Program-made: the position numbers and the translations under genes | Assembly: GCA_950097015.1 (NCBI GenBank) | Contig: CATNEN010000012.1 | Location: 1,364,001-1,428,000 of the forward strand | Direction of reading: 5' to 3' | Source of the DNA: Macrostomum hystrix | Taxonomy: Eukaryota; Animalia; Platyhelminthes | DNA: 64,000 nt | The notes under the pieces: generated by a model | What the model was told of the DNA's origin: nothing | Database searches by the model: none | What the model saw: only the letters and a program-made list of their open reading frames with translations | Shown: piece by piece, positions 1-64,000 of the stretch | Numbering within the stretch: the first letter of the stretch is position 1 | Layout of the letters: every line of letters begins with the position of its first letter

Positions 1-335
1 GTATGAGATCTGGGATCTGGGAGGAGGGATGAGAAAGGAGATCTGGAAGGAGTGATGAGATCGGGGATCTGGGAGGAGGAGGGATGAGATCTGGGATCTG
101 GGAGGAGGGATGATAAAGGGGATCTGGGAGGAGGGATGAGAAAGGGGGTCTGGGAGAAGGTATGAGATCTGGGGTCTGGGAGGAGGGATGAGAAAGGAGA
201 TCTGGAAGGAGTGATGAGATCGGGGATCTGGGAGGAGGAGGGATGAGATCTGGGATCTGGGAGGAGGGATGATAAAGGGGATCTGGGAGGAGGGATGATA
301 AAGGGGATCTGGGAGGAGGGATGAGATCGGGGATC
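1..335. repeat. Purine-rich minisatellite (GGGATCTGGGAGGAGGGATGA-like) with a ~159-bp higher-order duplication
   Basis: GTATGAGATCTGGG occurs at 1 and 160; internal short units. Confidence 0.85.
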
Positions 336-1129
336 TGAAGAGCATACATACGTGAATAGCACGTCCAAATCTGCGTGAAATAAAATAATCAACAAATGGA
401 TGATATATGGGAGCCAAGATATAGTGGAAAAAATATTAAGAAGATTAACGAATGAAATGATAGCTGGGATGCCTGAAAAGATGGTTTTAAATTGTAATAT
501 AGTGCTTTTTATTGGGGACATGAGTTTCATTGTTCCGACAGTTTATCACAGTCATGAGCATGAAATTTATTTTGTTTTAATTTGTAGTGCAAAATGAACG
601 ATGGATTAGCCATATCCTGGCTAACGATTCTTTAGGATCAGTAATTTTAGGACCTAGCTCATTTATATAATAAAGAGGCCCTGGTGTCGACTTTGAAGGG
701 CGCTTCACTGTCCCCTAGGAAAACCAATTGCACATCAACTTTGCAGGGGAAAGCTGGGCCAGTTTTTTTCAAGTCACCTTGCACGTCTCAGCTTCCGTCT
801 CGTCCATCTCGCAAGTGGGAAAAATTCGATCCTCAGGCAAAATTGGATGACTAATTTAACAGCTTGGAGGAAAATTTCCTACTCCTGCTCAGTTTTTCTT
901 TACTGGCAGAGTTTTCCCCAGAGAGACGACGTTCGATTTTTTCTTGAGCGCGCATATTTTAGTTTTTTTACTGCAATTTCGAAACCAAATGAGAACCATA
1001 CCGCGGCAAGCCGTGCTGTTTTTTGAGTCGATTGAAATGCTCTATTCCACGAAACAGAAGCTACAGAAAATACTCAGACGCATGTGCAACGAGTCAAACG
1101 CTTCTCTAACAACTCAAGCGGCACTAAAA

Positions 1130-1610
1130 TGACTTAAAAGCGACTTATACTCGTACTATTCAAGCACTACTTAAACGACTCTAAAACTTTTAAAAGAAAC
1201 CCAAACGCTACGACGATACCTCAAACACTTCTAAAACTACTCAAAATTTTCTGCAACGACTCAAACATTTCTAAAACGACTTTAACGATGCTAAAAGGAC
1301 CCAAACACTTCTAAAACGACTCAATCGCTTCTAAAACGACTGAAACGCTTCTAGCGACAAGCGACCCAAACACTTCTAAAACGACAAACGCTTCTAAAGC
1401 GACTTAAACGTTACTAAAACGACCCAAACGCTTCTAAAACGACTTTAACGCTAGTAAAACAACCAAAACACTTCTAAAACGACCCAAACGCTACTAAAAA
1501 TTCTTTAAAAACGCGTCTACATCGGCTCAAAAGCTTCTAAAACAACTTAAACAATTCTGTAACAACTCAAGCGCTACTAAAACTACACAAACGGTTCTAA
1601 AACGACTTAA
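1130..1610. repeat. Degenerate ~20-bp repeat (CTTCTAAAACGACTCAAA-like)
   Basis: Recurrent TTCTAAAACGAC. Confidence 0.7.
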
Positions 1611-1690
1611 GTCCACTTCATCCTGTTCAGATACACAGGAATTCCACGGTGCATCCATCTGTATGTGAATCTATTTCTTGACTTTTGCAG

Positions 1691-4600
1691 GACACAGCCG
1701 GTCAGGAGCGATACCGAACCATCACCACAGCCTATTATCGGGGCGCCATGGGCTTCATACTAATGTACGACGTCACTAATGAGGACTCGTTTAATGCCGT
1801 GCAAGACTGGTGAGTCTCTCTCTTTGCTAAGAGACACTTTTTGCTTCTCTTCCAAGCCTTTCATGTTGTGTCACCCAGTTGCACGATAGCAGATATCCCA
1901 AGGGCACAATATTGATCGCTGCTTATAAGTGTTTGACCATTTACGCTTCCAAATTGTTAATGGCTAAATTGATAATACTTGAAAACGCAACCATGCAAGA
2001 TGACTGATTTCCATGGTATATTTCATTTTACTCATTCGCAGTCTCTCCTAGTAAAGATCTTTATTGCGCTCATACAACTCAGTTCCTAATGAAATATTTT
2101 TCTGCTCAAAAATTGACCCTTCCGACTGTAGACTTATGTCTAAAAGTAAAAATATTTATTTTGCGTTCTACTATAATTTATTCGTTGTTTTATTTCATAA
2201 TCTAAAATGTATTTAGTTTGTTATACTTGTAAACTTTACGCAAAATGAATGTCACCAATTATGTTAACGGTTAGCTTTATTGCACATTATTAATTATCTT
2301 CGATTATAATATTTCTCTCTGTTCAAATTTGACCCCGTCTCCTAGAGTTAGGGAAGGTTTTTCGGTGTGTACATTAAATCTCGTCCCCCATGGTTCGGCA
2401 AGATTGGTCGGAGTGTACATTAAATCTTGTCCCCTATGGTTCGGAAATGTTGTTCGGAGTGTACATTAAATCTCGTCCCCCATGGTTCGGCAAGGTTGGT
2501 CGGAGTGTACATTAAATCTCGTCCCCCATGGTTCGGCAAGATTGGTCGGAGTGTACATTAAATCTTGTCCCCTATGGTTCGGGAACGTTGTTCGGAGTGT
2601 ACATTAAATCTCGTCTGCTTCGGCAAGGTTGGTCGGAGTGTACGAGTACATTAAATCTCGTCCCCCATGGTTCGGCAAGGTTGGTCGGAGTTTACATTAA
2701 ATCTTGTCCCCTATGGTTCGGGAAGGTTGTTCGGAGTGTACATTTAATCTCGTCTGCTTCGGCAAGGTTGGTCGGAGTGTACGAGTACATTAAATCTCGT
2801 CCCCCATGGTTCGGGAAGGTTGTTCGGAGTGTACATTAGTCTTGTCCCCCATGGTTCGGGAAGGTTGTTCAGTGTGTACGTTGAATCTCGTCCTCCATGG
2901 TTCGGGAAGGTTGGTCAGTGCGTACGTTGAATCTCGTCCCTCATTTTTAGGGAAGGCTTGTACGTTGAATCTCCTACCCCAGGGTTCTATGGTTCGGGAA
3001 CGTTCAACGGTGTGTATATAAAATATCGTCTCCGCTGTACACTGACTCTGTTAGCTGTCCAAACCGCAAACGATCAACCAATAAACTCATAAAAGGGTGA
3101 CTCTGGTGCGCGGCCAGGCCTGGCAGGGTGCCGTTGTTGTTTTGGTTGGCAACAAGTGCGATTGCCAGCCAGCGCAACGCCGCGTCGACACAAAAACAGC
3201 GCAGAAGCTGGCAAATGAGCTGGGTGCGAGCTGGATCTTTGGATGAGATAGATCTTTATTCTGCCTTTAATCTGGTTTTTTATTTCTACTTAATTTAAGA
3301 AACAGTTCGATTTGGTTCAATATCTTTGCTCCAGGCACTCACTGTATTGCAGTTATGGTGGTTGGTTTTTGGTTTTGTTTGCTTTGAGCTTAAAAATTCA
3401 AGTTTAAAATATGTTACTTTTCTGTGAGTTTCTCAGACATCTAGTACTTTTATTTGGGTTCATATTTATGGTTATAATGAAAGAATTAGTGGTTTTATCA
3501 CATGGGACAGTATTACGAGTATTAGAAGTAATGCTTCCACACACTGTATCGCATCCAGGGTGACTGCGATCCAGTCTCACTCATGGTCTACGGCTCAGAT
3601 TGCCCTCATTGGCAACAAGTGCGACCTTGAGGATGCACGCATTGTGTCAACAGAGCGCGGGGCCAGACTTGCTCACGATCTGGGTAGTTGCCAGTCATAA
3701 GAAGGCTTTTATATTTTTATCTGTTTATTTCTTGCTTAGCGTTGCTGCATTAGTTGGTGTCTATTTGGTGTACCATTAAGCTTTAAAGATTTCTCTGTGT
3801 TTGTGCGCAGCGCTACGTGTCCTGTAACAACTCATTAACAGTTTTCGTCTGCGTTAAATTAACGGTCTTATCTGATGTAGGTTAACAGTAGAAAGACCAC
3901 TAAGGGGGGCATTTCAAATTTCCTCATTTTTCTTTTTCTTCTGTATCTCCTTAAATATTCAACCGATCGCCATGAAAATGCAGAACACGGGCTAAACTTG
4001 TCCGCTCTATCCGATGAAACGACGTCCAGAAACACAAAACATCGGCATCGTCAAGAGTTCCAATCATTCTCGTCGGGTGTCGAGTGTCTGCTCACAAATT
4101 TCTATTATGTAATTCATCATATATTGTATTGAGTATATTGTTAACAGTAGGACTACCAAGCCATTTTGCCGCCCGTTTTTATACCAAGGGGGGGATTTTT
4201 CTTGAAAATGAGAACATTTTATGGCAGCACCTGAAAGCTAACCGCGTAGGGTGGTGACTGATTGGTTGACAGACTAGGCGATGGTGTACTGTAGTTGAGC
4301 TGCTGAGCTACTGTAGTTTAGGCTTCAGCACTGAAATTTAAAAAATTCACGTTAGGGTGTCCAGAGTGGCCTATTTCCACATTTTTTGCATTTGAAGGTC
4401 CCGCAGTCCGTCTAGACAAAGGTAGGTGCCCACCGAAGACGGAGATGATGCAGGCACATTCGGGTGACATGCTGATAAAGTTTGAAGGTCTGGAAAGACC
4501 GCACTGAGGCGCAGTGCAAATTCGTGTCTAGGGGTGTATGAAATACACTAGCTCTTATGGGAAAAATCGGACCTTCGGCCAGAAACATTGAATATCTCGA

Positions 4601-6334
4601 CGGTCTGAAGAGCTGGCGACTTGTTTCTTGTTTCAGAAGATGCGCAACAAAAAATTTGGCCGTGTTCTTGAGTTTCGTGTGCTTGCATTGTTCCGTTCGG
4701 GTGCAGCAAAAAAACTGTCCACATTGGTTGTCCACACCCTACGGAAATTCCCCCCTTGGTAGTTCTACTGTTAATAACTATACGACTTATTGTACCATGG
4801 ACTGAACAGCTGCTGTACACACAAAGGAAGTAAATTTTTTTATTATCTCGAATTTAGTATTTATAAAAATTAAAAAATGCATATAAACTTATTGTCATTC
4901 TTTTGTTTGTCTTTCTATTGCTTTTTGCTTAGTTTTTTAAATTAAATAATGCTCATAATTGGAATACACAACAATGCTCCCAGGTGCACCCAGATCAGGG
5001 CGCACGCCTGGCAGGATGCGGTGATTGTTCTGGTTGGCAATAAATGCGACCAGCGGCAGTCGCGTTGCATTACGGAGGCTAGCGGCCAATCGTTGGCCAA
5101 TCAGATGGGTAAACCAATCAGACGTGTAACCAATTAGGCCTGTAACCAGTCGGGTAGCCAATCAGACGTCTAACCAATCAGACGTGTAACCAATCAGACG
5201 TGTAACCAATTAGGCCTGTAACCAGTCGGGTAGCCAATCAGACGTCTAACCAATCAGACGTGTAACCAATCAGACGTGTAACCAATTAGGCCTGTAACCA
5301 GTCGGGTAGCCAATCAGACGTGTAACCTATCAGATGGGTAACCAATCAGATAGCGCCGATAGTTTAGCCAATGAAATCTTAACTCACTGTAGTAGCTTTG
5401 CTCATAATTGGCGGGCATCAAGACGTATTTGTAATGAATTATACTGCAAAGGCTTTGTTTCTAAATTGTCTGTCTGTGCTGTCAATCATTATCTCAATTC
5501 TCTCCTTATGAACGCTTCTTAATTCAAAATACATTTTCCTCTACATGTCTCCGTTATCTTAATTTGTTGTTTGCTTTGTTTAACAATTAACAGTTTTCTG
5601 ATAATATTTACACGCCATTTACTCGTACCATCATTTACCAACCCAGGCCTCGAGTTCTTTGAAACTTCCGCCAAAGAGAACATCAATGTCAAAGCTGTAT
5701 TCGAACGCTTGGTTGACGTCATCTGCGACAAGATGGCCGAATCGCTGGACTGCGATCCCAACCTGGCTAGCGGAGCCGGTGAGTTGGCCTTCCAGTTGAA
5801 TCTGATTAGTAAGGCCACCTTAAGCAAGTGGCATTAAGTTCGTTTGCTCTTCTTCATTTTTTTAAATTCCTTTGGATTGTCTGTTTCTAAAAATAGATAC
5901 TACAACACCAAAAATGGGTTCTCCAATGTTTCTAAAAATAGCTTCAACAACCTAGAGAGGGATTCTCCAAAATAATTCTAAAAATAGAAAAAAGAACCTT
6001 AAGAGGTGTTCTTCAAAAGCTTTCAGGTTTCTAAAATAGCAACAAAAACAAGCTAAGTGGAGTTCACTAATTTTTTTACAGGCTTTTAAAAATAGTAACA
6101 GCTCAACCTCTCTAGGCCAATCAGATCTTACGTCCTCTTCGTGCTGTCTAGTTTTTAATTTGATTAGAGCAAACTAGAACTGCACCTACACCTTTATCAT
6201 TAATTAAACTGCACATTCTGTACTATTCACTAAGTTTCATAATCCGTTTTTGTCCATTTTCATAACTCTTGCGCACAGGCACCCGCCTACAGGACGGTCG
6301 CGACAAGCAAGCAAACGGTAGCTGCAGCTGCTGA
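1691..6334 (+). CDS. RAB3: Rab3 small GTPase, 3' portion (5' exon(s) not found in window); exons 1691-1809, one of [3096-3223 | 3559-3683 | 4984-5108], 5647-5778, 6279-6334
   Basis: Exon 1691-1809 reads [40 protein letters not shown] (Rab3 switch II). 5647-5778 reads [34 protein letters not shown]. The last exon ends GSCSC* (CxC prenylation motif). All AG/GT sites are present and phases join (2, 1, 1). Confidence 0.95.
2350..3000. repeat. ~44-bp intronic minisatellite (GTACATTAAATCTCGTCCCCCATGGTTCGG...)
   Basis: More than 12 tandem copies with variants. Confidence 0.9.
3096..3223 (+). CDS. RAB3: Rab3 alternative exon A ([43 protein letters not shown])
   Basis: 128 nt, AG..GT bounded, open frame with G4 NKCD motif. 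The acceptor (ctcataaaag) and donor (gtgcga) are weak. Confidence 0.75.
3559..3683 (+). CDS. RAB3: Rab3 alternative exon B ([42 protein letters not shown])
   Basis: 125 nt, AG..GT bounded, same phases as A and C. Closest to the canonical Rab3 sequence. Confidence 0.88.
4984..5108 (+). CDS. RAB3: Rab3 alternative exon C ([42 protein letters not shown])
   Basis: 125 nt, cag acceptor and gtaaac donor, NKCD motif, same phases. Confidence 0.85.
5094..5350. repeat. 16-bp AACCAATCAGACGTGT repeat with 76-bp higher-order period
   Basis: CAATTAGG at 5131, 5207 and 5283. Confidence 0.85.
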
Positions 6335-6719
6335 GTGCTGGCCAGCTAGAATCTGAGCATTGTTAATCTTCCGCCGCAGGTGCGAACACCTCGGGATTAG
6401 CTAACTACACAGTCAGTTCAATAGTTAGCTTTGAGTTCTATGGCGATCTGCGTAAATTAAGAGGACTAAATTAACGTAAATTAATCTGTGTAGTTTCAGA
6501 TTCTTCAAGTCCTGACGATTGTGTGTCTCGGCTGTGTCCGCTTGCATCGTGTTCGTTCATTTTTTATTTCTCCCTCCTGCTTTTTGTGTGCTGCGCAATT
6601 TTCGCTTGCTTTACAAATATCTTAATGAGAAAATATTTTACATCATCACACTGCCACTCAGGAAAATTACTCACTTGAGAATAGGGTTCGCTTGAGTACT
6701 CCGTGCTTAAGTATGCATC

Positions 6720-8856
6720 GCCATACTGTGCTTGAGTACAAGTCGCCATTGAGTAGACAGTCCTGTTGGGTAGACTGTGCTTGAGTACAAGTCGCCCTTG
6801 AGTAGGCAGTCCTATTGGGTAGACTGTGCTTGAGTACAAGTCGCCCTTGAGTAGGCAGTCCTATTGAGTAGACTGTGCTTGAGTACAAGTCGCCCTTGAG
6901 TAGACAGTCCTATTGAGTAGACTGTGCTTGAGTACAAGTCGCCCTTGAGTAGGCAGTCCTGTTGGGTAGACTGTGCTTGAGTACAAGTCGCCCTTGAGTA
7001 GGCAGTCCTATTGAGTAGACTGTGCTTGAGTACAAGTCGCCCTTGAGTAGACAGTCCTATTGAGTAGACTGTGCTTGAGTACAAGTCGCCCTTGAGTAGG
7101 CAGTCCTGTTGGGTAGACTGTGCTTGAGTACAAGTCGCCCTTGAGTAGACAGTCCTGTTGGGTAGACTGTGCTTGAGTACAAGTCGCCCTTGAGTAGACA
7201 GTCCTGTTGGGTAGACTGTGCTTGAGTACAAGTCGCCCTTGAGTAGCAGTCCTGTTTGGTAGACTGTGCTTGAGTACAAGTCGCCCTTGAGTAGGCAGTC
7301 CTATTGAGTAGACTGTGCTTGAGTACAAGTCGCCCTTGAGTAGACAGTCCTATTGAGTAGACTGTGCTTGAGTACAAGTCGCCCTTGAGTAGGCAGTCCT
7401 GTTGGGTAGACTGTGCTTGAGTACAAGTCGCCCTTGAGTAGACAGTCCTGTTGGGTAGACTGTGCTTGAGTACAAGTCGCCCTTGAGTAGACAGTCCTGT
7501 TGGGTAGTCTGTGCTTGATTACAAGTCGCCCTTGAGTAGACAGTCCTGTTGGGTAGACTGTGCTTGAGTACAAGTCGCCCTTGAGTAGACAGTCCTGTTG
7601 GGTAGACTGTGCTTGAGTACAAGTCGCCCTTGAGTAGACAGTCCTGTTGGGTAGACTGTGCTTGAGTACAAGTCGCCCTTGAGTAGACAGTCCTGTTGGG
7701 TAGTCTGTGCTTGATTACAAGTCGCCCTTGAGTAGACAGTCCTGTTGGGTAGACTGTGCTTGAGTACAAGTCGCCCTTGAGTAGACAGTCCTGTTGGGTA
7801 GTCTGTGCTTGATTACAAGTCGCCCTTGAGTAGGCAGTCCTATTGAGTAGACTGTGCTTGAGTACAAGTCGCCCTTGAGTAGGCAGTCCTATTGAGTAGA
7901 CTGTGCTTGAGTACAAGTCGCCCTTGAGTAGGCAGTCCTATTGAGTAGACTGTGCTTGAGTACAAGTCGCCCTTGAGTAGGCAGTCCTGTTGGGTAGACT
8001 GTGCTTGAGTACAAGTCGCCCTTGAGTAGGCAGTCCTATTGAGTAAACTGTGCTTGAGTACGAGTCGCCCTTGAGTAGACAGTCCTGTTGGGTAGACTGT
8101 GCTTGAGTACAAGTCGCCCTTGAGTAGGCAGTCCTGTTGGGTAGACTGTGCTTGAGTACAAGTCGCCCTTGAGTAGGCAGTCCTATTGAGTAAACTGTGC
8201 TTGAGTACGAGTCGCCCTTGAGTAGACAGTCCTGTTGGGTAGACTGTGCTTGAGTACAAGTCGCCCTTGAGTAGACAGTCCTGTTGGGTAGACTGTGCTT
8301 GAGTACAAGTCGCCCTTGAGTAGGCAGTCCTATTGAGTAGACTGTGCTTGAGTACAAGTCGCCCTTGAGTAGACAGTCCTGTTGGGTAGACTGTGCTTGA
8401 GTACGAGTCGCCCTTGAGTAGCAGTCCTGTTTGGTAGACTGTGCTTGAGTACAAGTCGCCTTTGAGTAGACAGTCCTGTTGGGTAGACTGTGCTTGAGTA
8501 CAAGTCGCCCTTGAGTAGACAGTCCTGTTGGGTAGACTGTGCTTGAGTACGAGTCGCCCTTGAGTAGACAGTCCTGTTGGGTAGACTGTGCTTGAGTACG
8601 AGTCGCCCTTGAGTAGACAGTCCTGTTGGGTAGACTGTGCTTGAGTACAAGTCGCCCTTGAGTAGACAGTCCTGTTGGGTAGACTGTGCTTGAGTACAAG
8701 TCGCCCTTGAGTAGACAGTCCTGTTGGGTAGACTGTGCTTGAGTACGAGTCGCCCTTGAGTAGCAGTCCTGTTTGGTAGACTGTGCTTGAGTACAAGTCG
8801 CCCTTGAGTAGACAGTCCTGTTGGGTAGACTGTGCTTGAGTACAAGCCTACTCAAG
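6720..8856. repeat. 49-bp tandem array (CTGTGCTTGAGTACAAGTCGCCCTTGAGTAGACAGTCCTGTTGGGTAGA), ~43 copies
   Basis: Direct inspection; explains all overlapping minus-strand ORFs at 6564-8855. Confidence 0.97.
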
Positions 8857-10486
8857 TTCGCGACAGAATGTGATCGAGTAATTTTAATCAGTCATTATTA
8901 GACTATTAGGCAATGTTTTCTTGTGCGGCAGTGATTTGATAATATAGCTTTCAGTGCTGTCAGTCAGTCAGTGAGTCGTATTTTCTCTTAAATTCATGTT
9001 GTCGGTATTTCATTAAACTCATCCATTCGCATTCGAATATTTTTTGTTCATTTTAGTTTTCTATTTCTTTACTAAATACTGGTTGGGTGATCTGACTCAA
9101 TTAATTTATTACAGTTTTCTTCGGTTATACAGTGGTTTGCATTAAATTTAAACTCTCGCCTAGTCAAGGATCTTTGAGACGCCTTTCCGTGTCTTTAGTA
9201 TTCCTTGGTCTAGTGTAAGTTTCCAAAGATATTATTATGTTGGACAGAAGCTACAGGTGTAAATTTCATTAGTAACCTTATTACATGCTTGGTTGTTCTA
9301 GAAACCCAAAGTTAAATTTGATAAATGCTTCTCACTGTTTGGTCTTTTTGGTGTTTTATTCTGTGATAATGTTTAGCTTATTTAAATATTTGTAGTAGTA
9401 CTGCTATTTCCCCGCATTCAGCACGGGGTGACTTTTTCTAGTGTTTCGCTATTACCCGTCAGACCTTATTGTGTTTATAATAATTTAAATACCTTACTCT
9501 ATTGCTTTATTTTATCATTATCTTAACTACTAGTGCAACATAGGTAAGATGTAATCTATGTTTGTCACACATCCTTGCGCCAAAGTACTAAATTTTATTT
9601 TTATGCGCTACATAGTCCTCATTGAAATGTACTTTTAAGCTGACATCACATCAATGATGGCTTCACATGAAGCAGTATAGTATAAGTTATTATAGTCAAT
9701 TAATTTTGTCTTTAATATATCAGTAAGTCGTGAAATGAAGTATATACTGTACCTGTAATAACTCTGCTATTAATTTTTTCCGTCTTTTTTTCAAATAAAA
9801 TGTACCAGCTATTGAGTGTGCTCTCGACAGATTATTTATTCGAGGCGTCTCTTAGTCACTTTTTCTACTGTAGCGACAAGTCATGATTGGGAGGCAGTTG
9901 TTTTGGATAGAAAATAAAGGGAAAATTATTTGGACCAGTGAATTCAGCTCCTGTAATGGTCCGTATCTATATTAAGTGGCTCGAGCCCGCCTGGTGGACT
10001 TATAGAGTCGGTGTCTATAAATAGATCTAAGTGTACATGTCACTGTACAGTGAGAGTGACGGAATGTTAAACTTTAGCCTAGACAAAATCCTAAGCAAAA
10101 CGATTTTAATGTACACCCAGGCCTAGATAAGAGAGTTTTAATGATATACTTCGTCACCGAGCGGGCGCTTAAATTATTATTGTTTCGATAAAATACAAAT
10201 AGAGCCCCCACACTCCACAATGAAACTGAGGGCCCTCTTGACCCAGATGAACTTAATTCACTAAATTTTCAAATTTCTAATCCATAATCGTTAAGGTCCA
10301 TCGGCAAGTTAATGGGCAAGTTTTCAACTTGATGAACAATAATAGTTTTAACTGCATTAACAAAGCCCTGAGAATCACGAATTATATTATTTTCAAAGCA
10401 AAAATAAACAGTTTTTATTGCAGCAATCAAAGAGCCGACACGCCACGCACTGATTACCCGCATTCACTTCAGCCGCATCTAGCCAA

Positions 10487-11731
10487 ATGCAGCCCTGTTC
10501 GGCTAGGTGCCCATCGAAGCTATTCAAATCCGAGTGCGACAGCTTGCGCGACCAGTTGGACACGCTGCGACGCGAGAATGACGCGTTGCGTCAGCAGCGC
10601 AACGCCTTGTCGATGGCCTGCGTCGAGGCGGCCGATAATTCACGCGCTTTTAAAACGGAGGTAGTCGAGTTGCACTACCTGCTGGCTATGAGCATGGTCA
10701 AGGAGCGCGACAGCGAGGCCCAGTCTGTGCTGGCATCGTTGGAGGAGGCCGGTAATGCCGGCGTCGTCGGGCAGGCGCCAACGCCGGCGCTGAAGGCGGC
10801 CGAGGCGATCTGGTGCGATTTTCGGGCTGAGTTAGAGCGCAGTAGGCAGGCACTCAAACAGCTGCGAATGGACTGCCGGTAAAGCCCTATGACTAATCAG
10901 ATGACGAGGCATTCAAATAAAAAAATATAGTCATAGTTACTCTCGGTGTTTACCCAGATCGGCGTCCCCTTAATTGGGATCTGAAATCGGTCAGTTTGTG
11001 ACTACACTATGATTTTGTACAGTTAAATGACTTATAGGGCCTGTATAATTAAAAATAAAATTGACATGGGGGCTAGGCGCCCTGGTACATCATTTGCTGC
11101 CCATTTCGCTGACTCCTGAGCACACATACGCACTCACACTAGTGTGTACATCAGCCCTGACTTTCTCATCATCAGGCAGTGTACACTCTCACTGTGCCTT
11201 GGAGGTTGGCCCTCAAGGGCGCGAATCGCACGACTAGCCCTCAAACCTCACAAACGAAACGAACTCAATGCTTATATGGATATTATATTCACCGTTAAAC
11301 TCTTCCAACCAGATCTCACGTGGACGAAGATTCATTTTCGGCGGCCGATGTGAAGTCCCAGTTCCAGAAGTTGGTGCCGCGAGCGCCGCGCAAGCCGGAC
11401 CTGGCCGCCTTAAGGCAGGAGGCCTCTACTGCCAGCCAGCCAGTGCCGCCGCCGCCGTCACCGCCGCAGTCGCTGAAGGCACCGCAGTCGGCGGGTTTCG
11501 GTGCCGCTCCGGCGGCGAGGCCCAGATCAATTAAAGTCAGCCTGCCGTGCAACAGCCTGCCTGGCCCAACTGCGGCAGTCGGGGCGGGCACAGCTGCAGC
11601 AGCGGCAAGTAGTACCGGCGACCAGCTTCCAGAGCAGCAGAAGGCCGCCCTCAAGTACATGTCAACTGTGCAGAGGGTGAGTGGAATTAAGTTTATTACA
11701 AGCTACTTATTACTTACTTACTTACTGCTAT

Positions 11732-11773
<42 letters not shown>

Positions 11774-12367
11774 TTAATGGGAAATTAGTGTCTTGCTTAA
11801 GTTTGCCAAATGTTTTCTATGGACTAAGATTCGAACTCCCGACGTCTCGGTCAGTAATCCAAGGCTCTAACCACCGGGATAGAACCCTGAGAGAACTCAA
11901 GTGCTGTTGCTAGATTTATTGAAAGCCGCTTACAATGCATTTTATTTCAGGTGCTGCCCCATGTGACAATAGAGCAGGTTAGCCGAGCACTAGCCAGCAT
12001 TAGTCTGAGACCGGGTGCTCAAATTGAGCTGCAGCTGATCAATATTCTCATCGATCAGCATCAGGCGCGTCAGCAGCAGTTCAAGCAGCAGCAGCCAGTC
12101 TCTCTGCGTGGCTACAACGGCGCTGGTGCCTTCAAGCTAAACGGAAGCCGAGCTGCGGCGTCGACATCGCCTTCAGTTGACGAGGCCGTTTGTCCGGTGT
12201 GCCAGGACAGTCTGGACCAGGGCGAGCAATTGTGCCGTCTCGACTGCCAGCATCTGTTTCACGACGCTTGCATTAGGCGCTGGCTGCAGGAGTGCTCGGT
12301 GTGTCCCACCTGTCGCAATTACTCGCTATTGTCGGATGAATATCCTAAACTGCATGTGGGATATTAA
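10487..12367 (+). CDS. Coiled-coil plus C-terminal RING-H2 E3 ligase, DZIP3/TTC3-like; exons 10487-10878, 11313-11676, 11951-12367 (~390 aa; 5' end uncertain)
   Basis: Phases join (2, 0). The C-terminus CPVC-x-C-x-HLFH-xx-C-xxx-W-x-CPTC..LLSDEYP is a RING-H2 with a DZIP3-like tail. The N-terminal exon has coiled-coil character (CDSLRDQLDTLRRENDAL). Confidence 0.8.
11710..11888 (-). mobile_element. Diverged SINE copy (antisense) in an intron of the RING-H2 gene, with (TAG)n/(TAAG)n tail
   Basis: The minus strand reads TGGTTAGAGC..GTTCGAATC..CTTAAGCAAGACACTAA followed by simple repeats. Confidence 0.6.
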
Positions 12368-12409
12368 CGTCTCTTTTCTCCCCTGCAATTCGCACCTGCA
12401 ATCGCTTCC

Positions 12410-12925
12410 TAGTGTCTTCTAAATCCATGGAAGTGTCTTCTAAATCCGTGGAAGTGTCTTCTAAATCCATGGAAGTGTCTTCTAAATCCATGGAAGTGTC
12501 TTCTAAATCCATGGAAGTGTCTTCTAAATCCATGGAAGTGTCTTCTAAATCCATGGAAGTGTCTTCTAAATCCGTGGAAGTGTCTTCTAAATCCGTGGAA
12601 GTGTCTTCTAAATCCATGGAAGTGTCTTCTAAATCCATGGAAGTGTCTTCTAAATCCATGGAAGTGTCTTCTAAATCCATGGAAGTGTCTTCTAAATCCA
12701 TGGAAGTGTCTTCTAAATCCGTGGAAGTGTCTTCTAAATCCATGGAAGTGTCTTCTAAATCCATGGAAGTGTCTTCTAAATCCATGGAAGTGTCTTCTAA
12801 ATCCATGGAAGTGTCTTCTAAATCCATGGAAGTGTCTTCTAAATCCATGGAAGTGTCTTCTAAATCCATGGAAGTGTCTTCTAAATCCATGAAGTGTCTT
12901 CTAAATCCATAAAATGTTCTTCTAA
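12410..12925. repeat. 21-bp tandem array (GTGTCTTCTAAATCCATGGAA)
   Basis: Direct inspection; lies just after the RING-H2 stop codon. Confidence 0.97.
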
Positions 12926-13784
12926 ATCCACATAAGTGTGATCTGAATCCATTGAAAGTTTTTATCCAATTCTTTTCTTGCACTTAACATAAATGCAAAG
13001 ATGCTACATCCCGTATTCAGTTTGTATTCAGTGAGTGTTTCTAAAGCTCCGGTGTGCCTGCTAACATACATGTTTTTGTTCAGTTTTAGTTTTTTCCTGT
13101 TCTGCATTGAACAATAGCGGAATATTTTTCTGTTAATTATCGGTGTGGAATGTGGAATGTGAACTGTCGATGTGGAAATCTTAAAAGCTGTTTCAACAGC
13201 TAAAGCAGGTACTAGGCTTTTGTCTGCTTTTTATCTTCATTTTCCCAGACTTTGTGAGGCTTTCTTTTAGAGCCAAATCGTTGGCCAATATGCCTTCTAA
13301 ATGTGTACAGTCTGGACTTCAACAGTTGAAGTTATCAACCTTATTTTGTTGCTACAGCAGCAGTTTATTTTTCCTTAATTGCGCAAATGAAAGCCTTTAT
13401 TTGGTCACATGTGACTTTTATTGTTGTGAGAGGTGCCTAAGGATCTGACAGTTTAGCATCACAACTAATTGAACTCTTCAACAATCCTGTTCCCATTTTT
13501 GCATTGTGTTAAATACAGTTCGGTTATGAAAACATATAGCTATTTTTCTGTTCTTGTGTAGAAGTGTATTTATTTAATCTCCTTTTTTAACTGACCAATC
13601 TAGAACAAGAGTATAATTATAGATATTTAGATAGTTTAGATAATAATGTACATGATTTCAGATAGTTATGTAGACTTAACATATACATTCACACGTCCAC
13701 TATACCGTAGCGTATAGCATCGAATGGCCTGTAGATTACTATAGCACAGAATCGATTTTAAATAGCAGAATATGGCATATAATC

Positions 13785-14330
13785 AATTGTAGATAGCAGA
13801 ATATGGCGTAGAGTTAATTTTAGATAGCAGAATATGGCGTAGAGTTAATTTTAGATAGCAGAATATGGCGTAGAGTTAATTGTAGATAGCAGAATATGGC
13901 GTAGAGTTAATTTTAGATAGCAGAATATGGCGTAGAGTTAATTTTAGATAGCAGAATATGGCGTAGAGTTAATTTTAGATAGCAGAATATGGCGTAGAGT
14001 TAATTGTAGATAGCAGAATATGGCGTAGAGTTAATTTTAGATAGCAGAATATGGCGTAGAGTTAATTTTAGATAGCAGAATATGGCGTAGAATTGATTGT
14101 AGATAGCAGAATATGGCGTAGAATTGATTGCAGATAGCAGAATATGTCGTAGAATTAATTGTAGATAGCAGAATATGGCGTAGAATTGATTGCAGATAGC
14201 AGAATATAGCGTATAATTTCTAGTAGATAGCAGAATATAGCGTACAATTTCTTGTAGATAGCAGAATATAGCGTATAATTTCTAGTAGATAGCAGAATAT
14301 GAGGTAGAATTGCTAGTAGATAGCATAATA
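13785..14330. repeat. 31-bp tandem array (TAGATAGCAGAATATGGCGTAGAGTTAATTT)
   Basis: Period 31 by inspection. Confidence 0.95.
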
Positions 14331-14504
14331 TGGCTTAGTAAATGATTTAAAGCAATGACTTTGAGTGAGCTATAGATAAATAGAGTGAATATTGACTATA
14401 TAGTAGGGACAGTGTCGCCAGAGCGTTGACCTATTAAATCACATTCCCAGCTTGCATTGCAGCTCTGCAGAAACTAAACCCCAGTCAGAGCCAAAGCCCC
14501 AGCC

Positions 14505-15194
14505 ATGCTGCCGGCCCCCTTATTCGACTATCAGTTTCGCGTCATCATCATCGGGGACACGATGGTCGGCAAGTCCTCGCTTGTGCGCTACTTTGTCGAA
14601 GGCACCCCGGACACCGCCTGCGAGGCCACAGTTGGTGTTGATTTCTTTGCTCGAGTTGTCCAACTGCCCGACGGTTGCCGGGTGAAGCTGACACTGTGGG
14701 ACACGGCCGGGCACGAGAAATTCCGCTCCATCACCCGCTCCTATTATCGCAACGCTGTCGCAGCCTTGATAGTCTACGATGTCACCAATCGTTCTAGCTT
14801 GGCCAGCGTGCCTGCTTGGCTTAAAGAGGCCCGCCTGAATATGACCTGCACCGACCCCGGCCTGCTGCTGGTCGGCCAGAAAGCCGACATGACCAGCCAC
14901 AGAACGGTGGGCCGCGAGGAAGCCGTCAGCTTAGCCGACCAGTTGGGCTTGGCCTATGTTGAAACTTCCGCAATCAGCGGCCACAATGTGGAGGCCTGCT
15001 TTCGCGCCCTGGCCGAGCGGGTCTACTGCCTGCTCGTGGCTGGCCGCTACTCCGCAATGTCGCCCGACTGGGACGGCGTGCGAGTCGGTCGCGCCGCGGC
15101 GACTTCTTCTTTGCCGACTGCGGTTCGATTGACAGCTAATTATGGCGAATCTGGCGAAGCTGCCACTCAGTCCGGATCTGGCTGCTGTGCGTGA
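14505..15194 (+). CDS. RAB39: Rab39-like small GTPase, intronless, 229 aa
   Basis: YQFRVIIIGDTMVGKSS, TVGVDFFAR, LWDTAGHEKFRSITRSYYRN, ETSA, WDGVRVG and terminal CCA match the Rab39 subfamily pattern. Confidence 0.85.
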   Translation: MLPAPLFDYQFRVIIIGDTMVGKSSLVRYFVEGTPDTACEATVGVDFFARVVQLPDGCRVKLTLWDTAGHEKFRSITRSYYRNAVAALIVYDVTNRSSLASVPAWLKEARLNMTCTDPGLLLVGQKADMTSHRTVGREEAVSLADQLGLAYVETSAISGHNVEACFRALAERVYCLLVAGRYSAMSPDWDGVRVGRAAATSSLPTAVRLTANYGESGEAATQSGSGCCA

Positions 15195-15281
15195 CCGCCT
15201 GATTGATTGACTGATTGACTGATTGACTGATTGATTGACTGATTGATTGACTGATTGACTGATTGACTGATTGATTGATTG
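15195..15281. repeat. (GATT/GACT)n microsatellite just after the Rab39 stop
   Basis: Direct inspection. Confidence 0.9.
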
Positions 15282-15310
15282 AATGATTTATAATTCATCA
15301 ACCACCGGCA

Positions 15311-15433
15311 GGAGTTTCTAGCCCTAGTGGTTAGAGCGTCGAACTCCAATACTTGAAGGTCGGGGGTTCGATTCCCGACTCCACTGAAACAATTCGTGTA
15401 TGAATTGTTATGCGTGTTAGTAAGACACTTAAT
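15311..15433 (+). mobile_element. SINE 5' fragment (tRNA head plus start of CORE)
   Basis: TAGTGGTTAGAGCG..GGTTCGATTCCCGACTCCACTG..TTAGTAAGACACTTAA, homologous to the 15553 copy. Confidence 0.75.
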
Positions 15434-15552
15434 ACAGTTTAGCTACAGGCTCAATATACTGTAATTACAGACTCGATATACTATAGTTACAGACTCCATA
15501 TGCTGTGCTTACAGACATGATATGCTGTAGATACAGACTCAATGTGCTGTAG

Positions 15553-15863
15553 GGAGGTTGTAGCCCAGTGGTCAGGGCGTCGGACTCACTACTTGAAGGT
15601 CGGTGGTTCGATTCCCGACTCCACTGTAACAATTTGTGTCCTTTAGCAAGGCACTTAACTCTGCATTGCTTCAGTTCACCCAGCTGTTAAATGTGTATCA
15701 GCACTAGCTGGGGTGATTGAGGGGTGGGGTAACTGGGGTGTGGCGTCCCCCCAGTCCATGGACTGAACAGCCGTACACAGCCTTCAGATGCGCCGCGCAA
15801 TAGCTGGGGCTGTGCTGTCGGCTGCATATCTGGCCCAATCAGGGGCAGATGTAATAAAAAAAT
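15553..15863 (+). mobile_element. tRNA-derived CORE-type SINE, near full length
   Basis: A-box-like AGTGGTCAGGGCG and B box GGTTCGATTCC, then GTGTCCTTTAGCAAGGCACTTAACTCTGCATTGCTTCAGTTCACCCAGCTGTTAAATG (MIR/CORE-like), ending in an A-rich tail. Several dispersed copies exist in the window. Confidence 0.8.
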
Positions 15864-16332
15864 CTATTTATTGAATTGTCTTTTCGGTTTTATTATAGAG
15901 TGATAGTTTAGTATTTTAGTATTTCCATCATTAGGCATTGTTTTTGCCAGTCTATCCAGAATATTCCAGTCTCTGCTGGTGCGTAAATGTACTTTTATTA
16001 GTTTTTCTAACAATCTGATCTGAATCTCTTGTCCTTTGCCTTGTGAACTCAGTATGTCTGCTAAGACCTTGTCCAGTTCTTTTATTAACAGCTGATCTGA
16101 ATTCCATTTTGCAAAGCCAATTCTGTGTTTGAATTATTTAAAATGTTTTTATTTTTAGTTTTAACTTTTGTATTCTCTAGATAAACTTGGATATGAAGGA
16201 ATAGATCATATTGCCAATCTATCAACATAGATTAACAGAAGATCACGCTGGTATTTCAACTACCCACAGCTTTCTTTATTTCTGTATCTCCCAAAATGTT
16301 CAACCAATAGCCTTGAAAATCCGAGTCCGATG

Positions 16333-16499
16333 TTAGGACGTCGGACTCACTACTTGAAGGTCAGGGGTTCGATTCCCGACTCCACTGTAACAATTTGTGC
16401 CTTTAGCAAGACGCGTAACTCTGGATTGCTTCAGTTCAGCCAGCTGTTAAATGGGTACCAGCATCAGCTGGGCCAATTGAGGGTGGGTGTGGCGTCCCC
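16333..16499 (+). mobile_element. 5' half of the SINE interrupted by the YR element
   Basis: Aligns to ~15570-15750 and stops abruptly at GGCGTCCCC. Confidence 0.85.
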
Positions 16500-17096
16500 T
16501 ATGTTAGCGGTGATGACACGAAACAAAGAAATGACGCACATCGTAGGGGATACCCGACAGGCCACATCACAGATATGACACTCCAAAAAAATATATCCGA
16601 CCAGAATATTTCGAAATATGACACATAAAAGTTTTGCAAAGAAACTGTAAATTTTGCATTATAAGCTACTAATAGTAGAAATGGGAAAATATTTCGGTCG
16701 CAGCTTTAAAGGGTTTGAGGTCAATCGTATTAGACACAAGTCCAGCTATTTCAGTTATATATATAAATTTATTATTTACTTTATTTTCATATTTTCAAAT
16801 TATATTTTATGTGCATACGAATTTTCAGTTACAAGTTTCAAATATTATATTATATTGACATGTTTCACAAGTTAGAAAATAGTTTTAATAGCATGTTGAA
16901 ATAGTACAAAAGCGCAGAAAAAGTGCAACAGAGAAAAAACCGCGCAGCACAGGTGTTGGCACCGCTGCTATGCATTAAATTGAGCTTGCCCAATCTGCTT
17001 TCGATCACTCTCCTAGAACTGTCTTCCTATAATCACCCTCTTTGAATCGATCAGAATCTGCTGCCTTCGTTTTTTGGCCTAATTAAGCGTAGAAAG

Positions 17097-20000
17097 TTAC
17101 ACAGAGTTCAGGAATCTGTCAATACGGTCTTCAGCACTTATTTTTGAAGCAGCTGCCATTTGCTCGAAGGCTTCTCTCAGCTCTTGTGATGCGCCTCGTG
17201 GTGCTGCCATTGAATTTTCCACGAACCGCCACTGGTGCAACCACGCACTTGACGGTGGGGCGTCGAAAAATTGCACATGCACATGTATCATGCTCACTCC
17301 TCTTGTGCATCTCGAACCGCGTCGTGGCAGACAAACCATTGCTGGCCACCAACATTCGCCATTGGTCGGCCAGTACCCTAGCACCAGCGTGCCAGGCTCC
17401 AGTTTCTGCCGTTTGCAGGATTGGTCGGCAGCTGGTGGCAGCCGCCTTTTGCGGGTTGCGCCCGCAGCCGACTCCGCGGGTAGATCAGCGCCAGCGACGC
17501 CAGAGGAGCCCGCAACCGACTCCGCGGGCAAATCAGCGCCAGCGACGCCAGAGGAGCCCGCAGCCGACTCCGTGGGCAGATCAGCGCCAGCGACGCCAGA
17601 GGAGCCCGCAACCGACTCCGCGGGCAGATCAGCGCCAGCGACGCCAGAGGAGCCCGCAGCCGACTCCGTGGGCAGATCAGCGCCAGCGACGCCAGAGGAG
17701 CCCGCAGCCGACTCCGCGGGCAGATCAGCGCCAGCGACGCCAGAGGAGCCTGCAGCCGACTCCGTGGGCAGATCAGCGCCAGCGACGCCAGAGGAGCCCG
17801 CAGCCGACTCCGCGGGCAGATCAGCGCCAGCGACGCCAGAGGAGCCCGCAGCCGAGCTGTACAATTCCTCAAGCAGCTCTTGGTTAAAATCTGCCAGCGA
17901 AGAAGAGAACGACAGATTTGTCAAGCTGTCGAGAAAGTCGCCAGCAGCAGCATTCTCAGGCAGAACGGCGCCGGCAGCAGCATTCCCAGGCAGAACGGCG
18001 CCAGCAGCAGCATTCTCAGGCAGAACGGCGCCAGCAGCAGCATTCTCAGGCAGAACGGCGCCAGCAGCAGCATTCTCAGGCAGAACGGCGCCAGCAGCAG
18101 CATTCTCAGGCAGAACGGCGCCGGCACTCGGCCGTTTCGCCTTCGGACCAGCCACCGAAGCGTCGGTTGTTTTCTGCCACCGGCACGGCTTGGCTTTGGC
18201 TTTTGCGGATGCGGTAGTGGCTGGCTTTCTGCGAATACCGCCGTCGGCAGCTAAAAAACGGTGTCATATTTGATAATGTATTTATATAATTGTTATAGCC
18301 TCTGCACCCATTATATTAAAAAAATATAATATAGAAAGTCGGTGCTACTTTCTTTATAGCACCGACACTGCGACTTGGCATACAAGCATACAGGTTTCGA
18401 TTCCCTTATGTCCTGACTCCCTGAGGTCCTGATTCACTTGGCCAAATTGACGAAATTCACTGAGGTCACAATTCATCAAAATCTCAATTCACAAAGCTTA
18501 TTTAACAATAATGCACTCACTGGCGGCGCAGTTAATTCTGCTCGCTAAGCTGCCAGCAGCCGATTGCAGGTCGTTGCCGAGTAGCGGAGCCTTGGCGTTT
18601 ACGTCCTCTTCACGCACGCCGGCGCCCTCTGTGACCAGTCGCTTTGTGAGCTGGCGGCCCTTCTCTCTTCTTTTCTTAGTCTGGGTCTGATTAGCAAAGT
18701 GGTGGGATAAAAAGGTTAATAATAATAAAAGCAAACTTAATTTTAACAATACATTCTTATTTGGACTCTTTTGTTTCATAATTTCTCAAAAAATACTATA
18801 CAGTGAAGCTTTTCAAAGAGTGAAAGTGAAGCTATTGCTAAAGCAAGTATATATGTATTAAAGCTTCCAGCTTGAGAAATTCCTAGTTCGTGAAGCGATT
18901 TTATAGATAACTTGAGTAAATCTTACCTGGTAAAATCGGCGCTGCACTCCTTCGGTGTGATTTTGATGGTCTGCCATCAAGCGCTGTTCTTCCGCCGTGG
19001 CGGATTCCAGACCCATCGTTTCCAGCCACTCGCGGAATTTAGAAACAGTGACATTGTGCAGCAGCGGTGAGTATCTTTTTCTATACTGGTAAAATAGGCG
19101 GTCGAAAGAGCCGTACGGGAATAGAAACGCCGGAGCGTCGTCGCTCGGGCTCTCCGCAAATCGTTGCGCCAGGACCTGCATCACCAGGTCTGCGCACGGC
19201 GTTACACTTGCCCACGCTGAGCCGTGGCCCTCATTTGATTTATGCTCTTTAACTTTGAGAGGCTCATTCGGCGACTTCAGCCACCGGCGTGCGTCCGAAA
19301 TTTTGCAGGCGGAGGCCACGCCCTGCCGGTTGGCGTTTCCATCGCCGAAACAAATACACATCCCGATGGCCAGGAATGTCACCGTCCTGTGTCAATGTTG
19401 AGGCCAAGATTTTTTCATCCCATGATTAAGTGCCATTTCAAAGATTAGGTGCCATTTCAAAGATTAGGTGCCATTTCAAAGATTAGGTGCCATTTCAAAG
19501 ATTAGGTGCCATTTCAAAGATTAGGTGCCATTTCAAAGATTAGGTGCCACTTCAAAATCTAAGTGCCACTTTAAAATCTAAGTGCCACTTCAAAATCTAA
19601 GTGCCACTTTAAAATCTAAGTGCCACTTCAAAATCTAAGTGCCACTTCAAAATCTAAGTGCCACTTCAAAATCTAAGTGCCACTTTAAAATCTAAGTGCC
19701 ACTTCAAAATCTAAGTGCCACTTCAAAATCTAAGTGCCACTTTAAAATCTAAGTGCCACTTCAAAATCTAAGTGCCACTTCAAAATCTAAGTGCCACTTC
19801 AAAATCTAAGTGCCACTTTAAAATCTAAGTGCCACTTCAAAATCTAAGTGCCACTTCAAAATCTAAGTGCCACTTCAAAATCTAAGTGCCACTTCAAAAT
19901 CTAAGTGCCACTTTAAAGATTATAAGAACTCACCGGTCTTTTGTGCGCCTAGCCTCCTCCAGGACGGTGGTCTTCATCTCGAAGACGGCCTTAATTTGGT

Positions 20001-22676
20001 CGCCGGTCATGAGCTCTTCTTCCTTCCGGTCCATCAGGTCCGCGTAATATTTTGCCTTGGGACCCATGGAACTAGCAGTCCAATTCTTTGTCGACTGCCT
20101 GTATGATGTTAAATGCTGCAGCAGCCCATCCTCAATCACTTGTTGATAGCGTCGGGTGACCATAAAGTTGCCGACTTTTTCCAGCGCAGAGACGCTCTGC
20201 TTGAGCATCGAGTAGGAAAGGTTATCCAAATACGCGCTGATTCGGTCGCGCTGGTCTTCGATGACCAGTGAGTTAAATGAGTCGATGTCAAGTGAGCGCA
20301 TCAGCCGCTTCAGGTAGCAACGAATTTCGCGTACCGTTGCCGGCTTCTTGCGCCCACCGAGAGAGCTGGCCAAGAATGCACAGAGTGCCTCAACGTCGTC
20401 TGTCGACGGGTGCTCGGCCACGGCTGGTCTAGCCGGCACTCTGCTTCTGGCCTCAGTCAGCTTCTGCTCCTTTGCAGCTCTTGCTGCGTCTGGGTGGCTG
20501 TTGCGTCTGTGGCTCGCCAGCAAATTTGTGTCGTTGCGCCACTCGCCGCAGATTTCGCACTGTACCGCCTTCTCTGCCATTGGGCCGGCAGTCAGCTGAT
20601 GCGTGTTAAGCTTAACAGAAGCACGCAGAATCTGGAGGGCTCTTTTGTGCAGAATAAATTCAGGAAGCCCATCCTTTGCCAGATTTTGTTTTGTCTCTTC
20701 GATCAGATTCATATGCGCTCTTTTGATGTGTTCACTAAAGCGGGACTCTTTGATTGGCATGCAGTCACCGAATGGGCAAATATACTCCTGCCCGGCACGC
20801 GACTTGGGCTGCTGAGCTGCGGCGGGCGGCTGCTGAGCTGCGGTGGGCGGCTGCTGAGCTGCGGTGGGCGGCTGCTGAGCTACGGTGGGCGGCTGCTGAG
20901 CTGCGGCGAGTGGCTGCTGAGCTGCGGTGGGCGGCTGCTGAGCTGCGGGGGGCGGCTGCTGAGCTGCGGTGGGCGGCTGCTGAGCTGCGGTGGGCGGCTG
21001 CTGAGCTGCGGGGGGCGGCTGCTGAGCTGCGGGGGGCGGCTGCTGAGCTGCGGGGGGCGGCTGCTGAGCTGCGGTGGGCGGCTGCTGAGCTGCGGCGAGT
21101 GGCTGCTGAGCTGCGGTGGGCGGCTGCTGAGCTGCGAGGGGCGGCTGCTGAGCTGCGGTGGGCGGCTGCTGAGCTGCGCCGGGCGGCTGCTGAGCTGAGC
21201 CGGGCTGAGACGCATCAGTCTGAGTAGAGAAATTGCAGTTATTGGTAGAGTAGAGGCAGGGCAGTGTGGTAGAGACAGGGCAATGTGGTAGAGACAGGGC
21301 AGTGTGGTAGAGACAGGGCAGTGTGGTAGAGACAGGGCAGTGTGGTAGAGACAGGGCAGTGTGGTAGAGACAGGGCAATGTGGTAGAGACAGGGCAGTGT
21401 GGTAGAGACAGGGCAGTGTGGTAGAGACAGGGCAGTGTGGTAGAGACAGGGCAGTGTGGTAGAGACAGGGCAGTGTGGTAGAGACAGGGCAGTGTGGTAG
21501 AGACAGGGCAGTGTGGTAGAGGCAGGGCAGTGTGGTAGAGGCAGGGCAGTGTGGTAGAGACAGGGCAATGTGGTAGAGACAGGGCAGTGTGGTAGAGACA
21601 GGGCAATGTGGTAGAGACAGGGCAGTGTGGTAGAGACAAGGCAATGTGGTAGAGACAGGGCAGTGTGGTAGAGACAGGGCAATGTGGTAGAGACAGGGCA
21701 GTGTGGTAGAGACAGGGCAGTGTGGTAGAGACAGGGCAATGTGGTAGATACAGGGCAGTGTGGTAGAGACAGGGCAATGTGGTAGAGACAGGGCAGTGTG
21801 GTAGAGACAGGGCAATGTGGTAGAGACAGGGCAGTGTGGTAGAGACAGGGCAGTGTGGTAGAGACAGGGCAGTGTGGTAGAGACAGGGCAATGTGGTAGA
21901 GACAGGGCAGTGTGGTAGAGACAGGGCAGTGTGGTAGAGACAGGGCAGTGTGGTAGAGACAGGGCAGTGTGGTAGAGACAGGGCAGTGTGGTAGAGGCAG
22001 GGCAGTGTGGTAGAGACAGGGCAATGTGGTAGAGACAGGGCAGTGTGGTAGAGACAGGGCAATGTGGTAGAGACAGGGCAGTGTGGTAGAGACAAGGCAA
22101 TGTGGTAGAGACAGGGCAGTGTGGTAGAGACAGGGCAATGTGGTAGAGACAGGGCAGTGTGGTAGAGACAGGGCAGTGTGGTAGAGACAGGGCAATGTGG
22201 TAGATACAGGGCAGTGTGGTAGAGACAGGGCAATGTGGTAGAGACAGGGCAGTGTGGTAGAGACAGGGCAATGTGGTAGAGACAGGGCAGTGTGGTAGAG
22301 ACAGGGCAGTGTGGTAGAGACAGGGCAGTGTGGTAGAGACAGGGCAATGTGGTAGAGACAGGGCAGTGTGGTAGAGACAGGGCAGTGTGGTAGAGACAGG
22401 GCAGTGTGGTAGAGACAGGGCAGTGTGGTAGAGACAGGGCAATGTGGTAGAGACAGGGCAGTGTGGTAGAGACAGGGCAATGTGGTAGAGACAGGGCAGT
22501 GTGGTAGGGACAGGGCAGTTATTAGTAAAAGTATGCTCTTCACTTTCACTTACCATTGACTGAAATCGATCAGACGCGGCGAGCTCTTTCTCAAACGACT
22601 TTTGCCGCTTAGCGACGTCATAGCGTTTGCCTTTGCGGCTTATCAGCTGTTTTATAAACTCAAATTGTTTGGACAT
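17097..22676 (-). CDS. Zinc-finger + tyrosine recombinase + PWWP protein (~1062 aa); exons 22676-22554, 21219-19934, 19386-18927, 18686-18521, 18250-17097
   Basis: All four introns are GT-AG with matching phases (0, 2, 0, 1); the 3189 nt join is open. Motifs: C2H2-like fingers (CPFGDC..H..H; CEIC..H..H); YR residues NANR, EHKS, SKFR, NH, FYQ; PWWP-like LVLGYW..CWWPAMV..HVQFFD.PPSSAW. Exon 1 and the start codon are less certain. Confidence 0.85.
17440..17860 (-). repeat. Coding 48-bp repeat (AAGSSGVAGADLPAES) within the YR-PWWP last exon
   Basis: Unit is a multiple of 3 and the frame is preserved. Confidence 0.9.
17935..18125 (-). repeat. Coding 30-bp repeat (GAVLPENAAA)
   Basis: Unit is a multiple of 3 and the frame is preserved. 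Confidence 0.9.
19430..19917. repeat. 19-bp array (AAGTGCCACTTCAAAATCT) in intron 2 of the YR gene
   Basis: Period 19; two sub-variants. Confidence 0.95.
20805..21200 (-). repeat. Coding 21-bp repeat (AQQPPxA)
   Basis: Frame preserved within exon 2. Confidence 0.9.
21245..22518. repeat. 19-bp array (GTGGTAGAGACAGGGCAGT) in intron 1 of the YR gene
   Basis: Period 19, ~66 copies. Confidence 0.97.
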
Positions 22677-22755
22677 TTGAATTATTATATATAGAAAAAA
22701 TGAAATTAATTGAGAATTAGAAATCTGGCTTTTTGAAAAGCCAGTTGAAGTCCCA

Positions 22756-22762
22756 TTTTATA
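22756..22762 (-). promoter_or_regulatory. Candidate TATA box for the YR-PWWP gene
   Basis: TATAAAA on the minus strand ~80 nt upstream of the ATG at 22676. Confidence 0.35.
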
Positions 22763-23111
22763 TGAAGTGGCAGTTTGACATCAACAAGTAATGTTCACTC
22801 TAATTTTTATTGGTTCGGAATGGGGTTGTCAAAATAATTTAACATTCATGGAACGTGTCAAACCCATTATGCTTTTAGACTCAAAAGGGGTGGACTGTCT
22901 CATTTCAGTAGTGACTCATTTTTACAGCATATTACTTTATTTCAAAATGAAAGATGTGCATCAACGAGTATGAAACATAGATTAGGTACAATGTGCCTCA
23001 CTCACATTCACTGCAGCCTGATTCACTGCCTGATTCACAGCCAGACTCACTGATCTAGTTTGGGTTTCGAATACTCAGTTATTTCTGCATTTTTTTTATT
23101 GCGTAGCCCTT

Positions 23112-23912
23112 GAGATCCGCTGCTGTCAATATACAGTGAGCAGTGGATAACACAGAAGTGACACACAATGGGAGAGATATACAGCTATTCAAAATGACAC
23201 AGACATGCTGCAAATCATAAACACTGTGAGATCCGCTGCTGTCAATATACAGTACGCAGTGGATAACACAGAAGTGACACACAATGGGAGGGATATACAG
23301 CTATTCAAAATGACACAGACATGCTGCAAATCATAAACACTGTGAGATCCGCTGCTGTCAATATACAGTACGCAGTGGATAACACAGAAGTGACACACAA
23401 TGGGAGGGATATACAGCTATTCAAAATGACACAGACATGCTGCAAATCATAAACACTGTGAGATCCGCTGCTGTCAATATACAGTACGCAGTGGATAACA
23501 CAGAAGTGACACACAATGGGAGGGATATACAGCTATTCAAAATGACACAGACATGCTGCAAATCATAAACACTGTGAGATCCGCTGCTGTCAATATACAG
23601 TAAGCAATGGATAACACAGAAGTGACACACAATGTGAGGGATATACAGCTATTCAAAATGACACAGACATGCTGCAAATCATAAACACTGTGAGATCCGC
23701 TGCTGTCAATATACAGTAAGCAGTGGATAACACAGAAGTGACACACAATGGGAGGGATATACAGCTATTCAAAATGACACAGACATGCTGCAAATCATAA
23801 ACACTGTGAGATCCGCTGCTGTCAATATACAGTACGCAGTGGATAACACAGAAGTGACACACAATGGGAGGGATATACAGCTATTCAAAATGACACAGAC
23901 ATGCTGCAAATC
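23112..23912. repeat. 116-bp tandem array 1 (~7 units)
   Basis: GAGATCCGCTG at 23112, 23228, 23344 and onward. Confidence 0.97.
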
Positions 23913-24607
23913 TTAAGCGCTGTGAAATCATTCACAGCCTCATTCACAGCCTTATTCACACTCACAACTTTATTCACAGCCTCACTCACATTCACAGCCC
24001 CACTCACATTCGCAGCCTCACTTACATTCACAGCCTTACTCACATTCACAGCCTCATTCACATCTTCACTAACATTCATAGCCACATTTACAACCTCGTG
24101 CACAGCACAAACCTTGAGACCGAAACAGAAGCTCGATTTTTTCGACATTTCGCAACAGTTGGAGAGGCCTAAAACTGGGGGTGCTAACGGCATTGCGCAA
24201 GAATATTGGTATTGTTAATGTAAGTATTGTAGTCAAAAAAAGATACGTTTATATCAACCTGGTGTCAATAATGAACAGTGTAGCTTCATGACTGCATGCA
24301 AAACTGTCAATCACACCTCCAACAGATAAGGACCAAAAACAGATTGAGTATTACTTACCCCAGAACTGCGTTCCTATTAAAAATAAAACACTAACACAAA
24401 AAGGGGATTATTGCGCAATCATGACAATTACCTGGTTCAAGTCAAGCAAGGCATAACTTGCTTTAAAGCTAGCTCACCCGATCTAATTCACAGCCTCATT
24501 CACATTCACTGCCTCATTCAGTACCTCATTCACAGCCAGACTCACTGATCTAGTTTGGGTTTCGAATACTCAGTTTTTCAGCATTTTTAATTCATTGAGT
24601 AGCCCTT

Positions 24608-27148
24608 GAGATCCGCTGCTGTCAATATACAGTACGCAGTGGATAACACAGAAGTGACACACAATGGGAGGGATATACAGCTATTCAAAATGACACAGAC
24701 ATGCTGCAAATCATAAACACTGTGAGATCCGCTGCTGTCAATATACAGTACGCAGTGGATAACACAGAAGTGACACACAATGGGAGAGATATACAGCTAT
24801 TCAAAATGACACAGACATGCTGCAAATCATAAACACTGTGAGATCCGCTGCTGTCAATATACAGTACGCAGTGGATAACACAGAAGTGACACACAATGGG
24901 AGGGATATACAGCTATTCAAAATGACACAGACATGCTGCAAATCATAAACACTGTGAGATCCGCTGCTGTCAATATACAGTACGCAGTGGATAACACAGA
25001 AGTGACACACAATGGGAGAGATATACAGCTATTCAAAATGACACAGACATGCTGCAAATCATAAACACTGTGAGATCCGCTGCTGTCAATATACAGTACG
25101 CAGTGGATAACACAGAAGTGACACACAATGGGAGGGATATACAGCTATTCAAAATGACACAGACATGCTGCAAATCATAAACACTGTGAGATCCGCTGCT
25201 GTCAATATACAGTACGCAGTGGATAACACAGAAGTGACACACAATGGGAGAGATATACAGCTATTCAAAATGACACAGACATGCTGCAAATCATAAACAC
25301 TGTGAGATCCGCTGCTGTCAATATACAGTACGCAGTGGATAACACAGAAGTGACACACAATGGGAGGGATATACAGCTATTCAAAATGACACAGACATGC
25401 TGCAAATCATAAACACTGTGAGATCCGCTGCTGTCAATATACAGTACGCAGTGGATAACACAGAAGTGACACACAATGGGAGAGATATACAGCTATTTAA
25501 AATGACACAGACATGCTGCAAATCATAAACACTGTAAGATCCGCTGCTGTCAATATACAGTGAGCAGTGGATAACACAGAAGTGACACACAATGGGAGGG
25601 ATATACAGCTATTCAAAATGACACAGACATGCTGCAAATCATAAACACTGTGAGATCCGCTGCTGTCAATATACAGTACGCAGTGGATAACAAAGAAGTG
25701 ACACACAATGGGAGGGATATACAGCTATTCAAAATGACACAGACATGCTGCAAATCATAAACACTGTAAGATCCGCTGCTGTCAATATACAGTGAGCAGT
25801 GGATAACACAGAAGTGACACACAATGGGAGGGATATACAGCTATTCAAAATGACACAGACATGCTGCAAATCATAAACACTGTGAGATCCGCTGCTGTCA
25901 ATATACAGTACGCAGTGGATAACACAGAAGTGACACACAATGGGAGGGATATACAGCTATTCAAAATGACACAGACATGCTGCAAATCATAAACACTGTG
26001 AGATCCGCTGCTGTCAATATACAGTGAGCAGTGGATAACACAGAAGTGACACACAATGGGAGGGATATGCAGCTATTCAAAATGACACAGACATGCTGCA
26101 AATCATAAACACTGTGAGATCCGCTGCTGTCAATATACAGTACGCAGTGGATAACAAAGAAGTGACACACAATGGGAGAGATATACAGCTATTCAAAATG
26201 ACACAGACATGCTGCAAATCATAAACACTGTGAGATCCGCTGCTGTCAATATACAGTACGCAGTGGATAACAAAGAAGTGACACACAATGGGAGAGATAT
26301 ACAGCTATTCAAAATGACACAGACATGCTGCAAATCATAAACACTGTGAGATCCGCTGCTGTCAATATACAGTACGCAGTGGATAACAAAGAAGTGACAC
26401 ACAATGGGAGAGATATACAGCTATTCAAAATGACACAGACATGCTGCAAATCATAAACACTGTGAGATCCGCTGCTGTCAATATACAGTACGCAGTGGAT
26501 AACACAGAAGTGACACACAATGGGAGGGATATACAGCTATTCAAAATGACACAGACATGCTGCAAATCATAAACACTGTGAGATCCGCTGCTGTCAATAT
26601 ACAGTAAGCAATGGATAACACAGAAGTGACACACAATGGGAGGGATATACAGCTATTCAAAATGACACAGACATGCTGCAAATCATAAACACTGTGAGAT
26701 CCGCTGCTGTCAATATACAGTAAGCAATGGATAACACAGAAGTGACACACAATGGGAGGGATATACAGCTATTCAAAATGACACAGACATGCTGCAAATC
26801 ATAAACACTGTGAGATCCGCTGCTGTCAATATACAGTACGCAGTGGATAACACTGAAGTGACACACAATGGGAGGGATATACAGCTATTCAAAATGACAC
26901 AGACATGCTGCAAATCATAAACACTGTGAGATCCGCTGCTGTCAATATACAGTAAGCAATGGATAACACAGAAGTGACACACAATGGGAGGGATATACAG
27001 CTATTCAAAATGACACAGACATGCTGCAAATCATAAACACTGTGAGATCCGCTGCTGTCAATATACAGTAAGCAATGGATAACAAAGAAGTGACACACAA
27101 TGGGAGGGATATACAGCTATTCAAAATGACACAGACATGCTGCAAATC
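24608..27148. repeat. 116-bp tandem array 2 (~22 units), same unit as array 1
   Basis: Identical unit; explains the series of 69-aa MCHFCVIH ORFs. Confidence 0.97.
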
Positions 27149-27154
27149 TTAAGC

Positions 27155-27540
27155 GCTGTGAAATCATTCACAGCCTCATTCACAGCCTTATTCACACTCA
27201 CAACTTTATTCACAGCCTCACTCACATTCACAGCCCCACTCACATTCGCAGCCTCACTTACATACACAGCCTTACTCACATTCACAGCCTCACTCACATT
27301 TATAGCCTCACTCACATTCACAGCCTCACTCACATTTACAGCCTCACTCACATTCACAGCCTCACTCACATTCACAGCCTCACTTACATTTACAGCCTCA
27401 CTCACATTCACAGCCTCACTCACATTCACAGCCTCACTCACATTCACAGTCTCACTTACATTTGCAGCCTCACTCACATTCACAGCCTTACTTACATTCA
27501 CAGCCTCACTCACGTTTACATTTATGGCCTCATTCGCAGT
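27155..27540. repeat. 18-bp TTCACAGCCTCACTCACA repeat (shorter copy at 23920-24090)
   Basis: Follows each 116-bp array. Confidence 0.85.
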
Positions 27541-27836
27541 CTTACATGTATATACAGCTTTTTCACATCTTTACCCACACTTTTGGTGTGTTAATATTTT
27601 GATTTTAAGATTAAAAAGTTATTGTTAGTTGGTACAATTAAAAAGATATGTACCAAGACTATTGGCAGTAGTTTTTCAGATTTTGTTCTGCTTTTTGCGA
27701 TTAGAACTTAAATTCTGTCTTTGTTTTGCAGTGCTTAAATATACACTATTTTTTTAATTCAGTTTTTACGCAAGCATGGATCTTGGTTTTTACGCATATA
27801 TCTCATGCGTAATTTCTCATTCTGGCGTCATACAAA

Positions 27837-27950
27837 CCCCCCCCAGTCCATGGACTGAACAGCCGTACGCAGCCTTCAGATGCGCCGCGCAATAGCTGGG
27901 GCTGTGCTGTCGGCTGCACATCTGGCCCAATAGGGGCAGGTGTAATCAAT
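27837..27950 (+). mobile_element. 3' half of the SINE interrupted by the YR element
   Basis: Near-identical to ~15747-15855 and has no SINE head upstream. Confidence 0.85.
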
Positions 27951-28584
27951 TATGGTTAGTATTATTATTATTTTATTCCGAATTCGTAAATTAGAGTTAG
28001 TTTTTTATCATCCTACAGACAATGTTTACTCTTATACTGTATTATTCTGTTTCTGAAGTGCAGGCTGTTTGCAGGCTGTTTGTATGTACTATTTTAGTTT
28101 CTAGTTAAGCTCACAGCTTTTCTTATTGCCAACAAAAACTGCCATTTTGCTTTGCTCGTAATACAATTCCATTTCCACTTATTAACTTTGTGTTTTTATT
28201 TATCGTTTCATCTTTTGTGTAGATGTCTTTATTCAAGAATTTGAAATAAATTATTGAACTATATCATTGATCGTGTATTTTATTGGCTCTTTCAAAAACT
28301 TTAGCTACGAAATGATCATAAAAATTGTTGTTTTTTAAACAGAATTATGTGTTTCTTTATTACGAGTAATATGAATTATGATGAAGTCATAGATTTTGCA
28401 CTGCATCTCAGTCCAAATGTTATCCGCATGCCATAGACTACTTTCAGTAGGGTATTTAGCTAGTGGGTTGTTTTTTTTAGTATTTTTTGTTTTACGAGGG
28501 TATAATAAACGTGACTAATTTTCGCGGGCAACAATAAACAGCTTTTGATGTGGTGCTTGTGCATTTGTGTGTGTGTTTGTGTAT

Positions 28585-28855
28585 TGTAGCCCAGTGGTTA
28601 GGGCGTCGGACTCACTAATTGAAGGTCGGGGGTTCGATTCCCGGCTCCACAGGAACAATTTGTTTCCTTTAGCAAGGCACTTAACTCTGCATTGCTTCAT
28701 TTCACCCAGCTGTTAAATGTGTATCAGCACTAGCTGGGGCCGTTGCGTCCCCACAGTCCGTGGACCGAACAGCTGTACGCAGCCTTCATATGCAATAGCT
28801 GCGGCTGTGCTGTCGGCTGCACATCTGGCCCGATTGGGGCAGGCGTAATCAATTA
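28585..28855 (+). mobile_element. CORE-type SINE copy
   Basis: TGTAGCCCAGTGGTTAGGGCG..GGTTCGATTCC..TTTAGCAAGGCACTTAACTC..GGCTGTGCTGTCGGCTGCACATCTGGCCC. Confidence 0.8.
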
Positions 28856-29324
28856 TTTTATATTATTACTATTGCTCTCTTCAGACTGAGAGTGATTGGC
28901 ATTTGCCATAATTGTTAAACTGCCTTTCCGCTTGGCATATTCTTTTTCAGCCTAAGCAGGCCATTGTTATGTCTTCTAATTTATATTCTCTGCTGTGTAT
29001 TGTATAAACAGTTTAGCACAATTAAACTCTGCCATGTCACTTCGCAAGTACAGATAAACAGATATAAACAGCACATCTTTAGTGTCAATAAGAAATAAAG
29101 TTATTAGAAGTATAAACAGAACATACACATAGTACAAGTATCATTTCGGAACGATCATTAAAGTGTAACTCCAGCTACTAATGCAAAGCAATTTGGATTT
29201 ATCCTTTATTCGCTTCTGAAAAAAACTGGTGTCGGCAAACTCCGGCTACCTCCAGATGCGGTCTGCAAAGCTACAATTTGTTCTGAATATGTCACCTGGC
29301 CCTCCCTCACCTGTCCCATCTCTC

Positions 29325-30195
29325 CCTTGTCACATCTCCCGTGTCTCATCTCTAGCGTGTCACATCTCCCGTGTCTCATCTCTAGCGTGTCTCATCTTCC
29401 GTGTCTCATCTCTAGCGTGTCTCATCTTCCGTGTCTCATCTTCCGTGTCTCATCTCTAGCGTGTCTAATCTCCCGTGTCTCATCTCTAGCGTGTCTAATC
29501 TCCCGTGTCTCATCTCTCGCGTGTCTTATCTCCCGTGTCTCATCTCTAGCGTGTCTAATCTCCCGTGTCTCATCTCTAGCGTGTCTAATCTCCCGTGTCT
29601 CATCTCTCGCGTGTCTTATCTCCCGTGTCTCATCTCTAGCGTGTCTAATCTCCCGTGTCTCATCTCTCGCGTGTCTTATCTCCCGTGTCTCATCTCTCGC
29701 GTGTCTTATCTCCCGTGTCTCATCTCTAGCGTGTCTAATCTCCCGTGTCTCATCTCTCGCGTGTCTTATCTCCCGTGTCTCATCTCTAGCGTGTCTAATC
29801 TCCCGTGTCTCATCTCTAGCGTGTCTAATCTCCCGTGTCTCATCTCTAGCGTGTCTAATCTCCCGTGTCTCATCTCTAGCGTGTCTAATCTCCCGTGTCT
29901 CATCTCTCGCGTGTCTTATCTCCCGTGTCTCATCTCTAGCGTGTCTAATCTCCCGTGTCTCATCTCTCGCGTGTCTTATCTCCCGTGTCTCATCTCTAGC
30001 GTGTCTAATCTCCCGTGTCTCATCTCTCGCGTGTCTTATCTCCCCTGTCTCATCTCTCCTCTAACTTATCTCTTCCGTGTCTCATCTCTCGCGTTTCTTA
30101 TCTCCCCTGTCTCATCTCTCCTCTAACTTATCTCTTCCGTGTCTCATCTCTCCCCTGCATCAACTCTCCCCTGGCTTATCTCTTCCGTGTCTCAT
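29325..30195. repeat. 15/30-bp array (CTCCCGTGTCTCATCTCTAGCGTGTCTAAT)
   Basis: Direct inspection. Confidence 0.95.
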
Positions 30196-30674
30196 CCATT
30201 TTGCCGCAGGTTGCCGTCTCTTGCTGATATAAAGCAGGTAAAATATATTCTGGTCGGGCTATGTATATTAGCAAGTTATGCAGAAATTTAGGCACGCAAT
30301 TTCAAGGGAAGAGTGGGTAAGATATTCCCATGCTTCGTTATACAATATTTCGCTTAGTTTATTTTCTCGCTAGTTTCAGACATCGCAAAACTTTATAGTA
30401 CTCGTAAGTATAACTCATATTTTTATATTCTCCTATCTCTGGTATTTTTCATTCTTTAATCCCCCCCTGGACCCAGACAAGATAAATGCCAATCGCAATT
30501 AGCTAATCCGTGGGCAGGTAGCAGGGCAGGTATGTACACAACTCTTGATCACTCGGGTTGGCGGACAAGAAAGGCGTTCGGAAACCTGTACAGAAAATGT
30601 TGGATTTGTTCCAACTCTTAGTCAGTGCAATTTCGGCTTGAGTGAACTACAAGTCTGTGACCTTCTCTGGCAGC

Positions 30675-31762
30675 TTATGTACAGGCTGTGATCTGGCTGC
30701 GTGATGCAGCAGCTGCAGCAGCTCGGTCCTTTCCTGTGCCATTCGTTGCAGCTCCATTCGGCCACTCTTCTCCTGCTGAACCAGCTTCTTCAGATCCTGT
30801 GGGAATCACAATCAAACCAGTTGAAAGCTCCTCCTGTTCTATCCAATCATTGAAGCCTTCTTTTTCTTTACTTTCTCCAGCCAATCACAGACATCCACAC
30901 GATCGAGTAAAAAAGTCCATAGCCAATCGCAAACATCCACGCCTTCGAGTTAGAAAATAGCCATAGCCAATCGCAGCCATCCACGCCATCGAGTTAAAAA
31001 ATATCCATAGCCAATCACAGACATCCAGGCCTTCGAGTTAAAAAATATCCATTTCCAACAACATCCACATAGCCAACATAACAAATCACCGACACTACTA
31101 CCAATTACCAACAAGTGCAATGTTCGCCTGCCCGCAATTACCTCGCTAAGCCTGTTATAGAGTCTCCGCATCTCCTCCAGCTGCTCCTGCAGGCAGTGCT
31201 CCCTCTGCACCAGGTGGCGCCGCTGCGCGTCTAGGCGCAGGTCCATTTCCAGCTTCTGCTCTGCCAGCTTGGCCATGAAGTCCTGCCTGGCCGCCTCCAG
31301 CTGTGTGCGCATGTCTTCCAGCAGTCGGGCCACGTCGGCAGCCGGCACCACCGCGGAGGTGCGCAGGTTGCAGATCTGCAGGTGGCAGGCCATCTGGCCA
31401 CGGCTTGTGTCTGTCCGGCAGGCCGGGCAGCGCATCGGCTCGCACGGGCAAGTGGACTCGTGCTGCAGCACGGACTCCAGCGGCACCTTCTCGCGACAGC
31501 CGTGCTGCCAGAATTGGCAGCGGATCTGCAACCCGTTGAGGTCGTTTCTCATGTAGCGATGGAGCTGGCGCAGCTCGCTAGCCAGAAGGATCTGCCGGTC
31601 CACCGGGCACGAGTTGTCCTCCAGCAGCCAGGCCTGGATGCAGGCAGAGCAGAAGGCGTGCTCGCAGGGCGCTTGGACGGCCTCCTCCAGGACGTCGTGA
31701 CAGATGGCGCACAGGAGGCCTTCGTTCACCTCTTCCTCGAAGCGGTCGACGTCGAAGCCCAT
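30675..31762 (-). CDS. RNF41/Nrdp1-like RING plus TRAF-type zinc-finger protein; exon 31762-31142 and probable last exon 30833-30675
   Basis: MGFDVDRF..LLCAICHDVLEEAVQAPCEHAFCSACI..W..CPVDR..MRN.L..LQIRC matches the RNF41 N-terminus. GAG|GTAATT donor at 31141. The last exon is in phase 0 but low complexity. Confidence 0.8.
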
Positions 31763-34129
31763 GATTTCCTAGCTGCGCTGTTGGCCTGGTAGCAACTGCT
31801 GCCAATGCACTGTGGCGCAGTGCTTTTATAGATTCCGTCTCTTGACAAAATTGGTGTCGAGACCCAACCCGCTGCCTCTTGGAGTTGCTCAATTGGATTG
31901 AGATACTGCTTGAGCATCGGCCTGAGCAGTCCCGCCTTCTCTCTCTCTTCTCTCTCTGTTGTTTTTGCCTTAGCAACTCTATGCGTACCATTTTCCTATT
32001 CTCAAAGGCTTCAATGAGACAACAACAGCAGCCACCATAAACATTGTTAAATTCTTTTCATTTGTCTGCTGGCATACCTGAGTACCCAAAGATGGCACTC
32101 TGTGCTAGTCTCTACCCCTCTCTCTATCTCTATGTCGAGTCTATAGGAAACGCCCGCGCTGAGCTACCGTGAGTACTGTGTGCATTTTTGGTAGATTTCA
32201 GTTCAAACTAAAACACAGAGTTAGGAAAGACAATGAAATAATGGCCTGTTTTAGTTGTTGGATTGGCTATCCAAGCTGCACCTAGAAACCTATTGACACA
32301 CACAGAAACTGAAGACTTTGCCAGGCATTCAAGAGAGCGGCAACTCAAGCATCAATTGGGATAAAGGGACGATGAAATTGAATGGACTCAGGCAAAAAGT
32401 GGCATTTTTTCTTCCCTTGAGACCGCCTGTCGTGTGTTTAGTATTTTACGGGAGCAAGCATTGCCCATTGCAGGTGGGGATTAGCCATGGACACGAAGTA
32501 TGGATTTGCTATTTTAATGTTTCCGCTTTCATTTTGAGCACAATTCGCCCACTTTCCCAGCTGGAATTTGAGCACTGCCTACTAGGTGAGGCATTTTTCA
32601 ACATTATAAACAACTGCTCAAATTCATTGGGCCCTGAATACAATTGTGAATGCCTGCGCTGTCGCTGGATTCCCGACACTTTAACGCAATGGGCTCAGAG
32701 CAACTCACCGAGAGGAAGAGACACGTAGGAAGACAGATGGGTCACATCCCCTCCACTTGCGCCCAGTGACAAGTGGGAAAAGAGTCCACTCACTCCCCAG
32801 TCTGTCCGGCAGTCTCATCCCATTGCATTGGGACCAACTGGAGGGCCACTGCTGTCCGGAGGTGAGGGGAGGAGGGTCGCAAAGATGAGACACAGGAGAC
32901 TGCGAATTGGAGGAGGGCTTTGAGGACGAGCCACGGGCCAGTGAGGAGAGAAATAGGCACTGCCACACTCACACACAAAAAACTGGCCCTCCAGCCTCCT
33001 CCGCGTCCCAGATTCCGCGTCGATGCGAAGCGGCCGGTGCTGCAGCCGCCCCTTATCTTGTCTTTCCCCTCAAGCAGACTCCCCTCTGCATCAAACTTTG
33101 CTCCGACAGGGGCCCGGCAGTTCAAGTTATCCAGTTTCACTTTGCAACCCCGAGACCATCCCTTGCCCTCGCCGAGGGCAATACTCCCAAGGCCAGCCTT
33201 CCTGGTGCCAGTTCTGCTCAAATCTCCCGCTTGTCCCACCTTTCCAAAGAAGCCCCGCGCGCTGCAACACCGGAAACAGACTGCGAGAGTAGACAAAGAA
33301 AGCATTTTTGCTGCTCAGATACCACACGCCAGGCAGAGCTGAAAGTGGAGTAAACACTTCCTAGTGTTTTTTTCGCTCAGCTTCCGTCGGTCGCATCTCC
33401 GGTTTCCACTCGGTGTGTTTTTTGCAGACTATTTAAAGCTAACTCTTTATAGTCTGACGGCACGACTAGAAACTCGCCATAATGTCGTCGAGTGTCGTCA
33501 CCAGCCTGATGGCTGGCTGCCTTCTGGTCTGCGTCGTACCCGCCGTTTCAAGTGAGTCTTGCACCGGTAAAAATATGATTGGTTTCGAAGGTGAATCAAG
33601 AAGCTGAGTCTAGCTGCCGTTTTTTTCCCTGTCTTGAAGCAGCAACAGGGACGCACAAGACCTGCCTCTCCCAGTCCCTCCCGAGTCAAAGTCGCTCCCA
33701 GCGTGTGTATGAATTATTTATGAGCCCGGCGGCTGGCGTTGAACTTATCTCTCCGCCGCAGCTTCTGTGCATGCCGCCGCGATGCTGCGCACTCAGCCAG
33801 CCAGCTTTGGCGACTGCCACAGCGGAACATGTTTACGACCTCATTCAGGCCTTCTATCACTTCAGCATCTGACGCTTGGTGGGTATTAGCCAACCCAGCC
33901 ACCTCACCCAATGCCTGTCAGCTGGAGCAATGTGCGCGGGTGAATTATAATCCTCACAATTCACAGTGTTATCCCCGCGACCACCTCGCGGTGCTATGAA
34001 CCAGATGGGATGCTCAGACAGATGAGCAGTTTGGCAGGGATTTGCGAGTGCTAAAACTGTGCCAGTCCTGCTGTTTGTGGGACTAGCTGCTCTCCTGCTT
34101 GTGTGATCAATGCAAAGGAACAGCTATCC

Positions 34130-34590
34130 CTGCCGTCTCATCTCACCAGTATCTTCTCTCACCCCTTTCTTATCTCACCTCTGTCTCATCTCATCCCTGC
34201 CTCATCTCACCCCTGTCTCCACACACCATTGTCTCATCTCATCCCAGTTTCATATCACCCCTATCTAATCTCATCCCTGTCTAATCTCACCCCTTTCTCA
34301 TCTCATTCCTGTCTCATCTCATTCCTGTCTCCCGTGTCTCACCTCACCCGTGTCTAATCTCACCCGTCTCCTCTCATCCGTCTCCTCTCACCCGTCTCCT
34401 CTCATCCGTCTCCTCTCACCCGTCTCCTCTCACCCGGTCTGATCCCTCCCGTCTCATCTCACCCCTGTCTCATCTCTCCCCTATCTCATTTCTCCCGTAT
34501 CTCATCTCTCTCGTGTCTCATCCCTACCGTGTCTCGTCTCTCCCATGTCTCATATCCCCCCTCGTCTCTCTCTTATCTCTCTTCTCTGTT
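34130..34590. repeat. Degenerate pyrimidine-rich repeat (TCTCATCTCACCC-like), related in composition to 29325-30195
   Basis: Recurrent GTCTCATCTC. Confidence 0.65.
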
Positions 34591-35930
34591 TGAGTTCTGT
34601 TTTCAACGCGTTACTTTTACCTCCCAGAAACCATCCCAGAGTTGCCATGTCTCGTCACTGAGATCATCCGTCCATCAATTGATGAGCCTCTCTCTGTCTT
34701 TGCTTTTTTCTCAAAGCACAGTCGCCAGTTCCCACGTGAATCGTTAATTGTCATTCGCTCCATCTGGCCTCAAGCTAGTCTAACTAGTTCTTGTGAAAAG
34801 GTGATCCGCTCGCCGAGTTTCTCATCCCACCATTAAGGAATGTTTCTCGTGCGCATGCAACAGACCGGTCGCATGAATAATATTGCTATTGGGCCGTATT
34901 CTGAACTGCCAGATTAAACTGCAAATAATTTAAGTCTATCACGCTAAAATTCACAATTTATATTTCTCATGGCCAAGTACGCACCGCTCTCAGTTATCCC
35001 AGGCTGGGATCTGGTCCATCTGCCATCCCTTATATCACTCCAACCCTCCCGATGGGAAACTTCTAACTGTTTTTTTTCATCCAGCAGATGTGGGCATATC
35101 AGAGGGGATACTGGCCTGCCGCCGCCGCCGCCGCCACTGCTGATGGCGAATCCCTTTGAAGGCGGCCCGGGGGGTTCTTCATTTCGATCTCCCGTGTGTC
35201 TTCTTTTACTTTTCCTTTTTTCCTGCTGCTGCTGCTGCTTCGTCTTCTGGAATGAATTTCTCGGCTCTGGCACTCGAGCGGGTGGCAGAAGTGATGAGAA
35301 ACTGGGCCGCTGAGGTGAGAGACCCGCGGAGGGGCATTAGTTTCCGCGGGGCACTCAAGTCTCTACTCAAAAAGAGGTGTCTGTCATCCAGTGGAGATTC
35401 TGGATTTGTGTTCTGCTGCAGCTTGTATTTCTTCAAACTTAAGCGCACCTTTGTTTGCCAACTGAGTGTGAGAGTGTGTGTGTTGGAGCATGTTTTATTA
35501 GTTCATTTGTATCTCAGAGTTTGGGGGAAAAAGAACGAAAACTTATCATTTAGTTCGCGGTCACTATTGACGTTTTGCCCGTCACTCCATTTACCGCAAA
35601 TTTATGCTAATTTTTTCAGTCCGTTATAAACTGTGCATTTCAAAACGAAATTTAGCGCAATACTGCCTACTAATAGCGACCTGGGTGCCAGGGATAGACT
35701 CAAGACAGGTTCGATTATATTGTACCTGACCTGCAGTGCCAATGCATTATTGTGATCATCTGCATCGGCAATTAAGACAGATACCAATCTTAATTTTAAG
35801 GGCCTTAATAAAGGAACTGGAAAGTCAACTAGCCGCCAAACACCTGATCTCCACACCAGTACCTTACGTTTCGTTTTATTAATTAACCGATCAATCAAAC
35901 AGTCCCATTTATTTATCTAATTACGAGTAA

Positions 35931-36315
35931 CTACCTGTAATATCTGCTAATCGTCTCAGTCCCTCTTATCTATCTAATTGACTACCTGTAATATCTGCTT
36001 ATCGTCTCAGTCCCTCTTATCTATCTAATTGACTACCTGTTATATCTGCAAATCGTCTCAGTCCCTCTTATCTATCTAATTGACTACCTGTAATATCTGC
36101 AAATCGTCTCAGTCCCTCTTATCTATCTAATTAACTACCTGTAATATCTGCTAATCGTCTCAGTCCCTCTTATCTATCTAATTAACTACCTGTAATATCT
36201 GCTAATCGTCTCAGTCCCTCTTATCTATCTAATTAACTACCTGTAATATCTGCAAATCGTCTCAGTCCCTCTTATCTATCCAATTAACTACCTGTAATAT
36301 CTGCTAATCGTCTGT
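35931..36315. repeat. 51-bp tandem array (~7 copies)
   Basis: CTACCTGTAA at 35931, 35982 and onward. Confidence 0.92.
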
Positions 36316-36774
36316 CCCTTAATATACATACGAGTACTTTTCTGTTTGTCTGTTTGGCACAGAAGCGTCTTATATCGCGCTATGGTCTCTACTGAGGTAC
36401 AAAAACATTTCGGCTAATTTCTGGATCGGGCAGTTTTGACAATCTCATTAGAGTTAGAGATGTGGGTTAAGAACAATGGGTCGATTTTATGACAGTCCTC
36501 CCATAGCAGACACTAAATTGCTGTCAATTTTCCCTAATTTCTGCACTAATAATAAGTGCCGCTGTCCGCTGATATCTCGGATATTGTCTGTTTTTTGCCG
36601 GCAGAAATTCAGATCATTTACCTGCCCAAAAGTAAACGTTTGTTTTTCCCAATTTAGCCCATTTGCTGATGAATTTCTTTCTGTTACAATCTGGAAATTA
36701 GCAGTTCGCGCATCACAGATCGTTTCTAGTAAAGTTTTGATTGGGGATACCAAAAAAGTCCCAATATCAAAGAC

Positions 36775-37375
36775 CACAGATCCCAAAAGATCCTCACATA
36801 TCCCAAAAGATCATCATATATCCCAAAAGATCCTCATATATCCCAAAAGATCATCAGATATCCCAAAAGATCCTCACAGATCCCGAAAGATCCTTACAGA
36901 CCCTAAAAGATCATCAGATACCCCAAAAGATCCTCATGTATCCCAAAATGTCCTCATGTATCCCAAAAGATTATAATAAATCCCAAAAGATCCTCATGTA
37001 TCCCAAAATATCCTCATGTATCCCAAAAGATTATAATAAATCCCAAAAAATCCTCATATATCCCAAAAGATCCTCATATATCCCAAAAGATCCTCATATA
37101 TCCCAAAAGATCCTCATATATCCCAAAAGATCCTCATATAGCCCAAAGGATCCTCACATATTCCAAAAGATCCTCATATAGCCCAAAAGATCCTCACAGA
37201 TCCCAAAAGATCCTCACATATTCCCAAAAGATCCTCAGAAATCCCAAAAGATCCTAACAGATCCCAAAAGATCCTCACATATCCCAGAAGATCCTTACAG
37301 AACTTAAAAGATCCTCAAAAATCCTCATAGATCCCAAAAAGTCGTTTTAGATCTCAAAAGATACTCATAGAGTCA
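36775..37375. repeat. 20-bp array (ATCCCAAAAGATCCTCATAT)
   Basis: Direct inspection. Confidence 0.92.
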
Positions 37376-37801
37376 AATAGATCCCAGAGTCACTGTTTAG
37401 AAAGATTCCCTCAGTCATTTGGCTTGTGACTCACCAATGTCTAAAGTCGATGCGCTTAATGAGCAGTGAGAAAACTTGGCCCGGTGAGAACGGAAGAAAA
37501 AAAGAGGAATTGGAGAGGCTACTAAACAACGGCCATTGGAGGCATTCAGCACTAAGGCAAAAACAGTTGGCTTTTGCCAGGTGGGGCACTCTTAGAAAAA
37601 GACAATTGAAACCGGGAGACGCGGAGGAAAAGAGGGAGAGAGTGTGTGCGTGTGAGTGTGTGTGCGTGTGAGTGTGTGTGCGTGTGAGTGCGTGTGAGTG
37701 TGTGTGCGCGTGCAGCCTAACTGAATTTGAGTCGCTGGCGTGGAAAGCCTAGTGAGAGGTGTTCGTTACCAGTTTGCCACCATAACTTTCTTGGCGATTG
37801 T

Positions 37802-37842
<41 letters not shown>

Positions 37843-39159
37843 GGGACTGATAGACGTGTGAAAATGACAGGCAGTGAGCAGGAGATGTGAACAGACAGCA
37901 GACTTCTGCAAATTTCTGCCACATGTCACAGGTGCCACTCTTGTCTCAGCGGAAAGAACTGGAATAATTCATTCAGATGTTCTTTAATAATAAAAAATTG
38001 CTCTTCGCTTATTTGGCGAGAATAAAGTAATGCGTGACTGGAGAGAATCGTTAATGATTTATTGATTTGCGAATTCTGCAAAAACTTTTCTCATGTATTT
38101 GACAGCTAAGTAGAAAACTGTTTTGCTGCTGCTACGAATTTTTTTCTGATAATTGTTTGCCATTGTGCAGCGCTTAAAAATGCTGTTTACAACTGTTCAG
38201 TCCATGGACTGAGTGTGTCAATGGACTATGCGAATAGTTTAAATTTCAATCAGAGTTTGATAGTGTGTTCCTATGAGCTGCATTTTCTAAAGTATATCGA
38301 AGACATTTGAAATTTGAAATTAAAAAATGGTGAGGAGAGAACCCTTGGATTGATAAGCTGTTCATTTTATTGTACCTCTTCTGAGAATGAGACATTGCGT
38401 TGAAGATTGCAGGTCGACTAACCTTATCAAAGCAGGTTGGATTTCTTTCGATTTTCGATTCACAAAACATGGAATTAAACAAATTTGACAATTTGACAAT
38501 CTGACTTGAAGAGAATTGCGCAGAAAGTTTATGGAAAAAGGCCGACACAAACTGGGCCAGCGGGGCATGCAAGTGCCAAAAGCCATGATTGGTTCCAGCT
38601 AGACTTAGAGACAGAAGGAGGAGGGTGAGAGGAGGTGAGGAGGGAGGGGCGGACAGGCGCTTGTCGAGGAAGAAGTAGTCAGCGAAGGCCGCATTATCCC
38701 CAGTCGGCCATGCCACCAGCCCCCCATCCGACTCCCCAATCCCTGAGGCTCTTGTTGGGTCGCCGGCAGTTGCATGGGGAGCTTAGTAGTTTGGTTGAGG
38801 ATGTTGACGGAATGTTTTGCCTGCGAGGAGTGGAGATTGTGGTGAATGGGGACTTGGGAAGAGCCGGCAGCCACTCCTCTGCCCTCCCCAGTCAGCTTTG
38901 ACACATAAGCGTGGCCACCTCTGCGTGCCTCCTTCTGTCTTCTGCTTCCTCTGATTGTTTTCTCCTTCTTTTTACATTCCTTCTCCGCTCTTCCTCTCGC
39001 TGACAGGATCCGGTACTGCAGTTGCCAACCTGGCCTGCCCACCCCCTGACCCGCCCTCCACGGGTCAACGAAAGTTGGGCACTCGATTATTATTTGATTT
39101 AGAAACCGGATCTCACCTTCTGCCAGCTCTGAGAAGCCGAGAAATAAAGAAAGAATTGC

Positions 39160-42100
39160 ATGGATCTGCTTCGGCCATTGCTTGTGTACCTGTGCGTGTC
39201 TGTTTGCTCAGCAAGACAGGCGCCTCCGAAGCCCTCAGCGCCATCCACTCTCTCGCTGCCAGCCGATTTCAGTCTGATCTCATCGAATGTGGTTAAAATC
39301 GGCGATCTCTATTATTTTACAGACAACGGCCGCTGCACCAGGCCGGGTGAGCACTGCTCAGAACCCATCGGCGGCGTCTGCGTGGCCAGCGGCTCCAGCC
39401 TCGCCTGCCAGTGCCCCAGCTCGCACACCGTTGTCAGGCACAACAAGGGCGGCATCTGCCAGACAAGTAAGCTGCTTTTAATGTTGCTAAGTCTCGCTTT
39501 TGACACTGTTCCAGTGTCCTGAGTACTCTTCCTGTGTCCTGAGTACTCTTCCAGTGTCCTGAGTACTCTTCCAGTGTCCTGAGCACTCTTCCATTGTCCT
39601 GAGTACTCTTCCAGTGTCCTGAGTACTCTTCCAGCGTCCTGAGTACTCTTCCATTGTCCTGAGTACTCTTCCAGTGTCCTGAGTACTCTTCCAGTGTCCT
39701 GAGTACTCTTCCAGTGTCCTGAGTACTCTTCCAGTGTCCTGAGTACTCTTCCAGTGTCCTGAGTACTCTTCCAGTGTCCTGAGTACTCTTCCAGTGTCCT
39801 GAGTACTCTTCCAGTGTCCTGAGTACTCTTCCAGTGTGCTGAGTACTCTTCCAGCGTCCTGAGTACTCTTCCAGTGTCCTGAGTACTCTTCCAGCGTCCT
39901 GAGTACTCTTCCATTCTCCTAAGCATTCTCCTAGTCGTCACTCCAAATCTCCTTGGCACTCATCCAGTCACTCCAAATCTCCTTGGCACTCATCCAGTCA
40001 CTCCAAATCTCCTAGGCACTCAAACTGTCACTCCAAATCTCCTAGGCACTCATCCAGTCACTCCAAATCTCCTAGGCACTCATCCAGTCACTCCAAATCT
40101 CCTAGGCACTCATCCTGTCACTCCAAATCTCCTAGGCACTCATCCAGTCACTCCAAATCTCCTAGGCACTCATCCAGTCACTCCAAATCTCCTAGGCACT
40201 CATCCAGTCACTCCAAATCTCCTAGGCACTCATCCAGTCACTCCAAATCTCCTAGGCACTCATCCTCTCACTCCAAATCTCCTAGGCACTCATCCAGTCA
40301 CTCCAAATCTCCTAGGCACTCATCCTCTCACTCCAAATCTCCTAGGCACTCATCCAGTCACTCCAAATCTCCTAGGCACTCATCCAGTCACTCCAAATCT
40401 CCTAGGTAGGCACTCATCCAGTCACTCCAAATCTCCTAGGCACTCATCCTGTCACTCCAAATCTCCTAGGCACTCATCCTGTCACTCCAAATCTCCTAGG
40501 CACTCATCCTGTCACTCCAAATCTCCTAGGCACTCATCCTGTTACTTCTAGTCTCTGAATGCCATCCTAAATACGGATCTTCCTTATGTTTCATTATCCT
40601 ATCTGCTTCAAAAAGAAAAAAAATAATTTAAAATTTTCTTCTCTAAAATATACCCGCATTACTCGTAAAAAACAAGCTTGTCAAGGAGATGTTTTCATTT
40701 CTAGTCATTCGCACTTGTTCCTCTCACCTGGAAAATAGAGCTTTTATTGACAGGCAGTTGCAATTGTGGAACGGAAGGGGAACTCAGGCCGAGCCATAGT
40801 CGTCAAATCCTCAGAGTTATATTATCCCAAAAATGCTGTCTCAGTTGGTTAGCGATGCTGCACTAATGGCCGAAATGCATTAATGCCAGAACTTGCACTG
40901 TTTGTGCTCAATAGTTTGAGAGCGGATGGATTTAGTTTGAGCACAGATACTAGACTCCTCCAGGGAGTGGCCTAAGCCCACTTGAAAGGGCCTACACTAT
41001 GCTCAGATTTAGTTTCAGATCAGATCACTGAGCATTCCCCGTACCGCTGAGACGGCTAACCCAGTGGCAGCAAAGTCCCCGACCCATTGTTGTTCAGCCT
41101 CATCCATCATCTTGTGCCTGTTCACAGCAGCTGGTTATCAATGCAATTCCTTTAATGGACTTTTCTTGGCGGCTTTGAAATGCTAACTATTTTAACAGCG
41201 CGACAATTTAAGCGAAGAGGAAGAGGAGAGAGTTGGGATAAAAGCCTGAAATTGAGCATGAAATTTAAACCTGTTCTCAAAACTTCAAAGCGATTAGACC
41301 GCACAGAACCAGAAGAAAATGCAGCTTTAGCATTTAGGAAATGTGAAACTAACTTTGCTGAAGCCATCTAAAACTTGGTTAGTTGTAGCGGGCTAATAAA
41401 TTTTCACCTCTTTCTGGCGAAGTAAACTGGAAGCTTTGCCGTGAATAACTAATTAGTGCCACCTGCCACTGCATTAATTAAATCAACACTGGTACCCAGT
41501 GTGGAATCGGGCTGGCATACTTTCCATTTTTTTCAAAATAAACATTCATTTTCACACACTCTGAGTACCTTAGAGAGCCAAGGCCCGCTGCAAAACAAGA
41601 CTCACACCTGCTCTAGAGTGCATGCCTCGCTGAGTGTCTGAGACCTTCTTAACTTCCAATAAGCCACTGACACCTGAAAGCAGAGCCTTCAAATCCCCAA
41701 TCCCTCGAAGCTCCCAAATTAACTCCAAATCTCCCTAAAGCTCTCACAAATCCTCCAATGCTCCGAAATCCCTAAAAACATCCAAAATCCCCGAAAGCCT
41801 CCAAAGTCACCGAAGAGCTCTTGAATCCCCCAAAAGCTCAAAATTTCCCAAAACACCTCGAAAACCTATCAAAGCCTCTTAAATCCCTCAAACGCTCCAG
41901 AAATCCCCAAAAGGTCCAAAGTCACGCAAAAACTTCCAAATCGCCCAAATTCCTCCGAAGGTCCTGAAATCCCCTAAAGGCTCCCAAAATCCCCTAAAAG
42001 CTCCCAAAATCCCCTAAAAGCTCCCAAAATCCCCTAAAAGCACCCAAAATCTCCTAAAAGCTCTCAAAATCCCCTAAAAGCTCCCAAAAATCCTAAAAGC

Positions 42101-45100
42101 TCCCAAAATTCCCTAAAAGCTCCCAAAATCCCCTAAAAGCTCCCAAAATCCCCTAAAAGCTCCCAAAATCCCCTAAAAGCTCACAAAATCCCCCCAAAAG
42201 CTCCTAAAATCCCCAAAAGCTCTCAAAATCCCCTAAAAGCTCCCAAAATCCCCTAAAAGCTCCCAAAATCCCCTAAAAGCTCCCAAAATCCCCTAAAAGC
42301 TCCCAAAATCCCCTAAAAGCTCCCAAAATCCCCTAAAAGCTCCCAAAATCCCCTAAAAGCTCCCAAAATCCCCTAAAAGCTCACAAAATCCCCAAAAGCT
42401 CCCAAAATCCCCAAAATCCCCCAAAATCCCCCAGAAGCTCACAAAATCCCCAAAATCCCCAAAATCCCTAAACACTCCCAAAATCCCCAAAAGCTCTTAA
42501 ATCCCAAAAAGCCTTAAATCCTCGAATGATCTCAAAGCTTCCGGATCTATCACAAGTCCGAATCCCCTAAATCAATCGAATCTCAAAGTCGATTGTTTGT
42601 GACCTAAAAAACACCAGCACCGATAAGGCATCGAATCCTGATTGGTCGGTTGACCAATCTCAAAGATTCCTCGCATAACAGTCGATTTGAAGAAGATATT
42701 TTTTTCAAACCAGGAAAGGGAAGCCGTGCTCAGGCAGGCCCGGATGCCGTGAGTCCCGCTGCGCTCGACCGTGTCAGATTGAATCCAGCCGAACCTTTAA
42801 TTCTTTCTGGCACAGCACGGCATGCAGGAAATCCTGGAAAAAGAGACAACAACAAGCAGAGATAGAGATAGGGGTTGGGAGTGAGAAGGATTCTTAATCG
42901 AATAATTGAGCCGGTGACATATGTCTCAAAACTCCTCGCTTCTCTTCCCTGCTCAACCGGGTTTTTCGGTGGAGTGGGCAGTTTAAGTTTAGCCTTCGAA
43001 AGGAGCAGAAAATCAATAAAATATGGTTCCTGGCCACGCCTGCCCGGCCTTCAATCCGATCCAGCCTCTTTACTCTGTGAGTTCTTCTTCTGCTGGAGAA
43101 AGAAGGCTTGAGGATTCTGGGAGGGAGGAAGGCGGTTCCCCCTCCAATCCGCAGAGTTGGGAACGATTTTTCTTCTCTACTTTTTATATTTCTTTCTTCT
43201 TGCCTCCTTTTGGTGCTGCCAAAAGCAGAGTCGATATCTGGATTCCCAGCTACTGTCGATCAATGATGCCGCGATAAATACAGACCAGCACAGCTGCCAG
43301 ATAGATGGGCCCGCTGTCCTACTGGACTTCGGCTAGTTGGCAAAATACTGGATATATTTTTTGGCTCGCTAAAATGGCCCCGAGAACTGTCGCGGTGGAA
43401 GCGGATAATGGTCTGGGATATTATTACAGGCACAGTACTGCACAGGCACAGAAGCTTAAACTCAGAATAAGCTTCAGCTGACACCCTGAACATCATTAAA
43501 CTGACACCCTGAACATCCTTCAACTGACACCCTGAACATCCTTCAACTGGCACCCTGAACATCCTTCAACTGGCACCCTGAACATCCTTCAACTGACACC
43601 CTGAACATCATTAAACTGACACCCTGAACATCTTTTAACTGATACCCTGAACATCATTAAACTGACACCCTGAACATCTTTTAACTGACAGCCTGAACAC
43701 CCTTCAACTGACACCCTGAACATCCTTCAATTGACACCCTGAACATCCTTCAACTGACACCCTGAACATCATTAAACTGACACCCTGAACATCCTTAAAC
43801 TGACACCATGAACATCATTAAACTGACAGCCTGAACACCCTTCAACTGACACCCTGAACATCATTAAACTGACACCCTGAACATCATTAAACTGACACCC
43901 TGAACATCATTAAACTGACACCCTGAACATCATTAAACTGACACACTGAACATCATTAAACTGACACACTGAACATCATTAAACTGACACCCTGAACATC
44001 CTTCAACTGACACCCTGAACATCTTTTTACTGACACCCTGAACATCCTTCAACTGACAGCCTGAACACCCTTCAACTGACACCCTGAACATCATTAAACT
44101 GACACCCTGAACATCCTTCAACTGACACCCTGAACATCATTAAACTGACACCCTGAACATCCTTCAACTGATAACCTATACAACGACAAGGTACAGAACT
44201 CACGGGTTTAATAGTTCTCGGAAAGCTATTAGTACACTCAGCTGCAGCCGAGTGTGCGTGTGTAAGCCGATCTAGCTAGCTCTGTGTGAAAAAGCAGATG
44301 CTGAACAATTGAAAACGTGTTTGCTCTAAGTAAGCAGCAGCAGCAAAAGTATTAGTTCTTATTTCTTCTGCTTTTTCAAATGGGTAGAATAAGTCGGAGA
44401 TGGGGAATGAAGACGGTGGGAAGCGGAACAGCACACAGAATCCCTCCGCTGTTACGGTTGCGCGATTTTTTCTTTGACTTGAAAAAAGGGAAGAACATTT
44501 TTGCTAGTGAAATAGGCACCACCTCCATCACCACAGTGAGACCTGCAGCCGCGACAACAGGCCTGACTTGGGCTGAGCGTGTTGCATAGGATTCCACCCT
44601 CCCCTCACTAGGGATATTTTCCCATCATAAGCATCGAGTAGGTCGAAGGCCTAGCCAAGTTTACCTCTGGCGAGATAAGCGGCTTGCCGAATATGCTTTA
44701 AAAAAATCCTTAACTTCGGGTCTAAGCTCCTAGCAACAGGCTCCTTGCTGCGCGAGAATTCCCAAGCGAGACTAAAGAATGACTCTTCGATGAGTCTTGC
44801 ATGATGCTGGGCATTGGGGACGATTGTAAATTTAATGGGGTGCGCCAAATTCACCTGGGACAGGGGCTCCCTCAAAGGTTCCAGAATATCGGCACTGGTT
44901 CGAAATTCTTGGAAGCCTCACCATACCTAAGTCTCGCCTTTCCCAGGTCTCCCTTCCTAAAGTCTCGCCTTTTCTAATTCTCGCCTTCACCAAGTCCCGT
45001 CTTCCCAAAGTCTCGCCTTCCTAAAGTCTCGCCTTAACAAACTCATGCCTTCACCAAGTCTCGCCTTCCCCAAGTCTCGCCTTACCCAATTCTCGTCTTA

Positions 45101-48100
45101 CCCAAGTCTAACCCAAGTTTACCTATTTACGAGCTACCTACAACTCTCGCCTTCCTAAAGTCTCGCCTTACCCAATTCTCGCCTTCCCGAAGTTTCGCTT
45201 TAACCAAGTCTCTCCTTAACCGAATCTCTCCTTAACCAATTCTCGCCTTTTCTAATTCTCGCCTTACCCAAGTCTCGCCTTAACCAAGTCTCGCCTTACC
45301 CAAGTCTCGCCTTAACCAAGCCTTACCCAAGTCTCGCCTTAACCAAGTCTCGCCTTCCCCAAGTCTCGCCGTACCCAATTCTCGCCTTACCCGATTCTTG
45401 CCTTACCCAAGTCTCGCCTTAACCAAGTCTCGCCTTACCCAAGTCTCGCCTTAACCAAGTCTCGCCTTCCCCAAGTCTCGCCGTACCCAATTCTTGCCTT
45501 ACCCAAGTCTCACCTTAACCAAGTCTCGCCTTACCAAGTCTCGCCTTAACCAAGTCTCGCCTTCCCCAAGTCTCGCCGTACCCAATTCTCGCCTTACCCG
45601 ATTCTTGCCTTACCCAAGTCTCGCCTTAACCAAGTCTCGCCTTACCCAAGTCTCGCCTTAACCAAGTCTCGCCTTCCCCAAGTCTCGCCGTACCCAATTC
45701 TTGCCTTACCCAAGTCTCGCCTTAACCAAGTCTCGCCTTCCCCAAGTCTCGCCGTACCTAATTCTCGCCTTACCCGATTCTTGCCTTACCCAAGTCTCCC
45801 GAACCCAAGTCTCCCGAACCTAAGTCTCCAGAACCCAAGTCACGCCTTACCGAAGTCTCCTTAAGTTCCTTAATTTTCTGCTTAATCTCGCCGTGTCCCC
45901 CTCGCCCCATCGCAGAGCTGCTGGACATATCATGCAAGCGGGACAATGACTACGCGTGCGCCCAGATCAGGGACAGCGTGTGCGCCCCTAACGAGGCTCG
46001 GTGCGTCTGCCCAACAGACACGGTCTATGCGGCTCATAGGCACCAGTGCAGTGAGTAGCTGACTGCCCCATTATGTTCTGTAGGCTGTACAATATTTTGA
46101 GTCTGTAATTACAGCATATTGAGTCTGTAACTACAGTATATTGAGTCTGTAACTGCAGTATATTGAATCTGTAACTACAGTATATTGAGTCTGTAAGTAC
46201 AGTATATTGAGTCTGTAATTACAGCATATTGAGTCTGTAACTACAGTACATTGAGTCTGTAATTACAGCATATTGAGTCTGTAACTACAGTATATTGAGT
46301 CTGTAATTACAGCATATTGAGTCTGTAACTACAGTATATTGAGTCTGTAACTACAGTATATTGAGTCTGTAATTACAGCATATTGAGTCTGTAACTACAG
46401 TATATTGAATCTGTAACTACAGTATATTGAGTCTGTAACTACAGTATATTGAGTCTGTAATTACAGCATATTGAGTCTGTAAGTACAGTATATTGAGTCT
46501 GTAACTACAGTACGAGCTATATTGAGTCTGTAATTACAGCATATTGAGTCTGCAACTACAGTATATTGAGTCTGTAACTACAGTATATTGAGTCTGTAAT
46601 TACAGCATATTGAGTCTGTAACTACAGTATATTGAGTCTGTAACTACAGTATATTGAGTCTGTAATTACAGCATATTGAGTCTGTAACTACAGTATATTG
46701 AGTCTGTAACTACAGTATATTGAGTCTGTAATTACAGCATATTGAGTCTGTAACTACAGTATATTGAGTCTGTAACTACAGTATATTGAGTCTGTAACTG
46801 CAGTATATTGAGTCTGTAACTACAGCATATTGAGTCTGTAACTACAGTATATTGAATCTGAAACTACAGTATATTGAGTCTGAAACTACAGCATATTGAG
46901 TCTGTAACTGCAGTATATTGAGTCTGTAACTACAGCATATTGAGTCTGTAACTACAGTACATTTAGTCTGTAGCTACAGTACATTGAGTCTGTAACTGCA
47001 GTATATTGAGTCTGTAACTACAGCATATTGAGTCTGTAACTACAGTATATTGAGTCTGTAACTGCAGCATATTGAGTCTGTAACTACAGTATATTGAGTC
47101 TGTAACTGCAGCATATTGAATCTGTAACTACAGCATATTACTTCAGTTTTGCGTTCAATTTGCAGAGCACCGCTACTCAGACACTCCTCAGCCGCAGTAC
47201 TGCATCTCCTGTGAAACTGAAGGCGGGGTCTGCTTTAAAGAGGACGAAGTTACTGAGTGAGTAACAGTATTAGGGGACCATGTGCTAGTCTGTAAACTAG
47301 TCTGTAAGTTCTAGTCTAATAGATTGCAGCAAGCTTGTAAACTTGATTAAAGCAAGCCTGTAACTAGAATACATCAAGTCTGTAACTAGAGCACAGCAAG
47401 TCTGTAGCTAGAATACATCAAGTCTGTAACTAGACCACAGCAAGTCTGTAGCTAGAGTACAGCAAGTCTGTAACTAGAGTACAGCAAGTCTGTAACTAGA
47501 GTACAGCAAGTTTGTAACTAGAGCACAGCAAGTCTGTAACTAGAGTACAGCAAGTCTGTAACTAGAGTACAGCAAGTCTGTAACTAGAGTACAGCAAGTC
47601 TGTAACTAGAGTACAGCAAGTCTGTAACTAGAGTACAGCAAGTTTGTAACTAGAGCACAGCAAGTCTGTAACTAGAGTACAGCAAGTCTGTAACTAGAGT
47701 ACAGCAAGTCTGTAACTAGAGCACAGCAAGTCTGTAACTAGAGTACAGCAAGTCTGTAACTAGAGTACAGCAAGTCTGTAACTAGAGCACAGCAAGTCTG
47801 TAGCTAGAGTACAGCAAGTCTGTAACTAGAGTACAGCAAGTCTGTAACTAGAGTACAGCAAGTTTGTAACTAGAGTACAGCAAGTCTGTAACTAGAGTAC
47901 AGCAAGTCTGTAACTAGAGTACAGCAAGTCTGTAACTAGAGCACAGCAAGTCTGTAACTAGAGTACAGCAAGTCTGTAACTAGAGTACAGCAAGTCTGTA
48001 ACTAGAGTACAGCAAGTCTGTAACTAGAGTACAGCAAGTTTGTAACTAGAGCACAGCAAGTCTGTAACTAGAGTACAGCAAGTCTGTAACTAGAGTACAG

Positions 48101-51100
48101 CAAGTCTGTAACTAGAGCACAGCAAGTCTGTAACTAGAGTACAGCAAGTCTGTAACTAGAGCACAGCAAGTCTGTAACTAGAGTACAGCAAGTCTGGAAT
48201 ACAGCTTACATCAAGTCTGTAGCTAGAGTACAGCAAGTCTGTAACTAGAGTACAGCAAGTCTGTAACTAGAGTACAGCAAGTCTGTAACTAGAGTACAGC
48301 AAGTTGTAATTACTAACGAGTCCGGAGGTTTGAAGGAAGTTGAATAAATCTCTAAAATTTCTTTTCTAACTTCTACAACCCAGATTATCTAGGATCAGTT
48401 AAGTGCATTCGCACTAGGCCTTTCATCATCAATTTCTTTAAGCCTGTCAGATTTCTCTGTTAATCAACTGCGCTGGTTGTCGCTGATCAGTGTTGAAACA
48501 AAGCCCTTAAATCTTTTCTTGCCGATCCCCGCAGTCAGGCCTGTCAGTCAGGGTTCCATTCCCCCCCCTTAGAAACCACAGAGCTCTTGGAGTTTTAGCG
48601 GCTGACAAAGTGCGCCCATTCGGCGAACTGAGTGGAGGTGGGGTTGGCGTCGCCGGTCAGTTAATTAACCGCTGGAATTCCCTACCCAAGTAAGCCGTGA
48701 GCAGTGGCGACTCAAGACTAAAAGAAGAAGAACTAAGAAGAGCAGGGCAACTCTGTGAGCTGGCTTTGAGCAACCAGTTTAGAACTCAGGGGGGGTGTGA
48801 GCGGAGGTTATGATGCAATGCTGAGAGCAAGTTTATAAGGCAGGAAAATCTTCAATCCCAACTCTTTCCTCATCCTACAACATCCGTGGTGGTTGGGGTT
48901 GGGGTAGCGAGGCACTGCCCAGACCCAAATTGGATCCCAATGAATTTTTCCCTTGGGATCAATGACTCAGGATGGGAAGCGGGTTGGAACAGCGGCCTTT
49001 AAGCCGCTTTTTGTGGGAAAAAGTAATTGTTCAAATTCTAAAGATCCTGGCTACAAATTCTTCCCTGATCAGAAAACTGCTTAGAGTGTAGGCCTATTAA
49101 TGACTCTGAGCACTAATGTAGGATCAAATTTCTGAGGATCTACTTCGTCATTTTTAATTGGCTCAAATACTCAATTTCAATGACATATTTCAAACCCTCA
49201 ATCTCATCTCTCCACTGTCTACTCTCCACTGTCTACTCTCTCTACTCTCCACTGTCTACTCTCTCTACTCTCCACTGTCTACTCTCCACTGTCTACTCTC
49301 TCTACTCTCCACTGTCTACTCTCTCTACTCTCCACTGTCTACTCTCTCCACTGTCTACTCTCTCCACTGTCTACTCTCTCCACTGTCTACTCTCTCCACT
49401 GTCTACTCTCTCCACTGTCTACTCTCTCCACTGTCTACTCTCTCCACTGTCTACTCTCTCCACTGTCTACTCTCTCCACTGTCTACTCTCTCCACTGTCT
49501 ACTCTCTCCACTGTCTACTCTCTCCACTGTCTACTCTCTCCACTGTCTACTCTCTCCACTGTCTACTCTCTCCACTGTCTACTCTCTCCACTGTCTACTC
49601 TCTCCACTGTCTACTCTCTCCACTGTCTACTCTCTCCACTGTCTACTCTCTCCACTGTCTACTCTCTCCACTGTCTACTCTCTCCACTGTCTACTCTCTC
49701 CACTGTCTACTCTCTCCACTGTCTACTCTCTCCACTGTCTACTCTCTCCACTGTCTACTCTCTCCACTGTCTACTCTCTCCACTGTCTACTCTCTGTACT
49801 CTCCACTGTCTACTCTCTCCACTGTCTACTCTCTCCACTGTCTACTCTCTCGCCAGGAGCTCAGGGCCAATCATGACGGTGAGCGGATCGATCTTTCGTC
49901 TCGGCTGCGCCTGCCCCGGCAACAAGGGCACCTCACGGCTGGACTCAACTGACTCCTGGTCCTACCCTGTGTGCTCAACCAGGCTGCGTGAGTCACATGC
50001 CAGCCGTCATGTTCCATCCAATCCAAACCCTATCATGTACTTTCCTATCCTATCCTATCCCATCCTATCCTATTCTATCCTATCCTATCCTATCCCATCC
50101 TATCCTATTCTATCCTATCCTATCCTATCCTATCCCATCCTATCCTATCCCATCCTATCCCATCCCATCCTATCCTATCCTATCCTATCCTATTCTATCC
50201 TATCCTATCCCATCCCATCCCATCCTATCCTATCCCATCCTATCCCATCCCATCCTATCCTATCCCATCCTATCCTATTCTATCCTATCCCATCCCATCC
50301 CATCCCATCCCATCCCATCCCATCCCATCCTATCCTATCCTATCCTATCCTATCCCATCCCATCCTATCCTATCCCATCCCATCCTATCCTATCCTATCC
50401 TATCCTATCCTATCCCATCCTATCCCATCCCATCCTATACTATCCTATCCTATCCCATCCTATCCTATCCTATCCTATCCCATCCTATCCCATCCCATCC
50501 TATCCTATCCCATCCTATCCTATTCTATCCTATCCCATCCCATCCCATCCCATCCCATCCCATCCCATCCCATCCTATCCTATCCTATCCTATCCTATCC
50601 CATCCCATCCTATCCTATCCCATCCCATCCTATCCTATCCTATCCTATCCTATCCTATCCCATCCTATCCCATCCCATCCTATACTATCCTATCCTATCC
50701 CATCCTATCCTATCCTATCCTATCCCATCCTATCCCATCCCATCCTATCCTATCCTATCCTATCCCATCCCATCCTATCCCATCCTATCCTATTCCATCC
50801 CATCCTATCCTATCCTATCCTATCCCATCCCATCCTATCCTATCCTATCCCATTCCATCATATCCTATCCTATCCTATCCCATCCCATCCTATCCTATCC
50901 TATCCCATCCCATCCCATCCTATCCCATCCCATCCCATCCTATCCTATCCTATCCCATCCTATCCTATCGCATCTAACCCTATCCCATCCCATCCTATCC
51001 CATCCTATCCCATCCTACTATAAGATTAAGTTTGTCGAATAATACATTTCTCAAGGCGACATCGGCGACCCGTGCGACGACAAGAAGCTGCTCTGCCGCA

Positions 51101-54100
51101 GCAAGCGGGCGGTCTGCGGGAAGCCCCGCGACGTTGAGACAGACATCAAAAAGTGCCTCTGTCCGGACCGATATGTGCCAGTGTATCAGCAGTGGCTGCA
51201 CTACTATGAGTGCTGTGAGTGGGTCTGGGCAGCAAATAAGTTGGATTCTGTGTGAAATGTGATGGATAGTCTGTGAAATGTGATGGATAGTCTGTGAAAT
51301 GTGATGGATAGTCTGTGAAATGTGATGGATAGTCTGTGAAATGTGATGTATTCTGTGTGAAATGTGATGGATAGTCTGTGAAATGTGATGGATTCTGTGT
51401 GAAATGTGATGGATAGTCTGTGAAATGTGACGGATTCTGTGTGAAATGTGATGGATAGTCTGTGAAATGTGATGGATTCTGTGTGAAATGTGATGGATAG
51501 TCTGTGAAATTTGATGTATTCTGTGTGAAATGTAATGGATAGTATGGTAAATTTGAGGGACAGCGCCAGAAATGTGTTGGATAGTGTGAGAAATGTGATG
51601 GATCTGAAAATGTGTTTGACAGGGTCTAAGACGTGATTTAAACAAAATCTATCGGAAGACTGCCCACTGATTTCAGAGGGTATTTCAACTGAGTACTTTT
51701 CAATAACGCTCATTCATTTCCCCTTGTTAGCGCATATTAAAGAGGATTTTAAAAAGACAAGCAAATTTTAATAGACTCCACTCAAGACGGGCACTTGATT
51801 CAGGAGACTGCTAGCGGGATGAAGTGCTGGACTACCAAATCCCACACCCACCACTAGTGTGTTTTCACTCCTTTTCCGATTCATTAATTATTCATGAGTC
51901 GGGTGGGTGGGTTTGACGCAGCCCAGCAATTGATTCCTGTCAGTCAGCTGAGAAAGTGGAGCAAGAAGAAGCTGATGGAATGTCGAATGTTAATTGGTAG
52001 AAATTGGAGGCTGAGTAACCGGCAGCGAACTGTTTCTTCATCAAATTTTGGGATCCAGGATTTCTCTCTTTCGAGTTGGCGTACGTTTAGCCAAGGCGTT
52101 TATTTTACTTGTTCACAATTTCTGAGAATGGTGTGAAGAGTATAGTTGTGTCTGCTTCAATTCGGGAGCTGTTGCTTTGAGATTCATGCGTATATTTTAT
52201 CCCTAAGAGGTGGGATTGATAGAGAGTTGGGATTGATAGAGAGTTGGGATTGATAGAGAGGTGGGATTGATAGAGAGTTGGGATTGATAGAGAGGTGGGA
52301 TTGATAGAGAGGTGGGATTTATTGAGAGGTGGGATTTCCAGAGAGGTGGGATTTCCAGAGAGGTGGGATTTCCTGAGAGGTGGGATTTCCAGAGAGGTGG
52401 GATTTCCAGAGAGGTGGGATTTCCTAAGTGGTGGGATTTCTAGAGAGGTGGGATTTCTAGAGAGGTGGGATTTATAGAGAGGTGGGATTTCTAGAGAGGT
52501 GGGATTTCTAGAGAGGTGGGATTTATAGAGAGGTTGGATTTATTGAGAGGTGTGATTTACAGAGAGGTGGGACTTCCTGAGCTGTGGGATTTCTAGAGAG
52601 GTGGGATTTCTAGAGAGGTGGGATTTCTAAAGAGGTGAGATTTACTAAGAGGTGGGATTTATTGAGAGGTGGGATTTCCAGAGAGGTGGGATTTACTAAG
52701 AGGTGGGATTTATTGAGAGGTGGGATTTCCAGAGAGGTGGGATTTACTAAGAGGTGGGATTTATTGAGACGCGGGATTTACTAAGAGGTGGGATTTACTA
52801 AGAGGTGGGATTTATTGAGAGGTGGGATTTCCAGAGAGGTGGGATTTCCAGAGAGGTGGGATTTCCTGAGAGGTGGGATTTCCAGAGAGGTGGGATTTCC
52901 AGAGAGGTGGGATTTCCTAAGTGGTGGGATTTATAGAGAGGTGGGATTTCTAGAGAGGTGGGATTTCTAGAGAGGTGGGATTTATAGAGAGGTTGGATTT
53001 ATTGAGAGGTGTGATTTACAGAGAGGTGGGACTTCCTGAGCTGTGGGATTTCTAGAGAGGTGGGATTTCTAGAGAGGTGGGATTTCTAAAGAGGTGAGAT
53101 TTACTAAGAGGTGGGATTTATTGAGTGGTGGGATTTATTGAGACGCGGGATTTACTAAGAGGTGGGATTTATTGAGAGGTGGGATTTCCTGAGTGGTGGG
53201 ATGTCTAGAGAGGTGGGATTTATCGAGAGGTGGGATTTATTCAAAGGTGGGATTTACTGAGAGGTGGGATTTCCAGAGAGGTGGGATTTTCTGAGTGGTG
53301 GGATTTACTGACAGGTGGGATTTCCAGAGAGGTGGGATTTCCTGAGTGGTGGGATTTACTGAGAGGTGGGATTTCCTGAGTGGTGGGATTTCCAGAGAGG
53401 TGGGATTTACTAAGAGGTGTGATTTCCTGAGTGGTGGGATTTCTTGAGAGGTGGGATTTAAAGAGAGGTGGGATTTATTGAGAGGTGGGATTACCTGAGT
53501 GGTGGGATTTCTTGAGAGGTGGGATTTCTAGAGAGGTGGGATTTAAAGAGAGGTCGGATTTATTGAGAGGTGGGATTTCCTGAGAGGTGGGATTTACTGA
53601 TAGGTGGGATTTCCAGAGAGGTGGGATTTATTCAAAGGTGGGATTTACTGATAGGTGGGATTTCTAGAGAGGTGGGATTTATGGAGAGGTGGGATTTCGA
53701 AAGAGGTGGGATTTACTGAGAGGTGGGATTTACTGAGAGGTGGGATTTCCAAAGAGGTGGGATTTCCAGAGAGGTGGGATTTACTGAGAGGTGGGATTTC
53801 CAGAGAGGTGGGATTTACTGAGAGGTGGGATTTCCAGAGAGGTGGGATTTCCAGAGAGGTGGGATTTCCAGAGAGGTGGGATTTCCAGAGAGGTGGGATT
53901 TACTGAGAGGTGGGATTTCCAGAGAGGTGGGATTTATCGAGAGGTGGGATTTCCAGAGAGGTGGGATTTCCAGAGAGGTGGGATTTATCGAGAGGTGGGA
54001 TTTATTTAAAGGTGGAATTTACTGAGTGGTGGGATTTACTGAGAGGTGGGATTTATCGAGAGGTGGGATTTATTTAAAGGTGGAATTTACTGAGTGGTGG

Positions 54101-57100
54101 GATTTACTGAGAGGTGGGATTTCCAGAGAGGTGGGATTTCCAGAGAGTTGGGATCGAGGAACATTTTGATTTATAAAAATATTTGGACTTGGATTTTTAA
54201 TAAAAGTGATCTGAACTAGCTTGACTAGCCTGGATGAACTTAATCGTTGTGACACGATACACAACTCATGCATCCGTTTTCACCCGGTTCTTGCAGTCAA
54301 AACCCTGGACACGGACTCGGAGCCCTGCCGAGACTGCCACGCCGCCAAGCCGTACGGACAGTGCTACGCGGCTAACAACGGCTCGGAGACCGGCTGCCTC
54401 TGTCCCAAACGAATGTCAACACCGATTGTTGAGGGGGCCTTGATCAAGCCCTACTGCTCCAAGCATCACGGTGAGTCACAGTCTCGACTGTGCTCAATTG
54501 GGTTGGATTTGAGATCGGGTAGGATTTGAGATCGGGTAGGATATGAGATCGGGTAGGATTTGAGATCGGGTAGGATTTGAGATCGGGTAGGATTTGAGAT
54601 CGGGTAGGATTTGAGATCGGGTAGGATATGAGATCGGGTAGGATTTGAGATCGGGTAGGATTTGAGATCGGGTAGGATATGAGATCGGGTAGGATTTCAG
54701 ATCGGGTAGGATTCCAGATCAGGTAGAATTTGAGATTGGGTAGGATTTGAGATCGGGTAGGATTGGAGATCGGGTAGGGTTTGTGATCAGGTAGGATTTG
54801 AAGCTATCGGGTATAATATCCGATTGAATTTCAAACTGAAGGATTTGAAATAAGAAAGGGCTTAAAATTAGCTAATAAATATTTGTTCAGAATGGGACAA
54901 AGGTGGTGAAATTCTGGAATGAACTCTTAACAGTAAGTAGGTTCGAAGCATCAGTCAGTTCTCCCTTCAGGTGGGAACTGAGGCATTTCCACAGCCACTG
55001 AAGTCTCATGGGTGATTAACTGGCCCCCCAATAGCAAGGATCGGCACTTTTTCACATAATCTTTCTCCCGTGCGTGGCAACAAAAGCAAGAATGTTTTTG
55101 GGGGGTATCGGGCCTGGTGAATTTCTGGCCTACCTGCACTGATCTGACCCGGCTCTCCGCCTAGACAGGTCCCCCCTGAGATAGCCATCTCTCGTATCCA
55201 AAACCGACTTCCTGCCAATTTAGTTTTCCTAATTTCTTTCACCGCTTTGGCTTGGCAAGAAATTTTTTGTCTTCTGGCGGTCTAAAAATTACTGACAGAT
55301 TTTTTGCAGTTGTAGCTGGAAATTTGGTTTTACAAAATGCATTTGCAATTATTAAAAGTTTCATCGAGCTGATGAATTCAGCATAACGCATGTGTCTGCA
55401 AGATGTTTGTTCGACTGTCGAAGTTCGTGTATCTATTTGTCTTCTAGTCTCGAATTTTGCAAACGTAAAAATAGCTATAGTATAAACGAGCTTTGCGCTG
55501 GAATAAAGTCACAAAAGGCGCCAGGTAACTGTACAGAATAAGCCCTATCGTCTTGAAGCCATTACACATTAAAGCACACATCAGAAGAAACTCACAAACT
55601 CAGCCAACAACCGACAACTTGAAACAACAACTCACAGCCGCAGCTCACAACTCCCAACTCCAACTCACGACTCACAACTCAAACTCACAACTCACAACCC
55701 ACAACTCACAACCCACAACTCACAACTCACAACTCACAACCCACAACTCACAACTCACAACTCACAACTCACAACTCACAACTCACAACCCACAACTCAC
55801 AGCTCAAAACCGCAATTTCCCCACGCCAGTGACCGTGAGCTGTCACACCAACCGGATGGTGGTGAAATTCGATCCGAATTACGACGGCGCTCCGTACGAC
55901 CAGCTGAAGGATCGTCTCACAAAGAGCCTGTCAGTGGCTTACATAGAGAGCTATTATCACGACAGCGTTGGCGCACTGGCCGACAACCAGGAGGTCTGCC
56001 TGCTGGAGCCCACCCCTGATGGCGTGTACACTGCGACCCTCGAGCCCGACTCGGACACCGCGTGCGGACGGCGGACGGTTAAAAGGACCAGCTACATGGT
56101 GCGGATGGTTAAGCGACTGGTTAAGCGGGTAGCTGAGCGGGCGGGTGGTTAAGCGGGTGGTTAAGCGGGTGGTTAAGCGGGTGGTTAAGCGGGTGGTTAA
56201 GCGGGTGGTTAAGCGGGTGGTTAAGCGGGTGGTTAGGTGCGTGGTTAAGCGCGTGGTTGAGCGGGTAGCTGAGCGAGTAGCTGAGCGGGTGGTTGAGTGG
56301 GTGGTTGAGCGGGTGGTTAAGCGGGTAGCTGAGCGGATGGTTAAGCGGGTAGCTGAGCGGGTGGTTAAGCGGGTAGCTGAGCGGATGGTTAAGCGGGTAG
56401 CTGAGCGGATGGTTAAGCGGGTAGCTGAGCGGATGGTTGAGCGGGTGATTGAGCGTGTGGTTGAGCGGGTGGTTGAGCGAGTAGCTGAGCGGGTTGTTAA
56501 GCAGGTGTTTGAGAGGCTGATTGAGCGGGTCTGTTTGAGCTTTCTGAGTTTCGCAGCAAAAACCCAAACCTTTTCTGACAGCCCAACGACCAGATGCTGG
56601 AGGCGACCCTGAAGGTCATGTGGATTCGCAACTTCAACACCTATCCGGACATCATCGTGAGCATCACCTGTCGGGTGCCAGAAGGTGGCAGGCCAGGCGC
56701 CCCAGTCGGCGGGGATTCCTCAGCAGGCTTCCCGGTCCGCCTGCACACGGGGTGAGTGCGTGAAGGCAGTTGTCCCTCTTGGATGTGAGTATTCGCTGTC
56801 AATCAACTCGAATCCTGCCGCTCCGAATTTCCAGGAAATCAGAAGAAGGCCAGTCTCTGGCGCGCGACTCTGTATCCGGATTGTCGCTTGAGCTGCGGGT
56901 GCTGAACCGGTGGAATCGGATGATTCGCGAGACAGACGAGGACGAGATCATCAAACTGGACATCCTGCTACACGACAGGATGGGCAAGTGGCTTTGCTTG
57001 CTTCTTCGTTTACATTGTATTCGCCACCTCGCCTTCGCCCCTCGCCTTCGCCGCCTCGCCTTCGCCGTCTCGCCTTCGTTGTCTCGCCGACGATCTCTCG

Positions 57101-60100
57101 CATTCGCCATTCGGTGTCTTGCCTTCGCCATCTCGCCTCGCCGCCTGGCCTTTCGTCCGCTGCACATTTAAATTTTCTGCACCAAACTTCGTTCTCAATA
57201 CACACGTTCTCATTGATCCTCAATGAAACTCAACGGCAATTAAAAATTGAGGTAGCCGGAAGCTGGCCAGATATATCCGGAGTTCGCGTCTCATTAGGTG
57301 CAGAATAATAACTTCCAGTGGACTGTGGACTGAGGCTAGTGTCCGGTTTCTGGTTGAATGAGCACCTGCTTGCATTTATACCCTTATTTTTATCCCCATG
57401 AGATCTCAGCAAGTCAGCTAAGGTAAAATTGTCCCCTTCCGAGGGCCTGAGCCAAACGTGTTTCCCGTCGAATTATATATAATTATGAAGAATTTTTTGC
57501 GCAATAACTGAGTCGCCAGACAAGCTGCTCTGTCACCAGCGCGCCGTGAAACGCAAGGCTCGTGACCCCCATCGGTTTTTTTGAGGTGTGAGCAACTTTA
57601 CAAGCTTATTGCAAGGTCGGAGCATCGGTTTGCGAAAATGTGACTGGGTTCAACTTTAAACTTATCTCCCTCGCCATTCTCCCTCGCCATTCTCTCTCGC
57701 CCCTTCTCCCTCGCCATTCTCCCTCGCTATTCTACCTCGCTACTCTCCCTCGCTATTCTACCTCGCTACTCTCCCTCGCTATTCTACCTCGCTACTCTCC
57801 CTCGCTATTCTAACTCGCTACTCTCCCTCGCTATTCTACCTCGCTACTCTCCCTCGCCCTTCTCCCTCGCCCTTCTACCTCGCCCTTCTCCCTCGCTAGT
57901 CTACCTCGCTATTCTACCTCGCTATTCTACCTCGCTACTCTCCCTCGCTATTCTACCTCGCCCTTCTACCTCGCCATTCTCCCTCGCCCTTCTCCCTCGC
58001 CCTTCTCCCTCGCCATTCTACCTCGCCCTTCTCCCTCGCTATTCTCCCTCGCCCTTCTCCCTCGCTACTCTCCCTCGCCCTTCTACCTCGCCATTCTCCC
58101 TCGCCCTTCTACCTCGCCCTTCTCCCTCGCTAGTCTACCTCGCTATTCTACCTCGCTATTCTACCTCGCTACTCTCCCTCGCTATTCTACCTCGCCCTTC
58201 TACCTCGCCATTCTCCCTCGCCCTTCTCCCTCGCCATTCTCCCTCGCCCTTCTCCCTCGCCCTTCTCCCTCGCTATTCTACCTCGCTACTCTCCCTCGCT
58301 ATTCTACCTCGCTACTCTCCCTCGCTATTCTACCTCGCTACTCTCCCTCGCTATTCTACCTCGCTACTCTCCCTCGCTATTCTACCTCGCTACTCTCCCT
58401 CGCCCTTCTCCCTAGCCCTTCTCCCCCGGCCTTCTACATCGCCCTTCTCCCTCGCTATTCTCCCTCGCTATTCTACCTCGCTACTCTCCCTCGCTATTCT
58501 ACCTCGCCACTCTCCCTCGCTATTCTACCTCGCTACTCTCCCTCGCTATTCTAACTCGCTACTCTCCCTCGCTATTCTACCTCGCTACTCTCCCTCGCCC
58601 TTCTCCCTCGCCCTTCTACCTCGCCCTTCTCCCTCGCTAGTCTACCTCGCTATTCTACCTCGCTATTCTACCTCGCTACTCTCCCTCGCTATTCTACCTC
58701 GCCCTTCTACCTCGCCATTCTCCCTCGCCCTTCTCCCTCGCCCTTCTCCCTCGCCATTCTACCTCGCCCTTCTCCCTCGCTATTCTCCCTCGCCCTTCTC
58801 CCTCGCTACTCTCCCTCGCCCTTCTACCTCGCCATTCTCCCTCGCTCTTCTCCCTCGCCCTTCTCCCTCGCCCTTCTCCCTCGCCCTTCTCCCTCGCCCT
58901 TCTCCCTGGCGGACTAGTCTCATCGCTCACTGGCACTATCTCCTGTTGCAGGTACCAAAGCAGGCACAGAGTACACAGGCCTGCTGGTGCGGCACTGCTT
59001 CGCTGCCAACCAGTCGGCGGTTGCTAGCGAGCGGCGAACAGCTCGAAGAGGCGGTGCCGTTGGAAGCAGCGGCAGCGGACGCATCGACAGGCAGATTATC
59101 GGATGCGGCGGGTAAGTTACAGCATGTTTTTTCTCTGTAGATGAACAAATAGGTGCGCATCTGACTACTATTAGTAAAATAAAAAATTCTCTTAATACGT
59201 TCTCAATTTATAATTAATCCATTCCAAACCCATTATTTATTCATTATCAACCCACTCTCCAACCATTATTAGTCTACTCATAAACCATTTTAATCCATTC
59301 TTAATCCAATCTAAATCCATTCTAGTGCATCATTAATCCATTTCCAAACATACTGCTAATTGTTTCGAACTAAGAACCAACCGAATGCAGATTCCTACGC
59401 GCCCATCTTTTTAGGGAGCGCGTGATCGACTCCGGCTTCACTGCCGACTTCCGGAGCACACGGCCGGAGGGCAGCCTGCACATGCAGACGGCCGGCTTCC
59501 CCGCCTTCAGGCTGGGCAACGCACCGACACTGTACTTCCTGTGTACTGTGCGCGTCTGCCAGCAGGCCGATGAGAAGCTTTGCGAACAGGTCATTGCGTT
59601 TGTCACTCTTATTCATAAGTTTGTCACTTAATCCTTGACTTCGTCACTCTCATCCTAGAGTATGTCACTCTCAACCCTGAGTTTGTCACTCTCATCCCTG
59701 AGTTTGTCACTCTCAACCCTGAGTTTGTCACTCTCATCCCTGAGTTTGTCACTCTCATCCCTGAGTATGTCACTCTCATCCCTGAGTTTGTCACTCTCAT
59801 CCCTGAGTTTGTCACTCTCAACCCTGAGTTTGTCACTCTCATCCCTGAGTTTGTCACTCTCATCCCTGAGTATGTCACTCTCAACCCTGAGTTTGTCACT
59901 CTCATCCCTGAGTTTGTCACTCTCATCCCTGAGTATGTCACTCTCATGCCTGAGTTTGTCACTCTCATCCCTGAGTTTGTCACTCTCATCCCTGAGTATG
60001 TCACTCTCAACCCTGAGTTTGTCACTCTCAACCCTGAGTTTGTCACTCTCATGCCTGAGTTTGTCACTCTCATCCCTGAGTTTGTCACTCTCATCCCTGA

Positions 60101-61973
60101 TTATGTCACTCTCATCCATGACTATGTCATTCTCATCCCTGATTATGTCACTCTCATGCCTGAGTTTGTCACTCTCATCCCTGAGTTTGTCACTCTCATC
60201 CCTGAGTTTGTCACTCTCATCCCTGAGTATGTCACTCTCAACCCTGAGTTTGTCACTCTCATCCCTGAGTTTGTCACTCTCATCCCTGAGTTTGTCACTC
60301 TCATCCCTGAGTTTGTCACTCTCATCCCTGATTATGTCACTCTCATCCATGACTATGTCATTCTCATCCCTGATTATGTCACTCTCATGCCTGAGTTTGT
60401 CACTCTCATCCCTGAGTTTGTCACTCTCATCCCTGAGTTTGTCACTCTCATCCCTGATTATGTCACTCTCATCCATGACTATGTCATTCTCATCCCTGAT
60501 TATGTCACTCTCATGCCTGAGTTTTTCACTCTCATCCCTGAGTTTTTCGCTCTCATCATTCATTGACTTCGTCACTCTCAACCCTGAGTTTGTCACTCTC
60601 AACCCTGAGTTTGTCACTCTCATGCCTGAGTTTGTCACTCTCATCCCTGAGTTTGTCACTCTCATCCCTGATTATGTCACTCTCATCCATGACTATGTCA
60701 TTCTCATCCCTGATTATGTCACTCTCATGCCTGAGTTTGTCACTCTCATCCCTGAGTTTGTCACTCTCATCCCTGAGTTTGTCACTCTCATCCCTGATTA
60801 TGTCACTCTCATCCATGACTATGTCATTCTCATCCCTGATTATGTCACTCTCATGCCTGAGTTTTTCACTCTCATCCCTGAGTTTTTCGCTCTCATCATT
60901 CATTGACTTCGTCACTCTCATCCTTTACTTCGTCACTCTCATCCCTGAGTTTGTCACTCTCATCCTGAAAGTCACTCTCATGGTAATTTCCGATTTTTCC
61001 TACATTTTCCCAATTCCGCATCTCACAGGCCAGCTGTCTGTCGGACAAAATGGCGAAGAGAAGTCCCGATGCCGGTGTCCGTGATATCGACACCGAGACC
61101 TACGTGGTGGTTGCGCTCAAGCGGGACCCGAAAAGGGCCCAGCCGCGTGAGTTTCAAATCAATTGCATTGCTGTGTTTTTTAGGCGAAATTTTGGATTGA
61201 TAACAGTATATTTTATTATGGCAATATACTAGTCATCTACTCGTGAGTAGAAAGTAAAGCGCATTAAAATGTCTAAAATTGCAGAGTCCAGCTGCCAGGC
61301 AAGCATGTGCCTCAGCACCACCAAAGTAATCGTCATCATCCTGATCCTGCTGGTCCTGCTGGCCCTGGTCAGTGGCCTCGTCATCGTGATCTATCGACGC
61401 CGACTGCTCATCTCTGCTCAGCGACGCCTCAGGCGTGTCAGCAGCTCCCAGGATGGCGGCCCGACCTCGGCGGCGGTGGCAGCCGTCTGTCGCACCGCCG
61501 GCAGCGGCAGTGGCGCGGGGGTCGGCACAGGCTGCAGCGATGACGACAACGATCTAGACGATCTGGACGATGACGTTGTCGAGACGCCGCCGAGGGTCGA
61601 ATCGTCGACACTGGCAGCCAAGACGGTTGTCGACTACGCGGGCTCGCCGACAACTCGGCAGCAGCTGGCGCGGCTGCAGGCGGCCTACGCTACAGTGTCG
61701 GGCTCCCTGCTGGCCGGCAGCGGCTCCGCAGCCTGTCGGTTTGTCGACGGCGCCTCGATGACGCTGGACCGCGGTGCCGGGGTCAGAAACGGCAGGTCGA
61801 GCGGCTTCAGCAGCAAGCAACAGCAGCATCATCATCATCAGCGGCTGCTGCAGTCAGCGGGAGCTGCGGCGCAGGCGCAGGCTCTGCTGCTGCAGGACAG
61901 CGGCAGGCCGGACATTTGCACCTGCGACAGGCAGCTGCACAGCTCCTATTCCATTGCCTCCTCGCAGGTGTAA
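39160..61973 (+). CDS. Type-I membrane protein with Cys-rich EGF/EB-like modules, ZP domain, TM and cytoplasmic tail (~916 aa); exons 39160-39466, 45916-46050, 47166-47256, 49857-49987, 51056-51214, 54297-54470, 55830-56098, 56582-56751, 56835-56983, 58952-59111, 59391-59589, 61029-61146, 61285-61973
   Basis: All 12 junctions are in phase (sum 2751 nt). Hydrophobic N-terminus; CxCP modules; ZP-N start VTVSCHTNRMVVKF; ZP-C motifs YTGLLVRHCFA and FPAFRL..TLYFLCTVRVC; basic KRS site; TM VIVIILILLVLLALVSGLVIVIY followed by RRR. Confidence 0.88.
39510..39915. repeat. 20-bp array (GAGTACTCTTCCAGTGTCCT), ZP gene intron 1
   Basis: Direct inspection. Confidence 0.95.
39935..40545. repeat. 30-bp array (CATCCAGTCACTCCAAATCTCCTAGGCACT)
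   Basis: Direct inspection. Confidence 0.95.
41690..42520. repeat. 20-bp array (TCCCAAAATCCCCTAAAAGC) with degenerate edges
   Basis: Direct inspection. Confidence 0.9.
43477..44175. repeat. 23-bp array (CTGACACCCTGAACATCATTAAA)
   Basis: Period 23. Confidence 0.93.
44930..45860. repeat. 16-bp array (CCAAGTCTCGCCTTAC)
   Basis: Direct inspection. Confidence 0.9.
46095..47140. repeat. 22-bp array (TATTGAGTCTGTAACTACAGTA)
   Basis: Period 22. Confidence 0.95.
47365..48305. repeat. 22-bp array (GTCTGTAACTAGAGTACAGCAA)
   Basis: Period 22. Confidence 0.95.
49205..49850. repeat. 16-bp array (CACTGTCTACTCTCTC) abutting a splice acceptor
   Basis: Runs directly into ..CTCTCGCCAG| at 49856. Confidence 0.95.
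50042..51017. repeat. (CTATC/CCATC)n pentanucleotide array
   Basis: Direct inspection. Confidence 0.97.
51245..51545. repeat. 21-bp array (TGTGAAATGTGATGGATAGTC)
   Basis: Direct inspection. Confidence 0.92.
52205..54150. repeat. 17-bp array (GAGAGGTGGGATTTCCA) with an internal ~460-bp duplication
   Basis: A variant block GAGAGGTTGGATTTATTGAGAGGTGTGATTTACAG occurs at ~52529 and ~52989. Confidence 0.95.
54505..54800. repeat. 17-bp array (GAGATCGGGTAGGATTT)
   Basis: Direct inspection. Confidence 0.93.
55625..55805. repeat. (CAACTCA)n heptamer repeat
   Basis: Direct inspection. Confidence 0.88.
56101..56530. repeat. 12-bp array (GGTTAAGCGGGT) starting at a splice donor
   Basis: Begins immediately after ATG|GT at 56099. 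Confidence 0.92.
57665..58905. repeat. 13-bp array (CTCGCTATTCTAC / CTCGCCCTTCTCC)
   Basis: Period 13. Confidence 0.93.
59625..60980. repeat. 21-bp array (GTTTGTCACTCTCATCCCTGA) with a ~340-bp higher-order duplication
   Basis: The variant block ..TTTTTCGCTCTCATCATTCATTGACTTC occurs at ~60545 and ~60885. Confidence 0.95.
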
Positions 61974-62134
61974 TTCAGTTTTTTCTAAGCGTAGATGGAA
62001 AAATGAGACGAAATGATGGCTTGGGTGGGCGCGGATGTCATGAAAGTAAGAAGCAAACTGACAACTCGTTTGCGTCACGTGACACGCACAAAATTGTGAT
62101 ATGTACCGTCACAGTCTTTAAGATTCTGCGCGCA

Positions 62135-62340
62135 AATTGCTTATTAGAAAGTCACGTGACTATAAATTTCAAAATTCTGTGCACAAATTGCAGATTGGAA
62201 AGTCACGTGACCAATTCCAAGATTCTGTACGCACATTGCCGATTAGAAAGTCACGTGACCGATTCCAAGGTTCTGTACACACGTTGCAGACTAGAAAGGC
62301 ACGTGACCAATTTCAAGGTTCTGTACACACGTTGCAGATC
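62135..62340. repeat. ~48-50-bp repeat containing GTCACGTGAC palindromes
   Basis: About four copies between the convergent ZP and ADCK1 3' ends. Confidence 0.8.
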
Positions 62341-63460
62341 AGAAAGGGGGGCTAAATTGCTAGTTTAGATACTAAAGTTCGCAGAGGGCAGATCTTAGCA
62401 AGACGCCGCCACACAAGCCTTTTCATTCGCCGCCTTAAAGTACGTCTAGTAAAAGTACAACTGGATATTTGTACTCGGATTTCTCCCACATCGCTCCCGA
62501 GCTTCCCAGCCACCGGCCCGAAGTCATCAATTATCATTCTGGAAATCCGATACCCACCTGTCAAAAATTATGTCAATCAAGAAGTTATTTGTTTGCTTGA
62601 TTCTCTTTTTCGTTGTGTTACTTAAAATGTTGCTAATCTCTGTGATTTGTTTTCTACCGTGCAGTGATAAGCAGTTTTGTTTTTTTATATTAATTTAATT
62701 ACGCATAATTATGCATTGAAAATATTGCTTTTCAATTCGCTGTAAGGAGTAAGGTAAAAAGCATGCGCCAATCATACTACTCGTGATCAACCGCGTATTT
62801 AGAGCATTTTTGTCTAACTTAACAGTACATGTGTTGAGCTTGAATAAGACATTTTTGTTTAGGCAGGAAAAAACCAGTGCATACTCAATAAAATACACCG
62901 GGTAGTCTTCGAAACGTACGAATCTTAACCTTAGTTGAACAATTTGATATTCAACCTTTTTATACTTGAAGGCTTTGAAGTGGCAGATCATGCTACTGAA
63001 CTGCAGTAGTCTGTGCCGCGCAACAGAAGTAAAAGTATTTTTGTTTAATTAACATCACAAAAATATGTTTCGCAATCCGGATAAGCACGATGGTTAAAAA
63101 ACACCATCGAATAGCTCTACTGGTCTGTGAGTAGTGCAGTTATAATTTCTCTTCGAAGTAAAATGCTAGTAAAAAGTTAACAAATCTAATATTCCTGAAT
63201 TAATTTATAGCGGATGGCAAAGAATAGAGACAGAAAAAAGACTTCAACACATGAAAGAGACAGGAACAAAGACTTGACACATAGAATAAAGACATGAACA
63301 AAGAATCAACACATGTAATAGAGACGGCAACAGAGACTCAACGCAGGATAGTGACAGGAACAAAGACCACATAGAATAGAGACGGGAATAGAATAGAGAG
63401 AACAAAGAATCAGTACACTTAATAGAGAGAGAAGACAGAACAAAGACACGCGCTCCTAGG

Positions 63461-63742
63461 CTAGGAGAGGGTCTCGGCCGCGGTCGCCCAAAGATCCCTG
63501 ACGGCTAGCAGAGCCCAGAGCAGGCAGAGGCGGCAGCGAAGACGCAGCCAGTCGCGCCAGTCGGCGGAGGCCCAACTGTCCGTGGCGAGTGTCCGCAGAC
63601 AGGCCTGAGTGAGCAGGGTGAAAGACAGGCCGGGCCCAAATCTCTGCCGGCCAGTGAGGCGGTGTTCGATGCCACGCAGGAGGTCGTTGGCTTTGAATAG
63701 GAGCAGCATCTGGCGTGGCACCGACTCCAGCACCTGCGTCAT
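63461..63742 (-). CDS. ADCK1: ADCK1 (aarF-domain kinase 1) terminal exon; upstream exons not found in window
   Basis: VPRQMLLLFKANDLLRGIEHRL matches the ADCK1 C-terminal motif (VPRQMLLILKTNDLLRGIE). Preceded by a cag acceptor at 63745-63743. Confidence 0.8.
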   Translation of the reverse strand: MTQVLESVPRQMLLLFKANDLLRGIEHRLTGRQRFGPGLSFTLLTQACLRTLATDSWASADWRDWLRLRCRLCLLWALLAVRDLWATAAETLS

Positions 63743-63877
63743 CTGCGGCAGGTGACGCCCGGCGTCCGATTGAATCGACTGGTGGGTAATTGGTCATAGG
63801 AGGGCTTTACATTTTGCAAGACCAAAACTACTTTTGATCAGTAGTATATCGAAGACTGAATTAAATGTACGAGCGTA

Positions 63878-64000
63878 GGTGAGAATTTGGCGACTCAAAC
63901 TACATGGGATGAGAATTTGGCGACTCAAACTACCTGGGGATGAGATTTTGGCGACTCAAACTACCTAGGGATGAGATTTTGGCGACTTAAACTACATGGG
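63878..64000. repeat. ~31-bp repeat (GAGAATTTGGCGACTCAAACTACATGGGAT), runs off the window
   Basis: Four copies visible. Confidence 0.85.

Follow-up and report, generated by a model that had tools for sequence, protein, structure and literature searches.

A tandem cluster of homologous alternative exons in the Rab3 gene of Macrostomum hystrix, conserved in Macrostomum lignano

The vesicle GTPase Rab3 acts in regulated exocytosis, and there is continuing debate on the way it selects its effectors, RIM and rabphilin among them. A 64,000-nucleotide stretch of the Macrostomum hystrix genome (contig CATNEN010000012.1; the whole stretch is called the window here) contains the 3' two thirds of a Rab3 gene with three homologous versions, A, B and C, of one internal exon. 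The locus raises the question whether this single gene makes three Rab3 isoforms by using the three versions as mutually exclusive alternatives, as a sequence-only reading of the window had proposed. The exons are as follows.

1691-1809, plus strand: constant upstream exon, from the G3 motif DTAGQE to AVQD, followed by two bases that begin a Trp codon
3096-3223, plus strand: alternative exon A (128 nt), with the loop motif QAWQGAV and an extra codon behind GNKCD
3559-3683, plus strand: alternative exon B (125 nt), with the loop motif HSWSTAQ and closest of the three to canonical Rab3
4984-5108, plus strand: alternative exon C (125 nt), with the loop motif HAWQDAV
5647-5778, plus strand: constant downstream exon, with beta6, the G5 motif ETSAK and alpha5
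6279-6334, plus strand: last coding exon, with the hypervariable tail, the CSC prenylation motif and the stop codon

The encoded protein has the landmarks of a Rab3. The upstream exon codes for G3 and for Rab switch II family motifs (12 residues, not shown), all three alternative exons contain the G4 motif GNKCD, the downstream exon supplies G5, and the protein ends in GSCSC directly before the stop codon, a C-terminal CXC double-prenylation motif. Used as a query, the constant exon retrieved Rab3 proteins. The best PDB matches of the A, B and C peptides were likewise Rab3 chains, with Rab3A-D at the top; residues ~104-142 of Rab3A in 1ZBD were matched by B with 46 bits, by C with 35 bits and by A with 24 bits. 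The N-terminal exon (amino acids 1-73 in M. lignano), which carries the P-loop (G1) and switch I (G2), lies before the start of the window; the M. lignano orthologue P0155 includes it and is about 65-72% identical to the listed Rab3 proteins of other animals. The window also contains a second Rab-like gene at 14505-15194, which has no introns and an identity of just about 40%.

The alternative exon codes for the end of alpha3, the alpha3/beta5 loop, beta5, G4 and alpha4. The loop with its WDN motif is RabCDR2, which contacts rabphilin (PMC4552854, PMC9308819), so the proposal that the exon covers a rabphilin-contact region agrees with both the 1ZBD match and these papers. In Drosophila Rab3, replacing WDN by alanine left active-zone function undisturbed (PMC4552854); hence, a change in CDR2 need not alter every function of the protein.

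A, B and C share one phase between the constant Rab3 exons, and each has AG directly before and GT directly after it. The Trp codon begun in the upstream exon takes its third base from the first base of A, B or C, and the last base of each opens a Gly codon that is completed in the downstream exon. Each version encodes W...(V/I)GNKCD. The lengths, common phase and shared motif given by the sequence-only reading proved correct to the base, and we corrected two of its other boundaries, placing the end of the downstream exon at 5778 and the start of the last coding exon at 6279. The three copies are 53-63% identical to each other in nucleotide sequence and 39-49% in amino acid sequence, with 51-61% of the exon residues differing between copies. 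The upstream, downstream and last exons occur once each in the region, and tblastn detected no fourth copy of the alternative exon in the window. A copy adds 125 or 128 nt, so a transcript is in frame only if it contains a single one. Translation of joined exons bore this out: the upstream exon, any one alternative exon, the downstream exon and the last exon gave the open C-terminal two thirds of Rab3 ending in CSC, and inclusion of 0, 2 or 3 alternative exons led to stop codons, which were reached within a few to ~40 codons in transcripts with none or two copies.

Splicing was followed in RNA contigs from four whole-animal runs of a single study, whose record does not label them as RNA. Exon A was found in all four runs within a single contig made of 28 nt of the upstream exon, the 128 nt of A and 30 nt of the downstream exon, at a depth of 15-25. 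Exon C was joined to the same neighbours (1809>4984 and 5108>5647) in two of the four runs, X2 and X4, at a depth of 12-15. All four introns thus defined have GT..AG borders, and the junctions matched exactly those that had been predicted (1809>3096 and 3223>5647 for A, and the two given above for C). The junction 5778>6279 was present in every run at a depth of 34-40. None of the junctions listed for the four runs connected A to B, A to C or B to C. The homologous exons belong to one gene and serve as alternatives, A and C each being spliced between the same constant exons. Two loose contig ends, at 1690 and 3627, were considered as an upstream Rab3 exon and rejected; they read ..DGKTIKLQIW and ..GNKCDLTAKKVVDFAT and are the transcript of a Rab1-like paralogue aligned over conserved motifs.

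The same triplication was found in a related flatworm, where the sequence-only reading had suggested looking for it. M. lignano has the A-B-C cluster in both of its gene copies (L001 and L002, 94% identical), with order, lengths, phases and AG/GT sites unchanged. Between the window and L001 the exons alone align and the introns are unalignable. Amino acid identity between the species is 100% for the upstream exon, 41/42 residues for A, 90% for B, the synonymous sites of which are saturated (pS 0.75, pN 0.07), and 66% for C. Estimates of dN/dS per exon (NG86), another proposed check, came to 0.018 (A), 0.017 (B) and 0.117 (C), with 0.037 in the constant exons, and pN was below pS in Fisher tests for A (p=2e-8), B (p=5e-13) and C (p=2e-6). 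Because pN is far below pS for each, this comparison indicates that A, B and C are all under purifying selection and that there is no dead copy among them. The C-type exon is the one found in the two GenBank proteins of M. lignano, PAA51520 and PAA74454.

Two features stand out in the introns of the window.

2347-2956, plus strand: array of 13 tandem copies of a 46-nt unit in the intron that precedes exon A, with the core GTACAT[TA][AG]AATCT[CT]GTCCCC
3881-4778, no strand assigned: MITE-like insertion or insertions in the intron between B and C, having the inverted ends TTAACAGTAG and ACTACCAAGGGGGG and the inverted repeats I1, I2, I5 and I6

The core motif of the array occurs nowhere else in the window and is present as 4-5 repeats at the equivalent relative place in both M. 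lignano copies. The array may be an intronic splicing-regulator array. The 3881-4778 insertion is a multicopy element, since it is covered by RNA contigs at a depth of 100-1700 with many variants. We also searched for docking and selector pairing of the Dscam type. An inverted-repeat scan gave nothing shared or above background, a GU-tolerant stem search of the window and L001 was no better than shuffles and found nothing common to both species, and possible duplexes of the conserved intron repeat stayed at the background level of shuffled sequences, with the proviso that short or bulged pairings could escape such scans.

Exon B differs from A and C in its RNA record. Neither of its predicted junctions (1809>3559 and 3683>5647) was among the junctions listed for the four runs, a list without 15 of the joints, so that B may be used weakly. 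B is used in none of the M. lignano protein models found, and a short-fragment search with a 41-residue query from B gave no candidates, a weak negative owing to the length filter. It was covered solely by genome-colinear contigs (3485-3993, depth 4-8) that run into the adjacent multicopy element and look like unspliced RNA or read-through. Of the proposed three isoforms from one gene, those with A and C are confirmed, and the evidence for a third isoform containing B is selection, which suggests that the exon is used. The RNA record would also fit a gene in which only A and C work, with B no longer spliced or spliced only under rare conditions and its conservation otherwise caused. We consider this unlikely. 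In both species B still has an open frame and AG/GT sites, with its length and phase unchanged, its protein sequence is conserved despite the saturated synonymous sites, and the introns that flank it are unalignable between the species. Moreover, B is the version nearest to the Rab3 of other animals, and its loss would leave a worm without canonical Rab3.

A junction that skips all three copies and joins the upstream to the downstream exon was seen in three of the four runs, at a depth of 15-19, close to that of A, and leads to a premature stop. In runs X1 and X3 the depths of A and of the skip junction sum to that of the downstream exon. The all-skip depth is high for a mere error product, and because this transcript is present at appreciable depth, selection of a single exon is not perfect. 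Such figures could point to a noisy cassette-type locus in which skipping and exon choice are noise, or unproductive splicing that lowers Rab3, with no isoform-specific function. We regard this as even less probable than the loss of B, because noise would not maintain selected, distinct copies: the protein sequence of each copy is under strong purifying selection, and the copies stay as distinct as described above. In addition, parallel duplicates of this exon have been kept in molluscs and rotifers. The assignment of A, B and C to separate overlapping or neighbouring Rab3 paralogues can practically be dismissed, as we found no point in its favour, A and C are each joined in RNA to identical upstream and downstream exons (which refutes it for these two), the region has a single copy of the upstream, downstream and last exons, and the A-B-C layout is alike in both M. 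lignano copies. The sequence-only reading had named two outcomes that would speak against it, a single spliced exon beside copies free of selection, and separate paralogues; we found two spliced exons, selection on every copy and shared constant exons instead.

The reading that we favour, with a probability of roughly 0.7, is that the 125-nt exon of Rab3 was triplicated in tandem and that the copies are mutually exclusive alternatives. Exactly one copy would enter each productive transcript, since single inclusion alone keeps the frame, and transcripts with none or two copies would presumably be unproductive and removed by nonsense-mediated decay. The resulting isoforms would share the nucleotide switch, the membrane anchor, RabCDR1 and RabCDR3, and would differ in the CDR2 loop (WST, WQD or WQG, not WDN) and the exposed face of alpha4. 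From these differences in the CDR2 loop and alpha4, a different choice of effectors or regulators is to be expected. A cell type that is scarce in whole-animal RNA, with neurons the likeliest candidate, might use the canonical form B. Other cells with regulated secretion may be served by C and by A, which is the major form in these runs.

We analysed Rab3 exon duplicates in other phyla. In mollusc Rab3 models, including RefSeq isoform models, an exon encoding THAWSNA replaces the one encoding TYSWDNA. RefSeq X2/X3 models of this kind exist for Haliotis, Pecten, Mizuhopecten, Ylistrum, Saccostrea, Babylonia, Gigantopelta, Liolophura and Pomacea, and GenBank models for Littorina, Patella, Batillaria and Nucella; the mollusc isoforms are known here from such database models. 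The mollusc alternative exon is also 125 nt long, agrees with Macrostomum in phases and position, and shares the H-A-W signature with exon C. In Batillaria the copies lie in tandem with AG/GT sites (L004, 8000-8124 and 8827-8951). Molluscs have two copies, whereas Macrostomum has three, and the mollusc variant lies upstream of the canonical copy. The bdelloid rotifers Didymodactylos carnosus and Adineta steineri also have the Rab3 exon in two tandem copies, each 125 nt with AG/GT sites (L005, 1597-1721 and 2231-2355). Here the canonical copy comes first and the variant second, and the variants, known solely from gene models that read through both copies, are unlike those of Macrostomum or molluscs. 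Our literature search found no relevant paper on mutually exclusive exons in Rab3 and none describing the mollusc THAWSNA isoforms. Mollusc database models already use an alternative copy of this exon, which weakens the supposed novelty of alternative Rab3 exons.

The best tree of the exon (41 columns) placed Macrostomum A and C on one side together with the HAW exons of molluscs, apart from the canonical exons (support 92/85), and B fell inside the canonical-exon clade. A clade of all Macrostomum copies, that is, a lineage-specific duplication, was not rejected by the AU test (p=0.18). In the schistosome Trichobilharzia, no second copy of the exon was found, including in the 17-kb intron that follows. 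We tentatively suggest, as a possibility that we hold rather doubtful, that canonical (YSW/HSW) and variant (HAW) exons are an ancient pair that existed before flatworms and molluscs split, grew to three members in Macrostomum and disappeared from parasitic flatworms, with the canonical exon synaptic and the variants serving other effectors in non-neuronal regulated secretion. If true, this would be an exon-level solution, more than 500 million years old, to the problem that vertebrates solved with the Rab3A-D genes.

In these genes RabCDR2, one of the three specificity loops, is swapped together with helix alpha4, and the switch regions, the other loops and the anchor are constant. Such swapping of the Rab3 exon is found in three animal phyla, and these natural chimeras offer a ready test set for the function of the CDR2/alpha4 face. 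There is also a consequence for annotation, as these Rab3 exons are joined wrongly in the current gene models of Macrostomum, gastropods and rotifers.

Overall, the Macrostomum Rab3 exon cluster is real and conserved, and it belongs to a kind of system that is already known. RAB6A and RAB6A' reportedly arise from a mutually exclusive duplicated exon (described by Echard and colleagues in Mol Biol Cell in 2000) and are said to differ in effector behaviour. Only three residues, near switch II, reportedly distinguish the two RAB6A exons, compared with more than half of the exon residues in Macrostomum Rab3. The secretory Rab RAB37 has two homologous, mutually exclusive exons in a tandem-exon-duplication substitution shared by human and Drosophila (PMC8373072). 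Its differing residues form a surface patch, and the authors propose that the isoforms bind different proteins (PMC8373072); unlike the Macrostomum case, this is a different Rab with two exons. Vertebrate Rab3A-D share a core and differ in regions that include RabSF3/CDR2 and alpha4. They arose by gene duplication and differ over the whole protein and its tail, whereas in Macrostomum an exon was duplicated. The locus would be a clear example of an exon duplication taking on what gene duplication does in vertebrates.

Within a Rab3-type GTPase gene of Macrostomum hystrix, a cluster of three alternative exons is real and conserved, and RNA confirms it in part. The 3' two thirds of the gene lie on the + strand of the window, with the first coding exon upstream of it. 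Two constant exons (up and dn) flank the alternative exons A, B and C, each of which has AG before it and GT after it:

1691-1809, + strand, constant exon up, DTAGQE to AVQD-W
3096-3223, + strand, alternative exon A, 128 nt, between up and dn
3559-3683, + strand, alternative exon B, 125 nt, between up and dn
4984-5108, + strand, alternative exon C, 125 nt, between up and dn
5647-5778, + strand, constant exon dn, LEFFETSAK to the end of helix alpha5
6279-6334, + strand, last coding exon, CSC then stop codon

The first base of A, B and C is the third of a Trp codon and the final base is the first of a Gly codon. Because lengths of 125 and 128 nt each leave a remainder of 2 on division by 3, the frame enforces exclusivity: translation of joined exons stayed open to the CSC tail with exactly one of the three, and ran into stop codons with zero, two or three. 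The exons share 53-63% identity in DNA and 39-49% in protein, the invariant positions being W, (V/I)GNKCD and a small number of helix residues. The best solved-structure match of each peptide was Rab3 (B 46 bits, C 35 bits, A 24 bits), at about residues 104-142 of Rab3A in the rabphilin complex 1ZBD. The exon description and coordinates of the sequence-only reading were thus correct in boundaries, AG/GT sites, phases, single-inclusion frame and Rab3 assignment. A tblastn search found no fourth copy.

Searching with the constant exon led to Macrostomum lignano proteins and from these to two copies in that genome, L001 and L002, with 94% identity between them. Both carry A-B-C in identical order, with the same lengths (128/125/125 nt), phases and AG/GT sites. 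Synteny is also retained in M. lignano, where a RING gene and an intronless Rab-like gene follow Rab3. The counterparts in the window are:

~10485-12352, + strand, RING-finger gene between Rab3 and the Rab-like gene
14505-15194, + strand, intronless Rab-like gene, 229 aa, ~40% identical to Rab3

In the Rab-like protein GQKAD replaces the NKxD motif and the tail is CCA; its gene lies at 23850-24527 in L001 (79% nt identity).

Alignment of the window with L001 is confined to the exons; none of the introns aligns.

Conservation of Rab3 exons between the window and L001 (nt identity in the aligned block; dN/dS by NG86; Fisher p for pN<pS)
up: 88%; dN/dS 0 (dN = 0); p 1.3e-9
A: 90%; dN/dS 0.018; p 2e-8
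B: 78%; dN/dS 0.017; p 5e-13
C: 72%; dN/dS 0.117; p 2e-6
dn: 90%; dN/dS 0.055; p 1.9e-6

The pooled constant exons gave a dN/dS of 0.037. Since pN is below pS in each exon and the introns are unalignable, A, B and C are all maintained as coding sequence; purifying selection acts on every one of them, which contradicts the alternative of a single spliced exon beside copies free of such selection. In the same comparison pS was 0.75 (saturated) in B and C vs ~0.4 in up, A and dn. The low values suggest that synonymous sites are constrained in those exons that make up the most abundant mRNA, a point on which we do not lean, at ~40 codons per exon.

RNA evidence came from four runs of one study, as Logan contigs without an RNA label placed on 1600-6400. 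These contigs behave as RNA, because GT..AG junctions are present and most intron sequence is without coverage. Both junctions of exon A (1809>3096 and 3223>5647) occurred in all four runs at a depth of 15-25, and a single contig spanning 28 nt of up, the entire exon A and 30 nt of dn holds them together. Exon C was joined on both sides (1809>4984 and 5108>5647) in two of the four runs (depth 12-15), and the junction to the last exon (5778>6279) was seen in all of them. Hence the predicted junctions were recovered for A and C; for B, none occurred among the joints listed for the four runs (all but fifteen), and weak use of B may still occur. Nor did these joints include any A-B, A-C or B-C double inclusion. 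The alternative that each exon belongs to a separate overlapping paralogue is contradicted by the flanking exons that A and C share in the RNA. Loose contig ends at 1690 and 3627 were considered as Rab3 and rejected, as they stem from a Rab1-like paralogue transcript.

A further junction, 1809>5647, omits A, B and C and was found in three of the four runs (depth 15-19). The resulting transcript is out of frame and reads ..QDWPRVL-stop, the stop lying four codons into dn. The depth of the downstream exon equals the sum of those of A and this all-skip junction in runs X1 and X3. The all-skip depth is similar to that of the main isoform and exceeds what is expected of a decay target.

Exon B was covered only by genome-colinear contigs of depth 4-8, running from 3485-3604 to 3759-4007. 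This coverage is continuous with a multicopy MITE-like element (or elements) in the B-C intron at 3881-4778, with inverted ends TTAACAGTAG and ACTACCAAGGGGGG, whose RNA contigs are very abundant and variable (depth up to 1700). We read the exon B contigs as unspliced or read-through RNA. In M. lignano, both GenBank proteins and the UniRef model P0277 carry the C-type exon and the UniRef model P0001 has A mis-joined to part of C; none of these four models uses B. P0001 and P0277 are both wrongly fused to the downstream RING gene.

Acceptors are weak and purine-rich in the alternative exons and strong in the constant exons. A search of the window and M. lignano for Dscam-style docking/selector pairing gave nothing common to both species or above the shuffled background. 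Within the introns, the one conserved feature is a motif in tandem repeats, GTACAT[TA][AG]AATCT[CT]GTCCCC, 140-200 nt upstream of exon A (window 2347-2956; L001 12989-13184; L002 13226-13382), which is absent elsewhere in the window and in the 26-kb M. lignano loci. The repeats are candidate binding sites for a regulator of A splicing, which we regard as a lead rather than a finding. Separately, a 16-nt repeat, CCAATCAGACGTGTAA, is present in ~16 copies at window 5097-5350. As it starts in the final 12 bases of exon C and extends into the intron, the array has the donor region of C as its first unit.

This alternative Rab3 exon is duplicated in other phyla as well. Among the Rab3 matches, RefSeq isoform models X2/X3 of nine molluscs have '..IKTHAWSNA..' where the canonical form has '..IKTYSWDNAQ..', as do GenBank models of four further molluscs; the set includes abalones, scallops, an oyster, a chiton and several snails. 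In Batillaria (L004 8000-8951) two tandem 125-nt exons have AG/GT sites and phases as in Macrostomum, and the variant precedes the canonical copy. Two copies likewise lie in tandem in the bdelloid rotifers Didymodactylos (L005 1597-2355) and Adineta, where the canonical copy precedes the other; the schistosome Trichobilharzia (L003) has one. Gene models of Batillaria, Nucella and the rotifers read through both copies and are annotation errors: they are over-long, with two NKCD motifs, because the alternative pair was not recognised. In a tree of 37 exon peptides, Macrostomum A and C grouped in a single clade (99/97), A being nested next to C; Macrostomum B fell within the canonical clade, and a split with support 92/85 placed the mollusc variants on the same side as A and C. 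An AU test did not reject a single all-Macrostomum clade (p=0.18). There may have been one ancient variant/canonical pair, or this exon may have been duplicated recurrently across three spiralian phyla.

The swapped segment comprises the end of alpha3, the alpha3/beta5 loop, beta5, G4 and alpha4. The alpha3/beta5 loop corresponds to RabCDR2/RabSF3, whose WDN residues contact the SGAWFF element of rabphilin (PMC9308819, PMC4552854). At the WDN position the sequence is WST in B, WQD in C and WQG in A, and most of alpha4 differs too, which makes it plausible from the sequences that the A, B and C isoforms differ in effector or regulator coupling. A caveat for the role of CDR2 is that Drosophila Rab3 with WDN changed to AAA still rescued active-zone organisation (PMC4552854). 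As B is canonical and undetected in bulk RNA, we infer that B is used in neurons and A and C in other secretory cells.

As to novelty, our literature search found no paper on mutually exclusive exons in Rab3, but mollusc database models already encode a two-exon version. The Macrostomum cluster resembles RAB37 and RAB6A/A', a further case, in which duplicated exons of a Rab gene are mutually exclusive. The RAB37 exon pair is common to human and fly (PMC8373072). The flatworm cluster is a new instance of a kind already known from other Rab genes, and the first in Rab3 with three exons.

What the first reader, a model, noticed from the sequence alone, without database searches (positions are those of the whole stretch)
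16500..27836. Self-delimited 11.3 kb tyrosine-recombinase element with no RT: a candidate new Crypton-like family
Seen: a SINE is cut in two (5' half ends 16499, 3' half resumes 27837), so everything between is one insertion. It holds a single intact 5-exon gene encoding a YR, plus tandem arrays. I find no RT/RNase H/gag, DDE transposase, capsid, polB or long TIR/LTR. Known: DIRS/Ngaro YR retroelements carry RT; Cryptons are intron-containing YR-only DNA elements usually a few kb long. Inference: this is a large, recently active YR DNA element. Intact splice sites and a well-preserved SINE 3' half argue for recent insertion.
Basis: partly seen in the sequence, partly recalled or inferred. Interest (0 to 1): 0.95.

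Follow-up and report, generated by a model that had tools for sequence, protein, structure and literature searches.

The report
New flatworm tyrosine-recombinase transposon family
An 11.3 kb piece of DNA that split a short repeat in a Macrostomum-like flatworm genome is a one-gene mobile element whose enzyme has a tyrosine-recombinase fold but matches no catalogued family, and near-identical dispersed copies of a relative in Macrostomum lignano show that this kind of element moves.

Summary
One tRNA-derived SINE is cut at 16499/27837, and intact copies lie at 15571-15858 and 28597-28856. The 11,337 bp between the halves carries one intact five-exon gene on the minus strand (1062 codons, all introns GT-AG). 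About 59% of the insert is tandem arrays. There is no room for a second enzyme, and there are no TIRs or LTRs.

No sequence library recognises the protein (Pfam, NCBIfam, PHROGs, PDB sequences), and only six true relatives turned up among 1.84 billion representatives. A structure model of one relative matches only tyrosine recombinases (XerA, Cre, IntI, lambda Int, VLF-1). R, K, R, H and Y are invariant with Cre/XerD-like spacing, but the His of the HxxR motif is Ser/Thr.

The syntenic Rab39-RING interval of M. lignano lacks the gene. M. lignano itself holds three dispersed copies of a related one-gene element. They are 99.2-99.8% identical, have sharp ends and a 4-bp terminal direct repeat, and all three ORFs are intact.

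Both elements carry a short motif clustered at the ends in inverted orientation and once per unit of the array upstream of the gene. The window's protein additionally ends in a PWWP domain.

Verdict: a Crypton-like tyrosine-recombinase DNA transposon of an apparently undescribed family. Mobility of this particular copy is inferred, not shown.

The parts
16332..16499 (+). 5' part of the split tRNA-derived SINE; it ends in 4 C
   Evidence: 84-85% identical to the 5' parts of the intact copies at 15571-15858 and 28597-28856
27837..27949 (+). 3' part of the same SINE; it begins with 8 C
   Evidence: 95.5% and 85.6% identical to the 3' parts of the intact copies. It resumes at the SINE position where the 5' part stops.
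16500..27836 (-). The inserted element (11,337 bp). In gene orientation: upstream end, 116-bp and 18-bp arrays, five-exon recombinase gene, downstream end.
   Evidence: No part of it recurs elsewhere in the window. No TIR or LTR.
17097..22676 (-). Intact five-exon gene, 1062 codons. Exons: 22676-22554, 21219-19934, 19386-18927, 18686-18521, 18250-17097.
   Evidence: all introns GT-AG, phases consistent, no internal stop. Relatives are collinear across the exon 2/3 junction.
20494..20784 (-). Two zinc-finger-like motifs (residues 187-210 and 262-283 of the model). The second is a canonical C-x2-C-x12-H-x4-H finger.
   Evidence: shared by all full-length relatives. Only a weak Pfam zf-Di19 hit.
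19934..20490 (-). Helical N-terminal (core-binding-like) recombinase domain, in exon 2
   Evidence: Alignment A4. The relative's model is helical here and superposes on the N-terminal domains of XerA and Cre.
18927..19386 (-). Exon 3: catalytic domain with the family-invariant residues R490, K519, R588, H613 and Y622. The residue three before R588 is Ser where canonical enzymes have His.
   Evidence: these columns are invariant in 7 of 7 sequences. Spacing is 29 / 69 / 25 / 9 residues.
17226..17366 (-). Core of the PWWP domain at the C-terminus (exon 5)
   Evidence: Pfam PF00855, E 2.7e-5, 25.0 bits against a cut-off of 25.6. PDB MSH6 PWWP E 5e-5, and NSD2/NSD3 PWWP.
16513..16624 (+). Cluster of four ATGACRC motifs at the gene-downstream end of the element
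   Evidence: 4 copies in 112 bp, against 4 copies in the 52.7 kb outside the element
27825..27831 (-). The same motif in inverted orientation, 5 nt from the gene-upstream terminus. It overlaps a 7-mer (TGGCGTC) that also precedes the C-run in the SINE target.
23111..27165 (+). 116-bp satellite in two blocks (23111-23929, 7 units; 24607-27165, 22 units). Each unit holds one ATGACAC. Each block is followed by an 18-bp array (23929-24097; 27165-27513).
21250..22519 (.). 19-bp array (about 67 copies) that fills intron 1. A different 19-bp array at 19427-19917 fills intron 2.
17460..18126 (-). Coding 48-bp (17460-17855) and 30-bp (17932-18126) arrays in exon 5. Exon 2 holds a coding 21-bp array at 20807-21197.
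14505..15194 (+). Host Rab39 gene (intronless ORF); left anchor of the synteny comparison
   Evidence: Pfam Ras 1.2e-45. 83% identical to M. lignano Rab39. Collinear with L006.
30651..31763 (-). Host RING-finger gene; right anchor of the synteny comparison
   Evidence: 92% amino-acid identity to the M. lignano gene that follows Rab39

Best explanation
The 11.3 kb insert is a Crypton-like DNA transposon: a one-gene element that moves by its own tyrosine recombinase.

What is shown. The element is bounded by a split SINE and encodes one intact protein. That protein has two zinc fingers, a core-binding-like domain, a catalytic domain of tyrosine-recombinase fold and a C-terminal PWWP domain. The gene is missing from the syntenic locus of M. 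lignano. A related one-gene element in M. lignano is a young dispersed repeat with defined ends.

What is inferred. The recombinase binds the short motif (ATGACRC) that is clustered at one end and inverted at the other. It pairs the joined ends of an excised circular copy with a chromosomal site that shares a few bases of identity, here a C-run next to a partial copy of the motif in the SINE. It then exchanges strands through Tyr622. This leaves the short C-run repeat on both sides and no conventional target-site duplication.

The motif-bearing 116-bp array upstream of the gene may act as an accessory binding platform. The PWWP domain may tether the enzyme to methylated chromatin and so bias where the element lands. 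Both of these ideas are conjecture.
For: - Precise split of one SINE, with about 6 extra C at the junctions.
- Intact 1062-codon, five-exon gene.
- Only six real relatives among 1.84e9 representative proteins (plus a spurious seventh hit, P0001); five of them are full-length and share the architecture.
- AF2 model of relative P0004: pLDDT 73.6. The top 11 PDB matches are all tyrosine recombinases: XerA (prob 1.00), Cre, IntI, lambda Int and Tn1549 Int. The top viral-library matches are VLF-1 and integrases.
- R, K, R, H and Y are invariant in 7 of 7 sequences. Their spacing of 29/69/25/9 is like Cre and XerD; those comparison numbers come from established knowledge.
- Synteny: Rab39 to RING is 6.6 kb in M. 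lignano with no homologue, and 15.5 kb here, of which 11.3 kb is the insert.
- The M. lignano relatives L002, L007 and L008 are 99.2-99.8% identical over 7.5-8.4 kb with unrelated flanks. Two sit in introns of host genes. A 4-bp direct repeat (CCAT) lies at the ends. Each has one intact 725-726 aa ORF.
- Parallel cis-layout. In both elements a short motif lies forward at the gene-upstream end, reverse at the gene-downstream end, and reverse once per unit of the upstream array. Relative L004 has a similar motif array upstream of its ORF.
- Cryptons are described as recombining a short terminal sequence with a near-identical target (PMC3212892; PMC9977147).
Against: - No second copy of this element was seen, so its ends are defined by the SINE alone.
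- No empty-site allele and no circle junction were examined.
- No sequence profile links the protein to any recombinase family. The fold match has modest E-values (0.016 against PDB, 0.002 against BFVD) and was made on a relative, not on the window's protein.
- The His of HxxR is Ser/Thr in the whole family.
- The C-run repeat is a homopolymer (4 versus 8 C), so it could be slippage or an ordinary short duplication.
- Minisatellites are frequent throughout the window, so arrays as such are not specific to the element.
- The exon 3-4-5 joins, and hence the PWWP fusion, rest on open reading frame and splice signals only.
- The closest relatives are only 28-33% identical.
Confidence: 0.75

Rival explanations
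1. The gene is a host (domesticated) recombinase-derived chromatin protein (zinc fingers plus PWWP). It reached this site passively, by a segmental insertion or on another mobile element, and the encoded enzyme did not move the 11.3 kb.
For: - Crypton recombinases have been domesticated repeatedly as DNA-binding regulators (PMC3212892).
- The PWWP domain and zinc fingers are typical of chromatin proteins.
- The His of HxxR is missing.
- Only one copy is seen in the window.
Against: - All other catalytic candidates are invariant, including the Tyr, whereas domesticated DUF3504 proteins lost most of them (PMC3212892).
- The gene is absent from the syntenic M. lignano interval.
- Relatives with the same Ser/Thr substitution are 99%-identical dispersed copies with sharp ends.
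- The motif is clustered at exactly the two ends of the insert.
Confidence: 0.1
2. The segment is a remnant of an integrated episome or virus-like element whose integrase is the only gene left.
For: The best matches in the viral structure library are VLF-1 of nudiviruses and baculoviruses and integrases of giant viruses and phages.
Against: - These matches are at fold level only (10-15% identity), as for any tyrosine recombinase.
- There is no capsid, polymerase or packaging gene and no room for one.
- No relative was found in 2.9 million viral contigs.
- The gene has spliceosomal introns.
- The M. lignano copies are complete at 7.5-8.4 kb with a single ORF.
Confidence: 0.04
3. It is a DIRS/Ngaro-type retroelement derivative that has lost its reverse transcriptase.
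For: DIRS-like elements are the commonest recombinase-bearing elements of animals (PMC4157794; PMC3212892).
Against: - No RT, RNase H or methyltransferase remnant, and no inverted or split direct terminal repeats.
- The gene contains introns, which a retrotransposed copy would lack.
- The intact M. lignano relatives also have only the recombinase ORF.
Confidence: 0.03
4. The two SINE pieces are independent truncated copies and nothing was inserted; the region between them is ancestral.
For: SINE copies are dense here (four within 13 kb once the insert is discounted). The two halves differ in identity to the neighbouring copy (84% versus 95.5%).
Against: - The pieces have the same orientation and break at the same SINE position within the C-run. 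Together they measure 281 bp, against 260-288 bp for intact copies.
- The M. lignano interval is 6.6 kb, which fits this locus without the 11.3 kb.
Confidence: 0.03

Closest known systems
Crypton DNA transposons (Goodwin et al. 2003; Kojima & Jurka 2011, PMC3212892; activity seen in Chlamydomonas, PMC9977147)
   Same: - A tyrosine recombinase is the only enzyme.
- No RT.
- No TIRs or long terminal repeats.
- Short (4-6 bp) direct repeats at the ends, taken as the recombination substrate.
- Low copy number.
- Introns in the gene.
   Different: - The recombinase is not recognisably related in sequence to any catalogued family (no DUF3504, GCR1_C or Phage_integrase hit).
- Ser/Thr stands in place of the tetrad His.
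- Two N-terminal zinc fingers.
- A C-terminal PWWP domain, whereas animal Cryptons are described as having no C-terminal domain.
- 11.3 kb long, with a motif-bearing satellite upstream of the gene.
Related one-gene element of Macrostomum lignano (loci L002, L007, L008; proteins PAA91811.1 and PAA87763.1, annotated as hypothetical)
   Same: - Same protein architecture apart from the PWWP.
- Same catalytic residues.
- Same layout: end, tandem array, gene, end.
- Same orientation pattern of a terminal motif.
- Short terminal direct repeat.
   Different: - Only 25-28% identity in the catalytic domain.
- Different motif (TTACAGG versus ATGACRC) and different terminal repeat (CCAT versus a C-run).
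- 451-bp rather than 116-bp array.
- Intronless ORF.
- No PWWP.
Prokaryotic and viral tyrosine recombinases (XerA, Cre, IntI, lambda Int, Tn1549 Int, VLF-1)
   Same: Predicted two-domain fold. Order and spacing of the R, K, R, H/W and Y residues.
   Different: - 10-15% identity.
- No profile-level sequence match.
- His of HxxR replaced.
- Extra zinc fingers and PWWP.
- Eukaryotic gene with introns.
Chromatin tethering of integration machinery (LEDGF/p75 PWWP with lentiviral integrase, PMC4176367; chromodomain integrases of chromoviruses, from general knowledge)
   Same: A reader domain for methylated chromatin is associated with an enzyme that inserts DNA.
   Different: Here the PWWP would be fused in cis to a tyrosine recombinase of a DNA transposon. 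Its function is untested, and the fusion rests on a splice model.

Membership tests
Tyrosine recombinase superfamily | Two-domain fold (helical core-binding domain plus catalytic domain) | tested here: met
   AF2 model of relative P0004 (pLDDT 73.6). The top 11 PDB matches are all tyrosine recombinases, with probabilities up to 1.00 and E 0.016. BFVD top matches are VLF-1 and integrases. The test was made on a relative that aligns with the window's exons 2-3, not on the window's own protein.
Tyrosine recombinase superfamily | Catalytic Arg-I, Lys, Arg-II, His/Trp-III and nucleophilic Tyr in the canonical order and spacing | tested here: met
   R490, K519, R588, H613 and Y622 are invariant in 7 of 7 sequences. 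Spacing is 29/69/25/9, compared from established knowledge with Cre (28/91/23/9) and XerD (24/75/23/9).
Tyrosine recombinase superfamily | His of the HxxR motif (the H of the R-H-R-Y tetrad) | tested here: not met
   The position three residues before Arg-II is Ser in the window and Thr in 6 of 6 relatives.
Tyrosine recombinase superfamily | Match to a curated sequence model (Pfam Phage_integrase and related, NCBIfam, PHROGs) or to a solved recombinase by sequence | tested here: not met
   No hit.
Crypton (class of recombinase-only DNA transposons) | Recombinase is the only enzyme; no RT/RNase H; no TIR or LTR | tested here: met
   Unique non-gene DNA totals only about 1.9 kb.
Crypton (class of recombinase-only DNA transposons) | Short (4-6 bp) direct repeats at both termini | tested here: inconclusive
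   Window: 4 C on the left and 8 C on the right, against 6 C in the intact SINE. This is a homopolymer, so it is ambiguous. M. lignano relative: CCAT at the left end, and directly after the right end in 2 of 3 copies.
Crypton (class of recombinase-only DNA transposons) | Several copies with identical ends and unrelated flanks | not testable with these tools
   The source genome is not in the collections and there is no other copy in the window. The feature is met for the M. lignano relative.
CryptonA / CryptonV (animal Cryptons) | Recombinase of the DUF3504 type; no C-terminal domain (PMC3212892) | tested here: not met
   No DUF3504 hit for the window's exons or for any relative. A PWWP domain is present at the C-terminus.
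CryptonF | C-terminal GCR1_C DNA-binding domain | tested here: not met
   No Pfam hit.
DIRS / Ngaro / PAT / VIPER retroelements | RT and RNase H next to the recombinase; inverted or split direct terminal repeats | tested here: not met
   The M. lignano relatives also have a single ORF.
Starship (fungal giant elements) | Captain recombinase of the DUF3435 type at one end, plus cargo genes | tested here: not met
   No DUF3435 hit and no cargo genes.
PWWP domain | Match to the PWWP profile or to solved PWWP domains | tested here: met
   PDB MSH6 PWWP E 5e-5, and NSD2/NSD3 PWWP. Pfam PF00855 E 2.7e-5, but 25.0 bits is just under the 25.6-bit cut-off.
tRNA-derived SINE | tRNA-related head, about 300 bp, dispersed copies | tested here: met
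   Rfam tRNA hit of 29.3 bits on the head of the intact copy. Four copies or fragments in the window, 81-95% identical.

The most novel reading that the evidence does not exclude
This is the first sighting of a previously unrecognised superfamily of eukaryotic tyrosine-recombinase DNA transposons. Its features would be:
- a non-canonical active site, with Ser/Thr for the tetrad His;
- two N-terminal zinc fingers;
- its own binding motif at the ends and in an upstream array.

In this lineage the recombinase has also fused to a PWWP reader that steers integration towards methylated chromatin. That would be the first transposon-encoded PWWP tether.
Probability: 0.3. Interest if true: 0.8.

Novelty: new variant of a known kind. 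Interest (0 to 1): 0.68.

Why it matters
Recombinase-only DNA transposons (Cryptons) are rare and poorly understood. They are also the source of several conserved animal regulators, such as the ZMYM/WOC and KCTD1 families.

This family is almost invisible to sequence searches: six real relatives in 1.84 billion proteins and no profile hit. Yet it is young and multi-copy in a laboratory flatworm, M. lignano. That widens the known diversity of eukaryotic recombinase elements. It also offers a tractable natural system in which ends, target choice and binding motifs can be read directly from the copies.

The missing tetrad His bears on what the minimal recombinase active site is. The cis-fused PWWP, if real, would be a new example of a mobile element borrowing a chromatin reader to choose where it lands.

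For genome annotation, it shows that 'hypothetical proteins' of Macrostomum inside host introns are transposon genes.

Tried and rejected
- Sequence libraries gave no recombinase hit. I scanned Pfam, NCBIfam and PHROGs, and ran PDB sequence searches with single exons and with the family profile.
- Single-sequence AF2 of exon 3 was useless (pLDDT 42) and I did not search with it.
- The word-indexed protein search with the exon-2 region found nothing. With the family profile it returned only two members already known.
- P0001, the top HMMER hit, is a translated tandem repeat that sums 14 weak matches. I rejected it as spurious.
- Viral contigs held no relative. JGI metagenomes held one intron-bearing relative, L005. 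L009 holds only partial, weak matches.
- The search for terminal inverted or direct repeats in the outer 400 bp found nothing above chance.
- An exact look-up of the window's Rab39 protein to locate the source genome found nothing on record.
- The SINE was not found in about 115 kb of fetched loci, about 91 kb of it from M. lignano.
- I first thought the arrays were element-specific. The window as a whole is full of minisatellites, so only the motif-bearing 116-bp array is argued to belong to the element's machinery.
- Not done: database searches and a structure prediction with the full joined 1062-residue protein. A joined sequence has no reference, and long strings may not be pasted into calls. 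The exons were joined only inside a script, to test the splice model.
- Not done: a recombinase phylogeny against Crypton A/F/I/S/V, DIRS, Ngaro and Starship captains. No comparator sequences could be fetched with the searches that remained.
Full report
**1. The observation**

BLASTN of the candidate SINE pieces against the window and a MAFFT alignment show two intact copies of a 260-290 bp repeat at 15571-15858 and 28597-28856. Rfam scores the head of the first copy as tRNA (29.3 bits at 15554-15623). A third copy is divided. Its 5' part is 16332-16499 and its 3' part is 27837-27949, on the same strand. The two parts meet at the same SINE position, inside a C-run.

The intact copy has six C at that position. 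The split copy has four C before the insert and eight after it, so about six extra C flank the insert. The two parts add up to 281 bp, against 260 and 288 bp for the intact copies.

**2. What the insert holds**

On the minus strand I derived a five-exon model from the sequence and tested it by joining the exons as they stand in a script. The exons are 22676-22554, 21219-19934, 19386-18927, 18686-18521 and 18250-17097. All four introns are GT-AG, the phases agree, and the product has 1062 residues with no internal stop.

Relatives found later are collinear across the exon 2/3 junction. The exon 3-4-5 joins rest on reading frame and splice signals only.

Introns 1 and 2 are almost entirely 19-bp arrays. 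Exons 2 and 5 contain coding 21-, 30- and 48-bp arrays. Upstream of the gene lies a 116-bp satellite in two blocks of 7 and 22 units. Each block is preceded by a similar leader and followed by an 18-bp array. Arrays make up about 59% of the insert.

Every ORF of 80 residues or more is an exon or a translated array. The unique non-gene DNA is about 1.9 kb in four pieces, so there is no room for RT, a DDE transposase, a capsid or a polymerase. There are no terminal inverted or long direct repeats, and no part of the insert recurs elsewhere in the window.

**3. Is the protein a tyrosine recombinase?**

No sequence library says so. Pfam, NCBIfam, PHROGs and PDB sequence searches gave nothing for the exons, for the relatives or for a family profile.

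HMMER with exon 3 against 1.84 billion representative proteins found only seven hits. One of them, P0001, is a translated tandem repeat and is spurious. Five are full-length proteins that are 28-33% identical over the whole exon. They include hypothetical proteins of Macrostomum lignano.

These relatives share the window's architecture: two zinc-finger-like motifs, a helical domain and the exon-3 domain.

An AlphaFold2 model of the most compact relative, built from the eight-row alignment, reached a mean pLDDT of 73.6. Foldseek against the PDB returned tyrosine recombinases as its top eleven matches: XerA (probability 1.00, E 0.016), Cre, the integron integrase, lambda Int and Tn1549 Int. Against the viral structure library it returned VLF-1 and integrases.

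Five residues are invariant in all seven sequences, in the order and spacing expected of the active site. In the 1062-residue model they are R490, K519, R588, H613 and Y622, with gaps of 29, 69, 25 and 9 residues. From established knowledge, Cre has gaps of 28, 91, 23 and 9 and XerD has 24, 75, 23 and 9.

The one departure is the His of HxxR. It is Ser in the window and Thr in all six relatives.

I therefore accept 'tyrosine recombinase' at the level of fold and active-site layout. Two reservations stand: the fold test was made on a relative, and the E-values are modest.

**4. The C-terminal domain**

The last about 110 residues match PWWP domains. Pfam gives E 2.7e-5 (25.0 bits, cut-off 25.6). 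PDB sequences of the MSH6 PWWP give E 5e-5, and NSD2 and NSD3 also match. None of the relatives has this domain.

**5. Host and synteny**

The intronless Rab39 ORF at 14505-15194 is 83% identical to Rab39 of M. lignano, far above any other species. The window therefore comes from a macrostomid flatworm close to, but distinct from, M. lignano.

The M. lignano Rab39 locus (L006) is collinear with the window for four genes. In M. lignano the Rab39 to RING interval is 6.6 kb and contains no homologue of the recombinase. In the window it is 15.5 kb, of which 11.3 kb is the insert.

The best M. lignano match to the window's recombinase is only 25-28% identical, whereas the neighbouring genes are 83-92% identical.

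**6. The family is mobile in M. lignano**

The three M. lignano proteins lie on three contigs (L002, L007, L008). The loci are 99.2-99.8% identical over a discrete 7.5-8.4 kb segment, and the similarity stops sharply on both sides even though 10 kb of flank was available. Two copies sit inside introns of unrelated host genes.

The copies differ in the number of units of a 451-bp array upstream of the ORF. Each copy has a single intact 725-726 residue ORF and nothing else.

At the ends, the left boundary starts with CCAT. The same four bases follow the right boundary in two copies, and the third copy has a shortened version. This is the signature described for Cryptons: short terminal direct repeats taken as the recombination substrate, and no TIRs (PMC3212892). 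It also fits the donor/target microhomology seen in active Chlamydomonas Cryptons (PMC9977147).

**7. A shared cis-layout**

In the window, the 7-mer ATGACRC occurs:
- four times within 112 bp at the gene-downstream end (16513-16624);
- once in inverted orientation 5 nt from the gene-upstream terminus (27825-27831);
- once in each of the 29 satellite units.

It occurs only four times in the 52.7 kb outside the element.

In the M. lignano element a different motif, TTACAG(G), occurs:
- five times at the gene-upstream end;
- twice, inverted, in the last 35 bp;
- once per 451-bp unit.

Read in gene orientation, both elements show the same pattern: forward at the upstream end, and reverse in the array and at the downstream end. 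A metagenomic relative (L004) has six ATGAC-type motifs in an array upstream of its ORF.

I read these motifs as protein-binding sites of the element's own machinery. That is inference.

In the window, the 7-mer TGGCGTC overlaps the terminal motif and also precedes the C-run in the SINE target. This would fit integration at a pseudo-site, but a chance match is not excluded.

**8. Most likely mechanism**

Shown:
- a bounded insertion;
- one intact gene of recombinase fold;
- absence from the syntenic locus;
- relatives that are young dispersed repeats with short terminal direct repeats.

Inferred:
- excision as a circle;
- binding of the recombinase to the inverted end motifs;
- strand exchange through Tyr622 with a target that shares a few bases with the joined ends (here the C-run);
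- as a result, a short repeat on both sides.

Conjecture:
- the motif-bearing array acts as an accessory binding platform;
- the PWWP domain tethers the enzyme to methylated chromatin. This would be analogous to LEDGF/p75 for lentiviral integrase (PMC4176367), but fused in cis.

**9. Caveats**

- No other copy of this element could be sought.
- The C-run is a homopolymer.
- Minisatellites are common all over the window, so the intronic and coding arrays probably reflect the genome's general habit.
Recency is suggested only by the intact 1062-codon frame and the homogeneous arrays (97-98% between units).

**10. Comparison and novelty**

The element works like a Crypton and meets the class-level definition. 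It fails the membership tests for every named group that I could test:
- no DUF3504 (CryptonA/V);
- no GCR1_C (CryptonF);
- no RT (DIRS, Ngaro);
- no DUF3435 (Starship).

It also differs in the tetrad His, the zinc fingers, the PWWP domain and the motif array.

Full-text searches found no paper that links Macrostomum with Cryptons or tyrosine recombinases in this sense, and none that pairs a Crypton or tyrosine recombinase with PWWP. Repbase could not be consulted.

I rate it a new variant of a known kind, with an interest score of 0.68.

**11. Conduct**

The only joining was of the five predicted exons as they stand, inside a script, to test the splice model. The gene is not broken, so there are no breaks to count.

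Noticed in passing
window 4982-6330, 10485-12352, 14504-15091, 30651-31763: Four host genes (an Arf/Ras-like gene, a RING gene, Rab39 and a second RING gene) are collinear with M. lignano contig NIVC01000946.1. Coding identity is 79-86% at the nucleotide level and 83-92% at the protein level. The window therefore comes from a close relative of M. lignano, not from M. lignano itself.
   Followed up: yes
whole window, e.g. 6725-8846, 12411-12956, 29312-30195, 39505-40546, 46088-48309, 52206-54154, 57665-58907, 59598-60965: The window is packed with minisatellite arrays of 13-50 bp units. TRF returns about 30 rows scoring above 600; some rows overlap and describe the same array. Many of the long 'ORFs' are translations of such arrays.
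   Followed up: partly
window 15418-15552 versus 46110-47107: A short 22-bp array next to the SINE cluster is the reverse complement (79-84%) of a 1 kb array 31 kb away.
   Followed up: no
window 52104-54154: A 17-bp array of about 115 copies with extreme GC skew (+0.65 in the 2 kb window).
   Followed up: no
window 15330-15398, 15571-15858, 16332-16499 plus 27837-27949, 28597-28856: Four copies or fragments of the same tRNA-derived SINE lie within about 2.3 kb of host sequence once the insert is discounted. The family was not found in about 115 kb of fetched loci, about 91 kb of it from M. lignano.
   Followed up: partly
window 16491-16497 and 27824-27830: The 7-mer TGGCGTC lies just before the C-run in the SINE target and also just inside the element's terminus, where it overlaps the inverted end motif. 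It is either a possible pseudo-site or a chance match.
   Followed up: partly
L002 8912-9175 (and the same place in L007 and L008): A 264-bp segment with 57-nt inverted arms (93% complementary) sits inside the M. lignano element, about 430 bp from its left end. It looks like a nested MITE or a hairpin.
   Followed up: no
L002 10448-13602: The 451-bp array of the M. lignano element appears to repeat the 5' coding exon. The annotated proteins carry a short N-terminal segment several times over, so the gene models PAA91811.1 and PAA87763.1 probably run through the array.
   Followed up: partly
L003 and L004 (ENA ERZ23491819, same sample): Two different intronless paralogues of the recombinase (624 and 698 residues) come from one metagenome, on AT-rich contigs (32-33% GC) of an unidentified eukaryote.
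   Followed up: partly
L001 10001-13876: The best-scoring HMMER hit, P0001, is a 1291-residue translation of a tandem repeat on a 312 kb eukaryote-like metagenomic contig. It is not related to the recombinase.
   Followed up: yes
window 49180-51042, 59662-60906, 61269-61973: Long ORFs with no Pfam hit. At least the first two overlap tandem arrays and are probably not genes.
   Followed up: partly

Follow-up and report, generated by a model that had tools for sequence, protein, structure and literature searches.

Mobile elements that carry a chromatin reader of their own show how the choice of insertion site evolves, and the clear cases to date are DDE integrases, namely those with the chromodomains of chromoviruses and the one of HIV, which borrows the PWWP domain of LEDGF. 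The question raised by a locus of Macrostomum hystrix, located within the 64-kb stretch of DNA analysed here (64,000 nucleotides, hereafter the window), was whether a PWWP domain is joined in frame to a tyrosine recombinase, a fusion that could let a mobile element choose its landing site in chromatin. The reading that we regard as somewhat probable is that positions 17097-22676 hold one intact Crypton-like recombinase-PWWP gene, the PWWP domain of which biases integration.

A closed gene model was obtained on the minus strand (17097-22676), comprising five exons and a spliced CDS of 3189 nt that opens with ATG, has a single, terminal stop and is translated into 1062 aa (Table 1). The four predicted introns are all of the GT-AG class, with the donors gtaagt, gtgagt, gtaaga and gtgagt and with pyrimidine-rich acceptors. 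Moreover, the GC content varied from 45 to 63% in the predicted exons and from 29 to 36% in the introns, the steps being sharp and coinciding with the predicted junctions. The junctions 18927/18686 and 18521/18250, on which the original prediction relied, were consistent in phase: exon 3 ends with ...RRFYQ/gtaaga in phase 0, at a donor near consensus (CAG/gtaaga at 18927/18926), while exon 4 is entered through the acceptor ctaatcag/ and its 3′ end (CCA/gtgagt) leaves one base over, which is completed by the start of exon 5 at 18250, behind the acceptor ttttttag/. Exons 2 and 3 aligned collinearly with relatives encoded by a single ORF, and exon 4 extended the helix that in the aligned relatives comes after the catalytic Tyr. 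In exon 5, approximately 330 open codons precede the PWWP domain with no in-frame Met, so that this exon would be unable to start a protein alone. An upstream exon at 22676-22554 had not been listed earlier, and by adding it the gene model gained a start codon. A reading from ATG 22676 straight through the 19-nt array was also tried and rejected, being 2 nt out of frame; the stretch across this array was resolved as an intron by its gtaagt donor (22553) and its acceptor (21220). The proposed in-frame fusion is real as far as predicted splicing goes, as the sole closed gene model places the recombinase and the PWWP domain on one predicted polypeptide with a long repeat linker between them.

Table 1. 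Features of the predicted recombinase-PWWP gene, from the start codon to the stop codon (nt, nucleotides; aa, amino acids)
Feature	Position	Strand	Details
Exon 1	22554..22676	(-)	41 aa, MSKQFEF...DRFQSM; ATG at 22676; donor ATG/gtaagt; phase 0
Intron 1	21220..22553	(-)	1334 nt; acceptor tttctctactcag/ACT; encloses the entire 19-nt x 66.8 minisatellite
Minisatellite, 19-nt x 66.8	21250-22519		Pyrimidine-rich; intron 1
Exon 2	19934..21219	(-)	Coding 21-nt repeat, two zinc-finger-like motifs, helical core-binding-like domain
Coding repeat, 21-nt	20807-21197		7-aa QQPPxAA; exon 2
Zinc-finger-like motif 1	20713..20784	(-)	Residues 187-210, C-x4-C-x10-H-x4-H; position conserved family-wide
Zinc finger 2	20494..20565	(-)	Residues 260-283, C-x2-C-x12-H-x4-H, classical C2H2 spacing; conserved family-wide
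Helical core-binding-like domain	about 19934-20400	(-)	Exon 2
Intron 2	19387..19933	(-)	547 nt; contains the 19-nt x 25.8 minisatellite
Minisatellite, 19-nt x 25.8	19427-19917		Intron 2
Exon 3	18927..19386	(-)	Recombinase catalytic core
R490	19326-19328	(-)	Exon 3
K519	19239-19241	(-)	Exon 3
S-x-x-R588	19032-19034	(-)	Exon 3
H613	18957-18959	(-)	Exon 3
Y622	18930-18932	(-)	Exon 3
Intron 3	18687..18926	(-)	240 nt, 29% GC
Exon 4	18521..18686	(-)	55 aa, basic: TQTKKRREKGRQL...
Intron 4	18251..18520	(-)	270 nt, 36% GC
Exon 5	17097..18250	(-)	384 codons including stop; two repeats, NLS-like stretch, PWWP domain
Repeat, 30-nt x 6.5	17932-18126		Exon 5
Repeat, 48-nt x 8.2	17460-17855		Exon 5
Basic NLS-like stretch	17406-17459	(-)	Exon 5
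PWWP domain	17100..17405	(-)	Residues 961-1062; Pfam envelope 17154-17366; stop codon 17097-17099

Between the catalytic Tyr and the PWWP domain lies a linker of 337 aa, instead of the approximately 280 aa originally estimated, which consists of Ala/Gly/Ser-rich repeats with basic NLS-like stretches; basic, Ala-rich repeat tails were found downstream of the catalytic Tyr in the relatives too. The period was a multiple of 3 in all three exonic minisatellites (21, 30 and 48) and in neither of the two intronic ones (both 19), while among the remaining arrays of the window this was the case for 9 out of 31. Given this background, the split of repeat periods between exons and introns has a chance expectation of roughly 1%.

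Judged by its sequence, the C-terminal part of the protein represents a PWWP domain, as had been claimed for 17097-17420, and the peptide quoted in that claim was found at its position on the minus strand (ORF 17097..18155). The Pfam model PF00855 matched 17100-17450 of the minus strand with 27.6 bits (E 4.2e−6; gathering cut-off 25.6), a marginal score that, with all 383 aa of exon 5 as query, fell just below the cut-off (24.9 bits). Using phmmer against the PDB, the best match was the PWWP domain of MSH6 (2gfu, E 2e−5), followed by NSD3 and NSD2 PWWP1, with E-values for the N-terminal PWWP domains of MSH6 and NSD2/NSD3 from 2e−5 to 1e−3. The strings WWP(A/C)(M/L)V and HVQFF..P...W are common to the window domain and MSH6, NSD2 and NSD3, and C-W-W-P, the motif expected where beta2 starts, and V-Q-F-F-D, with the FF expected in beta3, align to the motifs of these three proteins. 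There the domain sits in a repair protein or a methyltransferase, whereas here it forms the C-terminal end of a recombinase. An AF2 model of the domain from its sequence alone was unreliable (pLDDT 37), its five short strands followed by two helices being compatible with the fold, and no homologues were found in a word-indexed search with the PWWP piece as query.

Within this domain the motif reads E-C-W-W-P, compared with Y-P-W-W-P in the best-matching proteins, Glu977 (17355-17357) replacing the Tyr of MSH6 and NSD2 (G-E-C-W-W-P vs. G-Y-P-W-W-P) that is one of the three aromatic-cage residues in these proteins. On this cage assignment, the methyl-lysine cage is incomplete, with two of the three aromatics present (W980, the second Trp of WWP, and F1007, the second Phe of QFF) and Glu977 as the third. 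It is possible, if rather unlikely, that the fusion is real and its PWWP no methyl-lysine reader, but that it only clamps DNA or nucleosomes non-specifically or persists as a decaying remnant, with no histone-mark targeting; this would be consistent with the Glu at the presumed cage position and with the marginal Pfam score. However, the two other cage positions are retained, the ORF bears no decay, and an acidic residue in the methyl-lysine cage is known among readers of lower methylation states. Furthermore, the beta1-beta2 loop of the window domain is two residues longer and contains a Tyr and a Trp (G-Y-W-P) that could substitute for the missing cage aromatic.

The product of the upstream exons is modelled, through its family, with a tyrosine-recombinase fold; it carries the catalytic residues and would probably be catalytically active. 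The identity that had been assigned to it held for the fold of the family model and, apart from the first His of the HxxR motif, for the catalytic residues, but not for the PF00589 profile: exon 3 gave no match at E up to 10 to the curated recombinase models (PF00589, PF12012, PF11917 and the NCBIfam integrase models), nor did the relatives at E up to 1. A profile search of PDB sequences returned no recombinase, only chance matches with E above 0.04, and the NCBIfam matches were also of the chance kind. In contrast, the core of the family, modelled with AF2 on a relative (P0003:175-531) and not on the window protein, reached a pLDDT of 82, and about 45 of its 50 top fold matches in the PDB were XerA, Tn1549 Int, Cre, TelA, XerD, lambda Int and poxvirus topoisomerase IB (best match with E 6e−4 and probability 1.0), while every named top match in BFVD was an integrase or VLF-1. 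The helices of this model were aligned by Foldseek to the N-terminal domains of recombinases, and the family thus shows the two-domain architecture of the superfamily, with a helical core-binding and a catalytic domain. R490, K519, R588, H613 and Y622 are present in the window protein and conserved across the family, and the conserved residues lie where the fold expects them: an Arg past the first helix, a Lys in the beta-hairpin, an Arg at a helix start, and a His and a Tyr near the C-terminus. In the usual HxxR motif, the first His is Ser in the window copy and Thr in the relatives. Moreover, zinc-finger-like motif 1 gave a weak match to zf-Di19 (E 0.0013).

The family of this recombinase is small, is matched by neither Pfam nor NCBIfam, and has members in Macrostomum lignano and on a few contigs from metagenomes. 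With exon 3 as query, six relatives (E 1e−8 to 4e−12) were retrieved among 1.84 billion representative proteins, and exons 2-3 of the window aligned with the family at E about 1e−12. A profile search for homologues returned P0003 and P0012 only, a metagenome scan added one further member (L005), and neither the scanned viral contigs nor a word-indexed search with the exon-2 core provided any relatives or homologues. The window copy is the most divergent member (28-33% identity), and several residues shared without exception by the six others are missing from it (in GNAxRPD..N the P, D and N, and in YG the Y). Introns are also contained in the M. lignano and L005 members. Two candidates were set aside: P0001 (1291 aa), a tandem-repeat protein with 14 weak repeated matches to residues 101-140 of exon 3, the score of which was summed over repeat units and which was treated as uninformative, and the N-terminal exon of M. 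lignano as a reader domain, which weakly resembles beta1-beta2 of the window PWWP (BLASTP E 0.008, a single pair) and had no Pfam hit.

The family has been recently mobile in M. lignano. Three copies of 7.5-8.4 kb, 99.2-99.4% identical, were found there with identical sharp ends and unrelated flanks, each having CCAT...CCAT borders and one gene within; one right end reads GCC/ATGG. No other long ORF, reverse transcriptase or RNase H was detected in the M. lignano element, nor were terminal inverted repeats or long terminal repeats. Thus, the three near-identical copies, their unrelated flanks and the CCAT repeat show the family to be mobile and Crypton-like. As for the window gene, a single copy was found in the 64 kb, the flanks 15195-17096 and 22677-24620 gave no inverted or direct k-mer matches with each other, and no clustered short motifs like those of the M. 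lignano ends were found around it. RT-like ORFs, RNase H and terminal repeats, as would be expected of DIRS/Ngaro elements, were absent around the gene as well. The neighbouring host genes include a Ras-family ORF (14505-15194) and a RING ORF (30950-31762).

Cryptons are DNA transposons with a tyrosine recombinase only (Goodwin et al.; Kojima and Jurka 2011, PMC3212892) and, like the M. lignano relatives, have one gene of tyrosine-recombinase fold and no reverse transcriptase. Their recombination substrates are 4- or 6-bp repeats (PMC3212892), which the 4-bp CCAT direct repeat bounding the M. lignano copies fits, and the CryptonS termini TATGG (PMC3212892) are the reverse complement of CCATA. 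On the other hand, the window family has no detectable similarity to DUF3504 (CryptonA-type) or other Pfam recombinase models, and differs from Cryptons in its two N-terminal zinc-finger-like motifs and in T/S-x-x-R in place of H-x-x-R. Animal Cryptons have no C-terminal domain (PMC3212892) and fungal ones have GCR1_C, where the window protein has its long linker and PWWP domain.

Crypton recombinases have been repeatedly domesticated in animals (PMC3212892), and the DUF3504 genes (ZMYM2/3/4, QRICH1, KCTD1 and KIAA1958) are likewise animal genes that combine a Crypton recombinase domain with chromatin or transcription domains. By analogy with the DUF3504 proteins ZMYM2-4, KCTD1 and QRICH1, the window gene could be a host gene in which a Crypton-like recombinase, captured long ago, was joined to a PWWP and now serves as a chromatin or DNA-repair factor instead of moving DNA. 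That it is a single copy lying between ordinary host genes (Ras-family and RING ORFs), has four predicted introns and no recognisable element ends around it, and is the most divergent of its family would agree with such an origin. Nevertheless, we hold it to be unlikely, as all five catalytic positions (R, K, R, H and Y) are retained, whereas the conserved single-copy DUF3504 genes have lost most of theirs (PMC3212892); moreover, the window protein has no PF12012 match, the relatives are active transposons, and introns are common in transposon genes, those of this family included. That two genes are merely chained, the recombinase ending soon past exon 3 (read-through ...YQVRFTQVIYKIASRTRNFSSWKL-stop) and exons 4-5 forming a separate PWWP transcript, for instance from the in-frame ATG at 18779 in intron 3 (ORF 18498..18779), is improbable even though a retained intron would leave a complete recombinase with no PWWP and every relative lacks this domain, since 18779-18687 has an intron-like GC content of 29% with a GC step and a consensus acceptor exactly at 18686, the exon 3 donor is near consensus, all phases match, and the relatives share both the post-Tyr helix pattern that spliced exon 4 carries on and the long basic tails behind the catalytic domain.

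Under the preferred reading of a single recombinase-PWWP gene, the protein would begin with a short N-terminal stretch of basic character and a Gln/Pro repeat and continue with the two zinc-finger-like motifs, the helical core-binding-like domain and the catalytic domain, followed by the repeat linker and a C-terminal PWWP of the MSH6/NSD type. Tyr622 would cut and rejoin DNA, R490, K519, R588 and H613 would make up the rest of the active site, and the zinc fingers and the helical domain may recognise sites of the element itself. On its flexible tether, the PWWP would keep the enzyme, alone or in complex with a circular copy after excision, at nucleosomal DNA, the likeliest location being H3K36-methylated, transcribed chromatin, and such tethering would bias the location of integration. 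The narrower proposal that the window copy is active and belongs to a Crypton-like family not described before, with a recombinase whose own H3K36me-type PWWP steers the integration of excised circles to transcribed gene bodies, is tentative and on the unlikely side.

In chromoviruses a chromodomain is fused to the integrase, and HIV integrase uses the PWWP of LEDGF/p75 toward H3K36me-marked transcription units (PMC13582839, PMC8149907). By analogy, the window protein would likewise couple a DNA-integrating enzyme to a reader type for histone methylation, although those systems have DDE integrases acting on reverse-transcribed DNA, and the window enzyme is a tyrosine recombinase with the PWWP on the same predicted polypeptide. 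No PWWP fusion with a tyrosine recombinase, Crypton, DIRS or transposase was found in the papers searched and none of the seven recombinase relatives has a PWWP, so that the pairing, as the original prediction had supposed, has no earlier report that we found.

If the narrower proposal is true, no earlier tyrosine-recombinase transposon would have had a targeting module for histone marks of its own, and the element would be nature's parallel to the lentiviral integration that LEDGF tethers. A PWWP on a tyrosine recombinase chain would extend the chromatin-reader principle to another enzyme class. It would also offer a simple system in which one domain can be removed or swapped to test chromatin-guided recombination. 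Finally, the family, unseen by Pfam and NCBIfam yet recognisable by its fold, adds a lineage to the few Crypton-like elements catalogued from animals.

The exons predicted on the minus strand of the window (22676-17097) support well an in-frame fusion of a tyrosine recombinase and a C-terminal PWWP domain. The last 117 residues (17100-17450) matched the Pfam PWWP profile PF00855, as the original prediction had claimed, with 27.6 bits (E 4.2e-6; gathering threshold, 25.6 bits), the score dropping to 24.9 bits when the whole 383-aa last exon was the query, and the minus-strand ORF 17097..18155 terminates in the peptide quoted there. Among PDB sequences, the top phmmer matches of the region were PWWP domains only, namely MSH6 (2gfu, E 2e-5) followed by NSD3 and NSD2 PWWP1 (E ~1e-3), with the strings WWP(A/C)(M/L)V and HVQFF..P...W in common. 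On sequence, the Pfam match, these top matches and the shared strings identify the region as an MSH6/NSD-type PWWP domain. Its fold is assigned from sequence, since an AlphaFold model built on the single sequence was of no use (pLDDT 37) and the homologue search found no homologues of this piece for building an alignment. However, in a difference of functional importance, the motif G-Y-P-W-W-P of MSH6, NSD2 and NSD3 reads G-E-C-W-W-P in the window; its Tyr is one of the three aromatic-cage residues in MSH6/NSD structures, and the remaining two positions (the second Trp and the second Phe of QFF) are retained. The exact ligand is uncertain because of this Glu in the cage, and it is possible, if somewhat unlikely, that the PWWP, though genuinely fused, does not read methyl-lysine, a view that overlaps with the main reading rather than excluding it.

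Upstream, exon 3 was not recognised as an integrase by Pfam, and only six real relatives (E 1e-8 to 4e-12, 28-33% identity) came out of an exhaustive HMMER search covering 1.84 billion representative proteins, one of them a hypothetical protein from the flatworm Macrostomum lignano and the others from short metagenome or SRA-assembly contigs. Later searches added two relatives to the family, P0012 and L005. The layout is the same in all members: the N-terminus is variable and rich in repeats, and is followed by two zinc-finger-like motifs, a helical domain and a core whose invariant motifs are GNAxRPD, HKT..YG, T.T..R...ET and H...VA.Q.Y; none had a Pfam or NCBIfam match, and searching PDB sequences with a profile found nothing. 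The family core was modelled with AlphaFold on one relative (P0003:175-531, nine-sequence alignment; pLDDT 82), and about 45 of the top 50 Foldseek PDB matches were XerA, Tn1549 integrase, Cre, TelA protelomerase, XerD, lambda integrase, XerH, integron integrase or poxvirus topoisomerase IB (best match, E 6e-4, probability 1.0). In the viral library, all named top matches were integrases or baculovirus/nudivirus VLF-1. Moreover, the model places a conserved Arg directly after the first catalytic-domain helix, Lys in a beta-hairpin, a second Arg at a helix start, and His and Tyr close to the C-terminus, as expected from the recombinase fold. The modelled core is unambiguously of the tyrosine recombinase/topoisomerase IB fold, so the recombinase identity first proposed for the upstream part holds at the fold level, in the P0003 family model, and not by Pfam. 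Of all members, the window copy diverges most and does not have several residues invariant in the other six; it keeps R490, K519, R588, H613 and Y622, with Ser in place of the initial His of the usual H-x-x-R, where the relatives have Thr. In topoisomerase IB and protelomerases, too, this position is variable. Separately, a 1291-aa tandem-repeat ORF on a 312-kb ENA contig (P0001) has an ~87-aa unit weakly like exon-3 residues 101-140 (HNVT...ATxEEQ...H), either by chance or because a piece of a related gene was amplified as a satellite.

The recombinase family is mobile in M. lignano. Three annotated loci have a common segment of 7.5-8.4 kb, varying in size because of an internal 445-bp tandem array, with 99.2-99.4% identity, identical sharp ends and wholly unrelated flanks. 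The left end is CCAT/ACTTTCC... and the right end ...GGAAAAGCC, followed by CCAT in two copies or ATGG in the third. Each element has one gene, encoding the zinc-finger/recombinase protein, and no reverse transcriptase. TTACAG-type motifs spaced by ~18-21 bp lie inside the left end and their complements, CTGTAA/CTGCAA, inside the right end; these arrays are possible binding sites of the recombinase, and the joined ends make a weak dyad with its centre close to the CCAT core. According to Kojima and Jurka, Cryptons have no TIRs or long repeats, their 4- or 6-bp direct repeats being thought to be the recombination substrate, and animal Cryptons have no C-terminal domain (PMC3212892). The M. lignano element fits the pattern (no TIRs or long repeats, CCAT direct repeats), although no sequence similarity ties its family to the CryptonA/DUF3504 group. 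It seems to be a Crypton-like transposon that was active recently and has apparently not been described. Its gene has an unannotated first exon (MAHRHKTRVLVYWQDQTEGECHYVF...GAFVMYNDENGKSWIGCVGK) of beta-rich, barrel-like sequence, faintly like beta1-beta2 of the window PWWP (LVLGYWPTNGECWW); the likeness falls short of significance, and Pfam gave no match.

In the 64-kb window, one copy of the recombinase gene was found, no segment of it recurred save SINE-like repeats in the 3' flank, and no terminal structure of an element was found around it. This single copy, its introns and its divergence would suit a domesticated chromatin gene, but the catalytic set is intact, and such an origin is considered rather unlikely. 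Minisatellites are unusually abundant in the window (~36 arrays, periods 5 to 159 nt), one satellite lying directly upstream of the gene. An intronless Ras/Rab-family GTPase ORF (229 aa; Pfam Ras E 1e-45) is placed tail-to-tail with it, and its nearest same-strand neighbour upstream is a RING-finger ORF (270 aa, E 8e-11) with weak Sina/TRAF-type zinc-finger matches. An interspersed repeat (81-96% identity) in the 3' flank and again near 28 kb is probably a tRNA-derived SINE, because of a translated RWFDSRL-type string.

Coordinates of features in the window and in the M. lignano loci (GCA_002269645.1)
Feature	Sequence	Position	Strand
PF00855 envelope	window	17154-17366	-
Ras/Rab-family GTPase ORF	window	14505-15194	+
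RING-finger ORF	window	30950-31762	-
116-nt satellite	window	23111-27165	
Interspersed repeat	window	15558-15872, 16332-16472, 27839-27949, 28584-28867	
19-nt minisatellite, intron 1	window	21250-22519	
19-nt minisatellite, intron 2	window	19427-19917	
Element copy	L002	8481-16903	
Element copy	L003	7692-15640	
Element copy	L004	4399-11902	
TTACAG-type motifs	L003	7692-7790	
CTGTAA/CTGCAA motifs	L003	15560-15640	
Unannotated first exon	L002	9899-10090	

Regarding the gene model, the putative junctions 18927/18686 and 18521/18250 of the original prediction agreed with the sequence at every base: the exon ending ...RRFYQ has its last base at 18927, before gtaaga (phase 0), and exon 18686-18521 leaves one base over, its codon being completed by the last exon from 18250, with matching phases. 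The exon ending at 19934 (CCG/gtgagt) leaves two bases, completed from 19386, and across this join (…EEARRTKD-R-TVTFLAIG…) the peptide runs collinear with relatives that have a single ORF. The long frame 5' of the zinc fingers is without any Met, and the earlier model had no start codon. Reading ATG 22676 straight through the 19-nt array was rejected as out of frame. ATG 22676...CAATG/gtaagt at 22554/22553 is a consensus donor (phase 0), with tttctctactcag/ACT at 21220/21219 as acceptor in phase 0 and the correct frame, and adding this first exon closed the model (five exons, 3189 nt, 1062 codons, single terminal stop). Three independent features support it, namely composition steps, repeat periods and a last exon without an independent start. 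The GC content is 45-63% in predicted exons and 29-36% in introns, the steps coinciding with the predicted junctions. The minisatellite periods in exons (n=3) are 21, 30 and 48, all multiples of 3, those in introns (n=2) are 19, and only 9 of 31 arrays elsewhere in the window have a period that is a multiple of 3, so clean a split being expected by chance in ~1%. Furthermore, the last exon is open for ~330 codons ahead of the PWWP with no Met and is thus unable to start a protein. That the model chained two separate genes, the second starting at the in-frame ATG at 18779, is improbable, as the phases match and 18686 has a consensus acceptor and a step in composition. Long basic Ala-rich repeat tails follow the catalytic Tyr in some relatives, as in the window protein, which fits exons 4-5 as a continuation of the recombinase and not a separate gene. 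The original interpretation is thereby supported in part: what stands is the in-frame recombinase and PWWP on one predicted protein, from sequence alone. The two intron-filling 19-nt minisatellites are unrelated; the first has all three frames open, each encoding an identical 19-aa peptide, hence the long spurious ORFs 19930..22347, 20880..22676 and 21239..22549.

No PWWP was found in any of the seven relatives at E up to 1. Full-text literature searches turned up no protein combining PWWP with a tyrosine recombinase, Crypton, DIRS or transposase, in line with the original prediction, which was aware of none. In the proposed recombinase-PWWP fusion, the recombinase part would act like other Crypton-type enzymes, the element being excised as a circle and recombined into a target sharing a short core, with Tyr622 as nucleophile, and recognition of the element's own sites would fall to the zinc fingers and the helical domain. 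A low-complexity linker of 337 aa (25% Ala, 12% Gly, 11% Ser) and a basic stretch precede the PWWP, which may hold the enzyme on nucleosomes. Transcribed gene bodies would be its likeliest address, since its nearest relatives, the MSH6 and NSD2/3 PWWPs, read H3K36 methylation. Overall, the original observation was confirmed and somewhat extended by the five-exon model, the recombinase fold and the mobile family. The joining of a recombinase or integrase to a chromatin reader is of a known kind, here on a Crypton-like family without a Pfam or NCBIfam match.
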